Assembly (NCBI GenBank): GCA_012026655.1
Contig: JAAILG010000009.1
Location: 62,001 to 126,000 of the forward strand
Length of the DNA: 64,000 nt
Source of the DNA: Hydrolagus affinis
Lineage: Eukaryota
Direction of reading: 5' to 3'
In this document: one piece after another, positions 1-64,000 of the stretch
How the letters are laid out: each line of letters begins with the position of its first letter
How positions within the stretch are numbered: position 1 is the first letter of the stretch
Program-made: the position numbers and the translations under genes
The notes under the pieces: generated by a model
Seen by the model: the letters and a program-made list of their open reading frames with translations, nothing else
Database searches by the model: none
What the model was told of the DNA's origin: nothing

Positions 1-1
1 C

Positions 2-1087
2 CTCCGACAACCCTTCTCCAAACCGCGGGTTCGGAGGCCGATCCAACCCCCACCCGACTTGTCGGGAGGAACCAGCCGCGATCCCGAAAGGGCTGCCGTC
101 CAATTCACCCAGTCGGCTTTCAGAAAATGCGAGGAGACGTTTAGGAACGTCATGGGGGCTCTGAGGATCACCAGCCCCCCTCCCACTGCTCACAACCCGT
201 GCAACCGCGCCTGCGATCCGGTCCTGAGAAAGTGTCTGCCAACTGGGAATCCTCAGCCACACAAAATGCCCTGCGGGACCCCTCACCCCGCCACCTCCGA
301 TAGAAGCGTCCAATGTAGTCGCCATCCCTCTCCTCCGAGCAACTGTGAACGTTTGATCCCAGAAACCAGGGTTGAGGCTTTTAGCCAGACCGGGCTCCCC
401 TCCTCCCCCCACCGCGGGCTCCCGACTCGGCCCAAGCGCAAGAGGGCTGCAGATCCCGTGGTCCACATCTGCTGCGTCACTGGGACTTCCTCGTTCGCGT
501 CGCCTCCACCCGAGGAACCGGCCGGCAGCAAGAGCAACCTGGAATCCCCGTCAAGGGATTCAACCCCCCGGAGGTTTGGCCGTCAGAGACGCCTCCCCAA
601 ACGGGAGAAACAGACCTGTCCAAGGTGCCTGAAACCTACATACAGGAGCTTCCCGGTTTACTTGGCGGAAACGTGCCTCGGGCCTCAGGATTTGGCCTCG
701 GTCCCGCCTGTCAACTCACAGGACCAGACGAGCTGGAGACAGAACGAGCCGAAGCCTGGATGTGACCCATGTACCACGTCCCCACGATCAGTTTCGGAAA
801 TATTTTACATGCCACCGAAACCCTCTAAGACCGTCAGAAATTCCAGTGAAACTATGTGGTGTAGCTCCCCTCAACCCGGTACCATCAGGTTTTGTAAATC
901 TGCTGAACCCAGTGCGGTGAAATCCTGCAGCCCGGCAGCCCCCAGCTCAATGACCTCGTATGCCTCTTCCAAACCCAGTACATCCACCATCTTCATGTCT
1001 CCGGAGATGTGCCTTTTCACTCCAAACCCCGCCTCGGTTCCTCGCAACACATCACCAGATAACTACCCGAGAACGTGTCAAACCTAA
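2..1087 (+). CDS. 3' part of a Pro/Ser/Cys-rich protein gene, truncated by the window edge; possibly a further member of the sHSP-tail cluster
   Basis: The frame is open from base 2 (LRQPFSKPRVRRP...) to TAA at 1085-1087, so the TTG start at 59 in the ORF track is not a real start. It is GC-rich against an AT-rich flank, with AATAAA at 1442. P/S/C/T-rich composition and one PQPGT motif resemble the tails of the downstream genes. No alpha-crystallin domain is visible within the window. Confidence 0.6.
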   Translation, partial: LRQPFSKPRVRRPIQPPPDLSGGTSRDPERAAVQFTQSAFRKCEETFRNVMGALRITSPPPTAHNPCNRACDPVLRKCLPTGNPQPHKMPCGTPHPATSDRSVQCSRHPSPPSNCERLIPETRVEAFSQTGLPSSPHRGLPTRPKRKRAADPVVHICCVTGTSSFASPPPEEPAGSKSNLESPSRDSTPRRFGRQRRLPKREKQTCPRCLKPTYRSFPVYLAETCLGPQDLASVPPVNSQDQTSWRQNEPKPGCDPCTTSPRSVSEIFYMPPKPSKTVRNSSETMWCSSPQPGTIRFCKSAEPSAVKSCSPAAPSSMTSYASSKPSTSTIFMSPEMCLFTPNPASVPRNTSPDNYPRTCQT

Positions 1088-2589
1088 AGTACAACTTCCA
1101 CCAGGACTTTGGGCACCCGCTCTGAACCTGACCTCATCTCAGAAGACACGAGTGGGCTGAAAGCCAGGACAGTTTAACGGCTGGAGTGGTCCAGGCTTCC
1201 TCTGGGAAGCTAAGGAAATATGTCACACACGCAAACACACACAAAAAAAGAGTCAAACCAGCCAAGCCCACCTCACCAAGAGACGAGGCTCACATTTATG
1301 CCGTGGTTCCGGGAAAGATGGATTGTTTGGAACTTAGAATATGCTGAAGGAAGAGGCAATTTCTGAAATTACTGTCAAAAAATTACATTAATTTGGAACT
1401 GTAATTAAAAGAAAGCAGAAACTCGTCAATCGAGCCATCAAAATAAAACAAACAAACTTGAAGTTTATAGCGGTTATTCATAATAGTTTATATTTATTTA
1501 GTTATTCACTTCTCCCCCTCGTTTATCTGAAAAGCCAATGCGGCCAATCGGAAAAGCCTAATGTAATGCATTACTGTGGACATAACCGTTGTGATGTTGT
1601 AATGTTCACGTCAAGTTAAAGTTTGTTAAATGTAAAAGTTAAGTTCTTGAAGTGGGCTCCTTGTCCAGCCCTTTGCCCACTTTACAATCCTTCTGCACCA
1701 CGTGGACTCAATGTAAATGAAACTGAACCTATTTTATCAACCCTTTTGTTTGTGTTTTGCCTTGGTTCAACTTTAGGCTCGGAGAATTAAATTGACAGGT
1801 CTCGGATAATGGCATGCTTCAGTTGGTGGCTGGGATATGTGCAACAAAGGGTTTGGTTGACTCCGCGTCCAATGTTTCCACCTTATTGGCCTTGCATGGT
1901 CTCACAAACTCCATCACCTTGAATCCCTTCCCTTCATCCCCCCCACAACCCCAGCTCGGGTCTGAAACACTGAATGTCCAGCGCCTTGGGACGTCCTCCC
2001 TAGGTGAAAGGCGCTAACAAGTGCAATTTTATTGTTGTTGCCTACTGAGATTGAGAATTCGCTACTTACCAAACTGCAGTTCCCGCTAGAATGTCTTGTT
2101 GTGTGATGGCAGCTACTACATTCAGAAATGTATTATTCTTGCTATTTCCTAGATAAAAAACAAGTTTCGCTGGCTTTATAATATGTTCTTATTCCAATAA
2201 TAAGCCAAACGCCCTGATGATCTCAGCTATCCTTCTGCCAGTGTCAAGCTCTCTGGGATGCTACCCTGGGTGAGGGGCAGTATACAAATGCAAATTGTTG
2301 TTGTTACTTACCAGTCAGTTAAACTACTAATAAATAAAAAGGGCATCAGAATTTAAATTATTTTTGGAAAATTCTCGAAGAGAACCAGAGCAATCAATAC
2401 TTTCAAATTAAGTTAATTGAAACAAATGAAGGTAAACCAAAGATAACCAATTGGGATTAAAAAAATAAATAAATTGGTGTTCTTTAAAAAAAAGTATCCT
2501 TTAAAAATAATCCTAATTTTCATTCATTCAACGACAAAATAAAACGATTTTTTACTACATTATACCACTCATTTGATTGATGTGTGTTT

Positions 2590-3120
2590 CTCAATAGTGA
2601 TGTCCACTACTCCAATATCCTGTGTTGTCTCCCCAGCTGCACTATGCAAAAATCCAGTTAATCCAAAACCTCAGCATACTGACCCACACTAAACTGTGTA
2701 AACCCATCACACCGGTTCTAGCCAATGGCTCCCTATCACTGAATGGATCGTTATCAAGATCCTCATACTAGTCTACAGATCCCTTCATACCCTTGCACCT
2801 TCCCTACTTTTTCCTAAACCAACTACCTTGGTTGCCTTCGCTCAAACTGGCTCCAGCCTCTGGCTTGTCCCTCATGCCCTCTGTTTCACCATTGGTGGTC
2901 GCTATGTCAGCCAGTACACCCCCAAACTCTGGAACAAATCTTCCTCTATCCCTCTGCCTTGTCCCCCCACCATCTTCCCCATTATCAAGTGGTGCCTGGA
3001 AACCTTCCTCTTCGACCATGTCTAGGGTCACCTCCCCCAGGGTGCTGGCTCCGCCATTGTTAAGTGCTCTAGGACTCTACAAAACAATGAGTGTCGCTGC
3101 ATCAATGCGAGTTGTTGTCG
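2590..3120 (+). mobile_element. Degenerate 3' fragment of an L2-type LINE (end of ORF2 plus tail)
   Basis: Frameshifted remnants of the typical L2/CR1 ORF2 C-terminus (actactccaatatcctg...atccaaaac...cccatcacaccggttcta...atcaagatcctcatactagtctacagatccctt), ending in a tgc..gttgttgt tail. Boundaries approximate. Confidence 0.7.
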
Positions 3121-3329
3121 ATAAGAACTAGAGACAGTTAAAACACTTAGAAATAAAATGGCACTAACGTTAAAACCGATTCACCAAACTCTTCAGGTGT
3201 ACCAGAGCAACGGTTTCACACCAAACTAAGCAAAAACAAGCGATTGATTTCGGTACCCGTTTGCATCGTAACGCTCCAAACGCAAGCTTAAGCTTTTACA
3301 CATTGCTTTAAATTGATCACCCCAGTCAC

Positions 3330-3369
3330 TTTCATCACAGAGGTGTATGAGAGGCGTGTGTGACTTCAC
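3330..3369 (+). promoter_or_regulatory. Conserved upstream element of sHSP gene A (CRE-like core TGACTTCA)
   Basis: TTTCATCACAGAGGTGTATGAGAGGCGTGTGTGACTTCAC aligns with elements upstream of gene E (18701-18738, minus) and gene D (16838-16875, minus). Confidence 0.55.
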
Positions 3370-3470
3370 CTTTTACAAACCCGTGTCGTAAAGAAAAGGC
3401 ATTGCCCCTCTCTCGCCCACCTCTTTTCAGAAAAGCCATGAACCTGTAACTGGTGTGAAGTGGGTCAACT

Positions 3471-5864
3471 ATGAATGAAGATGATTCCTTGTTCGATGGG
3501 AATTACGACAATTGGATGGAAAACCTGACACTCCCACCCCCAGAGCCGATCGTTGGGAAGGAGAAATACAGGGTCTGTTTGCACCTGGGAGACATAGGGG
3601 CGGAAAATGTCAACATGTCAGTGCTGGATAACGTGGTGACCGTGGCCGGGCATTTGTCGGAGACGAATGAGGACGAGGATGGAATGATCAGGGAAAGCTT
3701 CCACGGGTTTTCCAACGAATTCGGTCTCCCCCAAGGCGTGAATCCAGATACCCTGACAGCCAACGTGATGGACAACCAAACGCTGGAGATCGAAGCCAAC
3801 TATTTCTCTGAGCCTCTGGATGACACGTTCGTCCCTGGAGAAATCTCCCAACCCGGTATGGACTTCAGCACAATCTCAACAATCTCACCTTCAACTCATA
3901 ACGTAACATCCCAACCTCCGCCCAAGGGATGCAAAAGAAAATCGGGAAACCCCCCAGCCAACACCAGTTGTCCACTCAACGCTTGTGAGCGCAGTGCCGT
4001 GCCTCAGTCAGGTGCTCTGGGGACTTCAATGAATACATCCACTCGTCCACCCAATCCATGTGAATGCAATGCCTTGGCTAAGTCAGCGTTGAGGACTTCA
4101 GCGACCACATCCAGTTGTCCACTCAACCCTTGTGAGCGCAGTGCCTTGCCTCAGTCAGCCCCGGGGACTTCAGTGAATACATCCAGTTGCCCACTCAGTC
4201 CATGTGAACGCAGTGCCTTGGCTCAATCAGCCCTTGGGACTTCAATGAACACATCCAGTTGTCCACTCAATCCCCGTGAACCCAGTGCCCTGGCTAAGTC
4301 AGCGTTGAGAACTTCAGTGAACATACCCAGCTGTCCACTCAGCACCTGTCAACGTCGCCCTGCAGCAAAGAATTCTTCAATGAACACCGCCAGCTGCCCA
4401 CTCAGTCCTCGGGCACGCAGTGCAGTGCCTCATCGCTGCAAACAGAGCTGCCCAAAGAACACCTGCAGCTGTCCTCGAAGACCTTGTCCATGCAATTCTG
4501 CAGCACAGAGGTCTGTAATGAACACCTCCAGCTGTCCTCGTCGTCCTTGTCCATGCGGCAATGCAGCACAGGGATCTGCAACGAACACCTCAAGTTGTCC
4601 AATCAGCCCTTGTCAGCGCCGTGCCATCGCCCAACCACACATCCAAGGATCCTCCGACAATATGTGCACCTTCCCCCGCAGCCCCTCTGTGCGAGGTTCA
4701 CGGGCCAACCAATGTGGCCTGGGAGCCCTTCCAAACAGCCAAAGTAGTCTGGCAGCCCTTCAAACCAGCCAAGTTGGCCCTGGAGCCCTTCAAATCAGCC
4801 AAGTTGGCATGGGACCCCTTCAAACCAGCCAAGGTGTCATGGGACCCCTTCAAACCAGCCAAGGTGTCATGGGACCCCTTCAAACCAGCCAAGTTGGCCT
4901 GGGACCCCTTCAGACCAGCCTAGGTGGCATGGGACCCCTTCAAACTTGCCAAGTTGGCCTGGGACCCCTTCAAACCAGCCTAGGTGGCTTGGGACCCCTT
5001 CAAACCAGCCAAGTTGGCATGGGACCCCTTCAAACCAGCCAAGTTGGCCTGGGACCCCTTCAAACCAGCCTACGTGGCTTGGGACCCCTTCAAACCAGCC
5101 AAGTTGGCCTGGGACCCCTTCAAACCAGCCAAGTTGGCATGGGACCCCTTCAAACCAGCCAAGTTGGCATGGGACCCCTTCAAACCTGCCAAGTTGGCAT
5201 GGGACCCCTTCAAACCAGCCTAGGTGGCTTGGGACCCCTTCAAACCAGCCAAGTTGGCCTGGGACCCCTTCAAACCAGCCAAGGGAGCATGGGACCCCTT
5301 CAAACCTGCCAAGTTGGCATGGGACCCCTTCAAACCAGCCTAGGTGGCTTGGGACCCCTTCAAACCAGCCAAGTTGGCCTGGGAGCCCTTCCAAACAGCC
5401 AACGTCGCCTGGCAGCCCTTCAAAACAGCCAAAGAGGCCTGAGAAGCTCATTGCAGCAGCTCAACCCTTCACTGCCACAGAGATCACGGAGCGTCGTGGG
5501 ATCTGCTTTTAACACCTCCGCTCTATCAAAGAATTCCCTTCCGCTCGCTGGACTGGAAGAACAAGTCAGCCAGACACTCAACTTAAATGGCAACCCTTAC
5601 ACAAGGGACCAGCCAGATGCCCCCCTGAATCAGACCTTTAAGTCCTTATTATCAGAGTCCGTTGCTTCAACCAGATCCATGTTGAAACCTGGCACACGCT
5701 GCCATAGCCCTACTGCTGTTTGCGTCCCACACGTCGACTACAAGATACCTGGCACACGGTGTGTCCCTGCACCCCGCAATCAAAATAGCTGCAAAGCAGG
5801 AAACCAAACGCGCTCTCAGTCACAGCATGGAAATATTAGCGGTATGGATGCCCCTGTTAATTGA
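3471..5864 (+). CDS. sHSP cluster gene A: alpha-crystallin domain + 24-aa Cys/Pro repeats + 10-aa G(L/M)GPLQTSQV repeats + twin PGT motif (797 aa, uninterrupted CDS)
   Basis: The N-terminal KYRVCLHLGDIGAENVNMSVLDNVVTVAGH...FHGFSNEFGLPQGVNPDTLTANVMDNQTLEIEA fits the beta3-beta9 pattern of HSP20/alpha-crystallin domains (F-x-x-x-F-x-L-P-x-x-V-[DN]-P...L-x-I-x-A). The 2.4-kb frame stays open through both repeat arrays. ATTAAA at 6155. Confidence 0.88.
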   Translation: MNEDDSLFDGNYDNWMENLTLPPPEPIVGKEKYRVCLHLGDIGAENVNMSVLDNVVTVAGHLSETNEDEDGMIRESFHGFSNEFGLPQGVNPDTLTANVMDNQTLEIEANYFSEPLDDTFVPGEISQPGMDFSTISTISPSTHNVTSQPPPKGCKRKSGNPPANTSCPLNACERSAVPQSGALGTSMNTSTRPPNPCECNALAKSALRTSATTSSCPLNPCERSALPQSAPGTSVNTSSCPLSPCERSALAQSALGTSMNTSSCPLNPREPSALAKSALRTSVNIPSCPLSTCQRRPAAKNSSMNTASCPLSPRARSAVPHRCKQSCPKNTCSCPRRPCPCNSAAQRSVMNTSSCPRRPCPCGNAAQGSATNTSSCPISPCQRRAIAQPHIQGSSDNMCTFPRSPSVRGSRANQCGLGALPNSQSSLAALQTSQVGPGALQISQVGMGPLQTSQGVMGPLQTSQGVMGPLQTSQVGLGPLQTSLGGMGPLQTCQVGLGPLQTSLGGLGPLQTSQVGMGPLQTSQVGLGPLQTSLRGLGPLQTSQVGLGPLQTSQVGMGPLQTSQVGMGPLQTCQVGMGPLQTSLGGLGPLQTSQVGLGPLQTSQGSMGPLQTCQVGMGPLQTSLGGLGPLQTSQVGLGALPNSQRRLAALQNSQRGLRSSLQQLNPSLPQRSRSVVGSAFNTSALSKNSLPLAGLEEQVSQTLNLNGNPYTRDQPDAPLNQTFKSLLSESVASTRSMLKPGTRCHSPTAVCVPHVDYKIPGTRCVPAPRNQNSCKAGNQTRSQSQHGNISGMDAPVN
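3960..4620 (+). repeat. Coding 72-bp (24-aa) tandem repeat, consensus approx. TSSCPLNPCERSALPQSAxGTSxN, degenerating toward the 3' end
   Basis: ccagttg recurs at 4111, 4183 and 4255 (72-bp period). About 6 good units are followed by degenerate SCPRRPCPC units. Confidence 0.85.
4711..5440 (+). repeat. Coding 30-bp minisatellite, about 24 units (aagttggc[ac]tgggaccccttcaaaccagcc)
   Basis: Exact 30-bp periodicity from 4721 to 5430 with no indels and no spacers; encodes G(L/M)GPLQTSQV. Confidence 0.97.
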
Positions 5865-6513
5865 AGTGAAGACTGGCTCTGTAGAAGCCCAACCCAACTG
5901 CGAGCTGCAAGATGCAACAATGCCCTTCAATTACTCTGAATGAACGAGCTGTGGAAATTCATGAAATACCTTAACAAGGCAGAGTGATTGCTCAGCGGTG
6001 ATTTCAAAATTGGAGCAATGGGTATTTTCCAACGAGGAAGATGGTTTGGTTTGAAGTGAGGTGGTGGGGGGGACGGGGGTGGGGGGACGGGACGGACGAG
6101 GGTTTCTTTAATTTAGAACTTGAAGTGGAAATTCCTCCCAATTTACAGCTGTGGATTAAAGTTCAGGCTTGAGCATTGTATGAGATCTCCAAATTAATAC
6201 ACAAATCAGTGCGCAATTTTATTGCTCTAATGAGCACAGTAAAAATTTGCTGTGATGAAAAGAAAATGCATGCCAAGCATTCAGTGCTTATCCAGAAGTT
6301 ACCCACTCTCAAATAATAAGAATATATTGGTGGATTATAGGGGGAGGGGGGGGATTGTTCCATTAAAATTATTGGGCTTTTCAAATACAATGTTCAAAAA
6401 TATACAACATAATAATGGACATACCACACATTGCATCATAAGAAGGAAACCCGTGTTATCTATTATTGTTTATTTATTTCAACCTCTCAATACTCTCAAT
6501 ATCAGCATTCACG

Positions 6514-6580
6514 TAACAACAACAACAACAAATTACATTTATAGAGCGCCTTTCACGTCGGGAGGACGTCCCAAGGCGCT
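6514..6580 (-). mobile_element. Short retroposon 3' tail (gggacgtcctcccgacgtgaaaggcgct.tataaatgtaatt(tgt)n family)
   Basis: Related copies occur at about 1983-2040 (+), 10585-10642 (-), 25261-25308 (-), 50557-50600, 56595-56660 (+) and 61951-62005 (-). The (TTG)n end is L2-like. Confidence 0.7.
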
Positions 6581-7162
6581 GGAATACAACATACGTTCTG
6601 TACTTTTAAGCCTGAATGTATCATTCCTCGCTCAGAGTACACATACTTAAACACAGGATTGAACAAATCATTTTATTTTCTGTTGAAAACATCAATTGAA
6701 AAGTTTTTAAGGTAACAAGCCTGGAGCATATAGATGCACCTCTGATCCTATGAAAATCATATACCAAGTTGTTGCCAAGTTGACAGATTGCTTTTTTTTT
6801 TCCCCCTTTCAAAAGTTTGCAATTAGGTTGCAGTGAGACACCAGAAGACAATTGGTGAGACTTTCCAAGGCACTCTTTGGAGTCCTTAAGCCTTGGTTCT
6901 TGCCATACTATGCCTGTTCTCTCTGAACTGAGGTCATATTGAGCAAATATAATGGAAAACTAGTGAAGGTTTTAACAATTCAACTTCCTTAGCATCAAGC
7001 TCTCTGAGATACTACCCAGCATGAAGGGAAAGATAAATGCATGTTGTTTGGGCCGAAATTAACAAAAAGGGCCATGATAAAGCTGATGATATATTTCCAA
7101 ATTGCTCAGCAAAATAATTTAATGATTGCAACAATCCTTTCATTTGATATAGAGCCTTTTTT

Positions 7163-7515
7163 ATAATAATAATCCTTGCATTTGATATAGCGCTTTTTAC
7201 ATCTTCCAGACATCTCATAGCGCTTCACAGAATATACAGTAAAGTGAATTGACTGTATATTTGTGGGCGACATGTGGCAGCCAATTACGCACAGCAGTAA
7301 TTGGATTCATGGATTCAATTGTCCAATCAATGCGTTAAGCGCTCTGTGTGGAGGGCATTATATAAATTGAAGTTGTTGTTGTTGTTTACCAATTCATCCC
7401 TTTATTTATTATTTTGTGAGGGATTATTATTAGGAGAGTGGAGTAAGGAAACTTGCCCAAGGTTTCGCCCTGCCTGGTATTGAACACAGGTCACACTCTC
7501 GCTTGTAAAGGCCTT
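7163..7515 (-). mobile_element. SINE copy (degenerate head, internal insertion)
   Basis: Shares aataatccttgcatttgatatag...gcgcttcacagaatatac.gtaaagtgaattgactgtatatttgtgggc and ggagtaaggaaacttgcccaaggtttcg with the full copies at 26816 and 39522. Confidence 0.8.
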
Positions 7516-8441
7516 TGCAACTTCCTACACCCATCTACACTACTTACCCGAGTCTCCGATCTTAGTGTTGTATGTAAACTTGGATACAAAACTTTCTATT
7601 CCTTCATCCAAGTCATTTATATGCATGTATATATATATATATATATATATAGATTATATATACACGGTAAATAGCTGAAGTCCCAGTTCAGACCCCTGGG
7701 GGACACCACTTATCACATCTCTAATTGGAGAATGTTCCTTACTCTCTGTTTCCAGCCTCCCAACCAATTGCCAAGTCAAGTCACCTCCGCCTCCTAGTGT
7801 TTCCATTTTCGTTGAAAGAGTTACTGAGAAGCCTTATTGTAATCCACATAGCAGGTTCTCTGCAAAACAACACCTCACCTGCCATCTTGGGAGCCTGACA
7901 ACACTCTGTCATGTAAAACAGCCACACTTCAATGGTGAGCGGGTGAGTGTTGTGTTGTCCCATAATGCCAGGGACCATGATCTGTGTCCGTGTTAAGCGT
8001 TGTGGTCACGATGACCTCTCACTTACACAACAACAACAGCTTCGATTGATTCAGCGCCCTCCACGCCGGAGACGGCGTCTCAGAGCGCTTATAAGGGGAC
8101 TGATACGCTTTCTCAGGGGTCGTGATTAGTCCACCACGACAACAAAAGGCAACGGACCTGACAATGAACTTCCAAATCCATGTGCTCCCCTCAACACGCT
8201 ACATGATGTTTTTTGGGGGAGAGATTTGATTTGACGTGGTGAAAACCGCGGAAAGTGATGCTTCAAACCCACTAGCTTGTGTGATCTCACGCTTACGCAC
8301 CGGCAGACAGACCCCCGTGTAGCTTTCGGGAAGTTATGAAACCTTTTTTGATTTACGCAAAAGTCGGACTTTTAAACCTCGGATTAAACCTCGGTCCGGA
8401 TTTGATATTTAGAGGAAAACCAAGCGGAGGTATGAACCAAC

Positions 8442-9098
8442 ATGGATCCTCGCCGTAACAAGTTTTACGTCTGTTTAAACTTGGGGAACATTTCCCCGGA
8501 GAATGTGCAGGCTTACATCACGGACAGGATCGTGGATATTATTGGGAAAAGCGAGCAGGTGACCGAGGAGGCGGACGGGATGATCAGGAGGAACTATCAC
8601 GGCTTTTCTAACAAATTCGGGCTCCCACCGGGAGTAGACCCCAACACCTTGCTGCTCACTGTGCCCGACGGGAGGACCTTGATCATCGAAGCCGAATACC
8701 TCAAACACGAAGATCAGAACCCAAACCCCGCGGATTCGACCTGCCCTCGAATGGCGCCCGACCCCTGGAGCAGGTCCATCTACCACTACCCCCCACCGCC
8801 CGTCCCCACGCCGCGCACAGTGTTTCACACCAACTCTGCCTACGATCCCACCTCCGCCGATGAGAACTCGGGAGGTTTGATCTCATCCAGGGTCCCGACC
8901 CCTTTCCACCCGGTGCCCATGCCTCGACAGACCGTCACGCACAATGTCTCGTTGCCCTCCCAGTCTCCGGTGTGGTACGGGTCCTCCTCGGCAATCCACC
9001 CCAAGACGAGGTCGAAGAGGAGGAGACACCATTCCTATCACGAAGGCATGGCGGCTGACAACATGTCCCACGTACAAAGGATGAACCAGACGTTTTAA
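8442..9098 (+). CDS. sHSP cluster gene B: alpha-crystallin domain + Pro-rich tail (218 aa)
   Basis: KFYVCLNLGNISPENVQAYITDRIVDIIGK...DGMIRRNYHGFSNKFGLPPGVDPNTLLLTVPDGRTLIIEA is a clear paralog of the gene A domain. Good Kozak context (aacATGG). AATAAA at 9424. Confidence 0.88.
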   Translation: MDPRRNKFYVCLNLGNISPENVQAYITDRIVDIIGKSEQVTEEADGMIRRNYHGFSNKFGLPPGVDPNTLLLTVPDGRTLIIEAEYLKHEDQNPNPADSTCPRMAPDPWSRSIYHYPPPPVPTPRTVFHTNSAYDPTSADENSGGLISSRVPTPFHPVPMPRQTVTHNVSLPSQSPVWYGSSSAIHPKTRSKRRRHHSYHEGMAADNMSHVQRMNQTF

Positions 9099-9177
9099 AG
9101 CAGCCGGGAAATGCCAGACGTACAAGAAACCTTACTTAAAACACAAACCAACAGAACGCACACACACACGCACACAC

Positions 9178-9277
9178 NNNNNNNNNNNNNNNNNNNNNNN
9201 NNNNNNNNNNNNNNNNNNNNNNNNNNNNNNNNNNNNNNNNNNNNNNNNNNNNNNNNNNNNNNNNNNNNNNNNNNNNN
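9178..9277. other. Assembly gap (100 N) adjacent to a (CA)n microsatellite
   Basis: Run of exactly 100 N following cacacacacgcacacac; true length unknown. Confidence 0.99.
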
Positions 9278-9987
9278 TGTTGGATTTCCAGTAACTCCCA
9301 CTGGTCCAAGCGGTCGCTCCCGAGATGAAACTGTTCAATACCATTGCACCCAGACTTGCGCAGTAACAGTTGTCCAAAAGCAATTGGCATCCGGATGCAT
9401 TGATGTGTCTATAACCACATTTTAATAAACACTCACTGACAACTGGGATATATCATCATTGGACAATGACTTGTATGTTTTTTTTTAATATTTTTTATCG
9501 GCATAGCATTGTACCATTGAGGGGGGAAAGTTTTGTAAACTAGGGTTTTACACATCAATTGTTCACCAAACAAGAACTGGAATAGATTCGTGTTCAGTAG
9601 TATTTTGTAATTCAGCACATTTGGGTGCTGTGTTTATAGCGTAGAGTATAGCTACAACCTAACTATGGGTGGGTGCTGGGTGACTCTACAGTGTTGTAGC
9701 TCACTTGAAAGTGCATCAATAGAAAATAACATGTCTCACCACGTTAAAACATTTTTTTTTAAAAAAATCCCTTTGCAGTAATTACAGTAAAGTGTAGTGG
9801 CTGTTTTTGGAAGCAAACATGATAATTTTGTACCAGCATGATACCACAAATAGCTATGAGTTAAATAGCAAATTTATCTAAAGGATTACTGACCAGTACT
9901 CAAGTTTTTTTTTAAAGTCCAAGATCACCTGAACAATAATCTCAGATCCAAGCATCCTGGGACTAAACCCTGCATGAGGGTAGCACA

Positions 9988-10063
9988 TAAGAGCATAAGA
10001 AGTAGGAGCAGGATGAGGCCATTCAGCCCATTGAGCCTGCCCCGCTATTCAATCATGGCTGAT
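9988..10063 (-). mobile_element. CR1-type LINE 3' end fragment
   Basis: ataagaagtaggagcagga.gaggccattcagccc is the reverse complement of the gggctgaatggcct..tcctgctcctacttcttat CR1-type tail. Related pieces lie at about 29015-29060 and 41170-41415. Confidence 0.65.
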
Positions 10064-11696
10064 ATTCCATTCAAATTGTTTTTGATGTTAATGTCTCATC
10101 TGAAGAATTACATCTCTGAGAATGCAACGCCCCCCCTTAATAACGGGGAAAGTTTTCACTTTTTGCAGCACTAATTCTTCAATTTTGTTGGACTACAGTT
10201 CACCCCACAAGCAAAAGGACTTTCTAACAAGGGACAAACATCTACTACTGAATTTGCTCAACAATCCACAACCTCTATAAAGAGAGACATGCATACTTAC
10301 CAATATCTCTGCCTTCCTATTTTAGAATAGCTGTTTAGAAGCTGTCTAGAAGCAGACTTTTTTTTATGGAGATTCACTTCATGTACCTTTTTGTGTGACA
10401 TTATCAAAGTTCACAGCAAGTTAGTTAATCAAGATGACCATGTCTTCATATTTTTTGTATCTTCATATCTTTTTTCAATATTTCTGTTTTGATCTTTTGA
10501 TGATTGTGGTATAGTTATTATACACTGATAAATGAACCAACTCTCTTTTGGAGAACAACCAATTTAGTTGCATTTCCAATCTGCTTAGGACGTCCTCCTG
10601 ACACGAAAGGTGCTATACAAGTGTAATATTGTTGTTGTTGTTTGTAAACTTGTTGAATCCGAATGCAAGGATTATTATTATACTTGAAGCTTAGGACAGA
10701 AATCATGTGTATGCAGTTCACAGCATCCTGAAATGGAGGTGAAGCTAGGAAAAGGATCTTTCAGCTACAAAGATATTTCTATTCGGGTAACTTCTGTTAT
10801 TTCACTACTTATTGAATTGTTTTCTTTGTGGAGCCTTCTCCAAGTGGTGACAAGTGACAAACATACCTCGTCAGGGGGAAACGTATCCATGTAGGATTCT
10901 GTCCCATATTACAGAAGGCACACAGACTGTTTGCCCACAGTCACTCCTTGATCCCTGCATTCAAAAGAATAATAATCCTTGCATGTGATACAGCGCTTTT
11001 CACATCTACTAGACATCTCAAAGCGCTTCACAGAATATACGGTAAGGTGAACTGATTGTATATTTGTGGGTGAAATATAGCTACGATCCACCGGCTTTGA
11101 ATACAATCCCCCAGCAGTGACACTGTGAGGTTCTGCGCCAGTGACATCATGAATGAGAAAGATTGCTATCTCTGATCCATTGTTTAATTCATGACATAGT
11201 GGGTCACAGCTTCAAAAAATAAGCTTCCACCAACAATCACTTTTTAGAGCAGGGAAGCAAGAATTGATTGTACAAAACATTGGTAAGTGTAAAGATATCT
11301 CCCTATCAAATCCAAATATCCAACCCATTGAATATCGGTCCCAACCTACTTCCAAAGACGTGTTGAGGTGTTATATCAAATGCAAGGATTATTATTATCA
11401 TTACTGAATCAAAGTATCTCTAATATTCCAAATTCTGGCCTCAACCACCCTTCCTGATTTCCGAATGACTGATGAATTGTGTGAATAGGAGATGGCTTAG
11501 TTCAAATTTTAGTAGGAAGGAGAGTGAAAAACTGGGTTTTAAAGTTACCCCCCTCTCCCCCCACTCCCTCTCTCAACAAGAATGAAAATGACAACTTCAG
11601 CATTATACATTCATTTCCTAGTGAGAAATATCTAAAATACACATATCATCTTTTTTTCCATATGCTGTTGTTTTCAGGAAAATGAACCTGTGAATT

Positions 11697-14600
11697 ATGC
11701 AAAATTTTTCTGCAAAGGTTGCTTCGGAATCTGGCCCAAGATCAGGAATTCAGACTGAAGGTTTAACGAAAGAGAAAGAGGAGATTAAGGGAGGTGGAGA
11801 GCAGCCTGTAGCACAATGTGTGATGTCCCAAGAGCCATTTTGCTTTTCTACCAGTCTCCAGGGTGTTTCTCCAGAGAAAGTAGTGGTGAAGGTTAAGGAC
11901 AGGAAGGTGTCCATCTGCGGAGAACACATTGAGAAGAAAGAAGATGATGGAATAATCAAATATACCTTTCACGGTTTTTCAACCATATTTGATCTCCCCC
12001 TGGAAGTAGATCCAAATTCTCTAACTGTCACTGTGTCAGATGGTAGAACTTTGAAAATTGCATCCCAGCAAGTCACATCATACGACACCAAAAGCAAGGA
12101 AAATGATGCTGATGCTATGAACAGTTACTCTCCAACTCTCTCCTTGGAGGCAAAACCCCCAGTATGCAATGCAGATTCAGAAAGTATTCCAGTCTTTGCC
12201 AAAGAAACAAACATCATGAAACAAAATGAGCCGGAGGCAAAAGGTATCTTGATATCAATTCCAAAGGCACAGACCCCTAAAGGCACCCTCACCAACCAAT
12301 TACCTGCCACAAAAGAACCTTATCCACCAACACCTCTTATAGAAACAATTATAGTGCCTACTCTGCAGACACACACTACCACAACACAAACTGTGGACAC
12401 GTTATTCATCCCAGCACAAGCCACAAATGTAAGCACCTTTCCAATGTCTGGTGTGGAACTGCGCACCAAAATGATAAATGAACCTGAGATACTTACCAGC
12501 CTCATTCTTAACTTGCGGGCACTGTTATCTGCTGCCCCTGAGTCACAAAGGAACTTTGTGCCAGCCATCCTTGAGGCAGATGTCAATGTACCCAATCCGG
12601 ACGTCCATACTATCTCAGTACCTAACCTGGATACATCCCCCACCCAGATATCTAACTCAGAAATGCACAACATTCTTTTATGTTTTTCTGAGGTGCACAA
12701 TGTCCCAGGTGATGCTCCCGAGACACTTACCTGCCTTGCACCCTACACTAAAGTACATATCAACCCAGCAAGTCCTCCTGAGACTTACAAAAATACTCTG
12801 ACACACATGAATGAGACAAGCATAGCAGTGGGCATCCCCGAGTTACATACTGATACAAAACCAACCAATGACACCAAACCATTGCTACCCTTAGAGGCAT
12901 TCACCACCCCAATACCACTCCCAAGGAAACGCAACATCGAAACAGCAGCCGCTCCTGAGACAAGCACCTCTCTTTTATTCATCCCCAGGAACCATGATCC
13001 GTCCCTGGTGCCCACCAGTGAGAAACGCACAGCCCCAATACCTGCCCCAAGGAGATACAATATCTTCCCAGCATACACTTCTGAGAAACAACCGTTTCCT
13101 GTGCCTGCTCCCAGGAGATACAGCATCTACCCTGCATACAATCCCGAAACACACACTTTACCAAAACCTGCCCCAAGAAGTTACAGCATCACAGCAGTAC
13201 CCACTACTGAGTCAATAAGAATTTCTGTACCTCACCCAATGATGAATGATGAAGCTCTCCTGCTAGCCACTCATGATACAAGCAGTGGCTCTATAGCTAA
13301 CTCTGAGAAATGTAAATCCACATTACCTACTCCTGATACAAGCTTCACTGATTTATATATGCCCAGGAAACGGAGCACTTCCCCAACACAACGTTCAGAG
13401 ACTCACACTTCTGTATATGGCCCAAGGAGAAACATCTACCCAGCAAACGCTCCTGTACCTGCTCCGAGGAGATACATCAGCTCCCCAGCATATGTTCCTA
13501 AGACACTCACTCCTTCTGCGACTCATTCAGGGAAACATGAAGCATCCACTCCTGATATGCATGTCTCTCAAAAGCATGTCCCAAAGAAGCACAGCTCCTG
13601 CACAGCATCCACTCCTGAGAGGCACACCTCTCATGCCAAGACCCCAAGAAAATACTCCAACTCCCCAGGACTCAATGCTGAGTTAGAAACTTCTCCAGAA
13701 CCCATCCCAAAACGATACAGCACCTCACTAGCACAAGCTCCTGAAACCTCTCCTGTGCATGATCCAAAGCCACATGAGGCTTCACAAGTCTCCGCTCTTG
13801 ATACAATCACCTCTCGTGGACAACCCAAGAAGAAGCACATCTCTTCCTCAACACCTGCTCCCGACCAACAGATCTCTCCCAGAAGTGACCAGAGACAAAG
13901 TGGCTTCTCCCCAGAGCGCAGTGCTGAGAAACACAAATCTCCTAAACATAATCAGAGGAAACACATCCCTTTTCCTGAACCTACTCCTGAGCAATACACC
14001 TCTCCTGGGCAAACCCGTAGGAACCAAGTCCGCTCCCCAGTATCTGCTGATCAGCAGCACATCTCTCCCATACTCACCCCCAGGAATCGTAGCCCCTCCC
14101 CAACAGCCAATCCTGATGCAAATAATTCTTCCTTACAATCCCCCACGAAACGCAGCCCCTCTCCATTATCCACTCCTGAGATAAGTGCATCTCATATACA
14201 TTTTTCCAGGAAACACAAAACGTCTCAAACACACCAAACTAATACAAGCACCTCTACTGTTCAACACCCACCAAAACGCAGCCCTTCCCCAATATCCACA
14301 GTGGAATTAAATACTTCTCTTATACATTTCCTCAGGAAAAACAGCAACTCCCCGGTCATGACTCCTGGCATGAGCTCTTCTCCCATATCTACCCCAGAGA
14401 AGGAAAACACATCCCCAGTACTTACTCCTGAGAAAAGCAGCTCTCTTATATATATGCGCAGTACTTCGCCCTTACCACCTCCTGAGAAAATCTCTCCCAT
14501 CTATAAACCATTGAAACGCAGCACCTCCCCATTGACAACTCCCGAGTTGAGCCCTTCTCTTTTACATTTCCTCATGAAACACAGTTCCGCAATATCCAAT

Positions 14601-14786
14601 CCTGACCCAACCACTTCTCCCGTTCATACTCCCAGGAAACGCAGCCCTTCTCCATTACCCGCATCCGAGATGAGCACCTCTCGCAAACATAATACCAGAA
14701 ATCGTAGCACCTCTCCAGTGTCCCCTTCAGGTTCGAGGAGCACCTCTCCAATATTGCCCAGAAAATACAAAACTTCCCATACTTAA
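11697..14786 (+). CDS. sHSP cluster gene C: alpha-crystallin domain + about 770 aa of degenerate 20/21-aa S/T/P-rich repeats (1029 aa, uninterrupted CDS)
   Basis: PFCFSTSLQGVSPEKVVVKVKDRKVSICGEHIEKKEDDGIIKYTFHGFSTIFDLPLEVDPNSLTVTVSDGRTLKIAS is an alpha-crystallin domain. The frame is open for 3.1 kb. A probable 5'UTR intron spans 11283-11677 (ttg|gtaagt ... tgttgttttcag|). Confidence 0.88.
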   Translation: MQNFSAKVASESGPRSGIQTEGLTKEKEEIKGGGEQPVAQCVMSQEPFCFSTSLQGVSPEKVVVKVKDRKVSICGEHIEKKEDDGIIKYTFHGFSTIFDLPLEVDPNSLTVTVSDGRTLKIASQQVTSYDTKSKENDADAMNSYSPTLSLEAKPPVCNADSESIPVFAKETNIMKQNEPEAKGILISIPKAQTPKGTLTNQLPATKEPYPPTPLIETIIVPTLQTHTTTTQTVDTLFIPAQATNVSTFPMSGVELRTKMINEPEILTSLILNLRALLSAAPESQRNFVPAILEADVNVPNPDVHTISVPNLDTSPTQISNSEMHNILLCFSEVHNVPGDAPETLTCLAPYTKVHINPASPPETYKNTLTHMNETSIAVGIPELHTDTKPTNDTKPLLPLEAFTTPIPLPRKRNIETAAAPETSTSLLFIPRNHDPSLVPTSEKRTAPIPAPRRYNIFPAYTSEKQPFPVPAPRRYSIYPAYNPETHTLPKPAPRSYSITAVPTTESIRISVPHPMMNDEALLLATHDTSSGSIANSEKCKSTLPTPDTSFTDLYMPRKRSTSPTQRSETHTSVYGPRRNIYPANAPVPAPRRYISSPAYVPKTLTPSATHSGKHEASTPDMHVSQKHVPKKHSSCTASTPERHTSHAKTPRKYSNSPGLNAELETSPEPIPKRYSTSLAQAPETSPVHDPKPHEASQVSALDTITSRGQPKKKHISSSTPAPDQQISPRSDQRQSGFSPERSAEKHKSPKHNQRKHIPFPEPTPEQYTSPGQTRRNQVRSPVSADQQHISPILTPRNRSPSPTANPDANNSSLQSPTKRSPSPLSTPEISASHIHFSRKHKTSQTHQTNTSTSTVQHPPKRSPSPISTVELNTSLIHFLRKNSNSPVMTPGMSSSPISTPEKENTSPVLTPEKSSSLIYMRSTSPLPPPEKISPIYKPLKRSTSPLTTPELSPSLLHFLMKHSSAISNPDPTTSPVHTPRKRSPSPLPASEMSTSRKHNTRNRSTSPVSPSGSRSTSPILPRKYKTSHT
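12480..14770 (+). repeat. Degenerate coding 60/63-bp tandem repeat in gene C
   Basis: PxPxPR units start at 12909, 13035, 13098 and 13161 (multiples of 63 bp). RSPSP/RSTSP...TPE units recur about every 21 aa near the C-terminus, with a recurring ctcctgag core. Confidence 0.8.
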
Positions 14787-16123
14787 TACAACCACTGGTC
14801 TCTTGGACACATCCAGAAAATGCAGCACTTTTTCCCTACCCCAACCTATCACACTTCCAAAGCACCAGCTTCTGAAACAAATACCAACTCCTGAGGCATG
14901 TGCTTGGGCAATAGTTACCTCGTCTGGATGGGTAATAATTGAACCCTGTATTACATACTAACCCAATTTTCTAACCTGGGAAAATCTTCCTCCCTTTGAA
15001 ATCCTAATTTGATTCATAGTGCTCTGAATTATTCATGATGCAGCTTTTAATATTAGGTGCAAATTAATTAGCTAGAAACCATAGCAGTGGTACAATATTA
15101 CCCCATCCACTTCCAAGGAAATGCAAAAGAGTGACTGCCAAAAGACTGACTACCTGGCACCAAACTCTGCCCACCATAAGCTAACATTCATCTTTTAGCA
15201 ATTAAGGAAATGTTTGGGATTCATATAATAAGCGGAAGTGAACTGTTGGAAACTTGTGGTTTGACAATATGGATAACCTTGAATTGCCAACAAACCAAAC
15301 ATTCCTGATCTGTTACTCAGTGTGATTGCTGAAGAAAGTAGCTTGCTTCCACATCTTGCAAGTACGGTTTGCAAAGACGGAATACCTGGCTTTGCAGTGA
15401 TTTGCCTTAGAAGCACCGACCAGTAGCTGTTTAATAAAATTTACAATTGATGTTGGTTGCAGTTGGCTACATTTGTTCGTATGCTGTATAATGCTGTCTC
15501 TTGAATCATACATTTTATCAAGAGAAAATTAATTGTCTGACACATGTGGAAACCCATCACATTGCTTAAAATTATGCAAATCAAGCTAAGATTTCTATGT
15601 ATTCCATACACACATGGAAATTCCAGAGACAGATTGTTGAAATGGAATGCATGTTCTCTCTCCCTAGAGGGACGCATCCTACTTACCTAATATTGACAGG
15701 TATTAGGGCACAGGTTGGCAAGAACCAAGGCTTGGGGACCCCAGAGTGTGGTTGTACTCCTGGAATCCAACCATCTAAAACTTCATAGCTTGCCATTGAT
15801 ATCACTGTCTGGCAAGCTTTTCGACTGCTTGTTCAGCAAGGACAACCTCTCGCGTGAGCGCAAGCAAGTGATATAAGTGAACTAATTGGACTAAATAGAG
15901 CACACATCAAATTTTTATTTTATTACCCAGTTTCTGTTCCAAACTGTCAGGTTTTGAGCTCTGTTGTGACTGACAAGCACACCCTCAAAGATTCAGAAAT
16001 GTCTTCTTTCAATACAGTTAGTTGTTTGCATTCAGAATTAACGTGCAACTACTTTCTGCATTGCCAAAATACACCCGACTTTCTCAGTACCTAAAGGCCT
16101 TGTTTCTCTTCCTCATTCTGAAA

Positions 16124-16783
16124 TCAGCGCCATTGGGAATGAGGAGGAACAGTTTGGCGCAAGGTTGGTGGGTCAGTGAGAGGGTCGTTGAAACTGATTG
16201 AGGCATTAGGACAGGTGGTTCCGGGTATTGGATGATGACAGTGAGTAGCCATTTGGACTATTTGACCATTGCTTCGTGTCCCTGGAACTGGCACGAAACA
16301 GGGAGTCCAAACAAAATTAGCCTTTGTGCTACCTTTCACGTAGTTGGTGGTGTATTTTAGAAAGATCGGGACATTAGTAGAGTCCGATTGTTCCCCACCC
16401 CAAGCTGTCTCCTTCACCTGCACATGGTCAGGGTAGCAGGAAGCTTCGACTGTGATGATTTTCTCGTCGATGATTGTAGCGGTCAAGGTGTTTAGATCCA
16501 GTTTGGCAGAGAGTGGCAGGTCATTCGAGAAACCACAATAGTTGTATCTGCTTATTCCGGAGATGTCCTTAACCTTCTGGAATTGCTCTCCAGAGACATT
16601 CAGGGTTCTCCCGGTGACCATTACGTTCACATGTTCTGGATCCGTTCCTGCCAAGTGCAGGGAGAGAGAAAAATTGCATGGTTTCCTTTTTCGCCTTCCC
16701 ATCATTGGGTTAATTTCCAGTCCATTGTTGGCACTTCTGCGATCTGCGTAAGATCCATTATCATCCATAATTTGTGGTAACAT
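16124..16783 (-). CDS. sHSP cluster gene D: alpha-crystallin domain + twin PGT Cys/His tail (219 aa)
   Basis: FSLSLHLAGTDPEHVNVMVTGRTLNVSGEQ...SRYNYCGFSNDLPLSAKLDLNTLTATIIDEKIITVEA; co-linear paralog of gene E. AATAAA on the minus strand at 15914-15919. Confidence 0.85.
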   Translation of the reverse strand: MLPQIMDDNGSYADRRSANNGLEINPMMGRRKRKPCNFSLSLHLAGTDPEHVNVMVTGRTLNVSGEQFQKVKDISGISRYNYCGFSNDLPLSAKLDLNTLTATIIDEKIITVEASCYPDHVQVKETAWGGEQSDSTNVPIFLKYTTNYVKGSTKANFVWTPCFVPVPGTRSNGQIVQMATHCHHPIPGTTCPNASISFNDPLTDPPTLRQTVPPHSQWR

Positions 16784-17819
16784 AACTTTCTGAAAAGGCA
16801 GCTACATGAAACAGATGTCTTCTTGCAACACTGACTTGTAAGCATGACACACACTTGAACACCCTCTGTGACGAAATTAATTGTACTGTATAAAACTTGA
16901 TTTGAAAAAGCAAAATGTTACAAAATATATGCACAAAGTTTCCACAGGCAGGTATTCCATGTGCCTGTCAAAACCCGAGGGGTCAGTAGAGCCCAGAAAT
17001 GCCCAAATGAGATGATATATTGCTAGCTAATGGATTGTATAGTTATAATCTTAAAATAAATAAGGATTATGGTAATGTTGACAATGCACTAAAGCTGTTC
17101 CTCGTGCGTGCTGAAAGATTTCTGCTTACAAATCTGTGTCAACCTGGCTCAGTGATAGCACCCCCGCCTCTGAGTAAGAAGATTGTGGGTTCAACCTCGG
17201 TCCTTAGCGCTCCAATGCAATGTTAGGGATAGTGGGGATGGTGTTGACTTTCCATCCTTTCAATGAAAGTTTAAACTAATCCCATCAGGTGGATGTTAAA
17301 TATCCCATGGTATGATTCAAAAATAAGTGAGTTTCTCCCAGTGTCCTTGCCAACAATTCCCCCAAATAAAAATAGGTAATTCAATCCATGGCTATTTGCA
17401 GGACATGGCTGTGCGCAGCAGGCTTGCTGTCTCAATTTGTCCACAAAGCACACATGGTCAAAAAACTCTTTAAAGTAAATCCTGTGAAACTCTTTGAAAC
17501 ATCTCAACAACGTGATAAGGCGCTGTATGAAATGTAATAATAATTATTAAGTAACCTTCTATGGGGTAGATACAGTAGATTCTTACCTCTGGAAAATGAT
17601 CCACTAATTAACTAACAATTGGTTGTTACTTACCAGAGAGGTAACTTAGCTAACTGGAAAAACTGGAAAAAATCTTGAGGATGAAACTTTATTACAGCTG
17701 CTGATCAAGTAGTTGGTATTTCCAGCTCAAAAAAAAATGTTTACAGACAAAAAGCCCTTATTCCTTAATCACGGAAGAATGAGCCTGGCAAACTATACGG
17801 TGTTACTCAAGGACGTTTG

Positions 17820-17844
17820 AGTGTGTGTGTGTGTGTGTGTGTGT
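17820..17844. repeat. (TG)n microsatellite
   Basis: Perfect dinucleotide run. Others: (TA)n at about 7628-7651 and (TG)n at about 51078-51097. Confidence 0.95.
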
Positions 17845-17983
17845 TGTCCCGTGGTCAATTTACATGTCAGCACAAAAAAAAGGGTTTGTTTCATTCTTTT
17901 ATTCTTCTCTCACGTTGTTCTGATGGGAGGTGGGGAAACTGGTTTCTCGTTCTCGGGTCCTTGTTAATATCCTTGGAGTGACC

Positions 17984-18595
17984 TCAAGAGCTCTTCATTG
18001 TCTGTAAGCTAGAGATGAGGTTTGGTAAGAATCCGGAGATATCTGTAACCATACCCGGGGAGTTGTGGCAGAAAGTCCCAGGCAATGGGTGGTTGCACAC
18101 TCGGATCAACCCAGTCTGTTGGGATTCGCAGAGAGTTCCAGGTATCGGCAAGTAGCAGGGTGTCCAGAAAACGGGTTCCTCCATTAGAGAGACAGAGTGG
18201 GAAGAGTATTCGAAAGTGATGGGAAGAAGCTTTTGGGGGATTTCATCGGCATCCTGATGCTGGATTTTCAACAGGGTGTCTGTCTTGTGGTAAAAAGCTT
18301 GCACCGTGATCACTCTGTCATCCACAATGACCACCGCCAGAGTGCTCAAATCCAACCTTGGAGGCAGGTGGAGCTCGTTGGAAAAGCCACAGTAGTTGTA
18401 CCTGCTGATGCCTTCGCCCTCCTGAATCTTGCGTACATGTTGGCCTGAGATGTCCAATTCCCTGCCCCTGATGGTGACTTTCACGTTACGGGGGTCGATA
18501 CCTGCCAAGTTCAGGCGAAGTTCAAACCTCTCCTGTTGACTTTCGGCTGGGATCGGTCTCAGAGTGGAACCGTTTCCCGTTTCCATCTCAACCAT
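17984..18595 (-). CDS. sHSP cluster gene E: alpha-crystallin domain + twin PGT Cys/His tail (203 aa)
   Basis: ERFELRLNLAGIDPRNVKVTIRGRELDISGQH...GISRYNYCGFSNELHLPPRLDLSTLAVVIVDDRVITVQA. The tail WTPCYLPIPGT...CNHPLPGTFC matches gene D. AATAAA on the minus strand at 17898-17903. Confidence 0.87.
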   Translation of the reverse strand: MVEMETGNGSTLRPIPAESQQERFELRLNLAGIDPRNVKVTIRGRELDISGQHVRKIQEGEGISRYNYCGFSNELHLPPRLDLSTLAVVIVDDRVITVQAFYHKTDTLLKIQHQDADEIPQKLLPITFEYSSHSVSLMEEPVFWTPCYLPIPGTLCESQQTGLIRVCNHPLPGTFCHNSPGMVTDISGFLPNLISSLQTMKSS

Positions 18596-18700
18596 TCCTA
18601 CCTTTCAGGAGAGGGAGCAACACAGATCGACTTGTGGCTTTCATTTCCTTTCCACCCCCCCTGCCCCCTCCCTCACCCTCCCCCACCCAAAGACTTGGTA

Positions 18701-18738
18701 GTGAGATCACACACATCTTAGGCACCTCTATGATGAAA
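18701..18738 (-). promoter_or_regulatory. Conserved upstream element of sHSP gene E (CRE-like core TGATCTCA)
   Basis: The minus strand reads TTTCATCATAGAGGTGCCTAAGATGTGTGTGATCTCAC, about 105 bp upstream of the ATG. This is nearly the same spacing as in gene A. Confidence 0.55.
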
Positions 18739-19343
18739 AATTACAAATGTAATAAATAATGTTGAACTATCCGCTTGGTTTGATGCATACAATTAATACC
18801 AGCGGATTAAACAGAAAGGTTCATAGTATCTGAATGCTGAAGTCAACAAGCGAGACTCAACCACAGTTTCGCAAGGAACACAATTACTCTATCTCTATCA
18901 TGTAAGGAAAAACAGCAAGCATGCTGGATGGAAGCTGAATTGCACACAGATGGTGAGGGACATGGGGACACAAGTACATGAGCATCTAGCTCTAGTTGAA
19001 TGCTGTATGGGTGGCTCACACACGGCATTCCAGGAAGGGATGTGAGGAAGAGATGAATGGTACAACTTTTCTTCATTCAATTTAGAATTACACACTCATG
19101 GGACTTATTCGTTCCTCTTCTGTCCCTGGCTGCCAGTTTACTGTCGTATTGTTCTGGTTGGAGAATGTTTGACACATGATAGAAAACCATCTGAAAGTAT
19201 TGTAGACACAAGACGAGATTGCAATAACAACTTGCATTTATACATCGTATACATTTTTACATAGAATACTGTCTGGGTGTGCTTCACAGGGATCACTCAC
19301 TGGCAGACCGGCTCCCCAAATGCACTCGGGGTTGTCATTGCAA

Positions 19344-19860
19344 TGTGAAGAAATGGAAGAAAAGCCATCCTTGTCAATATTAATAATATTATTATTATAT
19401 AGGATCATCTTCTAGATCAATAATATTTTGTTCAGTCGATCATTGTAGTCTTGTCCTGCTGTAAATTTTGCGAACCTTCGTAACCTCATTAGACTTGATT
19501 AATGCATGCTGTCTTGTCCTTATCTATTGTCCTTGCATTTGCTGGTGCAGTCATGTAGAGAAGGAATGCGTAAATGTGGGATGTAAAACAAGAAAATGGT
19601 ATCTATGAGACAAACCAGCTGGCTCTGTGGTTAGAATTGAAGGCTAAGGAAATAGGTTAGGTACAAATGTAGCCGGCGTAACTGTTGCTTGTTAGAGCAA
19701 AGTCGGGAAGAAAGCACAGAAACCAATGTACCTCTCTCTCTGTTCTCCTGATTAGGTAACTATGCCTTTTTCTGTACCTTTGTAGATGCGATAATAAAGT
19801 ATAATAAAACTAAAAACTGCCATTGTGAGTTCAGTTATTTGTTGTCTGAAAGAAACACAC
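19344..19860 (+). mobile_element. LTR-like dispersed repeat (related to 45823-46616)
   Basis: Both copies start tgtgaag and share tgtctt.tccttatcta, aagaaaa.g.tatct...agacaaaccag.tggc and ttctcc.gatt..gtaactat blocks in the same order. AATAAA lies near the 3' end. No clean TSD found. Confidence 0.45.
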
Positions 19861-22800
19861 TCTTTAGTGTCAACTATTTAAAATTTGTGCCCTCTGAATG
19901 CTGATTTGCCAATCAGGAATAATCTATTAATATTTACCCTATCAAATCCTTCATAACTTTGAAGGTCTATCAGTTCACTTAAGCTTTTTAGTTCTAATGT
20001 AAAAACAAGTTTCTTTTCACAAGTGAAATTCCTCAACCCTGATAATGTCCTATTCCTGACAACATAATAGGATTATAACTTTATGAAGTGTTCTTGGCTT
20101 GATACTGCACAAATTGAATCCGAGAAGTACAACATATCTTGGTGCTCTCATCAATCTATGGTTAATAAGTACTACAGTATATTCAAAGGTCTAGTTTCAG
20201 CTGAAACATGTGATAGGAGGCTTATAATAACATGATTCTATTGTATCAAATTCATGCCAATAGCACTTTTGATGTAATCATCTTTATATTTGGTATAGCA
20301 CCTTATCACATCAGAAGAATGTCTCAAAGGGCTTCACGGAATTTACTGTAAATTAAGTGATTGTGTATTTGTAGGCGAATGCAGCAGCAATGTCCCACAA
20401 ACAGCCATGGGGTGAGTGACCAATTTTATTTGGGGGATTGTTGGTCAGGCCACCGAGAGAAACTCCCTTCTCTGTTCAGATGGTGACATTGGATTTGTAA
20501 AGCAGGCCCTGCTCCTCGTCCCCTACCCAGTCTGCTCCACAATCGATGGTGAAGCCTTCAGTCACTGCCCCATGTAAAGGACATTGTGTAAATATAAGTA
20601 CTGTAGTTGTTGTCATTGATACCAATGAAGAGTGGACCTGGGCTGACTTTTCCACAGTCTTAGTGGGGCATTGAGGTTAACTACGTCCCTACGTTAGCTC
20701 AATCAGACCTTGATAAATACACTATGGGGCTCAGTAGCACACCAAAAAACAAGTAAGCCTTTAGGAAAGCAAAATAAAATATTCTAGAATTAGTTCTCTC
20801 AAACAATGATAATATCCACTTTCATTTTTCTCTAAAGTAAAGATGAAAGTACTTTATTGAAAGCACTGAAAGCACTCTAAAATAAAGATCCTGAAATCTA
20901 AGAAAAACAGTATGTTTATCACTTAAGGCAATTTGCAGCTACTTAGCACATTTAAATTAGCATCAAGCCAACAATGGCATGGTCTGTATAGTTTATTCAA
21001 TCATTATTTGGTCCACTGATCAATTTTACTTTGATAATATTGAACTAGATGCACAAAACATTCACAAAACCACATTTCCTCTAAGATTGTTGGAATGTTT
21101 CAACACTCGTACTATTGTGACATTTTAGAATGTTCATTGTCCATTTCCATGGACATGTTATGCTGGTCAGTGAGTTAGTTACAAGCCCTGATGACTGAAC
21201 ATTGATAGTGAACTGAATAGGATTAAAAAAAACACTAGCTTTGAAATAAATAGATTGCTTCAGGTTCAGGCACTTTAAGCTGCAATTGAATTTAAAACAT
21301 GACTTTTGGGGAATGTTCATTTTGGTGAGTAACATTACCTATTGATATTAATTCCAACATACAGCTTTGAAACCCGAGTTATTAAAGTTTTTGGGGTTAA
21401 TTGTGCCAGGCTAAATGGAAGTAGTCTCAAACAGCACAGGTTTGAATTATTATATTTGCACAACCACGATATCAGCTGAGGAGATCGAAAACTGAGAAAC
21501 TCCTAAGCAATAATTACAGAGGGCTGCTATGCTCTGCCTCACAGGAAACATGTTAAGATATATAACATGTCATAGTTTAATGCCTGCTGGGGAATTTTGT
21601 TAATCACATGCAATATTTTTCCAACTGAAAACTTATCTTTAGGGCCAAGAAAATAATTGGAAAGTAGCCAGTGATATCTCTGTGACATTGTGATGTCACA
21701 CCAATGGAGATATGATTTGCATATTGACTGATATCTCTGCACAAGAGTGAAAACGGAGGTATCATGTTGGCAACTCCTCACAACATTCTCAACTTCACTG
21801 GAATATATTTTTCCTGATAATGGAATAACAAATAAGGGAAGCCTTGAGGTGAGTAAAGAGACTATAAGGTGCTCAAGTGGCTGATAAACGAAATGAGGCA
21901 TTATTTAGCCATTATGGTTTGGTTTTAGAGAAATATGTAGATCAAAGATTAAGGATTAAATAGTACAGTATGTACAATGCTACAGCTGATATTGTGATAC
22001 ATTTATAATAATGCGAGATGGAGAATTATTTTGCGATTGAAAACAGATTGGAAGGGTGTTTAACACCACTGATTTTATTGTATAGTTGAGCAAAATAGCC
22101 ACTTTCATACCAACAGAAATGCTTAGTAAAATGAATATCTGAGATTTAGTGAAACACCTTTCTTCGTGTGTCCACCCATGATCTTGTGTCGTGACAATTC
22201 TTCATGTCTGTAAGGTCAAATGTTTTTGGTCATATTATAATTTTTAACTTTCAACTTTATTTTTCATCTGACACATGCAGAAACCCATCACCACACTTAA
22301 GAATATCCTAACCAAACACTGATCAGATTTTGTTAGAAACTTTATTCAACCGTGAAAGCTGCTGTACAAATGTAATTTTGTTGTTGTTATTGCTTAATAG
22401 AGCATTTAGCCACCTTTAGCGCCTCTTCTTTCTTCTACAAGCTGATTCTTTACAACTTGTAGGTGTTCCAGGTTATGCCCTAAGTAGACCTTGTCACACA
22501 ATTGCTTTTACTGAAGTTCAGAGAAGTCATTTTATTAAAATAACCAATAACACTATTGATTTGGCACTTTTAGTGTCAGAACTTCTCAAAGTGCTTCATG
22601 AACAATTGTTGTTAATGCATGAACTGTATTGTAGACACACATCAAATTAACCAGTTTAGCTGGAGTATTGTGGCCTGGTGTATTTGAATAGTTATGGAAT
22701 ATTGACAAGCAAATGGAACCTCAATTTAATGTCTCACTTGAATATTATTTTGCTTTTTAGTTTGTGTGCTTTGTGTGTGCTCAAAAATGTCATTTTCTGA

Positions 22801-22941
22801 TTCTGGATGCAAAACAAATCCAAAGCAAAAATATATTTCTTGAATTAACATGAGGTATTAATTCACTCCAACAATCTACCTCTGGAATTTTCATGTGTAG
22901 GTTTCATGTCATCTCAAGTGCTTTGAGACGTTGATAAGACG

Positions 22942-23072
22942 TGGAAAGCGCTATATAAATGTAAGGATTATTATATTATTATGTATGGAATTCTCAGTTT
23001 AGTTTGGTTTGGAAAGCGCTATATAAATGTAAGGATTATTATTATGTATGGAATTCTCAGTTTAGTTTGGTT
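22942..23072 (+). repeat. Local tandem duplication (68 + 63 bp) of a SINE tail plus flank
   Basis: tggaaagcgctatataaatgtaaggattatta...tgtatggaattctcagtttagtttggtt occurs at 22942 and again at 23010. Confidence 0.9.
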
Positions 23073-23241
23073 TTAGTTCAGCCATAGTGATGGGTTTCTG
23101 CATGTGTCAGATCAAAAATAAAGTTTGAACATTATCTCTGAATTAAAAATTGTGTTTCAACAATACCTTGTAGGGTACTTATATTTAGTAAAAGGCATTT
23201 TTAAAATCCATTAATTGCCTTTAAACTTTTTTTGTACATAG

Positions 23242-24177
23242 GTGATTATTGGAAACAAAATCCACTCAGAACAAATTCAGTCAAAGACCCAAAGAATTTC
23301 CACCAGTTATCTAACGCATGGTTTATGGAAAAAACAACCAGAAAAGCTAACATCACGACCCGTGGAGAAACAACACAATATTCCAAAGACTGATGCACTT
23401 TTCATACACTTAGACAAAAACAATTACTATCAAATGAATCACTTCCCGATACAAACCAACATGGAATATGCAGGTCAGCAGTGGGAGCAATGGGGAGATT
23501 ATTATCCCGAGATTTATTCCCAAGGATTTTACGAAGGATATTCTTTCAACGGTGTTCTTGGTAACCATACAGATTATTTTCATCAACAGAATTATTTTAA
23601 TCATCCTACAATGTCATTAAGCAGGAGGTCACAGAATGTTCTCCTCAATCATGAAGCATCTCATCTAATAGGACAGCAGCAGGTAGAACACTACCAACAA
23701 ACTAACTCTTTACAAAGAACAGGATGTCCTGGTGGAAGTTTCTCATCAACCTCTCCTAGGGTGGTTCTAACTTCCAGGTCTGTCTTGTCTGCCAGCACAA
23801 GTGAAACAGAAACAGCAAAGCAGAACGAAATGCCCCAAATGTGTATCCTTGCTCTTGCCATGATGGTAGCTGGTATCCCCACAGTACCTGTGCCCAGAGT
23901 TAAAGCAGAGGATATGATATTGGCAGCTCAAAAGTTTAGAGCTGACAACCCAAATTTAAGTGGCGACATAGACAAAATGATGAAGGATAAAGAAGAGAGA
24001 AAAAGATCTTTTACTAAGGAGTACATGTTCTCTAATAATAGTACAGAGGAAAGAATCGACTGGAAGAGAACAAGGGAAAATACAATCCATTATCCACAAA
24101 TCAGTGTCCTGGTATTAGAAAGTGATGATCAGGCTGATGGAAAGAGACATAAGTCAAATGACTTGATGCTCACATAA
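23242..24177 (+). CDS. SPATA25: SPATA25-like (spermatogenesis-associated 25) main coding exon
   Basis: [37 protein letters not shown] matches my recollection of the SPATA25 hallmark ([32 protein letters not shown]), and an upstream GCPGG is also shared. The ORF begins right after an acceptor (tttttttgtacatag|gtg, 23241). A candidate upstream donor gag|gtgagt lies at 21848. The start codon is unresolved. AATAAA at 24509. Confidence 0.8.
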   Translation: [311 protein letters not shown]

Positions 24178-25529
24178 ACACTAAAGATTTTAAATTACTA
24201 TTAGGGAAATGGGATTCACAAGTGTTGCAATGTATACAGTTTAGAAATGTACTATCATTATTTTTCTCCTGAACATTTGCAAATGACTTTTAAAACAACA
24301 ATAACATTGAATTTGTAACTAATATGTATGTGAAATTATGATTATAAAGGATGTTTATGTTTAATTTGAGTTCTTCTAAATTATGCACTTAATTGCCTTT
24401 CAGAGTAGATTAATAGAGAATATTTTTGAATCATTTTGCCCAATATTTGCTTAATTAGGTTTATGACATCTATTACAGAACAGAAAGTCTGTTAAGAAAA
24501 ATAATGAAAATAAAGTTTAAATGTTCATTCAAGTGACTGGTGAGAATCATGGTACTGTAGATAGAACAATATGTATATACAGTATGGGTGACCCTGCAGA
24601 TAACCTTGGTGGTATCCGCCAATGTAGCTTTTACTCCTTCACAGGCTTCCTCGTTTTGTAAAAATTAATCAAAATATTGTACCATTTAATGTCTACATAT
24701 TACTGTATATTTTTAAAAAACTGGGATTCACCATGTGAGGTGGTTCCAATTATACTAGGTTGTGTGAAAACATATTTTCCTGTATTCAGCACCATCCTAA
24801 ATATTGATCATGGTAATGTCATAACATAGTTCTGCAACAGTTTCCAGAATTTCAAGAAAGTAATTATGGTAGTTCTTGGGTCACTTGTGGAGAATTCAAA
24901 TGTATTTGAATTTTGTAATTCAAATATCTCATTAAGTAATCTAATATTTATAAAGCATTTGGAATAGTTTATGGTAATCTAAGGGATAGAGTTTACAGAT
25001 ACTAAATAATAAGATAATAAACTGTTGAAATTTTAAACACAATTCCTGCTGTTATATTATGCTTCCAATGTTATTATTACAATTCTAGGTAATTTTACTG
25101 AAAAAGTAGTTAAACAGTGAGCTTCCCTGCTTAACTGAGATGCCAACCAGGTGAAGTTCTACTGTAGCGTATTCTAATGAATCTTTCTTTATCATCACTT
25201 CTTGAAAACTCTTCCCTTTCATAAGTTCTTCAATCAACAGTTCTGCAGGTCGATCAATCCAAACTTACATTTATATAGCGCCTTTCACGTCAAGAGGACG
25301 TCCCAAGGTACTGTCAATGTGTTAATAAAAGAAGACATTTTGAGTGCTGCTTTGGAGCCTCACGCAATGATGCAAAACTTTTATTTATGTGCATTGTCCT
25401 TTATATGAAGCACATAAAAATATACGACTTACAACAATGTTCTTAATATAATCACAAATAAACTTCACTGGAATTCTAATTCACCTTGGTGTCACTGAGA
25501 TCCAGTCGTACATTTAAGTAAACTTGCCT

Positions 25530-28500
25530 TCAGTCATTATACTTAAAATCAGTCCCAAACATTATCATACCCTAAAAACAAACAAATGTTTATTATATTG
25601 GAACATTTAAAATAAATATCTAAAGTCATCTGAATTATTTCCCTTTTTGGTGAGAACCAGGTATTCCCATCTTGAAATATTGTACTGACATTCATTTTCT
25701 AGGATGAGGAGAGATTAGGTTCTATATCCCTGGAATCACTTTCAAATACATAGTTTCAAAAGCATTAAGTAGACGTAGTTTTAGAAGATGTAGAGAACAA
25801 TACTTTTCTAATTAATCATCTAAACTACAATACATATTAATTACCAGGATTATTCACATGGGAGTTTGCATCTATCCCATAGCATTGATTATGTTTTTTT
25901 TGGGGGGTGGGGGCAAATTGCCAATAGGACATATTAATGAGACTTGCTATGAAGGCAGAACAAAAGTAATTAGTATTTATATTGTGTTGTTTTAACTGAT
26001 AATTTTGTGTTCTTTCTCTACCACAATGTAATAGACACATTTATCTTTATTCTTTTAAAGTAGTTTTGGGATGTTTTGATATCTCTATATCCTTTTACAA
26101 AAAGAGAAAATGCTACTTTCACACCAACATCCATATTAAAACATGAATTAAATTTTGTTTGCATACTATAGCTATTTAATTTATTTTACAGGTAAGGCAG
26201 ATAGCAATAAAGTAGTAATAATAAATAATAATAATAATCCATGCATTTAGTATAGCACATTTCACATCTTCTAGTCTCAAAGCACTTCACAGAATCTACT
26301 GTAATGTGAATTCACTGTGTATTTGTGGGCGAACAGCGGTGTAATACAAATCCAACATTAAATTTTTTAATTAAATTTAAATTCGGAATCTTGATAATTT
26401 ATCATGCTGAATTTTTATGTAATCAGATGGCTGTTTACTGAAATAGTTTGTCTATTTTCTTAAAAATGTTAATTTAATATTTTAATATTACTAATAATAT
26501 TCAACTGTAAATCAGGTGCAGCAACTTTACACAAACAAGCCTTCAATGTGACTACTTATGAAGAGGAGATAAATGTTTCTCTTTCCGAAGATCAAAATAA
26601 ATTTAGATTTCTTACCTTGTTAATTTTAATGATTGGATTCAGCAATGATACATTGTTTAAGATTGGTAGGGCCTTCCCTCTGTACAATAACACTAGAAAA
26701 ATCCGAGAAGGCACAAGAATTTTATTTTTTAATTCTAATTTTTATATGATTTCTTTTTTGAAGCTATTTGCCAACTTGGTAACAATTTGCTGCCAACATT
26801 TTTCCACATAAGAACATAATAATGCTTACATTTGATATAGCGCTTTTCACATCTGCTGGACGTCTCAAAGCGCTTCACAGAATATACTGTAAAGTGAATT
26901 GACTGTATATATGTGGGGGACAAGTGGCAGCCAATTGTGCACAGCAGTGTCCCACAAACAGTCGTGGATTGAAATGACCAAATTTTTTTCAAGAGATTAT
27001 TAATAGGAAACTCGCCCAAAGTTTCGCCTTGACCTGTCGGGCATTGAATCCAGGTCTCTCGTCTCGCTTGCAAGGCGAGTGCTCTAACCGCTGAGCTACA
27101 GGACTCCACATAAGAATTTGCTAGATTGAAAGAAGACCACGGTCCACCCAGTTGGCCTGGCAGTTACTTGCACATGTGTCCCAAACACTATCACTATATC
27201 TTGAGATATGATTTCCTAAAATAAAATAATAAAAAAAAATCCTAAAATAAATCTATCCTATTTGCTGTTGAAAGAATCAAAACTTTCTACTTCCACCATC
27301 GCCCTAGGGAGTCTGCTCCACAGATTTACTGCTCGTATAAAAATCTTATTAAAAAATATTCAGAAAACGATTGTACTTCATGAAAATGCAGAACACTTTA
27401 CAAAAAAAAATCTATTTTACAATTACTGTCTATATGGTACAATTTCAAAATGATGACAATTAAGATTATAGTTTATAATGGGACAACATTTCAATACAAA
27501 TTGAACATTTAGGATTGTCTCACTCAGACAAACATACCATTTAGCTTCGGAAACACACTCTTCTTAAAAAAATTCTCCAAAATCGCATCCAATACCTTCA
27601 CCTGTGTGCAATCAGAGTGAATAACTTCCATGGAGTACTAAACACAGATAGTCTACACGTTCTCTTGTTCCTAAGTAATTTTAAAATAATGACTTAAAGA
27701 AACAATCATAGCAGCTACTTTTAGAAATCTTTTTTTTAAATCAATTTTATTTTACATTGAAAATTAAATGATTGCAGTGAGTTAAAAGTGATAATATAAG
27801 ATGTTCCACTGTATAGTACTCACATGAATGTCCCCCACTTTTGATTCCTTCAAACCTAGATCAAAACTATTTTAAAAATAAGAAAATAATATTGTTACTT
27901 AATTTCAGAAGTCAAACATTTCATATAAATCAATGCCTTTTTTGGGGAAGAAAGCAAGTAGCTTTCTCATTCTAGTGTCATTTTACTGGAGCTATAATAG
28001 GGATGTGAGGACACATATTTATTTTCACATGTTCAGTTCCTGATCCCAACATCGCTCCACTGGGAAAATATTGAATGGAAATGGATAATTCGCTAAAGGA
28101 CAAATATCTCAATATCTTAACAGTCATTTGCTTAGTTGCATTGGCAGCAGCCTTGGAATGGATCATTTGTCGGACTTCTCTCTCCGTTCAAGAATGAAAA
28201 TCAAACAGCAAGAAAAACAGACCTCCTTACCATTATCACCAAATAACAGGAATCTGAACAATCAACACCTGGGTATCATGAATTTTTTTTCACAACCTTT
28301 TATTAAACCAACTTAGAATAAAGCCCCTCCTGAATTTTGAGTTTTTGTGTTTGATAGTTTATATTGTATTTGAAAAATTAAAATAGAACTATGAAATTAA
28401 AATCTACAATTTTCAAATTGAATATATTACCGTGCCCAATGTGAAAGGCACTATGCACATGTAATTTTGTTGTTGCAGCCCTGAAAGAAGTGGGGTTTTC

Positions 28501-31500
28501 CAGAAATGTTCTAACTTATTCCAAGCCTGTCAGAATTAACTTATAATAGTATATTTGCTCAAAAGAAAATCAGTCATACACTTTATAGTATACCCAGCGA
28601 AGCACTTTGAAACATCCACTTGACATGAAAGGCGGTATAAAATAATGTAAGGATTATTATTATTATAAGTACAATAGATTGTGTACTCTGATCAGCTAAT
28701 TACTGCTCTATCCTAATCTGCGGCAGTAATAGCAGGTACTGTACTACATTTGAAAAAAATGAATTGACACTTACCTTCTCAGATGCATCACTCCACGCAA
28801 TCTCATTTCTGATATGTACAGCTCAGCATTTACACTGGTTTTCTAGGCTCGAATATAAAAAGTGAATGTATCAATCTGTTAAACAGAAACTAATTTGAAT
28901 CCAGCTTTGGTAATCGAATAAATTATGAAATGTTCTTCCACTCTGGCTTTTATCCATTGTTAATTCTTGAATACATTTGGATCAGACTTTGCTCAGTGTT
29001 ACATTGGAACTAAAATAGGAACAGGAGTAGGCCATTCAGCTCCTGTTCAGCCATTATGTTAGTTTGTGATTGATATTACTTGTTATATCACACAGCTCAT
29101 GGGAATCCTCCAAATATCTCACTGCGTGTGGAAAAAAAATTCTCCTTATAACTAAAACATGTTTGTATATTTTTTCTACTCGCTAACTCTCTTGTTGTGG
29201 GCCACAAAACCACACATTTTGTTTTTAAATAATTATTTCAGGAATGGTTTACTCTAGGTCTGAATTCTAATGCCTCACACAGTGAGCTGTTGATTTTGAT
29301 CACGCTGCTACAAGCTGCTGTCAATTGAAGCTCAGGCAATTAGCCGCAGCGAGAGGAAATAAATTGCAGAGCAATCTACACTCACTCGCTTTTAAGGAAA
29401 CTGGGACATTCAGGCAGATGTTAAAAATCTCAAGGCACTGCCAAAGATGTGTGAGTTTTTCCCAATATGCTGTTGTAATTATTATTTTATATTAATATGC
29501 TGTGTTAACAATCCTGTAGGTAAAATTGATCATTCACTCCATGGCTGTTTGTAGGACATTATTTTGCTGCTCTGTTCACCTATAAAATACACAGTTAGTC
29601 CACTCTACAAATAAAACCTGTGCTGTGCTTTGAGATGGAGCAACTCCCTGATGAGGCACTATATCAAACACTAAGATTACTATATTAAACATCAATACTC
29701 ACAACACGCAGTGAAAACAGTTCAGATGAAGAATTGTCAGGCAGGATTACAGACACTTTGGCTGCAGCAAATAGATCTACAGTGAAATTATTTTGAGTGA
29801 AGGTAAATAGAGGCTCCTTTGTAGCATTCAACTCAATTTTCAGCAACATGTTGGGGTATTGCTCGCTAACCTGGTGGGAACCGAATTCATTTTTTAACTG
29901 GACCAATAGTGGAAGATCATAATGGAAAATATATATCTGCACACAACACAATATGAATGAGAAATAATGTTATCATAGTGGTTGTCATAGTGTTCTGTAC
30001 AGCATAACTTTGACAATTAACCCTCCTTGGGAAATATATTATCAAATAATCACAATAAACTTAATATTTATATCATCTAGAGGACGTTGTTTGCAAAATG
30101 GTACAGTAATGTGCAAAGATTGTTTCACCTGTTTGACATTTCCAATAACATAGAACGTGCTAAAGAATCAACAGAATAATATTATTTTACACTTTCAAAA
30201 TGTGGGATAATTACACATTTACTAAGAAATGCTGTAAAACTGACATAAATTTGATCTGTATAAATCGTATAATCGGCCAATTCCCATTCAAGAGTTCATA
30301 TTCTATGTGAATTCAACATAACTCACACTTTGTAGAAGTCATATTAATGTATGATCCCAACTGATATGACTTGTGTCAGGTTTGCTGCACTATATATTTC
30401 ACCTCAAGAAAATGAAACCATCTGAAAAAATAGGAGCGGAATGGCTAAATGCAAGAATAAATAAATGGTCCAGTTAAGTAGGATTCCACCAGTCATCATA
30501 GGAAAATTGAGAGATCTAAAGAATTCTGAATGAATTTCTTGAGTAGTAAATTGACCTGACCTCATGCAGCAATAATGACAGGCTGGATGTGTTCAATCGA
30601 AAGGCCAGGTTCTCTGGAATCTGAAAATAAGGCAGATGGCTGTAAAATCCAAATGAATGGCAGATTGCAGAAAACGTCCAGTTGGCCCATAAAACATCTC
30701 CACCCACAACCAAACAAAATCAACACTAAATTCATGAACTTCAGACCACCTATTTTATCTCTTATTGAAAAGTTCTGAATTGATGCTTTCTGAACCACAA
30801 AGATAATCAAATAAAATTTCAAGGAAATAATAATTGCTGCATTAAATATATTAATGTTTACATAGCCCTCATCTCCACTATTCAACTGAGCACGTTTGCC
30901 CCTTCAAACCATAAAATAAAGGAACAATTTTGTACTTTAGGGTGTTTGTTTGCCAGCCAGAGCGCCTGATACTTTCAGATGATAATTTATTCATGAATTC
31001 TAGCAGGATAGCAGTCACTGATAGCAGGAAACATGGTCCTAAATGGCATTCCATTCAAGAGTTTGCAAAATTCATACTAGATTGTTGAGGAGGTTCCATT
31101 GACTGGGATTTGAACATGAGGCTGCCTCATTAATTACTGCATCTTAACAGGATAAGTCACTTACTGCATCATCAGTGATGTTGATTTGCAAAGCTCCAGC
31201 TGCATAATATGCAAATCCCATTGCGTTGAAGAAATTCTCCGATATTCCAATGTACAACATTAAATCAATGATATCCGGGAGATCAAAAGGTTGCACATCA
31301 TATGAAGGTTTATTATGATGCTGACAATCATAAACTACACCCTAAAGAAGAAGCAATTCAATGTGTTGGTAATTAAAAATGAACTGATCAGGAATTAAGG
31401 ACAAGAGCTCACACCAAGTAGCTGCAGTTCAAGGACAGACTCAGAAATGGGATCCATTGAACAGACACATTAAAAAAAAATGTAACATGATTTATTCACA

Positions 31501-34500
31501 ATACCATGGATTTGATCTTAACACTGCATTTAGTAACTCTCATCATTATTAAAAGCAAGGTTAGTTTAATTATTTTAACTTATTAAAGATCTTCATATGT
31601 CTTATTGTTTACCCAATAAGGGAATAGTACAATTTACATTTGGGTTGTATTAAACTTATATTTCTAATAGCTTTTTTAATTTTTAATTAATTAAATGTTT
31701 ACGCAATTAATTTCAGAAGGAAGGCTTGCGGTCTGTCAGAGAAAAACTAAAATAATTGATTTGCATCGGCACAAACAAAAAAGTCTCTCTTCTGATACTA
31801 GAAACAATGAATGTAGCCGAACATTACAATTTTGCAACTCTACCTTAACAGGCCACTCGATGGAATTTTCTGTGATCACAGGGTCTCCATCCAAAGAATA
31901 ATCAAATTTAACATACTTGTTCATTTGATATGAGCCTGTGAAATAAAATGATAACAAATACCGTAAACTTGTCTCAGATGAAAGGGAGATTTATGCAATG
32001 TTTCCACACAAGTGCGATAGTTTCCTGCAGATTAGTTTACCATTCAGTTCCATGGCTTTAAGATGTTCAATCGACGTTAGAAAGTGTGAACACACCTGAC
32101 AAGAAAACAAATGTGAGTGATGAAAATAAAAGGAGAGAAGAATATTGGAGGAGTTTATGGAAATACGCTTTGAATACTAATAATGTTTGGCATCACTTCC
32201 CAGTGTGTATTTTATTTTGAGGGACAAAACATTCAAATCTATTTATTATTATGTACCAGTTGATACTTTCCTCATTTCCACTATTGGTGAAAAATCTGGT
32301 ATACGGTAATTACAATATATCTTTGTTATGGTTTGGGTTTAATTTTTTTTCTCAATTGTTTTTCCAGCTGAATGCTTAGTTAGATGTAGTGCATCCTGCC
32401 AAAATAATTGAAAACTCCAAACTTCAACCCAATTTTCAGCAAATAAATATCTCCAAACATAAATGACACATATTTTTACTCCATTTTTCTAATGTTGTCA
32501 GTGAGCACTTATGTGATATCCCTTCTATTGTTTTTGCAAGCTCTATCCATTTCCTCATAGTTCTATTTTTATTTAAAAGATATGTGGAGCCTTCCTCCTG
32601 ATTATGCTGATTTACATTCTATTCTTTAATCGAAATTTACTAAATTTCAATTTATTTGAGCACATTGGCTGCCATTATTGCCTGCCATTATTTTCTGTGA
32701 AAGGCACCAAATAAATGCAAGTTATCATTTTAAGATTAAGATCTCTAAACAATGTATTCTAACATAGGCAACTGGCATGGGCTGCTTTCTGTTTACAGGC
32801 TTTACTTCTCACTGGATTGAATAACATCTGGACTCAGAAAGAAAAAATGAGGAAGCAGTTCTAGATATACCTTCTTAGAAAAAGCTTTTCTGATTTCATT
32901 TTTTGCTCCTTCACCCAACCTATCATAAAGCCACCTTTGAAAAGAAAAATATCAAATGTCAAAAAATATCAATATCAAACACCTGGAATATAACTATTGT
33001 TCATGTGGATGATTTTTCATTCTGTAACCCAGAGGCATAGAGTGGAACTGTATAGCACATTGTTTTCTGGTTTGGCTGAGATCAGTTAACCTCTGGTCTG
33101 AATGTGCCATGGAAACGTAGTTTTTTTTATAAAAAAGCATGCCTAAATGCATACTTTTACACAAAAGACCAATGAAGAAGCTGTGTTTTCAAATTTTAAC
33201 TGTGGATGAATCCTTCTCTTCTTCTGGCTAACAAGTGAGAACTTCAGCCTCAAAATTTAAGAGTTCAAAAACATAGATCTACAACATACGCTTTAATATA
33301 ATCCTTGCATTTATTTCAATTTCATTTAAAATTAATTGAACTCTTTGTTCCAAATGAAACGCTTTCTTGAAATACTCTACATAGAGAAGCATTACTGACA
33401 TTCAATTCATAAGGTCTTCAGGGGAACACATCAACATATTACAGTAAAAGCCTGGTTATCCGGCAACCAACCAACCGCACGCTCAATCAACCAGTATCTC
33501 TCAATAAAAGTAAAATTTGAATATACGCCGTTTTCCCTGTGTGTTTCCCTGCTCACTGTGTGCATACGTGTGCATGTGCACTTATTAAACTTACCAAACG
33601 CGATTTTACCGACTGCACTGTTTTCCAGGAACGTAACCCCCGCGTTCGGCAAGGATTGACTGTACTATTTATGTATGCTTTATTGGTAAGTATCCATACA
33701 ATATTCTGTTATTATTTAGTCTATTATTAATATGGTATGTTTTAAAATAAGTTGATTTTTTAATGTAGGATTTTCGGCAACTTGCCGCTCGAATATCCAG
33801 CACATTTGATTAACCGGCACCGGTCAGGTCCCGAGGGTGCCGGCTAACAAAGCTTTTACTGTACAGTATATGGAAATAACACCCAAGAGATACAATCTTA
33901 CAAGCCACAATGAACATACTTGCCACTTCCTTGAAAACCAATTTCAAAATCTTTGAATGTTGAGTTACAACTAATGGGTATCACTGTTGTTTGGCTAGTA
34001 TTGTGTAAGAATCCAACAATTAGCGTTACTGAAAGCGTGCTGATGTTCAGGTTAAAAGCCATCGTACTGTGTCTATTGAAAGATAAGATAACAGAGACAT
34101 TAATAGAAATACTTTGATCCTAGTCAGACCACAAAGCAGCTCGTCCACAGTTAGCTGTTGTCAAGCTTACTAAAGTAGTGATGGTGTCAAAAAGACATCA
34201 TCAATAAGGACCCATGAAGAGCATTTGAGGGTTTTTGACACGTATTGATGAATAAATTATCCTGTGTAATTCTCCCTAACCTGACAATTTATTTTAGGAA
34301 TCAAGGAAAGCAAACACAGCAGGGGGCCTTATAACCTATTCCACCAATTTATTCCATCTTCACAGATCATTTAATTCCACATCATTGTCCATTCACCATA
34401 ACCCTTAAGAACACTGTTACCCAAGTATCTATCTTTATCTAGGTCCATCTATCATTCTTTTAGATGCCCCTACTGATTCTGCCTCACCATCTTACAGGAA

Positions 34501-36346
34501 TAGAGCATTCAATACCCTTGTAACCCTCTGTGCAAAGAAATAGTTACTGCCCCCAGTTCTGCCTTAGTTCTGAATTTTTAACGCTTCATCATCTTTCAAA
34601 TTGTGTCTATTTTCTTTTCTTTTGAGATGAAATCTTCTTTGCAGCATCTCATCTGATGGGCATGCTCAAGGGTCTGATGATATGCAATCAGTGTTAGCTT
34701 TAGTCTGCAATTATCAAAGTGGTCTGAATCATATTACAACATATGAATGTATTCCAATTGCTTCAACCAGTCAAAATAAACAGTAGTTGGACAACTTACA
34801 CTAGTCCCAATGCCACCTCCAATACTCCATCCAGGCTAAGATAAACATCATTTGAAAATTTGATACCAATATCTGGAATGAACTGTGCACTGGAGTTGTG
34901 AAATCCAAAATCTGTAACCCGTATCCTGGGATAACAATAGAAATCATTTATAATTGTTATGCAATCACATCTCTTTATTCTCAGAAAAAGGAGTGATGTC
35001 GACATTGTGATTTCATCCAGCTCACCCTCCATCCATTTTATTTCGCTCACCCATTCCCTCAATAACCTGTAAATGTTATATTACGTTTTTGGAAGCGAAG
35101 CACAAAAATATTGCTTATGTGGCCCATGGGCATATCTCAAATAGGGCACCTAGCCCTCAGCAACCAAAAGGTTGGACCACCTGGATACAAGTTATGTTAT
35201 AACTTCTTACTGAAAATGTGGCCATAAGAGAACCAACTGCAATTTGCAATTCAAATTAGCGCATGCTGTGTTTAAATTTGACATCATTCATCAATGGTTT
35301 ACCGCAGCAACCCAGTGTGAGAAATACATCAGTACATGGTTTTATCCACTAAGTACACTGATCCCACCCAGAAACAAACTTCGGAATTTCAACTGTATTT
35401 GATAGCATATCAGTTGATGAGTCACTTTTATTGCAAATGTTTTTCAGCATAGGAAATGTGCACAGGTAAAGTAGTTGAGGTACCCTTTCTTGTTGACCTT
35501 CCAAGGAGAGTAGGGCCAAAGTCAAAAGCAGTACAGTAGTTCAATACAACAAAACCCTGTTAAACTACTTCCATACGTACCTTGATGCTTTGTAATCCAC
35601 CCATCCCAAAAAGTCTTTTTTTCCAGTTTCATCTGGCAATTGAAACTCTTTAATCTTCTGCTCCAGAAAATTTACACCAATTTTCCTGGCTAATGATATT
35701 ACATTATAGGTAATTAATACACACTTAGCACTGTAAAACATATTGGTGTTTAGTAACAGGAGATAGTAAAAATCCAGTATATTTTAAGGTGGATAACTTT
35801 AAACAACTGGAAGCTTGTTAATGTGATATCAGTAATACAGTAGTATGTTAAGTACCATTTAAAACTACATAGTGTCCTGAAAATCATCCATTTTATTCCA
35901 AAGCACAAAGCAGAGATAATAAGTACAGTACCATTAAATGTGCACCAATAAATTCATTGTAATGTTTTTATTTTTAATGAAACTTTTTTCTCTCGTGTAA
36001 CAGACCCAATATAAAATCATTTAAAACATGATTTTAAATATCTATATGAAGACAGAAGTGACAATCCTTATACAATTCATATATTGATAGGGTTTTGCAT
36101 AATTTCCATAGATTTCCAGTGTATGGAAACAAAACAGGCCATTCAGCCCAACTTGTCCGTACCTGTGTTTATACTCCACATGAACCTCAGTTAACAACTT
36201 CCGAAAGAAAGGATATAAGCATTCACACTGCACTCACCAAATTGTAAACCTTTGTGTGTAATTTTAATTTTCGTTCCTGGGTTGGATGCAAGCGTTCCCA
36301 TCACAGTAAAGAGCAGAAAAACAGAAGCATAAACTGACAGGAACAT
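25530..36346 (-). CDS. BPI/LBP/PLTP-family (BPI-fold) secreted lipid-binding protein, 15 coding exons, 468 aa
   Basis: Exons, all GT-AG with consistent phases: 36346-36238, 35689-35581, 34925-34800, 34072-33920, 32934-32871, 32095-32041, 31935-31844, 31341-31165, 30620-30561, 29870-29703, 28842-28775, 27866-27824, 27601-27538, 26692-26616, 25571-25530 (1407 nt). A signal peptide is followed by SNPGTKIKITHKGLQFA; other motifs are DYSLDGDPVIT, MLYIGISENFFNAMGFAYYAAGALQINIT and terminal FGTDF. The Cys pair sits in exons 4 and 6. The exon-size series 92/177/60/168/68/43/64/77 is what I recall for BPI/LBP. Exact ortholog not determinable by eye. Confidence 0.93.
26816..27110 (-). mobile_element. 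Near full-length tRNA-derived SINE
   Basis: The minus-strand head gtggagtcctgTAGCTCAGCGGttagagcactcgccttgcaagcgag...GGATTCAATGCC carries A- and B-box-like motifs. It is followed by a conserved body and an (ATT)n tail with an L2-like gcgctatatcaaatg end. Confidence 0.9.
33442..33861. mobile_element. Non-autonomous Tc1/mariner (Tigger/pogo-like) MITE, containing a nested fragment of another element
   Basis: TA|cagtaaaagcctggttatccggca ... tgccggctaacaaagcttttactg|TA gives terminal inverted repeats with a TA target duplication. It is inverted relative to the copies at 47445 and 63174. Confidence 0.85.
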
Positions 36347-37006
36347 ATTTGTCAGATGCACTCAATATCAAGGTCAACGGATATACCTGCAATAATATAT
36401 TTTGTATCAAATGGCAGTACTTAAGCAACACTTAAATCATCTATCCATAACATTAAAACATCAGAAACACATTACTGGAAATCATATCTTCAGTGGCCTC
36501 TAAACAAATTATTACAGCACAACCCAAACCCAGTTGGTGTGCACTATGACATTTGTCAAATCTTGTCAAATGTTCTTTTATGTGAAAGGAGCTGTATTCA
36601 TGCAAGTTGTTGTCACTAAAATTTTGGCAAAATTTCCTGTCCAATTATTGTTTCCAAATACTGTACTGCGCAAAATTGACAACATTTCAAGCAGTACCGA
36701 ACAAAGGGATTTCAATTCCATCAATTTTCTCTAACATCAGCTTTCATAATAACTTACACAACCACAACTTGTATTTTTAAAAGATTTTATTGTATAAAGT
36801 TTATAATATATATTGTTATATTTTAACTGATCTTCAACATGAGAATGTTGCATTGTACTGTCCTTCTATTCAATGCCTTTTACCCTGGTAATAAGTGAAA
36901 ATACATAAATACCTTATCTAGAGTTCCAAATGCATACTTTCATATGGAGTTTTTGAATAAGTTAATTGTAAAACAATATCAAATACTTAACCAAGTAACA
37001 GCTTAC

Positions 37007-37130
37007 CTTTACCACAGAAATTAACCTGCAGAATGACTTCACGTAGCTACTTGTTAGATGTGGAAAGAGGAAGATTTCAGACCAAATGCAAAGAAATCAG
37101 ACAATGTGGGACCAACTGCACTGTTTATAC
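37007..37130 (-). promoter_or_regulatory. Putative TATA box and non-coding first exon of the BPI-fold gene
   Basis: Minus strand: TATAAA at 37129-37124, donor aag|gtaagc at 37007/37006, acceptor ttgcag| at 36387/36386, 40 nt ahead of the ATG. Confidence 0.5.
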
Positions 37131-38496
37131 TACCCAAAATCAGCAACAAAACAAAAAGTAGCTATCAGTGAATAAATTAGGACCTTCTAAAGAGACTGAC
37201 AAAACAGTCTGTTTTGTTATAAAAACATAAAAGCGTTATGTTTTAACAAGTCCTCAACATTAGTTTGTTGCAAATGTACAGCATTGTTTTATTGAAGGAC
37301 AAAGAGAAATACGGAACTGCTAGTTTCAAAGCTTTTGACCATGTACAGTACAGCACTGTCCATTTAGTGCCTTCTACCCAGGGAATAAGTGTGTCGAATG
37401 CCTTGAGTATACCCTTGCTGTCCTAAATATGTAGGTTACAAATTGCAGTTTTCAATTTGCTCTTTGTCAACCTTGCTGCAGACTCCACATTTATGACATA
37501 CTTAATAAAAAACCATTCCGTGAATCTGTGTGCTGCAGTTGGTAAGAGCATTTTAGTTAGATTGGATACGACAGTGATTACCAAATTTAATAGACAAAAT
37601 TAAAAGCAATAGAATGAGATGCAGCCTTGAAGAGGGATGGGTGAGAAGCAGCCTCAGACAATAGTGCTCCTGCCTCTGAATCTGCCCATTACAACTTCAG
37701 GAAACCTATCAGAAAGGCAGCTACCACAGTATGACCCCACCTCTAACCACCTGGAACAACCTATATACTGTTCTATGAAAGAAAAATGCCAATATAAAAA
37801 AGGTAAACCGCAAGCATTGAGCAGCGATTTGAGACATACAACAAATTCCAGGATGAATATGTGAAAGATGCCTGAATGCAGGATGTCCAACAATAAACAT
37901 CAAGTCCTTGCATTTGATATAGCAGCTTATCACATCGTTGAGACGTCTCAAAGCATTTCACAGGATACATAGTAAAGTGAATTATACATGGCCGAAACAA
38001 AAATAAACTAAAGAAGTGCATACGTTTTGAAAACTTTATTTGTAACAAGCGCTGACACAACATGTTTACACTTCTGGTTCCCCATCGGTACAAAAAATGT
38101 TTTCTGCTGCATTGTTCATTGAGAAATTTTCATGTTGTGACAAACAAATGTCTGAAATATTTAACAATACATCGGAGTTTGATTGGAAATGAACACACTA
38201 AGAACATTTGTAACCGATAAACACACAAATCTGCCTTAGTTTTATTGTAGAGGTATACATTCATGCAGTGCCGAATAGTTATTTGAGGTTTACTCTTAAT
38301 CCTCATTAATATTGGTAATATATTTGTTGTTGCACAAGCAATATTTTATCTATGTGTCGTTCAGAAAATAAATTGGGTATTAGCACATATTTTCCTTTAC
38401 CTAGTCTCAGGAACTGGATCTGAAATTACATTATACAAATCTGATTTGCCTGTTTCATTAGCCATCAATGTCTACTCTTGTCCACTACTAAACAAT

Positions 38497-41400
38497 TTAC
38501 TGCAAATGCTGTTTTGAGATCAATCTTGCTGAGTTCTTCAGTGTGGTATGACATACAGGAATTCCCTTTAAACTTTGAGAATTAGCAGCTGTTATCTGAA
38601 AGAGAAAAGGCACAATAATAAGAACAAATTGTATTTGCATAGCTCCTTCCACATTGAGAGGAACAGGTTAAAAATGTAATTAACTGTATTATTAACAAAC
38701 ATATTTGCATATACTGTACATCGGTTAAAATAGTTGTAAGCATTTGTGATTTCCCAACATAGGTAAAACTATTATAATGCTCTTGTTTTGTTAGTATTTT
38801 ATCCAAGAATTCTACACAATTTTATATCATTTCACAAGAATACAATTGGAAAATAAAATATTAGTATGAGAACAAGTGGTTTAAAATTAAAAATCTTACA
38901 TGGATATTCATGCAAAACGTCACTTACTTGCACTAATACATAATCTCCAGGTTTGACAGGAGCAAGCTGCCCAGGTGATTGGTTACATGCTATCTCAACA
39001 TTGGGAAATATTACTTTAGTGTTACCATCATTTCTTCCGCAAAGTTCCTGCTCGGATTTCTTACTAAACTGGAAAAAGAAATAATGAATTGATATACAGT
39101 GGTTTATACTGTAGACATCTTCCCTTTGTGACAGGCACAATGCAAATAATTTTTTTAATTGTATTTTACATTAGATTTCATTGCTTAATGAGATGCATTG
39201 CTAAACAATCTATTATTTTAAAATCTAAGTTAAAAAATAGAAATTTGTGCGGGCTCACTTTTATCTGTTCCAATTAAGGTTACTGTTACATCAAACAAAT
39301 GAGGTTCATTTGGGTTTGAAAATTTGACATTGTTTGCCAAGGTCAACAACATTATGTACTCACTCACCCCTTCAACTAACACAAGTTGCTCACTTCCAAT
39401 AAGCTCCGAGTTGAGTTTAGCTGCTTCTTCTCGGAAAACACTGATAAGTTCTTGCAAACGCCTCTGCTTTACTGTGGCAGGTACATCATCCTGCAATCTA
39501 TGATGTGCATGGGTTTTCTAGGAATAATAATAATCATAATAATCCTTGCATTTGATATAGCGCTTTTCACATCTTATCGACATTTCAAAGTGCTTCACAG
39601 AATGTACTGTAAAGTGAATTGACTGTATATTTGTGGGCAAAACGCAGCAGCCAATTGCACATGGCAGTGTCCCACAAACAGTCGTGGATTGAAATGACCG
39701 ATTTTTATTTATGTGTTTTTTGGGGGGACGGATTATTATTAGGCGTGTGGGAGTAAGGAAACTTGCCCAAGGTTTCGCCATGATCTGCCTGGAATTCGAA
39801 CACAGGTCTCAGGCTTGTAAGACAAGAGCTCTAACCAGCTATAGGAGCTCTAGATTCTCTTCAGGACTCACAGGGGAGGATTGTATAATAAGTATCAATC
39901 ATGAAGTTCTTACAAAACAACTTTTTTTTAATTTTAAGATTTCTATACCTAACCGTTGACATCACAGAGGGGAATTGAATTGTAGAATTGAACATGATTT
40001 TAAAATAGACCTAGCAGAACATATTTATTTAAACATCACCCTTCAATGTTACTTACTTTTCTCAGGAAAACATTCTCGTTAGGAATATTCTTGCTCCAAA
40101 TGCTATACATGTCATTAAGGATTGGAACATTCTTCCTATGTACAGACGTCAGTGGGTTCAAGAGCTTCATGTGGACTGGTGTGATAATCAGCTTGAAGCT
40201 CAAGATCGGAAGCTTTGTTCTATCACATGGTGTCACTTCAGGTCTCCCACAATAAGAGAGTCCCTGAATTATGTGCTTCAAAAAGTGCCAAACTATAAGT
40301 AATTTTGTGCTGAGACCTCTAAATGCCACTGATCTCCCTCATTATTCAACTGACAGGCTATCACCAACAAAAGTTTCAAAACGATAAAAAGCGGTGCACC
40401 AATGTTCGTTGATAATTCCTATATAATGCTGATTTATTTTCCCCCCAAAGAGATTACATTAGCCAGTTAATAACTTGCAACTTCTCTCTCACTCCTTTTC
40501 TGAATACCAAGATAGTATTTACCTTTTTCTAGTTCTCAGATTTAGCTTGAATGTTTAAATAGAGCTTCTAATAATGCTTTAATAGGGGATGATATTTATT
40601 TTTGACAATGAACATCAATATAGGCACAGGCAAATAAGAGGCCTGATGATTTTGTGACAAAAGGACCAAGTATTTTGCATTACTAATAGATTACATAGCT
40701 CACCTTTCTCATGCTGTAGGCAAACAGAAATCCTATATTGTATCGAACCAGTCTAAGAACAGATATTGTTTGCAAGTGATCATCTTCAGTCTCGCCGCAA
40801 AATCCAGCGATGAAGTCACTACTTAAGCATACACCTATGGTTTGTAACAGTGCATTTGTATATTACATGTAACAAAGTGTGCATTACTATTTCTTAACCA
40901 ATTATAAGCAAAGATCACATACATTTTCCTATTGTTTATAAATGTATGTCAGGAACATAAATTTAAAAAATTTAGTAATTTGAACAATGCAAAGGTGCTA
41001 AGACAAGTTAGTGCTGATGAATAAATATGTCTGTCTATGCATCCCAGCATTGGCTACTCCCAGCTTTTTGATTCTCAAAAGGATCTTAAACACAATTAAT
41101 AAATTGTTGCCCGATTTATTAAACGTACAAACATTATCATTATAATGAGGAACAACCCTTCAACAATATGTGAAAGAATATGCAGAGTTTGGATGGGAAG
41201 GACTGATGTCCTTCATTCAAGGAACCAGTTAATATTCAAGGAAGCTGCACCAGAAGCCTGAACAGACATAATCAAATGGGATGTCTAAAAAGGATCTAGC
41301 TCCTTTGGGAATAATAGTATTAAGAGGTTGGGAGAAATGGGATTAAATCTGACATGATCTCATAAAATGGCAATCAGCCTTAAAGGGCTGAATAGCCTCC

Positions 41401-44400
41401 TCCTATGTTCTTAACTGAATCTTTCTGGTCTAAAACAGGAAATTATAAACTAGTGACAGTAGAAAGGCAAACATTCTTAAAGGCCACAGTGTGAATAAGG
41501 AATAAAAATAAGGAACAAATGTTACCTGGGATTATTCTACGTACACGCTCAACAAGTTCTAAGTATGATTCTCTGGTATATCTGTGAGAATAAAAAGTAG
41601 AAAAATAAGAGACATAAGAAGCTTACTAACAAAGAAGTATCTAAGAAGGAAAACATTTTTTAAAAACTCAAAAAACTGCAGTTGCTGGAACTGACTTTGG
41701 TTCTGACAAAGGATCATGGACCTGAAATGTTGACTCACTTTTCCTTTCTCCATAGATAGAGTGTTCCCAGGAATTTCTGTTTTAGGAAAACATATTTCTG
41801 TAGTTTGATGTTTTTTTTGATGTAGCAACTCATTCACAGATTCACCCATCTGTCACTGCTGAGTAGCTTTTTAAACAAATATCAGGGCTAAAATGACAAG
41901 TCTGTGTAAGGATTCAAGAGGTAAAAAAAAAAAAAATGGTTTCCCCAGAAAAAAATGAGAATGCACTCAATAAGAAATTCCTTTCTTGGCCAACCAGTAA
42001 TTTTTGTTTTAATTTGAAAATTACTCTAAAAATGAATTAATTCCATTCAATGTAAATCACGGTCACCAAAGAGAATTTTCTGGGATAAATGAGAACAAAT
42101 TAAATAAATGGTTTACAAAAATACACAGGCACTACATTTTACAGTATACCCTGTGAAGCGATTTGACATGTGCCCGAGACATGAAAGCTGCTGCATCAGG
42201 ATTCTTATTAAATCACCATAATATTGAAATCCCTAATTGCTTAGCGAATATATTTGTATGTTAGCCTCATTACAATGCAACCATGCAGATTAATTAATCT
42301 GTGCTTGAGTTTTTGAATTGAATCCTAAATCCACTTATATGTCTGAATTACATATCCTCAGTAATATGATTCAGTGCATAAGTACCCACTTTATAAAGGG
42401 TTTATTAACTTATAAATCAACATTTCTGTGAATAGCATTCAGTGTTTCAAAAAAATACATACAGGTTATTAATGATAAGTTTCTTTTATAAAGAAACTTA
42501 TTTTTTCCGTTACAACAATCAATCTACAAATCAAAAATATAATACTGTGGAACTCCATTGGCTGAAATCTGCTTACCCTCTTCTCATTGTTCTGAGAACC
42601 TGTGAGCTGCCACTCTGTATTGGTAAATGGAGGAGTTTACAAATGTTGTCCCTGGCTTGGATAATATGTAAAACCTATGAGGATGGAAATAAAAACAGGC
42701 TTTAATTTTAAGGTTCATCATGGTATTTAATGTTGAATAATGCTCTTTATTAACTAGACATGGTGCTCTCAATAATAAAAACTGGACCAATAAATGAAAT
42801 ATAACGACAATTTTGACTTCATATTTAGTTTATTAACCTGCAGTGAATGCTGGGTTCATCATTGTATCTAATGTTGAATAATCCATCTAAATTATTTTTA
42901 AACAAATGTATTACCCGAAACATAATATAAAATATTGCAAGCAAAGATATAAAAAGGTGGAGAAGCAATAAAACATAAGCAGATTTTATTACAATAATAA
43001 CCCTTGCATTTGATGCATCGCTTCACATCAAAATCCTTCAAATCGCTTTACAGTAATTACTTTTAAGAGAAGTGATTATGGATTAGTAGGCAAAAACAAC
43101 AGCCAATTTGCACACAACAATATCCCATAAACAGCCAGGACTGTTTGAGGACTGTTGGCCAGAACACCTGGAGAAACTCCTGTCTCTTTTCAAACAGTAT
43201 CTCCACGAGTTATTTTATGTACATCTAATCAGACAGACAAGATCTGACCCAGAGGTGAGATTGTTACCAACTGAGCCCAGCTCATGGCTCCAAACTATCC
43301 AAACCATGCGTCACCCATTCTAATGTTATGCATTTAATTAAAATTGAGCATTTTGCAAATACGGGATTTTTCCTGGTTGTCATTCTTATCTTTAAACTGA
43401 CCATGTCCCCTTCTTCTGCTTTGAAAATGCGAATTTAGAAGGCTAAATAGTCTCAAGTATTTAACAAACATTTTCTGGATGTATTGCTCCTGTCCCATCA
43501 GGTTTATATGAATTATCTGGAAATATAGCACAGAAGAAAGTATATTCCTTATAATGAAAACATGATGATCATTACTGTACCTCATCTGGGAAATCTTTAG
43601 GATGAGGAGACGTAAAACGGATTCTCATCTCTGGATCGATCGTGGAAACCTGCTCCAACAAATCAGCAAAACGTAAGCCTCCATGTTTGCTTTTGTAAAC
43701 AGTATGAAACCCACGGCTCAGATGAGTAGGCTCTTTCGTGTGAAATTGGACCTCAGAAGTATCACAGTAGCTGTTGACATTCTGCCCCAGTAATGTTACC
43801 TCTTTCACGCCCTGTAATCAGAAATACATGCCCATTTAATCAGACTCAACACACCATTCAGCAAATAATCACTACTGCAAATTCCATCTTCACATATTAA
43901 CTTTCTTTCTGCTCTCACTAATTCCTTTAAAATTACCCTATTTTCCTTTCCACGTAATTGATTCATGTTTGAAGTCTTACAAGTTTTGAAACAGTATCTC
44001 TAGGGTCCTTTCATCTCGTTTACATTTAGGAATGCACAATATTTCCTATTTTTATATTAAAAAAATCTCCTCCAACAAAATATTAAAAGGTAAAGTGTCC
44101 TCCATGAAAACCACTTTCCCAATTTATTCTCGCGAATAACATAATTACATTTGTACAGTGCCTTTCACTTAGGGAGGATGTCCCATGAATGGGGTTGATT
44201 TGATCAACTATGTTGATTGAATCCTATTTTCTGACCATCATGTGTGATTAATATCTGAGGTTTAATATCCAGAAGTTTTCAAAAGTGGAATTACCTGATC
44301 TGACAACACCCTGACTTCCTCTAAAATGGACGAAACTGGTCTGCTTCTTTCACGCCCACGAGTGAACGGAACAATACAATAGCTGCACATATTGTTGCAT

Positions 44401-47400
44401 CCCCGCATTATGGAGCTGGAACAGAAATGTCTTCTTTTAGGTGCAGCTAATTCAGTCTCTTTGTTCTGGATGTTAAATAATAACTGCTCACAATTCTGCG
44501 TATCCCAAGTTCTCCGGTAGTAGCACAAAATGTATATGTACTGTATTATGAATGACTGAGCTCTGAATTCTTTTGGGTGCTATGACCCAAAATTGTAGGT
44601 TCATAATATCTTTTTTCAGTTAATGACTAAAAGAAAAGCATTTTTTGACTACAAGTAAATTACCAAAGCAAGTTACACAAGAACATTCTCAGATATCATC
44701 TATGTTCAACTCGAGAGCAATATTAAAGGCCTGTGGGTAAAGGCCTGTGAGTGAATAGCCTGCCAACATAGTTGGCAAAGGAATGTTACAAAAGATGAAA
44801 CAAAGAAAAGTATTATGTATTAAGCAATATTAGTAGCACGGGGAGGAGACAGAGAAGACTTCAATCGGCAAAGCTTTCAGCTACTTTGCCACACCCTCTG
44901 GAACTCTCTTCTGAAGTCCTTCACTTCTAATCCACATTCCAAAACTACCACCAGTGATACAATTGTTGACTACCTCCCTTCTAACCATCTACCAGCTCTG
45001 GCTTTCACCTAATCTCTGAGAAGCATTTTGAGACATTCTCCTGGTGTGAATGGCACCGATCACTATAAAAGTGAAAATTGATTATTTCTTTCAGCCCTCA
45101 GTTCAGATTAGCCAATTCAGGTTACACTTACATGAAAGCAGATTTATTCTTTGAGTTAACTTGAACTGGCATGACATCCGCATAAGTCTCATCCAATGAC
45201 AATAAAACATTCACAGCTTTTTGACCAGCTTCAGCTACTGTCAGGAGTCTTGGAAGATCACGGTATGAATCCGGCCCAGCCAGTACATCTACGAGTTTCT
45301 CCCTTTCCAGGATCTCCTCTTTTAGTCTCTCGGCCATACATCCTATTTATTACATCAACACCAATATCAGACCCACTAGAAGTGGTTTTTCACTTAAACG
45401 TAAAATAAGTTAACCATACAATTCAACATACATTCCTTCAATAACATGGTTATTTTAATTGGAAATAGATTTAATGTTAAAAGTATGCAAATTAATATTA
45501 AATTGAATATTTATATATTCCTGATATATCAAGTTTTCTATGTACTTATTCAACAGGCCAATTGATAGGTCTATATTTCACATACTGTTCAAGTCATTCG
45601 ACTAAAACAAAATGTGGTGTTTTAAAAGAATGCATTACTTTTTTTTAATATATAAATTCTGAACAGTCAGTAGTTAGAGACCACTATACCTAAAATTCCA
45701 ATTTTAAGTGGAACCTGGGACTTTGTCCGTTTGTCTTTCAGAGTCACAAAGTGCTTCAGCCTGTTCCAAATGGTCTGCTCTGCTTTTTCCCTGAAAGTTC
45801 AAATCATATAGTGGAATTAGCTTGTGAAGCATTATAGGCGAGTTGACTTAGCATAAAATGGTGCTCGACATAAATTGTTTATGATGCATTATTAGGTGTG
45901 TGCTGTTGTACTGCATGTATTTTGCCTACATTGGAAAATTATTGAACACTTGTACTGCTGTACCTTAACTGAAATATTGCTTATGATTGTACTCATCTAT
46001 CTTTATTAATCTTGCTAGAAATATGTAATGCCTGTCTTATCCTTATCTAATGTTGTTGCTCAGTTTGAGAGGGTAAAGAGGAAAAAGGGATGTGTAACCA
46101 GATGGTCTTTGTCTTTTCCTTATCTAATAGCCTTGCTCATTTTGGTATGGTAATGAGGAAAAAAGTATGGGCAAACATATGGTCTATGTTATGTGAGATA
46201 TAAGCCAAACAGATGGTGTCTGTGTTCATAGTTAGATGGCCTTGTCCATATCTAATGTCAGTCATATAGAGAGGGAGTGTTCAAATGAGATTTGTTTGGT
46301 GAGAAGTAAAAATAAGAAAACGATATCTGTTAAGACAAACCAGATGGCCTTGTATTTGAGAATTAAAGGAAAGGTTGAGAAAACTGGTTTGCTCATGTGT
46401 ATAAATATGGACACGAACATGCCTGAAGTCAGAACAGACTCAGAAAAGGTATCTCTTCAAGAAGTAGAAACTCCTGGAACTACTTATTCTCTTCTCCAGA
46501 TTGTAACTATACATTTTTTGTGGAATTAATACTAACATAAAACATTGTTGACACAAATGTCCCTGTGAGTGTGAGTATCCTGGTATCACTGGCAGTTTAT
46601 TATTTTGTTTTCATCACTATTATACCATAAACCATAAGTAGTTAGAGCATTTGCCTCGCAATTGAGAGACCTGGGTTTGATTCCTAACCGGGCAAAATGT
46701 TGGGCAAGTTTCCTTACTCTGTTTATCTAGTGGTAAAGAGGAAGCGGGTTGTTAGTTGATTGGTGGATCACTTTTCTTTTTCAAAAAATAATTGGTCACC
46801 TCAATCCACAACTGTTTGTGGGACAATGCAGTGTGCAATTGGCTGTCGTGTTTCTCCCACCAAATATAGTCAATTCACTTTACGTGAATTCCATGAAGTG
46901 TCTCGAAAACGAGATTGGCCATATCAAATGCATTGATTACTAATATATCAAATACAAGTTTCAATGTTTATGAAAAAGAAAGTCTACAATCACACTGTTT
47001 ACAATGACTGCAACACTGGTGGGGGGGGGGGGAAAGCTATGAGACCTCTGCTCTTTAATACACATGAGTGTAATCTTTTAAGAAAAACAATTAGTAACAG
47101 AGGCCTATGGAGAATGGAACTGAACATTCTAGTCAATACAAGAGGGAAACCGAAGGAAACAGAATAAAGAAACAAATATGTACAGTACCTGATTGAACAT
47201 GTTACCAGTAAAACTACATCTGCCTGCAACACAAATAATATCAGACAGTTTGTTACAACAATTCTTTTTTTAAAAAAAAAGTACAAGAACCTCAAAGCAG
47301 TAATTTACTGTATAAACTTAGAATCTATTCACAGAATGATAAAAAGTTTATTGCACTGAAAGAAGTAATCCTTTTATTTGTGTCTGCTCTGTTGCTATCT

Positions 47401-49956
47401 CTTCCACTGGCAGGAATGGATCTACAATAACTTTCATTTATATACAGTAAAAGCCCATTTACCCGGCACCCGTGGGACCTGGCCAATGCCGGTTAAAGCG
47501 CTTGCCAGGTATTCGGGTGGCAAGCGGCCGAAAACCCACTACAAAAAAATTTAAGTTCTTTTAACTCACACCAGACTAAATAATAACAGAATATTGTATT
47601 GGTACTTATTGTTAAAACTACTCTCTTGTGCTTGTCACCTTTACTGATTAAGGTTTACAGTCCAGCGATTCTTTTTTAAATGGAGGACGCCAAGCAGGTG
47701 AAAAAAACAGCAGCACGATTTTAAAGTCTCTAACGGCAAGCCCTAGACTCTACTAGTGGCAAACCGAAATACTGTACCTACGCGACAACGTGGGTTATTG
47801 GCTAGCATTGTCGGCTTGTATGGCTTTAAATAGTGCTCCGTTTTTTTCACCCGTTTGGCGTACTTCATTTAAAAAAGAATCTTTGGACTATAAACCTCAA
47901 CCGCAGCATCATGGCTTCAAGCGCAGCATCTACCAGCAAAGGTGAGAAGCGCAAGAGTAGTTTTAACAATAAGTACCAATACTATATTCTGTATTATGTT
48001 ATTATTTATGCATTTACAAATGCTCCACTGCTATTGTTCCGGATAACTTCCGGTTAATCAAATGGGAACTTTTTTTTTTTGGCATGCCGGTTATACGGAA
48101 ATGCCGGTTCATCGAGTCATGGATAAATGGGCTTCTACTATAGCACCCTTTACACAGGATAGTGTCTTGGAGTGCTTAACAGTAGTGGAGACAGGACGAA
48201 AGGGAAGGTGACAGATTAGGTACAGTCGAAGAGGAAGGTCTTCAAATGCAATCTGAAGACAAGGAATAGGGGCAAAGCTGTGGGATTGAGGCAGGGAACA
48301 TATTTTATGGTATAGTGGCTGAAAGCAAAACCGATGATGATGGAGCAGATGAGACAAGAGGTAGAGACCCACTGTAGTTTAAAAATTTATCTTGTGAATA
48401 TGCTAGGTTGTGAGAAATACATAGTAATACTAAATATGCATAATACTAAATATGCATAATAATACTAAATATGCATAGTAATAGCTTAGCGACCAAAATT
48501 AAAGTGAGTCAATTATATATCTTACCTCCGTGGAGTTATTTGTTCTTATGTAGCCATTATCTCGGAGAATGGACCATGCAATTTCGGTGTCACTAACATT
48601 CATCTGACACCCATAGGTTTCGAAGTACACTAAAAATGACAAGACATCTGATATAAGCACCGAAAACCCATCAATAGCATTGTTAGCGTTAACATCTGTA
48701 CATTTGCTTTCAATGGGAGATAAAACAATTATGTACTGTACAGTACTTCTGTTTTGCTGATCGAATGAATTAAATTTGTTCTGAACCTTAGGAAGTCACT
48801 GGTCTCACTTATTTTTAAGAAAGGCATGTCCACCCCATTTCTGGATTTTGTAGTAGATATTTCAATGTGAAAGGGCCCATGAAAATACAAATTTTTGTTG
48901 TCTATCCATATTCGTTGTTGTCGCTCTACCTTGCCAACAGAAGTCTAGGTAAATGTTAAATTCCAACAGGACAATTTCAGGGGTCCTGGCCAACACTCAC
49001 CCCTTATCTAAATCCACCGAAACAGATTAATTGCCCTTCCATTCCTATTTGTTTTGCTGCTTGCTTGGAGAAATCAGCCTTGCTTGGGTGGTGGGGTCCA
49101 CATTCATAAAATTCCCACTTGAAGGTATTTTATGATTTCCACATACCGGTATATGTAAGAGGTTATTGTCATTGGTTTTCCAAGGCGTAATAATCCCTTC
49201 AAATAATTAAATCATTGGGTGGGGACACTCAATCCAAGACTGAACCAATCTGGAATGCATTGCTGAGAAGGATGGTGTCACAACTTTTATGCGATACTCA
49301 TTTGGGGGGGGGAGGACAGGTTTGCAGGGCTATGAGGAGAGAGAGCAGCTCGTCTTACAAGAACCGGCCGACACAATGGGCCGAATCGCCTCTTTCGTGT
49401 GTGGTATAATTCTATGATTGTTTGTGGGACACTACTGCATTTCACCCACAATATGCATTAAATTCACTTTACAGTACATTGTTTGAGGCACACAGGGAGA
49501 GCTAGTGACGGAGCCAGGCTAACACACACCATACTTTAGGGGGCTAGTAACTGGGTGGGGTTTGGAGGAAGGGAGGGAGGGGGGAGGCTTGTAACTGTGA
49601 TGGGCCTACAAACGCAGTGTAACGTCTGTCAAACCCTGTGTGCGCGGACCTTTCCTGCTGCAGCCCAGGGCCGGCTCCAGGCGGCTGAGATATGGCGGGG
49701 GATCCTCGGGGTCTGAGGCCCGCTCTCTCCCCTCCTCCACCACCTCCTCGGTCGCACGGCGAATAAAATGGCGGAGGTCGGGCCCGGTGGCCAGCTCGGG
49801 GCCGCTTCCCCTCGCGGCCGGTTGTGCAGGAGGTGGAGGAAGAGGAGCAGCCAGACCGCCGGCCGACCTGAGGCCGTTTCGGGAGAGACTCCCACCGCCA
49901 CCATTGCTCCATCTCAACCGCCACCACCACCGAGCAGCGGCTCGCGAGCATCGCAT
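38497..49956 (-). CDS. CDK5RAP1: CDK5RAP1, mitochondrial tRNA methylthiotransferase (MiaB family radical SAM), 13 coding exons, 594 aa
   Basis: Exons, all GT-AG and in phase: 49956-49650, 48629-48526, 47223-47189, 45790-45690, 45342-45132, 44415-44295, 43811-43581, 42674-42577, 41581-41526, 40834-40704, 39517-39368, 39068-38928, 38595-38497 (1785 nt). Motifs include [38 protein letters not shown], radical [42 protein letters not shown] and a C-terminal TRAM ([11 protein letters not shown]). The Arg-rich N-terminus is consistent with mitochondrial targeting. Confidence 0.97.
39522..39872 (-). mobile_element. Near full-length tRNA-derived SINE in a CDK5RAP1 intron
   Basis: Same body and tail as 26816-27110. 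Its (ATT)n tail directly abuts the acceptor of the exon starting at 39517. Confidence 0.88.
45823..46616 (+). mobile_element. LTR-like element (TG...CA) in a CDK5RAP1 intron
   Basis: Begins tgtgaag and ends tttcatca. Contains internal direct repeats (ccttatctaat; accagatgg) and TATAAATA at about 46400. Homologous to 19344-19860. Confidence 0.5.
46630..46942 (+). mobile_element. Degenerate SINE copy
   Basis: gttagagcatttgcctcgcaattgagagacctgggtttgattcc head, gggcaagtttccttactc body and tatcaaatgc tail. Confidence 0.8.
47445..48140. mobile_element. Tigger/pogo-like MITE, longest copy (696 bp)
   Basis: TA|cagtaaaagcccatttacccggcac ... ggataaatgggcttctacta|TA. Internal sequence is shared with the 33442 and 63174 copies. 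Confidence 0.85.
48425..48478. repeat. 16-bp tandem repeat x3 (taatactaaatatgca)
   Basis: Read directly from the sequence. Confidence 0.9.
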
Positions 49957-50110
49957 GGTCCTCGAGCCTTAAAGGGAAAGTGTCCCGCCCTCAGGGGCGG
50001 GATTGGGGCTTCTTAAAGGGCAAGTATACCGCCGCTCTCTATGACATCGGCAGATTCGCGCTGCTGGGTGCACGTGATCTCGTGCTGGAGCCTCTCCGCC
50101 GCCATCTTTG
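49620..50110 (-). promoter_or_regulatory. CpG-rich 5' end / promoter region of CDK5RAP1
   Basis: High GC and CpG density against an AT-rich background. Contains a GC box (ggggcggg, about 49994), E-box CACGTG at 50071 and YY1-like CGCCATCTT at 50100. Confidence 0.7.
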
Positions 50111-50147
50111 TAAAGGAGCCATAAAGAGAAGGTGGTGATGAGAATAA

Positions 50148-50455
50148 GAATAATAATCCTTGCATTTGACATAGCGCCTTATCACGTCTTCCAGTCACCT
50201 CAAAGCGCTTCACACAATGTGCTGTAAAGTGAATTGATGGTAGATTTGTGGGCGAAACACTGTAGCCAATTGTGCACAGCAGCTTCCCACAAACAGTCAT
50301 GGATTGAAATGACCAATTATTTTTATTTATTGAGGGATTACTATCAGGCGCGTGGAGGAAGGAAACTCGCCCAAGGTTTTGTCCTACAGGGAATTGAACC
50401 CCGGTGTCTCGCATGCAAGGCCAGGGCTTTAACCACTGAGCTTCAGGACTCCACA
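50148..50455 (-). mobile_element. Near full-length tRNA-derived SINE immediately upstream of CDK5RAP1
   Basis: Head gtggagtcctgaagctcagtggttaaagccctggccttgcatgcgagacaccggggttcaattcc, followed by the family body and (ATT)n tail. Confidence 0.9.
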
Positions 50456-53400
50456 GGGGTGATGGTGGTAATTGTATTACTGTCCTATCTGACTGACACT
50501 GGGACTTGCCCAGGGAAATATTAGATTCCGGTTGAGGAGACCTTCCTCTTATTCTTGGAGCGTCCTCCTGACGTGCAAGGCGCTACATATACATGTAATT
50601 TGTGGTTAATCGTTTGTGAACCAGTGTTTTGGGATGTCCTCGCCAGGTGAAAGGCACATTATAAATGCAATTTGTTGTTGTTGTGCCTGTGGACACCTCC
50701 CCCTCGTCCCCAACCCCCACCCCCACAATATGTTACAAATTTTTGCAAATATATCTGCACTTTTCCACTGCCCGTAATCCTATTTCAAAAGACAGGGGAG
50801 TTTCTCCAAATGTCCTGGCCAACAATCCCCTGGATGAAATTGGTCACTAAATCCACGGTGCTGCCTGAGCTGCTGAGTGTTCCCAGCAACTGGCCTCAAC
50901 TTCTTGCCCACCAAATGCACAATCCGTTTTACAATATATCCTGTGAAGAGCTTCGAGACGTATCTACAATGTGATAAGCTGCTACATCAATTACAAGGAT
51001 TATTATTAATAATAATAGCCGGTGTTGTGCTCTTGAACTTGAAATCTGCATTAGAAAAGGCAATCAATCCCTTTCTCGTGTGTGTGTGTGTGTGTGTCCA
51101 GTGCAGGGAATCTCCAACCAGAATCACCACCAGGTGGTGGTCTTGCACATGAACAAAAAGACAAGGGGAAGGAACATTTGAGTTGAGTTGTAGCAAGAGG
51201 TCTGAAAATGAAGCCAGAAGTACATAGAGTTTCATACATCTTCAAATAAACATAAACGTTAATGTTTAAACTGTGGTACATATCACTATTTTCTCTTGCG
51301 CAAGACACTACCTAACGTCGATTGCAATTGATTAGAGATCCCTGTTTATGTGAATCTGGTGTTATAGTAATAAAAAAAATCTTTGCTCTGTAAAACTGCT
51401 AAATAATCAGTGGAATAATTGAGAAAGGAAAGTAAATTAACGTTTCGGGGAGCGCGAAGCGTTATGGACCAGAAACATTGACTCACTTTCTTTTCTCCAT
51501 AGATACTGCCTGACCTACTGAGTGTTCCCAGTGATTTCTGATTCTCCCTTCACAATAAATCCAATAAAAAGTTAAGCCGTTGCGCGTGGTGGGTGTTTAC
51601 CCGACGTCACTGTGGGTGGAGGAACTAGATGCAGAGCAGCACAACATGGACCTGTGAGAGACCAGGAGCCATTACTTCCCACTGAAGTCACAGGCGAGGA
51701 GTGGACCTGAGAGGAACGATCCCTAACACTATTGTGGGTGAAAAGGGCTCTGAACTTTTGGTAATTATTTCCATACTTTTCTGCTGGCCCACAGCATGAA
51801 GCAGCAAGCAGAATGATGGGAAGAGAGGCGGGGGGGCGGGTAAAGGACCAATTACATCTGGGGCCCTCCCAGACCTCTGTGTCCTAATCAATGGTTTACA
51901 TGTTTATTGGTGAATCTGGCCTTGGCACGTAGTCACAATCACCTGTCTTTTTCCAACACGTGAATCTATGCATTATCTAAATTGGTCACATATCAATACA
52001 AATTTCCAGTACGAACTGGTCGGGCTAAGTGGCCTGTTTCCGTGCCATACGTTCTTCGCAATTGCTTTTATTGACTCCCCTGGGCTCAGGAGGGGGAAAT
52101 AAACCCTTGTTAGAAATGTGCACAGTTTAAGAATGGGTTTGGGTTAGCTTCTCTATTTGGAGATATACCAAGTGTCAAAATACCGTGGGACATTTTGAAC
52201 ACGTTGTCATGGATTCTTGAGAATATTTGTATATTTATGCTCAAGGGTTTTTAGTCTAATGCAGTTTAAACACAAGGAATGAAAGTCTGGAGTTACCACA
52301 ACCCCATCTATGTGTACTCGGCAATAGGCGACTCTTATAACAAAACCTTTGATTTATTTAATATAAATCAAAACCAAAACCAGACATAGTGAAGGTAATT
52401 TGGTAATCTCCTCAAACATTGCAGCCAGCATGAGTTTGTTGATATTCCGTCTTGCATGACTCACCTTAGTGGCCAGGTGTCTGATGTCTCATTTCATTGT
52501 TGAAATCTTGCACACCTGCAGACATATCTGAAAATCTATACATGATTTTGCAGTGTTCTGAATCACCAACCCTTCTATTCATTGTAGTGAAGAGTTCATT
52601 AATGTTTAGAGCTTGTGTCCCAAATAGTGAGTTAAAAAACTCGTATTGGAATTGTTAAGTGCCAATGTTAATAGTTTCTATCTGTTGCAAGCAGAAAAAT
52701 AGTTTCTTTTTAAAAAAAATAACTTTACCTATGTAACTTTTAAAGACTGAATTAGTTACCAAATAGCTTGGTCTTATACTAATTGATTGTGGGATGGTTT
52801 GCAGCCACAATAGAGATTGATGGGTCTTCCCTCTGGCAAAGAGATCAATAATAAATAACAATCTTTGCATTTATTATAGCACCTTTTACATTGGGAGGAA
52901 GTCCAAAATTTCTTCACAGGCTTTATTGTAAAATGTAGTTATGGCATATTTTGTGTAGAACGTGGCATCCAATTTACGCACTGAGATGCCCTACAAATAA
53001 TCACGACGCGAATGACCATTTTAACTGGCAGATTTTGGGCCCAAATAAACTGCTTGGACTCTGGATAAAATTAGTCATGGCTGTTTGTGGCACATTGTGT
53101 GCAAATTGACTGCCAAGTTCACCTTCAAATATGGTTCAATAAATCCTGTGAAACACTTGAGACGTTCCAACAATGTGATAAAGCAAACATATACCAAAAT
53201 ATACCCCATGAAGATTATTCCGTTCAGGGTTAAATATAGATTTCTCTAGGTTCTGATTTAAAGTCTTCCTGTACTCCATGATAGACATCAGCAACAGTGA
53301 GTGCAAATGTGGTATTCAGGGAATTGGAATTTAATTTAATTCAGGCTTCAATTCAGACTGGAACACTTCTCCGCTTCCCCCTCCAACTCAAATAATCACA

Positions 53401-56400
53401 ATCCAAAGTCTGAAGTGTGTCAGTCATCAGTAGAACAGGCGCTACTAGAACAAATAGGAAGCCAAACATATGCTTACATTAAACCATCAGGAAACTCAAT
53501 TACATGCTTCTTTACCCACTGAACCACCAAAAATCGTACAAACACAGAGTCATTATACATTACAGTTGAAATCAAGTGCTTACTTTGAGACATCCTCACA
53601 ACATGAAAGACACTATGACAAATGCAAGCATATTTATTTCTAATTTATTTCTTGGATCAAAGGAAATTTGATCATTTTTTCAGTTTGTGTTCACTAATCT
53701 TTACTGGGAAATGATGGGTGGGGGTGAGTGCGAGTGTGGAAAGGTAACCAGAGTCACCTTGCTAGTTGTCTCCAATTTCCAGAATACTGTACAGTCAGTC
53801 TCTGTAGCAGTGTTATTAGAGCAAGGTGGGACTGGAGTACTATGGGGCATTGCTAATGGCAGTTTAGCCAGCCTGGCTCGTTGGTGGGATGTGGTTACAC
53901 TGAGGGCAGGAATACTTCCCATTCGGCTCATGTTCAGCCTGCAAGCAAAGCCCAACCCCAGAGTGTGTGTATTGGAATACTGTTGGTGTCTAACCAACTA
54001 AAACTGCATAGCTTGCCATTGGTATTGCTTGGGAAACATCAATACCTGAGTTAAAGAAGGAGGAATTCCTCTCCTGATTGCTATGTGGTGACACATACTT
54101 GAAAATACATATAAGTGGACATCATAAATAATGGTAACAGGCTCAGCTGTGATTTCCTCCTCTCCTTCATGGTCACACACGTAGAATGGGCACTTCAGAA
54201 ATTCCGATTTGTGTTGCGTTCAGATACTGATGCTCAATGGCATTTTCTTGTCCCAGCATATTCATAAACTGCGACTGGAATTTTAATCCACAGCAGAGGA
54301 GGCGACATTTGTTTTTGGGTGTTGGGGGTGGGGTTGGTTGGGGGTGGTGGGGAGAGAGATATGTTAAACTTTTAATTTTAACCAGAGGACTTCTCCTGAA
54401 AACTATGCCAATGGATCATCAGCTGTCTCTATGTGTACCGTTGCTTTTGAAGATTTTTTAGCAGGCAAATGAAAAGAGGACTTAAACAAACAAGAGTGGA
54501 CAGGACTGCAGTTGAGGATTTATGAGAAATGGCGTAACTAATATGCAAATTGTCCACCCTCCCCAGCTGCCGTACACCATCTCTCCTGCTACTTTGCACC
54601 AATGCTCCCTTAATTCCTTTAATTCTCCTGCCAAAAGTCTATAGGCTGCCTTGTAATCACAGTCAGGGAGTCCTGCTATGAAGAGACAGATCAGGCAAAC
54701 ATTATCCTCTCTTTACTTGAAGAAATGTTGAAATCGGAATGCGTTTCCTAATGGACTTTCCTTAATCCTTGGTGCATGAAGGTTAAAGGGGCTGACAAAA
54801 CCAGGTATGAAATTCATCTTCACGGCTTTGTTTGTGTTCTTGTTAGCTGTCAAGATATGGTATAGGTTACATATTTTGTAGTGATGCGAGTTAAGTTTAC
54901 TTTCAAATCATTCAAAATTCTCATGCTTTTAAAGTTAACATGCTTTCAATACTACTTGAATTTAACTTTAGATCATCTTATACTAATGCTGTATGTTTCA
55001 GATATTTTAGTGCAGATACTTGTCGGGTGGAATAAAAAGCAAATGGCAAATCTGATTTACTGAAAATTCTTTCATATTTAACACTGAGCCTATAAATGTT
55101 AATAGGAGTCTCAAGACAAGCAGCTAAAGTTTAATTGATTACAACAAAGCACTGGTGTTTCAGACCCAATTGGATTCAGACACAATTTGGGGGGGAAATT
55201 TCACCTCATCTTCGTTACAAGACCTTTTTGTCTTAAAATGAATCATGTAGAACCTGTAGATTATTCTTAAATTCAGTCCTAATTTGTTAACTGGAGAAAA
55301 TGACCAATTTCCAAATAAAGACTGAACTCCATAATTCTTACAGACTAGGTGGAATTTTGACCCTCTGATTCCAAAAGGCAGTTGTATTTCACAAGATCAT
55401 AGGATTGGTTTGGTGAAAGGAAGCCATTAAGCCCAATCGAACTCATCCTTCCAGAACACCCACTTTACTTTTCCTCCCATCACAGTTTTATATTGTTTTT
55501 TTAAATGAATTGCCAGCCAGTTGTTCAATCTGACATCCTTTTGGGTGAACATTGACGTTGCGCTTGCACTTTGAGTTCCTTAAGCCCTTTCGAAACTGAT
55601 GGGTTTATAATAAACACATCATAATAATTCCTTCCAGAAATATATATGGGACACTGCTGTGCACAATTGGCTGCACAAAATATGTAGTCAATTCACTTTA
55701 CAGTGTATTCTGTGAAGCTCTTTGAAAGTCTCAAAGCTTTGATAGGTGCTATATCAAATGCAAGAATTATTATGATTATGTTGGAGTTAGGGCGTGCACA
55801 TTCACAAATCCTAATTCCAGAAAATATGGTGGCCATGTTGCCATAGCCCCAACTTGTTCCTCTCATAGAAGTCTTATATCCTTAGAACTCCACCTTACCT
55901 CAGCTAGTCACTGTATCTAACTGAAGAAGCTTCAACAGCAATTTGGAGGAGATTATTTCCTGAATTTCACAAATTTAGACTGCACAGAAATCTCAAACAC
56001 CTTTACAAGTAATAGTCTCGGACAGGAAACTTGTGGGTTGGTTTCACACCATAAGCTCAGATAACGAGAGATAAATTGGATCTCAAGGAAATGGTCTAAA
56101 TTCAGCAACGGAGCAGCAGAGAATCAGAGATAAATGAAAGCAGACTGGTTCCTCGCTTTGTGAATTATGTTCTCTCGACTTGTACTTTATAATGCACAAC
56201 GTAACTTCTTTATATCGCAATAATAATGTGGGTTGTTCTGTATCCCTTGTTTAATATGAATGACCGTCCGTTCCCCAATGAGAGTGAAATATACTTTCAA
56301 CAAAAAAGTATTGTTTTCCAATGCAAATCTACATTGACGACCATTTGTTAAAAGCATGACTTGGAGTGAAGCAGCCAGATCAGGAAAATGTGGGGCTAAA

Positions 56401-57345
56401 TGATTGTTCCGAATCATCTCAGTTTAGAGCAAACAGCCTTGTGTCAATTAGAATATATGGTCCTTGCCATTAAAAAGATGTACTGTTTATAATGATCGTC
56501 ATAAAATACCCTCAGCTTTCAGGCTAATAGATCCACAATGGTCACATGCGATAGTTGCCAGAGAAGAGGAAATAAGAGGCGCGGTGAGGGTAAAGCGCCT
56601 TGGGACGTCCTCCCGACGTGAAAGGAGCTTTATAAATGTAATTTTGTTGTGGTTGTTGTAAAGCAAAGTGTTTCACTAAAGATGTATCAATAATTCAACT
56701 TTAATAAGTTTCAGTGAATTCACGTCTACAAACAAATTTTACTTTTCTCTTCAAGTTTATTCACCAAATATTTACGACAGTTTCCCCACCGCTTCTTGAA
56801 TCAGGGTGTCTACTTGATTCCTTGTTTCGGGTTTCATGTTCCACTGTGAATCCAGGTGATCCTTGCAGTCAGTCAGGTGTCTGCCTGTTTGCTTATTATG
56901 CAAAGGCCTTGTATGCTCTCCTGCAAGCCCACCAAAGCTTAGAGATCAGGTTTCTAACAAGCTGCGGCTTGCGGCGCTGTTCCTTATGACTGTAGCAGCC
57001 CGTGCTATTCTACACTGCAGCACGCCACACAAAAACACTGTCTGCATTTTTATCTCTGCAAATTGTTTTAGATACTCTCAGTGCCTACTTCCTTCCCCAT
57101 TCTGATATTTATTATCTTCCATCACGGAGATGATTATACATCTTGCGTGCGTGGGCAAATGAGAAAGATTCTAGTTTAGTCTGCGGACTATCCATGACAT
57201 GATCATAAGAGAGGTTCACTGGAAGAGGATGTCTTCACAAAGCCCTCACTTTCAAAGCACTCCATGGCGTTGCTAATCCCTATCTCTATGACCTGCTTAG
57301 GGCAAATTTCCTTACTCTGCACCTCTGTTCAACTATCAGTAAGTA

Positions 57346-57557
57346 GGAACTTGGCGGATAGCTTTTCTGGGGGCAATAAATCCCTCAAACTAACAATAAT
57401 AAATTGGTCACTCAATTCACACTGTTTGTGAAACGCTGCTATATACAATTGGCAAAATACACAGTTAATTAACTTTACAGTATATTCTGTGAAGCGCTTT
57501 GAGATGTCCCAACAATGTGATACGACGCTATACCAAATGCGAATATTATTATTATTA
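57346..57557 (+). mobile_element. 5'-truncated SINE copy
   Basis: Family body and tail (cactttacagtatattctgtgaagcgctttgagatgtc...tattattatt). Similar partial copies lie at about 10969-11085, 26234-26335, 37904-37985, 55647-55777 and 62490-62595. Confidence 0.8.
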
Positions 57558-59506
57558 TAAGCCTTTATAATAAAGCTCTCCAGCTCATATTGGCAATATT
57601 GTATAGTTTTTGAGAGCCAATTTGAAGGGACACTTGATGTTTCAACAAATTCTTATGTCTTCCTGAAGAAAAATGACTAATCACATCCCACATAAAATAA
57701 AGATGATCTGACAGATTAACTGGTATTTCTTTCAGACTTAGTGGAATGAGAAAGATAGACGGTAGCTGCTATGTCTCTTTATCACTTACTTCAACTGGAA
57801 AAGGTGACACAACTCTGCCTTTCATAGGACCTCCTTGATCCCTCCCACCTGCAGTCTCCTGTTCCAGTATTTCTGCCAGAACTGAAGTTGAGTTTTAGCG
57901 GACGAGAGAGAGATACTGGACTTGTAAGTTATGCTTCTACACCTTGCCTGTTGTTAATCGCCTGCCAAGCAAACAAAGAAGACAGACACAGGGTTCGTGA
58001 GGAGGAAGAAAATCCACTCTGCAATCTTGGCAGCTAAACAGTAAGTACAGTACATGCCTGGTCAGTGTTTGCGTATTTGATCAGAGTTGTGCCAGATATA
58101 AGTGGGCAGAAGGAGAATCAATTTCTGTTCACCTGTGTATTGCAGGTTGGAGTATTTAGTACATGTGTTGGAACCTTTATAGAGCTTGCTTTATAGGAAA
58201 GCATGAAAATATTAATGTTTTCATTTCAGTATGACATTTGTACAACAGATACAGTAATGTATTATTTGCCAGAGTTCGTATGCATCGAAACGGAATCTTC
58301 TCTCACACAGCACATTTGCTGTACCAGCACAAGCTGTCCTGGATGCTACCCCATGTGAAGGGTGCTATGTAACTCCAAGTTGTTTTTGTTGCACAGACTG
58401 AAGGAAGTGCTGTGGCTCAAAATCAACATTTTAAACTGGAATCACGGTCACAAATCTAATGCTATTTGGTGCTTATCTCAGGTTGTGGCTGTGTTGAGAT
58501 TTGGGGGTATTTTGGAGTTGGCCTCAATGGTGCAGTGTGTGTCTTTGTGTTTACCTGAGTTTGACTGTAGGACAGCTTCAACAATGCTGTGTAATTTGAA
58601 CTAATAGAATGTCTTCAGTAAAAGGCTGCCTCCTTCATCATCTTTTTGGATTGGAAAGAGCTGAGTCCTATCGGCCCTTTCAATAGAAAACAAACAAACG
58701 AAAGCATAAATCATAGTCCGTTTGTTCATGGAGCACACAATTTGGGCATCACATTCACCTCCCTCTGCATGAGGACTCCCCACTAACAGATATAGAATCA
58801 GAGCTAGCTGTCTGCTAGTATTGTCCACGCTTGAACTGATTTCATCTCGAGGCTTTTTGACCATTATTTTATTGCCTTAGGCACTGCAGCGCTGGAATAT
58901 TTGCAATGTAAAGTATTTCTGCTTTACAGAAATGGTTAATAACCAGAAAATGGTTAATTATGTATGGGAAAGTCAGAGGAACATCCCTTACTTGACTCAG
59001 AATGTTCGGGTCACAGATCCATCCAATAAGTCTGTGCAAATCAAGCAAGTGTGAATCGTGCATTGATGAAGAAGAAATGGCATCACTGTGTGAAGCAGAA
59101 CATGAGGATATGAGTTTATTTGGTTGGCTGGAAGCAGACAGTTTAAAGGATTGAATGGCCTTTTATTTTTGGCCTCAACAGTGTAGTATGTGTCTCTGTG
59201 TTGTCTGAACTCGACTGCCTTTTAAGGTTGGAGTCACGTGTAAGCCTGTCTCAGTTGGTAGCTCAGTTGGTAGCCCTCACCACTGAGCTCCTTGTTGGGA
59301 ATGTGGGCCCATAGTCTAGACCAACACTCCAGTGCAGTGCCTGGAGACCAGTACATTATCACAGTTGCCATCTTTCGGATGAGGCATTAAACTGATGATA
59401 TCCTATTCTCCTGTTCAGGTGCACATTAAAGATCCCACGATACCATTTGAAAAGAGAAGAGAATTTCTCCTAGTGTCCTGGTCAACATATCCCCCAGATA
59501 AACATT

Positions 59507-59765
59507 AATAATAATCTTTGCATTTGATATAGTGCTTTTCACGTCTTCTGGACGTCTCAACATCCTTCAAAAAATCTACTAGTACAGTAAATTGGATGTA
59601 TATACGTGGGTGAAATGTGGCAGCCAATTGTGCATAGGAGTGTCCCACAAACAGTCGTGGATTAAAATGACCAATTTATTATTGGGTTTTTTGGAGGGAT
59701 TATTAGGCGCGTGGAGTAAGGAAACTTGCCCAAGGTTTTGCTCTGCCAGGAATCAATCCCAGGTC
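59507..59765 (-). mobile_element. SINE copy (head truncated)
   Basis: Same body as 39522-39872, including gtcccacaaacagtcgtggatt and ggagtaaggaaacttgcccaagg. Confidence 0.85.
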
Positions 59766-62700
59766 AATAAAGTTCGTCATTTACTTCATAGCAGTTTGCA
59801 GGACATAAAATTGACAAAATACCAGTCGTATAAGTAAGTTCTTTGAAGTGCTTTGAGACATCCTCTGGATGTGCCAGATGCCGCATTAAAATGTAAGTAT
59901 TATTATTGTTGTAGCATTCTTTCTTACCCTCTTCTGTTTAAACCGGCTCCCGAATGTGCTCTTGCCGCTTCTCAATAGAAAGTCACACCTAACATCCCTT
60001 TAGGCTTCCATAGAATCAGTAATATTCCCTTTAATATTCACCCCTTTAAGGAGTGAAATCTATGATTGCCTGCAGCTCGAATTGCTTAGCTGATAAGTTT
60101 TATTTAATGCGTGGGTGAAAAGCTGAATCTCTATTGTTATTTTTGTGTGGAGCTATTGTGTTTTAAACTTGGAGAGAAAATAGTTTGGAAGTGGCAGAGT
60201 TGCAAGGTTTAAAAGGTGAAAGGCATGAGCTGTCTGCAGTTTTTATATATGTTAACTACCAGTCTCCAAAACTATCCTGGAATTACTTCTAAGTTTTACT
60301 AATATAATGTTTGCAGGCTTTGTTCTGTTTGCCTTTAAATTATTCCTTATCATGAAGTCAGGGTGAAAAAATCTAGTCAGTCAGTACCACAGAGTAATGC
60401 TTTCATTCCAAGCAAATTCAAGGTAGTTTTTTTTTAAAAAAAAACAGATGCTCCCTGAATGGGTTGTAAATTGTTAATCTTTGTTCACTGTGTGATGTAA
60501 TGAAATACGTTCAGCAGTTTGTGTACCTTGTAACACAACAGGAAATGACTGCAACATTTATATTATTTTAAGAAGATTGTAGCATTTTCCCGCCCTCCTT
60601 ATACAGTTCATAATCAAACACTGTTATGGGGTAATTATTGCAGGGAATAATTGCTGTATTTGCTCACGCATGTTACCAACATCAGCCTCGCCCTCTGCAT
60701 ACAGAAACTGTGGCTGTTACTTTCATCACAATTGGCTAGCTCAAAGGGCAACTATAAGTGCTGCCCAAAGTGTCGGCTCAGACCTGGGAGATAAAGCAAT
60801 TTATTCCAATAAATGATCTTTTTCTTATTCTTGTATATTCTTATTCTTCTAAAACCTAATTTAACAGTAATAATGCTTCCATTTAATATAACGCCATTCA
60901 TGTCAGTCACAAAGTTTTAGTGACTGTCTATTTGCAAGCGAACTTGGCAGCCAATTTGCACACAGCAGCGTCCAAAAAAACGACCTATTCTATCTGGGGA
61001 CTTGTTGACCAGGATACGGGAGAAACTCCCTTTTGTTTTTTTGAACACCATGTGTCTGCTTCACAAGCAAACAAATCCTTTCATTTGAGACATCTTTGGT
61101 AAATAAGTCTCTGGTACCATCACAATTATTTACATTGCAAAATCAGATTGGACGAAATTCACAGTTCACAGATTCACAGTTTTCTCAGAATAAATCTAAC
61201 TTTTATTCAGATTTTGTTGGTGGAGTAATGCTACTGTAATCCTGGGGAGGGAATCTTCAAGGAATGGGTCTCCACTCTACCCAGCTGTTGTTTTTGGAAT
61301 AAAATCATCGCACTCATTCAGTCGTATGTGCAGACAGTATTCCCTGTGTTACCAAAAGTGCCCTGAATTTGTCAAATCTGTACTGCAGCCAAATGCATTG
61401 AAATTTCTGACAGTTGAGATTTCTGCAAAAGAAGCCGTCGCAGAGAGCTAACAAGCACAGATTGTTCAGCATTGACCTGAAGAATACTGAACAATCTGGG
61501 CTTTTACTCTCTAAATCTACCTGTGCATCATTAGGTGTCTTCATCCTTAAATCTCCCTGTCTCTGCTCAGTGCTCTCGGAGCATTTTGAGACTTTCACAA
61601 ACGGTTTTATGGTAAATGAGTCGTTGTTGATTATTTATCAAGAGGATTTAATTCCAGCCTTTCACTGGAACCCCTAGACCGGTCACCAAACTCGAGAGCC
61701 ATGTGTTTGTGAGCCATGTTCACCTGAGGACTCCCACCTCTTTCTGCACAGCAAACAATCAACATCAACGCAAGCATCGGCGAACACTGTGCTAAACTCT
61801 AAATTAGATTTTCACCAATGAAGAATGGGGCGACTACTGGTGGTGCATAAATAGGCTTGTTTATATATATCTACTTATATATAGATATATACTAAATTAA
61901 CCACGAAAGGATTTTTCACAACTATTATAACTCTTAATTAAATTAGGATAACAGCAACAGCAAAATTACATTTGTATTGCGCCTTTCATGTCGGGAGGAC
62001 GTCTCAAAGTTCTGGACTAAAACGTCATATTCAAACGAATCAAAGAATAACAGTCATTATCCAAACTGTTGCCACATCTGTGTGCGTAATAACTAGCTAC
62101 TAAAGGATACTGTTGAAAATGGAGCCCTCGGAGCTGAAGCACTAAAATAAGGAGTGCCCTTGAATTTTCAACAGTGATTCAGATTAAATTGAGTGCACGG
62201 CATGATAATCTTTCCACACCTTGTCTATTGGTGAGTGGAGTGATTCATGTACCGCACCTTTTCTGTGTTATGACTGGAGGCTACAAAGTTTTGGCTGTGG
62301 ATGTGAAATCAAATGCAGGATTAGATCGTTTGCTGTGTGGTATGAATCATCTATGTGATGGAACGCTTATAATTTGTCTCACACCAAAACCACAGGTACT
62401 TGATTTTGTTTCACTGCTACGGGCATTATCCACCTCTCAAAGTGCTATAAAAAACCATTTGGATGATTTTCAAAGTATGCACTGGGCGTCACAAAATATA
62501 CAGTCAATCCACTTTACTGTATGTTCTGTGAAGCACGTTGAGACATCTCAACCACAAGATAAGGCCCAATATCAAATGCAAGGATTATTATTATCACAGT
62601 GAAATCACAATGGCAGTACATTGACTTCTGTGGTAACCCACACAATATTAAAAATAATGTCCATGGAACATGGCAGTATAATTCGTCAGCAAATGAGCAG

Positions 62701-63173
62701 CTATGGTATCCCACTTCAAAGATTTAAAAATGGTTTATGCTAAATACTGTCGTACGGTTCTCTCTTGGGCATGTCTATTCAATAGGCAGGTGAGACTGTA
62801 TATTCAGCTCAGACAGATGAAGCATACAGTTAGGAGGACACGGAAATGACAGATTACTTGGGCGTAAGCAGACAGAAATCATGAGTGCAAAAGTGAATTG
62901 ACATCATTATGTCTTGGAGAATGTTTGTCATGGATGTGATGCTTGATCCACCAATCAAATAACAAGTGGGTTCCTACTTACTGATAGGAGTGGTCAGGGA
63001 AGCATTTGCTCAGCAGTGAGTGATGTCTTAGAAATGTGATGAAAATGTACTTATGATTTAATTTTGCATCCTATTGTTTTCTTGCGGGACCAACAAAATC
63101 CTGCAGGGAAACTGGGATCTAATAAATGCAATAAATACGTAAAACATATTCTAATTTCACACAGATTATATTA

Positions 63174-63379
63174 CCGTAAAAGCCTGTTTATCCAGCACCC
63201 TCGGGACCTAGCCAATGCCGGTTAAAGCACATGCCAGATATTTGGCCGAAAACACACACAAAAAAATTAATGCATTTTTCCGGATAAATTCCGGTTAATT
63301 GAATGCGGACCTTTTTTTTGCGATGCCGGTTATACGTAAGTTACGGTTGATCGGGTGCCGGATAAACGGGCTTTTACTG
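63174..63379. mobile_element. Tigger/pogo-like MITE, shortest copy (206 bp)
   Basis: TA|ccgtaaaagcctgtttatccagcaccc ... gggtgccggataaacgggcttttactg|TA. It is an internal-deletion derivative of the 47445 element. Confidence 0.87.
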
Positions 63380-64000
63380 TATATATTTGTAGCTAAATAC
63401 CCTGCTGTTTTCCCCCACTCGATCGCTGTTACTCAATGACAATAGAAGAATTGTCCAGAAAACAATTGGTTTTATATTGTGGACTATAAAGTACTGTAGT
63501 CTTAGCACTGAATTCTCTCATTGTGGGCTGTGCTCAGCAGTGTGGTGCTCATGTGTTGTGCCACAACTTGGGTTTGGAACTGATTCAAAACCCATGAAAA
63601 GAATGATGTTGCATTGTACTTGCTGAAAATTAATTGCAAAATTCTAGGGAATGCAGATGAATTATTCATGTATCCAGTGTAGACGCTTACGACGTTGAGG
63701 CTGGTCAGAAGCTAATTGTGTTGAGAATCCCTTATGTAAGAATACCCCGCGTGGAAGAACGTTGATATATTTTAACGTGTGTTGTATAGGAATGTATCTC
63801 GATATGTTATACTTATGTTTATACATAAACATAATTTATTCTTATTACTTTGATATATTTATACCCCCTTCTTACATTGCGCCTAAAGACTTTCCTCTTT
63901 GACTGTCGTCTCCCCACTCCCACTGGCTCAGCGCCATGTACTGCCACTGTCAAGCCCTCTGGGACAGTACCCTGTGCGAAGAGCGCTATATACATGCAAG

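Follow-up and report, generated by a model that had tools for sequence, protein, structure and literature searches.

A conserved upstream element of a tandem sHSP gene cluster in the chimaera Hydrolagus affinis as a putative shared promoter module

Introduction

The conserved sequence element of the clustered protocadherins features a shared promoter element in a cluster of tandem paralogs. Heat-shock elements represent another described type of upstream site and are built of three alternating nGAAn units. Strong binding of CREB to CRE sites depends critically on the central CpG, whose decay yields TGATGTCA or TGACATCA (PMC1796609). In the testis CRE/NR site TGAGGTCA, CREM no longer bound in EMSA once G at position 5 had been changed to T, and the reporter of a site without such binding was still inducible in cells (PMC2853129). 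Odf1 is a CREM target in mouse (PMC10454534). Moreover, haploid expression in mammals can be driven by promoters as short as about 100 nt (PMC2853129).

The window, i.e. the whole stretch of DNA that was analysed, comprises 64,000 nucleotides of Hydrolagus affinis (assembly GCA_012026655.1, contig JAAILG010000009.1, positions 62,001 to 126,000 of the forward strand). A sequence-only reading of it had drawn attention to a non-coding element of about 40 bp ahead of sHSP paralogs, with a CRE-like core, and had proposed a promoter module co-regulating the cluster. The present analysis deals with the extent, distribution, conservation and possible meaning of this element.

Gene Cluster and Expression

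Eleven ORFs with an alpha-crystallin domain are found between 36.8 and 80.6 kb of the contig (C9), P1-P6 outside the window and A-E inside it, and all five of the latter score above the Pfam HSP20 cut-off. Together with the domain-less gene X, sited between P6 and A, these sHSP paralogs form a tandem cluster of 12 genes (Table 1). No alpha-crystallin domain was detected in gene X, where a 16-residue hint at the ORF start was non-significant, and neither the proteins compared nor the atlas gave a match; it is possibly a paralog with the domain lost. Beyond P1, there are ORFs whose translations resemble what we take to be NEURL2, ACOT8 and SNX21. The best named relatives of the cluster proteins belong to sharks, skates, rays and Callorhinchus, and gene C stands very near a Callorhinchus protein in the protein tree. 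For gene B, a homolog search by word index gave no match and a profile search led to five proteins; a gene B search also matched a frog protein named ODF1 (E 2e-4). In the tree, which includes no mammalian ODF1, this frog protein is long-branched and falls outside the clade of the cluster proteins (support 90/86). A literature search whose coverage excluded most subscription journals found no description of this gene cluster, and the chondrichthyan sHSP-type cluster is apparently undescribed so far.

Some members and relatives of the cluster show structures of their own. P4 is one uninterrupted reading frame of about 2080 codons (C9:45932-52179) with long repeats after the alpha-crystallin domain. 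Gene A carries a tandem repeat of about 30 nt (window 4860-5450, GPLQTSQV-like units) in which several frames are open. The predicted Chiloscyllium protein GCC24974.1 has A-like and B-like domains fused in the order seen in this cluster, and is probably a gene-prediction fusion reflecting conserved cluster order. A further HSP20-family match, unlinked to the cluster (C9871:1803-2045), is interrupted by an in-frame TAA and is perhaps a pseudogene.

RNA evidence was taken from two raw runs of one sample of a close relative, with tissue not given, and 27-30% of each run was read. On C, D, E, X and the 5' end of A, depth was limited to repeats and to a trace (<1) in few bins elsewhere, neither splice junctions nor start sites appeared, and these regions are not detectably active in that one sample. 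Most of the RNA reads fall on a very abundant short repeat (window 8030-8090 and 10970-11075; C9 60800-60880), which in B, C and X precedes the element or the candidate first exon by 100-200 nt. Expression in testis is tentatively suggested by the flanking SPATA25-family gene, by tails that are basic or rich in Cys and Pro, and by a possible link to ODF1.

Table 1. Genes of the cluster within or overlapping the window and the features upstream of them (window positions unless prefixed C9)
Feature	Position	Strand	Remarks
Gene X, 3' part	1..1087	+	576-aa Pro/Arg/Ser-rich ORF starting at C9:61357
Gene X, full ORF	C9:61357-63084		Arginine clusters present
Gene X, element copy	C9:61003-61040		Among the best-kept copies
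Gene A, sHSP with long repetitive tail	3471..5864	+	797 aa; Pfam HSP20
Gene A, box 1	3330..3343	+	TTTCATCAYAG type; reverse strand TGATGAAA
Gene A, box 2	3356..3369	+	Near-palindrome; GTGACTTCAC in A, cluster consensus GTGATCTCAC
Gene A, box 3	3371..3397	+	TTAC ... CGTAA inverted pair, 11-nt spacer
Gene A, pyrimidine tract	3400..3435	+	Ends TTTTCAG-AAAAG; acceptor-like or initiator-like
Gene A, upstream ORF	3438..3449	+	Three codons, M-N-L-stop
Gene B, sHSP	8442..9098	+	218 aa; Pfam HSP20
Gene B, partial element	8277..8296	+	Box 2 plus the initial half of box 3
Gene B, equivalent of TTTCAG-AAAG tract	8324..8338	+	CAG changed to CGG
Gene C, sHSP with long tail	11697..14786	+	1029 aa; Pfam HSP20
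Gene C, upstream site	11142..11149	+	TGACATCA
Gene C, candidate 5'-UTR intron	11283..11677	+	395 nt; GTAAGT ... TTTTCAG
Gene C, shared tract	11671..11699	+	Holds M-N-L-stop upstream ORF
Gene C, upstream ORF	11682..11693		M-N-L-stop
P5, upstream ORF	C9:54484-54495		M-N-L-stop
P6, upstream ORF	C9:58114-58125		M-N-L-stop
Gene D, sHSP	16124..16783	-	219 aa; Pfam HSP20
Gene D, element	16817..16876	-	Half-CRE in box 1 (TGACG in reverse); partial deletion of box 2; GCAAG at the end of box 3
Gene E, sHSP	17984..18595	-	203 aa; Pfam HSP20
Gene E, partial element	18701..18738	-	Boxes 1 and 2; G-rich tract in place of box 3
SPATA25-family gene	23434..24177	+	Cluster flank

Anatomy of the Element

The element is non-coding, about 65 nt long and composed of three boxes. 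Box 1, of the TTTCATCACAGAGGTG kind, is followed after about 11 variable letters by box 2 (GTGATCTCAC), and box 3 directly adjoins the latter with GCTTAC, an 11-nt spacer and CGTAAG. A second shared tract then precedes the ATG. Common to most genes is a pyrimidine tract ending TTTCAG-AAAG about 40-55 nt past box 3. In A, C, P5 and P6 there is additionally an M-N-L-stop upstream ORF, in frame with the main ORF in all four and varying between AAC and AAT and between TAA and TGA. In gene D, the stop homologous to that of M-N-L-stop reads CAA, resulting in an N-terminal extension. The G-rich tract of gene E (window 18650-18700) includes a donor-like GTGAG, with an AG following at 75 nt.

The five strings quoted in the sequence-only reading lie where they had been placed: A 3330-3369, B 8277-8290, D 16876-16838 and E 18738-18701 on the minus strand, and GTGACATCA of gene C at 11141. 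Its size of about 40 bp describes a real core but misses box 3, the element extending about 25 nt past the claimed 3' end (in A to 3393-3397). The claimed distance of 55-150 bp from the ATG is slightly exceeded in B, where the core lies 152-165 nt from the in-frame ATG (8442).

Not all copies are complete. Box 1 is kept in eight of nine copies, being degraded in X and deleted in B; box 2 is deleted in P2 and P5 and largely in D (3/9 copies); box 3 is missing in E, and its GTAAG half is deleted in B. As the boxes have been lost singly in different paralogs, no single box is indispensable, and this counts against a promoter, as does the varying spacing from box 1 to the ATG (-93 to -218, about -380 in X).

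Distribution of the Element

Single degenerate boxes with two mismatches barely exceed chance in the window, their counts being attained in 16 and in 3 out of 100 shuffles. Models of the whole element provide a stronger test by out-of-sample recovery, which bears out the conserved element claimed ahead of the paralogs and finds it in 9 of 12 genes. An HMM made from A, B, D and E had as its five best new matches in 146 kb P1 (E 1.2e-8), P5 (3.7e-5), X (0.029), P6 (0.055) and P2 (0.055), the next match being at 0.43. The reverse HMM from the five outside copies returned A (5e-12), E (1.9e-5), D (3.9e-4) and B (0.47) as its top four, and a model of 40 nt only, from A, D and E, placed P2, P6, P1 and P5 first (E 0.004-0.98). 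The element is thus clear in nine of the 12 genes, once per gene and in the same orientation. In P4, the copy is faint (E 0.038; ninth among 1870 anchored sites), and the upstream region of P3 falls in an assembly gap. Gene C had also been named as a carrier, and it does have GTGACATCA, but this string is at most a candidate part of the element: one-mismatch CREs occur 3 times against about 2.4 expected, and the stretch before the candidate donor is only faintly element-like (rank 65 of 1870, not significant).

Outside the paralogs, the SPATA25-family gene has no match to the element model upstream. A nine-copy HMM was run at 14 other loci (31 kb); nothing below E 3.5 was found at 10 other sHSP loci, and four pattern-match loci gave E 0.001-0.11 via box 1 only. 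In the upstream regions of the 12 genes, taken over 2.2 kb, no block other than the element is shared repeatedly; there are three other weak single matches (E 0.048).

A genome-wide motif count had been proposed against a dispersed repeat. It was run over 1.11 Gb with tight patterns rather than a profile, which covers close copies rather than diverged ones, and gave almost no outside matches; this near absence is the informative figure, the patterns having been derived from cluster copies. The 16-mer across boxes 2 and 3 has four matches, namely P1, P6, X and B (control 1). The combined pattern of boxes 1 and 2 has three of its four matches in the cluster (control 1), the fourth being without box 3, and the box 3 pattern has both of its two matches there (control 0). 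For the box 1 pattern alone, 3 of 7 matches lie in the cluster (control 10). Used as query, the P1 stretch matches itself alone. With the 16-mer occurring only four times, always in the cluster, the element is no dispersed repeat, and at the level of close copies it does not look like a transposon either: apart from one match at chance level, the 16-mer, the combined pattern and the box 3 pattern match inside the cluster only.

Conservation and Age

Conservation was assessed in 28 pairs of the eight domain-bearing genes with the element. Their domains share 35% amino-acid identity, and four-fold sites are identical at 129 of 355 (36%), compared with 27% expected by composition. Over 70 nt from box 1, a window picked after the motif had been seen, the mean score is 33.8 vs 14.7 for shuffles, with p<0.01 in 22 of the 28 pairs. 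Three upstream windows score 14.0-16.9 and the downstream window 19.0. Near-saturated four-fold sites together with flanks at shuffle level point to selection on the element. The CpG of box 3 is retained in 6/7 copies. DNA of the close relative differs by only about 2-4%.

In a protein tree of 36 rows, none of them dropped, A, B, D, E, P2, P5 and P6 each cluster with a named shark, skate or ray protein. The duplications behind these seven paralogs are therefore older than the chimaera-shark split, which dates back more than 400 million years.

Promoter Module or Transcribed Leader

A regulatory function of the element is likely. It has been kept while neutral letters drifted, which makes it a likely shared on-switch for the cluster. 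We lean, with moderate confidence, to an inherited proximal promoter module of the tandem paralogs, bound by putative factors. The module, placed probably around the start site, would have been passed on in every tandem duplication and would turn on the genes of the cluster together, likely in one tissue and possibly in sperm or male germ cells. The element may act as DNA, and sequence-specific factors may bind the boxes. A promoter near the element is favoured by its being the sole repeatedly shared upstream block, by a CpG rise, and by the lack of a conserved RNA fold or Rfam match. CpG o/e roughly doubles from 0.38-0.58 upstream to 0.73-0.84 from -200 to +800 around box 1, a rise that overlaps coding sequence downstream and is not promoter-specific. 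At the RNA level, only one of nine copies folds better than shuffles at z below -3 (P6, z -3.5), RNAalifold found no consensus pair in the alignment, 38 of 500 shuffles equal the helix of box 3, and Rfam gave one chance-level match (E 0.38). A structured cis-regulatory RNA is not supported by these results.

The arrangement of GTAAG and then a pyrimidine tract with AG at 37-57 nt resembles a splice pair, which counts against a promoter. It would instead fit a transcribed leader that times translation or splicing, in which box 1 is the start, boxes 1-3 make up a first exon that is non-coding, measures about 58 nt and ends at a GTAAG donor, and a very short intron leads to the three-codon upstream ORF. 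The distance from the GTAAG-type site to the pyrimidine tract and AG is mostly 37-57 nt (A 43, P1 48-50, P5 52, P6 57, D and P4 37), with X at 85 and C at 395 nt. Candidate ultra-short introns with ends no more than 65 nt apart thus occur in A, P1, P5 and P6 with GT and in D and P4 with GC. Gene B has lost its donor-like and CAG sites both, M-N-L-stop stands in 4 of the 12 genes despite its AAC/AAT and TAA/TGA variation, and introns of 37-65 nt do exist in human (PMC4463651). However, the donors are weak, agreeing with 4-6 of nine consensus positions except in C (7/9), and C at position -1, disfavoured by donors, is kept in 6/7 copies. AACCTG is retained in P1, P3 and X though the upstream ATG is gone, and the fold results above speak against the leader too. 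It is regarded as the main, though doubtful, alternative to the promoter. Its most far-reaching form is improbable: a transcribed leader more than 400 million years old (exon of about 58 nt, intron of 37-57 nt, three-codon upstream ORF) would link, via a putative factor, the transcription of a dozen chondrichthyan genes for sperm structure to their delayed translation, a protamine-like gene without the crystallin domain among them.

CRE and CREM

A narrower version, overlapping with the promoter module, holds that box 2 is a variant CRE through which CREM-tau drives the cluster. The CRE-like core on which it builds did not survive closer inspection: there is no perfect CRE, box 2 is TGATCTCA in five of six copies, and only A is one mismatch off. 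In the 600 nt upstream of 13 genes, the full CRE TGACGTCA is absent, one-mismatch CREs are at chance level (3 vs about 2.4 expected), and TGATCTCA occurs 5 times vs 0.4 expected. This sequence is two mismatches from CRE, at the critical central CG (PMC1796609), and has neither half-site (GTCA/TGAC). As CpG decay yields TGATGTCA or TGACATCA, not TGATCTCA, box 2 is no product of such decay. Read backwards as TGAGATCA, it departs from TGAGGTCA at position 5, on which binding depended (PMC2853129); the letter there is A, and the change made in that study was T. Furthermore, the box is absent in 3/9 copies.

Traces of CRE inside the element are limited to gene A, where TGACTTCA is one mismatch from CRE and unique among the copies, and to the half-site TGACG in box 1 of D. 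Both are in favour of CREM, along with CREM sites of which 17% have no CRE and 41% no half-CRE as worded in PMC3091680, the activation in cells by a site that had lost binding in EMSA (PMC2853129), and the presence of Odf1 among mouse CREM targets (PMC10454534). Weighed together, a CREM-tau switch acting through box 2 is unlikely, and the factor on the element is probably not CREM via this box.

Longer Intron or Relic

The element could also be situated towards the 3' end of a longer 5'-UTR intron and serve there as an intronic enhancer or splicing element, the first exons being located further upstream. In A, C, D, P4 and P5, an acceptor-like tract precedes the ATG by 12-51 nt. The P4 ortholog of the electric ray Narcine has at least six accessions of predicted isoforms with N-termini differing just before a common start, X5 and X6 among them, the junction being deduced from protein only. 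These differing 5' ends suggest that the ortholog uses alternative 5' exons and that some cluster members may have upstream exons. Against this, the 2.2 kb upstream hold no shared exon or promoter block, and the room between neighbouring genes falls to about 1 kb (E to D), which renders such an intron rather improbable. Finally, a functionless relic of recent duplication or of short gene-conversion tracts, for which the identity of P1 and X at 37 of 41 letters (one genome compared) might speak, is very improbable in view of the near-saturated four-fold sites, the background-level flanks, an identical 16-mer in P1, P6, B and X of which P1, P6 and B come from different clades, and duplications that predate the split from sharks.

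Other Factor Sites

Several other known sites resemble parts of the element. Box 1 on the reverse strand reads TGATGAAA in 5/8 copies and is thereby close to the ATF4 amino-acid response element TGATGMMAH (PMC3763548); the strict AARE/CARE form is found in 3/8 copies and TGATGNAAN in 5/8. Box 1 is also one letter short of the Y-box consensus (PMC6122464). At the junction of boxes 2 and 3, TCACGCTT in P1, P6, X and B recalls the Pax paired-domain site P6CON, but the TGA linker and the 3' part of the latter are unmatched and the core is missing in 5/9 copies (PMC7046147). With the TCACGC core in 4/9 copies and the TGA linker in none, a Pax site was rejected.

Regarding heat-shock arrays, their reported absence is upheld, as the 600-nt regions upstream of 13 genes include no perfect three-unit element; one-mismatch elements number 3 against about 2 expected, and two-unit TTCnnGAA sites 7 against about 2.8. 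A TATA at fixed distance, the PAR-bZIP consensus and C/EBP enrichment were likewise sought, and none was found; the lack of such a TATA counts against a promoter. The inverted half-sites TCAC/GTGA and TTAC/GTAA in the boxes suggest, by resemblance only, dimeric and possibly bZIP-type factors.

Comparison with Known Systems

The locus offers a short and sharply bounded candidate control sequence for a gene cluster older than the chimaera-shark split. Its nine natural variants with different box deletions amount to a ready-made mutational series, so that factor and tissue are directly testable. If these are spermatid genes, the locus would show how an old vertebrate lineage controls its sperm structural genes jointly in the absence of a standard CRE.

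Compared with the human ultra-short introns, the GTAAG-to-AG distances of 37-57 nt are within the 37-65 nt range, whereas the candidates here, known from sequence, are mostly not G-rich and have weak donors (PMC4463651). The testis CRE and CRE-NR sites of CREM-tau share with the element a gene-proximal TGA..TCA near-palindrome lacking CpG (PMC2853129, PMC3091680). The gene A copy at one mismatch from CRE and a gene family possibly related to ODF1 are further points of likeness. The consensus TGATCTCA differs from these sites in being devoid of GTCA/TGAC halves, and box 2 is one of three boxes and dispensable in 3/9 copies.

A shared promoter of paralogs is a familiar kind of object. As in the protocadherins, a single non-coding block precedes each paralog in the same orientation, is private to the cluster and is conserved far above neutral divergence. 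Compared with the protocadherin element, that of the chimaera is longer, with about 65 nt and three boxes, and its boxes have been lost piecemeal.

What the first reader, a model, noticed from the sequence alone, without database searches (positions are those of the whole stretch)
3471..18595. Tandem cluster of five divergent alpha-crystallin-domain genes with giant, mutually different repeat tails: candidate undescribed sHSP-derived structural protein family
Seen: five uninterrupted CDSs (A 797 aa, B 218, C 1029 on +; D 219, E 203 on -) each carry one N-proximal alpha-crystallin domain with a shared signature G-[MI]-[IS]-[RK]-x-x-[FY]-[HC]-G-F-S-[NT], followed by tails of about 100 to 900 aa. 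Established: vertebrate sHSPs (HSPB1-10, HSP30) are usually about 150-250 aa with the domain near the C-terminus; ODF1/HSPB10 has a Cys-X-Pro repeat tail and builds sperm-tail outer dense fibres; HSPB9 is testis-specific; HSP30 genes are intronless and clustered. Inference: this is a locally expanded family that uses the domain as an assembly module for structural polymers, plausibly accessory fibres of the sperm flagellum, given the Cys-Pro repeats and the adjacent SPATA25-like gene. I do not recognise 800-1000 aa vertebrate sHSPs of this architecture, but cannot exclude that they exist in databases as uncharacterised loci.
Basis: partly seen in the sequence, partly recalled or inferred. Interest (0 to 1): 0.9.

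Follow-up and report, generated by a model that had tools for sequence, protein, structure and literature searches.

The report
Cartilaginous-fish cluster of long-tailed alpha-crystallin proteins
Five neighbouring genes in this chimaera-like genome each join a small-heat-shock (alpha-crystallin) domain to a long, fast-evolving tail; they belong to an old, unstudied gene family found so far only in sharks, rays and chimaeras, and its nearest named relative is a sperm-tail fibre protein.

Summary
The five ORFs lie exactly where stated. All five pass Pfam HSP20. The N gap lies 80 nt after gene B's stop and touches no ORF.

A full HMMER scan found same-architecture relatives in nine chondrichthyan species. 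Their sources name them only 'uncharacterized', 'hypothetical', 'SHSP domain-containing' or misleading '-like' labels. Genes A, B, D and E each pair with an elasmobranch orthologue, and C pairs with a Callorhinchus one. The cluster is therefore ancient, not a local expansion.

The nearest named outsiders are frog ODF1 proteins. They share the Asn that replaces the usual dimer-interface Arg. The tree cannot settle whether ODF1 is the sister group.

Gene E folds as a metazoan alpha-crystallin domain with a docked IXI strand. Tails are repetitive and far less conserved than the domains.

Expression could not be tested, so the sperm-structure idea remains an inference. Eight literature searches found no description. 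First readers of this scan noted the same family on the adjoining DNA upstream.

The parts
59..1087 (+). C-terminal tail of a further family gene that begins upstream of the window
   Evidence: 52% identity over 326 aa (E 8e-71) to residues 310-627 of Callorhinchus P0174. P0174 is a fused model in which an ACD gene is followed by the orthologue of gene A. No Pfam domain in this piece.
3332..3369 (+). Conserved upstream element of gene A (two boxes)
   Evidence: TCRTCAYAGAGG occurs exactly 3 times in the window, each 80-141 nt before the ATG of A, D or E on the gene's strand. The second box GTGTGTGAYYTCAC lies upstream of A, B and E. Both patterns were derived from these sequences.
3438..3449 (+). 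Three-codon upstream ORF ATGAACCTGTAA before gene A
   Evidence: The same 12-mer (R = A/G) occurs only twice in the window, before A and before C; 0.02 expected. The pattern was derived from these sequences.
3471..5864 (+). Gene A, 797 aa
   Evidence: ORF. HSP20 39.3 bits. Orthologues in Chiloscyllium, Heterodontus and skate (97/95*) and in Callorhinchus.
3552..3815 (+). Alpha-crystallin domain of A (residues 28-115)
   Evidence: 84.7% identical to the Callorhinchus orthologue.
3964..4342 (+). Cys/Pro-rich 24-residue repeats of A (72 nt x5.2)
   Evidence: protein period 24, z 11.3. This block is present in the Callorhinchus orthologue; tail residues 116-420, which contain it, are 49.5% identical.
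4453..4600 (+). 21-residue Cys/Pro repeats of A (63 nt x2.3)
4705..5441 (+). 10-residue GPLQTSQ-type repeats of A (30 nt x24.6)
   Evidence: protein period 10, z 30.9. No counterpart in the Callorhinchus orthologue, where about 200 aa are missing.
5682..5762 (+). Twin PGT(R)C module near the C-terminus of A (residues 738-764)
   Evidence: PGT at residues 740 and 760. 40% identity over 55 aa with Heterodontus P0006. The C-terminal 146 aa are 63.7% identical to Callorhinchus.
8277..8290 (+). Second promoter box upstream of gene B
   Evidence: 1 mismatch.
8442..9098 (+). Gene B, 218 aa (ACD at residues 3-90)
   Evidence: Pairs with S. torazame P0014, P0018 and the second domain of P0001 (97/88*).
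9178..9277 (.). Assembly gap, outside every ORF
11682..11693 (+). Three-codon upstream ORF ATGAACCTGTGA before gene C
11697..14786 (+). Gene C, 1029 aa
   Evidence: Its ACD (11823-12080) is 90.8% identical to Callorhinchus P0175 and pairs with P0002 at 100/99*.
12954..14783 (+). Degenerate 21-residue repeat tail of C, with SP/TP motifs increasing towards the C-terminus
   Evidence: Period 21/42, z 9.1-10.1. SP/TP rises from 1-3 to 7-11 per 100 aa. Five P-x-P-x-P-R-x-x and five [KR][KRH]SxSP motifs. pN/pS about 1.27 against run X1.
16124..16783 (-). Gene D, 219 aa (ACD at 16424-16690)
   Evidence: Orthologue is Chiloscyllium P0003 (99/94*); the ACD is 70.7% identical and the tail 46.3%.
16364..16372 (-). 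IXI-type motif V-P-I of D (residues 138-140)
   Evidence: Aligns with the IPI/VPI motif of HSP30-type proteins; position.
16211..16309 (-). Twin PGT module of D (residues 159-191)
16863..16874 (-). Conserved upstream element of D
17984..18595 (-). Gene E, 203 aa (ACD at 18281-18541)
   Evidence: Orthologue is Chiloscyllium P0004 (100/84*). The AlphaFold model has pLDDT above 90 over residues 21-100.
18218..18226 (-). IXI-type motif L-P-I of E (residues 124-126)
   Evidence: Modelled with pLDDT about 93, followed by strand 126-129. The best structural match covers model residues 21-131 against zebrafish alphaA-crystallin 69-166.
18068..18166 (-). Twin PGT module of E (residues 144-176)
   Evidence: Low model confidence, pLDDT about 40.
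18701..18736 (-). Conserved upstream element of E (both boxes)

Best explanation
This is part of an ancient tandem cluster, found across cartilaginous fishes, of genes that use a diverged metazoan alpha-crystallin domain (ACD) as an N-terminal assembly module and attach it to long tails. Shown: the ACD is real and folds as in alphaA/alphaB-crystallin. The family has lost the usual N-terminal domain and the conserved dimer-interface arginine. D and E keep a canonical IXI anchoring motif. A, D and E share a second C-terminal 'twin PGT' module. The tails are mostly low-complexity, carry no known domain, are rich in Cys/Pro or Ser/Thr-Pro, and evolve much faster than the domains. The paralogues predate the chimaera/elasmobranch split. 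Inferred: the ACD (plus the IXI motif in D and E) drives self-association. The tails act as cross-linkable (Cys) or phosphorylatable (S/T-P) spacers, so the proteins build insoluble intracellular structures rather than act as stress chaperones. Their closest named relative is ODF1, the sHSP-derived protein of sperm outer dense fibres, and a spermatid gene (SPATA25) lies next door. The most likely place of action is therefore the male germ cell, in sperm-tail accessory structures or another sperm cytoskeletal element.
For: Domain: 5 of 5 pass Pfam HSP20. The best solved relatives are the HSPB1 and alphaB-crystallin ACDs. The E model matches zebrafish alphaA-crystallin at Z 11.5, rmsd 2.4, 97 residues, including the C-terminal IXI tail.

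Family: the profile search gave 998 hits at E<=1e-3. About 26 top representatives have the same N-proximal ACD plus tail. Of 22 whose source I saw, 18 carry an organism, and all 18 are chondrichthyan (9 species); 4 are unlabelled.

Age: the family plus the window genes form one clade at 94/91. A, B, D and E each have an elasmobranch partner with starred support.

ODF1 link: the best non-family single-domain scores are frog ODF1 at 59.6 and 53.0 bits, against about 52 for HSP30-type proteins. B against frog ODF1 gives 56.2 bits and 35% identity; against shark HSP30C-like it gives 43.5 bits and 30%. ODF1 is sister in the maximum-likelihood tree. At the Arg120-equivalent column the family has 0 of 34 Arg (18 Asn) and frog ODF1 has 3 of 3 Asn. 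Among the other 228 domains, 134 have Arg and 1 has Asn.

Constraint: ACDs are 64-91% identical between orthologues, tails 45-64%. Of the indels one search lists against run X1, the only two that fall in coding sequence are in frame (6 nt, 3 nt).

Not secreted: no hydrophobic N-terminus or membrane-spanning segment.

Not heat-shock type: no HSE-like site within 400 nt of any of the five ATGs, and window-wide 27 found against 23 expected.

Shared regulation: a 12-mer is conserved upstream of A, D and E.

Neighbour: SPATA25, 60.9 bits.
Against: No expression or protein evidence. No RNA run holds the stretch. The only RNA reads laid were single-cell reads of another organism, and they touched only interspersed repeats. 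The main text of the catshark sperm proteome paper lists no SHSP protein; its supplements were closed.

The ODF1 sister position is weak, at 87/54 support. The alternative costs only 0.71 log-likelihood units (AU p 0.454).

The five genes lack the N-terminal RDLRQ-type region that the three frog ODF1 proteins share.

Mammalian ODF1, HSPB9 and HSPB1-8 were not in the tree, because no tool gave me their sequences.

The idea that the long tails carry many IXI motifs failed for A (1 found, 2.1 expected) and C (3 found, 3.1 expected).

C's tail shows pN/pS about 1.27 (24 non-synonymous to 6 synonymous changes). That fits either relaxed constraint or rapid adaptive change.

Adjacency to SPATA25 is not evidence of co-expression.
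Confidence: 0.5

Rival explanations
1. They are germ-cell or other nuclear/granule proteins. The ACD oligomerises, and the basic Ser/Thr-Pro-rich, SR- or SPKK-like tails bind nucleic acid or drive condensates (for example sperm chromatin or the perinuclear theca), rather than building flagellar fibres.
For: The last third of C is basic and packed with S/T-P (7-11 per 100 aa) and KRSPSP-type motifs. Tails have no Pfam domain in 10 of 10 long relatives. An earlier first-reader note reports a protamine-like segment in the upstream gene (unchecked).
Against: A's tail is Cys/Pro- and Gly/Gln-rich rather than basic. D and E have short, non-basic tails. I did not search for a nuclear localisation signal. 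The nearest named relative is a fibre protein, not a chromatin protein.
Confidence: 0.18
2. They are structural or protective ACD proteins of some non-gonadal tissue specific to cartilaginous fishes. The ODF1 resemblance would be convergent loss of the chaperone-type dimer interface.
For: Tissue is wholly untested. ODF1 sisterhood is unresolved.
Against: No signal peptide or membrane segment, so they are not secreted matrix or mucin-type proteins. Asn at the Arg120 column is almost confined to this family plus ODF1: 21 of the 22 Asn among the 265 domains counted.
Confidence: 0.15
3. They are stress-inducible chaperones of the HSP30 type that merely carry disordered extensions.
For: HSP30-type proteins are the next-best named hits. 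They share the loop length and, with D and E, the IXI motif. HSP30 genes are clustered and intronless (recalled).
Against: Sharks have separate HSP30C-like genes that fall in another clade. No Arg at the dimer-interface column in 0 of 34 family domains. No N-terminal domain. No HSE within 400 nt of any ATG. Tails of 700-900 aa are unknown for chaperone sHSPs (recalled).
Confidence: 0.1
4. They are decaying or non-expressed ORFs, or gene-prediction artefacts.
For: C's tail pN/pS is about 1.27. No RNA evidence here.
Against: Open frames of 203-1029 aa. Orthologues in nine species keep ACDs at 64-91% identity. Of the indels listed against run X1, the only two in coding sequence are in frame. The termini of A are conserved across sharks.
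Confidence: 0.03

Closest known systems
ODF1 / HSPB10 (outer dense fibre protein 1). The only versions seen here are three frog proteins; two are named ODF1 by their source and the third is labelled 'hypothetical'.
   Same: Diverged ACD of the same length with no gaps; B is 35% identical over 78 residues. Asn at the Arg120-equivalent position. Sister position in the maximum-likelihood tree. A sHSP domain used in a structural, Cys/Pro-rich protein (mammalian ODF1 features recalled, not tested).
   Different: Frog ODF1 has about 70-95 residues before the ACD, including a shared RDLRQ-type region, and almost nothing after it. The window genes have almost nothing before the ACD and 100-900 residues after. 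ODF1 is a single gene in tetrapods (recalled), whereas this is a cluster of many paralogues. Sisterhood is not statistically secure.
HSP30 / HSPB11-type sHSPs (Latimeria, Chiloscyllium and teleost HSP30-like proteins; hagfish HSPB11-like)
   Same: Same loop length between the strands that flank the signature. The IXI motif of D and E aligns with theirs. They are clustered genes with an uninterrupted coding sequence (recalled for HSP30).
   Different: They form a separate clade. They keep the Arg (FRR/FRQ). They have a normal N-terminal domain and a short C-terminus. Sharks have both kinds.
AlphaA/alphaB-crystallin and HSPB1 (solved ACD structures)
   Same: Same fold: Z 8.8-11.5 for these entries. 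The best match, a zebrafish alphaA-crystallin structure, also covers the E model's C-terminal IXI strand. Sequence E-values of 1.5e-6 and weaker.
   Different: About 20-26% identity. A three-residue longer loop and Asn for the conserved Arg. No N-terminal domain. Giant tails in A and C.

Membership tests
sHSP / HSP20 superfamily (PF00011) | Profile match to the alpha-crystallin domain above the curated cut-off | tested here: met
   5 of 5: 39.3, 37.3, 34.8, 24.6 and 31.7 bits against a cut-off of 20.8.
sHSP / HSP20 superfamily (PF00011) | Beta-sandwich ACD fold | tested here: met
   Tested for E only. pLDDT above 90 over residues 21-100. Z 11.5 to 3n3e, and 67 chains at Z>=8, among which all listed rows are sHSPs.
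Canonical vertebrate sHSP (HSPB1-8 type) | N-terminal domain of roughly 50-90 residues before the ACD | tested here: not met
   The ACD starts at residue 28, 3, 43, 33 and 19, and an in-frame stop lies 1-6 codons before each ATG. An upstream coding exon cannot be excluded without RNA.
Canonical vertebrate sHSP (HSPB1-8 type) | Conserved Arg in strand beta6+7 (alphaB-crystallin R120 position; residue number recalled) | tested here: not met
   0 of 5 window genes (Asn x4, Thr x1) and 0 of 34 family domains have Arg. 134 of 228 other domains do.
Canonical vertebrate sHSP (HSPB1-8 type) | C-terminal I/V-x-I/V anchoring motif shortly after the ACD | tested here: inconclusive
   Met in D (VPI) and E (LPI). 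Both align to the HSP30 IPI/VPI motif and E's is modelled as a docked strand. B has only a distant VPM. A and C have no enrichment.
Canonical vertebrate sHSP (HSPB1-8 type) | Chaperone activity and polydisperse oligomers | not testable with these tools
   Needs recombinant protein.
ODF1 / HSPB10 | ACD groups with ODF1 to the exclusion of other sHSPs | tested here: inconclusive
   Sister in the maximum-likelihood tree at 87/54. The alternative is not rejected, p-AU 0.454. Asn is shared. Only three frog sequences were available.
ODF1 / HSPB10 | N-terminal coiled/leucine-zipper-like region before the ACD | tested here: not met
   The RDLRQ-type block shared by the three frog proteins has no counterpart in the window genes.
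ODF1 / HSPB10 | C-terminal Cys-X-Pro repeats (mammalian feature, recalled) | tested here: inconclusive
   A has Cys/Pro-rich 24- and 21-residue repeats, with 4.8% Cys and 11% Pro in its tail. They are not simple C-X-P triplets. B and C have under 1% Cys. The frog ODF1 models have no such tail.
ODF1 / HSPB10 | Testis-specific expression and location in outer dense fibres | not testable with these tools
   No RNA holder. The laid RNA runs were uninformative.
ODF1 / HSPB10 | Shared gene neighbourhood with the tetrapod ODF1 locus | not tested
Neighbours here are SPATA25 and a radical-SAM/TRAM gene.
HSP30 / HSPB11 | Falls within the HSP30 clade | tested here: not met
   HSP30-type rows, including the shark ones, lie in a separate 98/92* group.
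HSP30 / HSPB11 | Heat-shock elements in the proximal promoter (recalled feature) | tested here: not met
   No match with up to 1 mismatch within 400 nt of any of the five ATGs. Window-wide, 27 found against 23.1 expected.
HSPB9 | Orthology to the testis-specific HSPB9 | not tested
   No HSPB9 sequence was obtained from any tool. None of the 10 non-family hits whose names I looked up was HSPB9.

The most novel reading that the evidence does not exclude
The cluster encodes the building blocks of the accessory structures of the chondrichthyan sperm flagellum, the first such structures beside axonemal doublets 3 and 8 in vertebrates. It is co-orthologous with tetrapod ODF1. Recruitment of an alpha-crystallin domain into the sperm-tail cytoskeleton would then date to the jawed-vertebrate ancestor. 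The family would have grown to a dozen or more genes in cartilaginous fishes, shrunk to one in tetrapods and been lost in teleosts.
Probability: 0.25. Interest if true: 0.75.

Novelty: new variant of a known kind. Interest (0 to 1): 0.6.

Why it matters
Small heat shock proteins are usually seen as 12-43 kDa chaperones. ODF1 has been the odd case of one turned into a structural protein. If these are sperm proteins, they give a molecular handle on the accessory structures of cartilaginous-fish sperm and on the origin of ODF1. If not, they are still a natural experiment in using the alpha-crystallin domain and IXI motif as a polymer module. In practice, database names such as 'mucin-4-like', 'EF-hand calcium-binding domain-containing protein 5-like' and 'transcription factor MYB120-like' for family members are misleading, and at least one Callorhinchus model fuses two genes.

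Tried and rejected
Word-indexed protein searches were uninformative. Gene B alone found nothing. A 13-sequence family alignment found only two family members. A three-sequence frog ODF1 alignment found only itself. I therefore could not learn whether cartilaginous fishes also have a canonical ODF1.

Expression: the look-up of sequencing runs listed no RNA holder. Read laying on 13000-18800 showed run X1 covering everything evenly at about 2% divergence, which looks like DNA. The three single-cell RNA runs come from a differently coded organism. They matched only two interspersed repeats, and almost every read lay only partly on the stretch. One read pair fell in C. This says nothing about expression.

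I proposed that the long tails are multivalent IXI carriers. [IVL]P[IVL] is enriched over all family tails (34 found, 15.8 expected, 0 of 500 shuffles as high). It is not enriched in A or C, so I rejected the idea for the giant tails.

A full CRE palindrome has 0 matches in the window. HSE-like sites are not enriched and none is promoter-proximal.

The ESM Atlas gave only generic chordate HSP20 clusters below 0.9 for E, and nothing for C's tail. NCBIfam gave only sub-threshold archaeal and bacterial Hsp models.

The AU test could not decide the ODF1 position.

Literature: eight searches found no description of this family. I saw listings and abstracts only, apart from two papers. In PMC11276731 I read passages found by term search. 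In PMC11083954 I read passages and table text found by term search. The full list of 535 catshark sperm proteins is presumably in supplements I could not open, and it may bear directly on the sperm claim.

The second structure job was not used.

The neighbouring spliced radical-SAM/TRAM gene was searched exon by exon only.

Full report
OBSERVATION. The ORF list reproduces the five reading frames exactly: A 3471-5864 + (797 aa), B 8442-9098 + (218), C 11697-14786 + (1029), D 16124-16783 - (219), E 17984-18595 - (203). An in-frame stop lies only 1-6 codons upstream of each ATG. All five pass the Pfam HSP20 gathering score of 20.8 bits, with 39.3, 37.3, 34.8, 24.6 and 31.7 bits. The domain lies at residues 28-110, 5-92, 43-122, 32-115 and 19-101. 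The shared signature around G-F-S-N/T is visible in the alignments. The only N run is 9178-9277. It begins 80 nt after B's stop codon, beside a CA-rich microsatellite, so no coding frame depends on it. I did not try to fill it.

Tails. In A, Tandem Repeats Finder reports 72-nt x5.2, 63-nt x2.3 and 30-nt x24.6 arrays. C has no DNA-level array but a clear 21-residue period at the protein level (z 9.6 for residues 420-700; z 9.1 and 10.1 at periods 21 and 42 for residues 700-1029). S/T-P dipeptides rise from 1-3 to 7-11 per 100 residues. None of the five has a hydrophobic N-terminus or a membrane-like segment.

WHAT THE DOMAIN IS. By sequence, the nearest solved structures to B are the ACDs of HSPB1 (E 1.5e-6) and alphaB-crystallin. 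B has a three-residue longer loop, and Asn where HSPB1 has the conserved Arg. I predicted E with a 22-sequence alignment. The model has pLDDT above 90 for residues 21-100 and again about 93 for residues 121-130. Its last 60 residues are below 50. Foldseek's best PDB matches are all sHSP domains. VIA-align gives Z 11.5, rmsd 2.4 and 97 aligned residues to zebrafish alphaA-crystallin 3n3e. That match spans model residues 21-131 and chain residues 69-166, so it includes the part after the core domain. In the multiple alignment, the segment of D and E just after the ACD (…VPI…, …LPI…) lines up with the IPI/VPI motif of HSP30-type proteins. D and E therefore look like sHSPs that kept the ACD and the IXI anchor, lost the N-terminal domain and gained about 70 further residues.

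THE FAMILY. The word-indexed search with B found nothing. The exhaustive HMMER profile search with the five ACDs gave 998 hits at E<=1e-3 and 49 at 1e-10. The top representatives have the same layout, an ACD within the first ~140 residues followed by a tail, at lengths of 116 to 1110 aa. P0001 is an exception, with two ACDs further in. I treated 26 representatives as family members, all with single-domain scores of 60-118 bits. I saw the source of 22 of them. Eighteen carry an organism, and all of these are chondrichthyan: Callorhinchus milii, Chiloscyllium punctatum, Scyliorhinus canicula, S. torazame, Heterodontus francisci, Rhincodon typus, Narcine bancroftii, Leucoraja erinacea and Amblyraja radiata. 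Four are Logan-only with no organism.

Their names are 'hypothetical', 'uncharacterized', 'SHSP domain-containing', 'mucin-4-like', 'EF-hand calcium-binding domain-containing protein 5-like' and 'transcription factor MYB120-like'. In 10 of 10 long members HSP20 is the only Pfam match, though it falls below the 20.8-bit gathering score in two of them, P0021 at 20.1 and P0023 at 18.0.

C's ACD is 90.8% identical to a Callorhinchus protein, and A's is 84.7% identical to another. The window therefore comes from a chimaera-like fish close to, but not the same as, Callorhinchus. This is an inference.

Callorhinchus P0174 (1220 aa) is a fused model. Its first half is a family gene whose tail matches window ORF 59-1087 (52% over 326 aa). 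Its second half is the orthologue of A. Gene order is thus conserved, and the window's first ORF is the end of a sixth family gene. First-reader notes of this scan report seven more such genes upstream, one of 2082 aa. I could not read that DNA.

AGE AND RELATIONSHIPS. I built a tree of 58 ACDs over 88 columns (careful IQ-TREE). The rows were the 5 window genes, 27 family domains, 3 frog ODF1, 7 HSP30-type, 2 hagfish, 6 other metazoan and 8 bacterial outgroup domains. I chose these from the 176 proteins then in hand and left out the many multi-domain hits.

The window genes and the family form one group (94/91, just short of a star). Within it, A pairs with Chiloscyllium, Heterodontus and skate proteins (97/95*). 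B pairs with S. torazame and others (97/88*). D pairs with Chiloscyllium P0003 (99/94*) and E with P0004 (100/84*). C pairs with Callorhinchus P0002 (100/99*). The paralogues are therefore older than the chimaera/elasmobranch split. 'Local expansion' is wrong, although the repeats inside the tails are young: A's 10-residue array of about 200 aa has no counterpart in the Callorhinchus orthologue.

The group's sister is the three frog ODF1 proteins, but only at 87/54. An AU test does not reject a tree in which ODF1 sits with the other metazoan sHSPs (delta lnL 0.71, p 0.454).

Other support for an ODF1 link is as follows. Frog ODF1 gives the best single-domain scores outside the family (59.6 and 53.0 bits, against about 52 for HSP30-type proteins). 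B gives 56.2 bits and 35% identity without gaps to frog ODF1, against 43.5 bits and 30% to shark HSP30C-like. At the Arg120-equivalent column the family has no Arg in 34 domains (Asn 18, Ser 7, Lys 4, Glu 3, Thr 2). Frog ODF1 has Asn in 3 of 3. The other 228 domains have Arg 134, Gln 42, Lys 37 and Asn once. The names of the frog proteins are the depositors' own; I did not verify them. Against membership, the window genes lack the N-terminal region the frog proteins share.

CONSTRAINT. Between orthologues the ACD is always better kept than the tail. A is 84.7% identical in the ACD, against 49.5% in the Cys/Pro block and 63.7% in the C-terminus. C is 90.8% against 64.3%, D 70.7% against 46.3%, and E 63.5% against 44.7%.

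A and the Heterodontus orthologue share only two regions: the first 114 residues (49%) and a 55-residue C-terminal piece with the twin PGTRC motif (40%, E 1e-9). The same twin PGT spacing is present in D, E and their Chiloscyllium orthologues. Its fold is not predicted, at pLDDT about 40.

Against run X1, which covers the stretch evenly and differs by about 2%, C's tail has 24 non-synonymous and 6 synonymous changes (pN/pS about 1.27, small numbers). Of the indels one search lists, the only two that fall in coding sequence are 6 and 3 nt long, while those in non-coding DNA are 1, 1, 12, 4 and 6 nt.

REGULATORY HINTS. The 12-mer TCRTCAYAGAGG occurs exactly three times in the window. Each copy lies 80-141 nt before the ATG of A, D or E, on the gene's strand. 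A fourth hit with one mismatch lies elsewhere. A second box lies upstream of A, B and E. A three-codon upstream ORF, ATGAACCTGTRA, sits just before the ATG of A and of C, with 0.02 expected. All three patterns were derived from these same sequences, so the counts show specificity, not discovery.

A, C and D have a pyrimidine-rich …TTTTCAG 6-50 nt before the ATG. This could be a splice acceptor for a non-coding first exon. Narcine isoforms differ only in N-terminal extensions joined to the same body, which fits that reading. Without RNA this remains inference.

There is no full CRE. No HSE-like site lies within 400 nt of any ATG, and window-wide 27 were found against 23 expected.

EXPRESSION. 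This could not be tested. No RNA run holds the stretch. The three single-cell RNA runs offered belong to a differently coded organism. They matched only two interspersed repeats (15522-15909 and 17074-17655), with almost every read lying only partly on the stretch.

The main text of the catshark semen proteome paper lists only differentially abundant proteins and no SHSP entry. Its supplements were closed.

A review states that the first structures associated with axonemal doublets 3 and 8 appear in cartilaginous fish (PMC11276731, passages read). That makes a sperm-tail role plausible but does not show it.

MECHANISM. Shown: an intact metazoan ACD, an IXI motif in D and E, no N-terminal domain, no dimer-interface Arg, no export signal, and fast-evolving repetitive tails rich in Cys/Pro (A) or S/T-P (C).

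Inferred: the ACD dimerises through the long beta6+7 strand, which is predicted as strand 63-76 in E. IXI-groove contacts link the dimers of D and E. The tails supply disulfide cross-links or phospho-regulated spacers, producing an insoluble intracellular scaffold. The ODF1 affinity and the SPATA25 neighbour point to spermatids. I put this at about 0.5 overall. The family assignment is near certain; the sperm role is roughly 0.4.

COMPARISON AND NOVELTY. This is a member of the sHSP superfamily but not of the canonical HSPB1-8 type (no N-terminal domain, no Arg). It is not HSP30 (separate clade), and it is not demonstrably ODF1 (no N-terminal region, unresolved tree). It is best described as a new, chondrichthyan-wide subfamily with a new architecture. 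It is present in databases under uninformative or wrong names. It was not described in any paper reached by eight searches.

Noticed in passing
window 23242-24177 (+): A 311-aa ORF matches Pfam SPATA25 at 60.9 bits against a cut-off of 27. It lies 4.6 kb beyond gene E. The ORF finder starts it at a GTG, so the real start is probably a downstream ATG.
   Followed up: partly
window 38832-44528 (-): Exon-like ORF pieces of a radical-SAM methylthiotransferase. One holds the CxxxCxxC radical-SAM motif (Pfam Radical_SAM 32.9 bits). Another gives a weak TRAM match at 17 bits, below the cut-off. It looks CDK5RAP1-like from memory. I searched it exon by exon only.
   Followed up: partly
window 15522-15909 and 17074-17655: Interspersed repeats with summed contig depth in the tens of thousands in run X1. 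They are also hit by RNA reads of another organism. They flank genes D and E.
   Followed up: no
window 26735-27109, 37773-38093, 39518-39781, 50013-50414, 50877-51152, 62174-62602: Spurious ORFs share a peptide-like stretch (…[10 protein letters not shown]…[13 protein letters not shown]…), which marks many copies of one dispersed repeat.
   Followed up: no
window 3438-3449 and 11682-11693 (+): An identical three-codon upstream ORF (Met-Asn-Leu-stop) lies just before the main ATG of A and C. B has a related ATGAACC that overlaps its ATG out of frame. This may be translational control shared by ancient paralogues.
   Followed up: partly
window about 3415-3428, 11665-11678, 16790-16802: A pyrimidine tract plus TTTTCAG lies 6-50 nt before the ATG of A, C and D. 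It looks like a splice acceptor, so the genes may have a non-coding first exon rather than being intronless.
   Followed up: partly
window 14652 and 18580: Run X1 differs by a 6-nt deletion in C's tail and a 3-nt insertion near E's N-terminus, both in frame. C's tail shows 24 non-synonymous and 6 synonymous differences.
   Followed up: partly
window 2367-2379 (+): The only perfect HSE-like site (GAAnnTTCnnGAA) in the window lies between the upstream family gene and A, 1.1 kb before A's ATG.
   Followed up: no
window 48000-52000: A GC-rich island (0.45-0.46 against about 0.35 around it) holds overlapping Gly/Arg/Pro-rich spurious ORFs at 49544-49972. It is possibly a CpG-island promoter of a neighbouring gene.
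   Followed up: no
P0174 (Callorhinchus XP_007883821.1) and P0001 (Chiloscyllium GCC24974.1): Each public gene model holds two ACDs. P0174 fuses two adjacent family genes into one protein. For P0001 that is my reading, from its two ACDs pairing with different subfamilies in the tree.
   Followed up: partly
gene A residues 7-16 and orthologues P0006, P0011, P0174: A short motif before the ACD (F-x-G-R-D-F-D-N-W-type) is conserved from chimaera to shark and skate. It may be a remnant of the sHSP N-terminal region.
   Followed up: no
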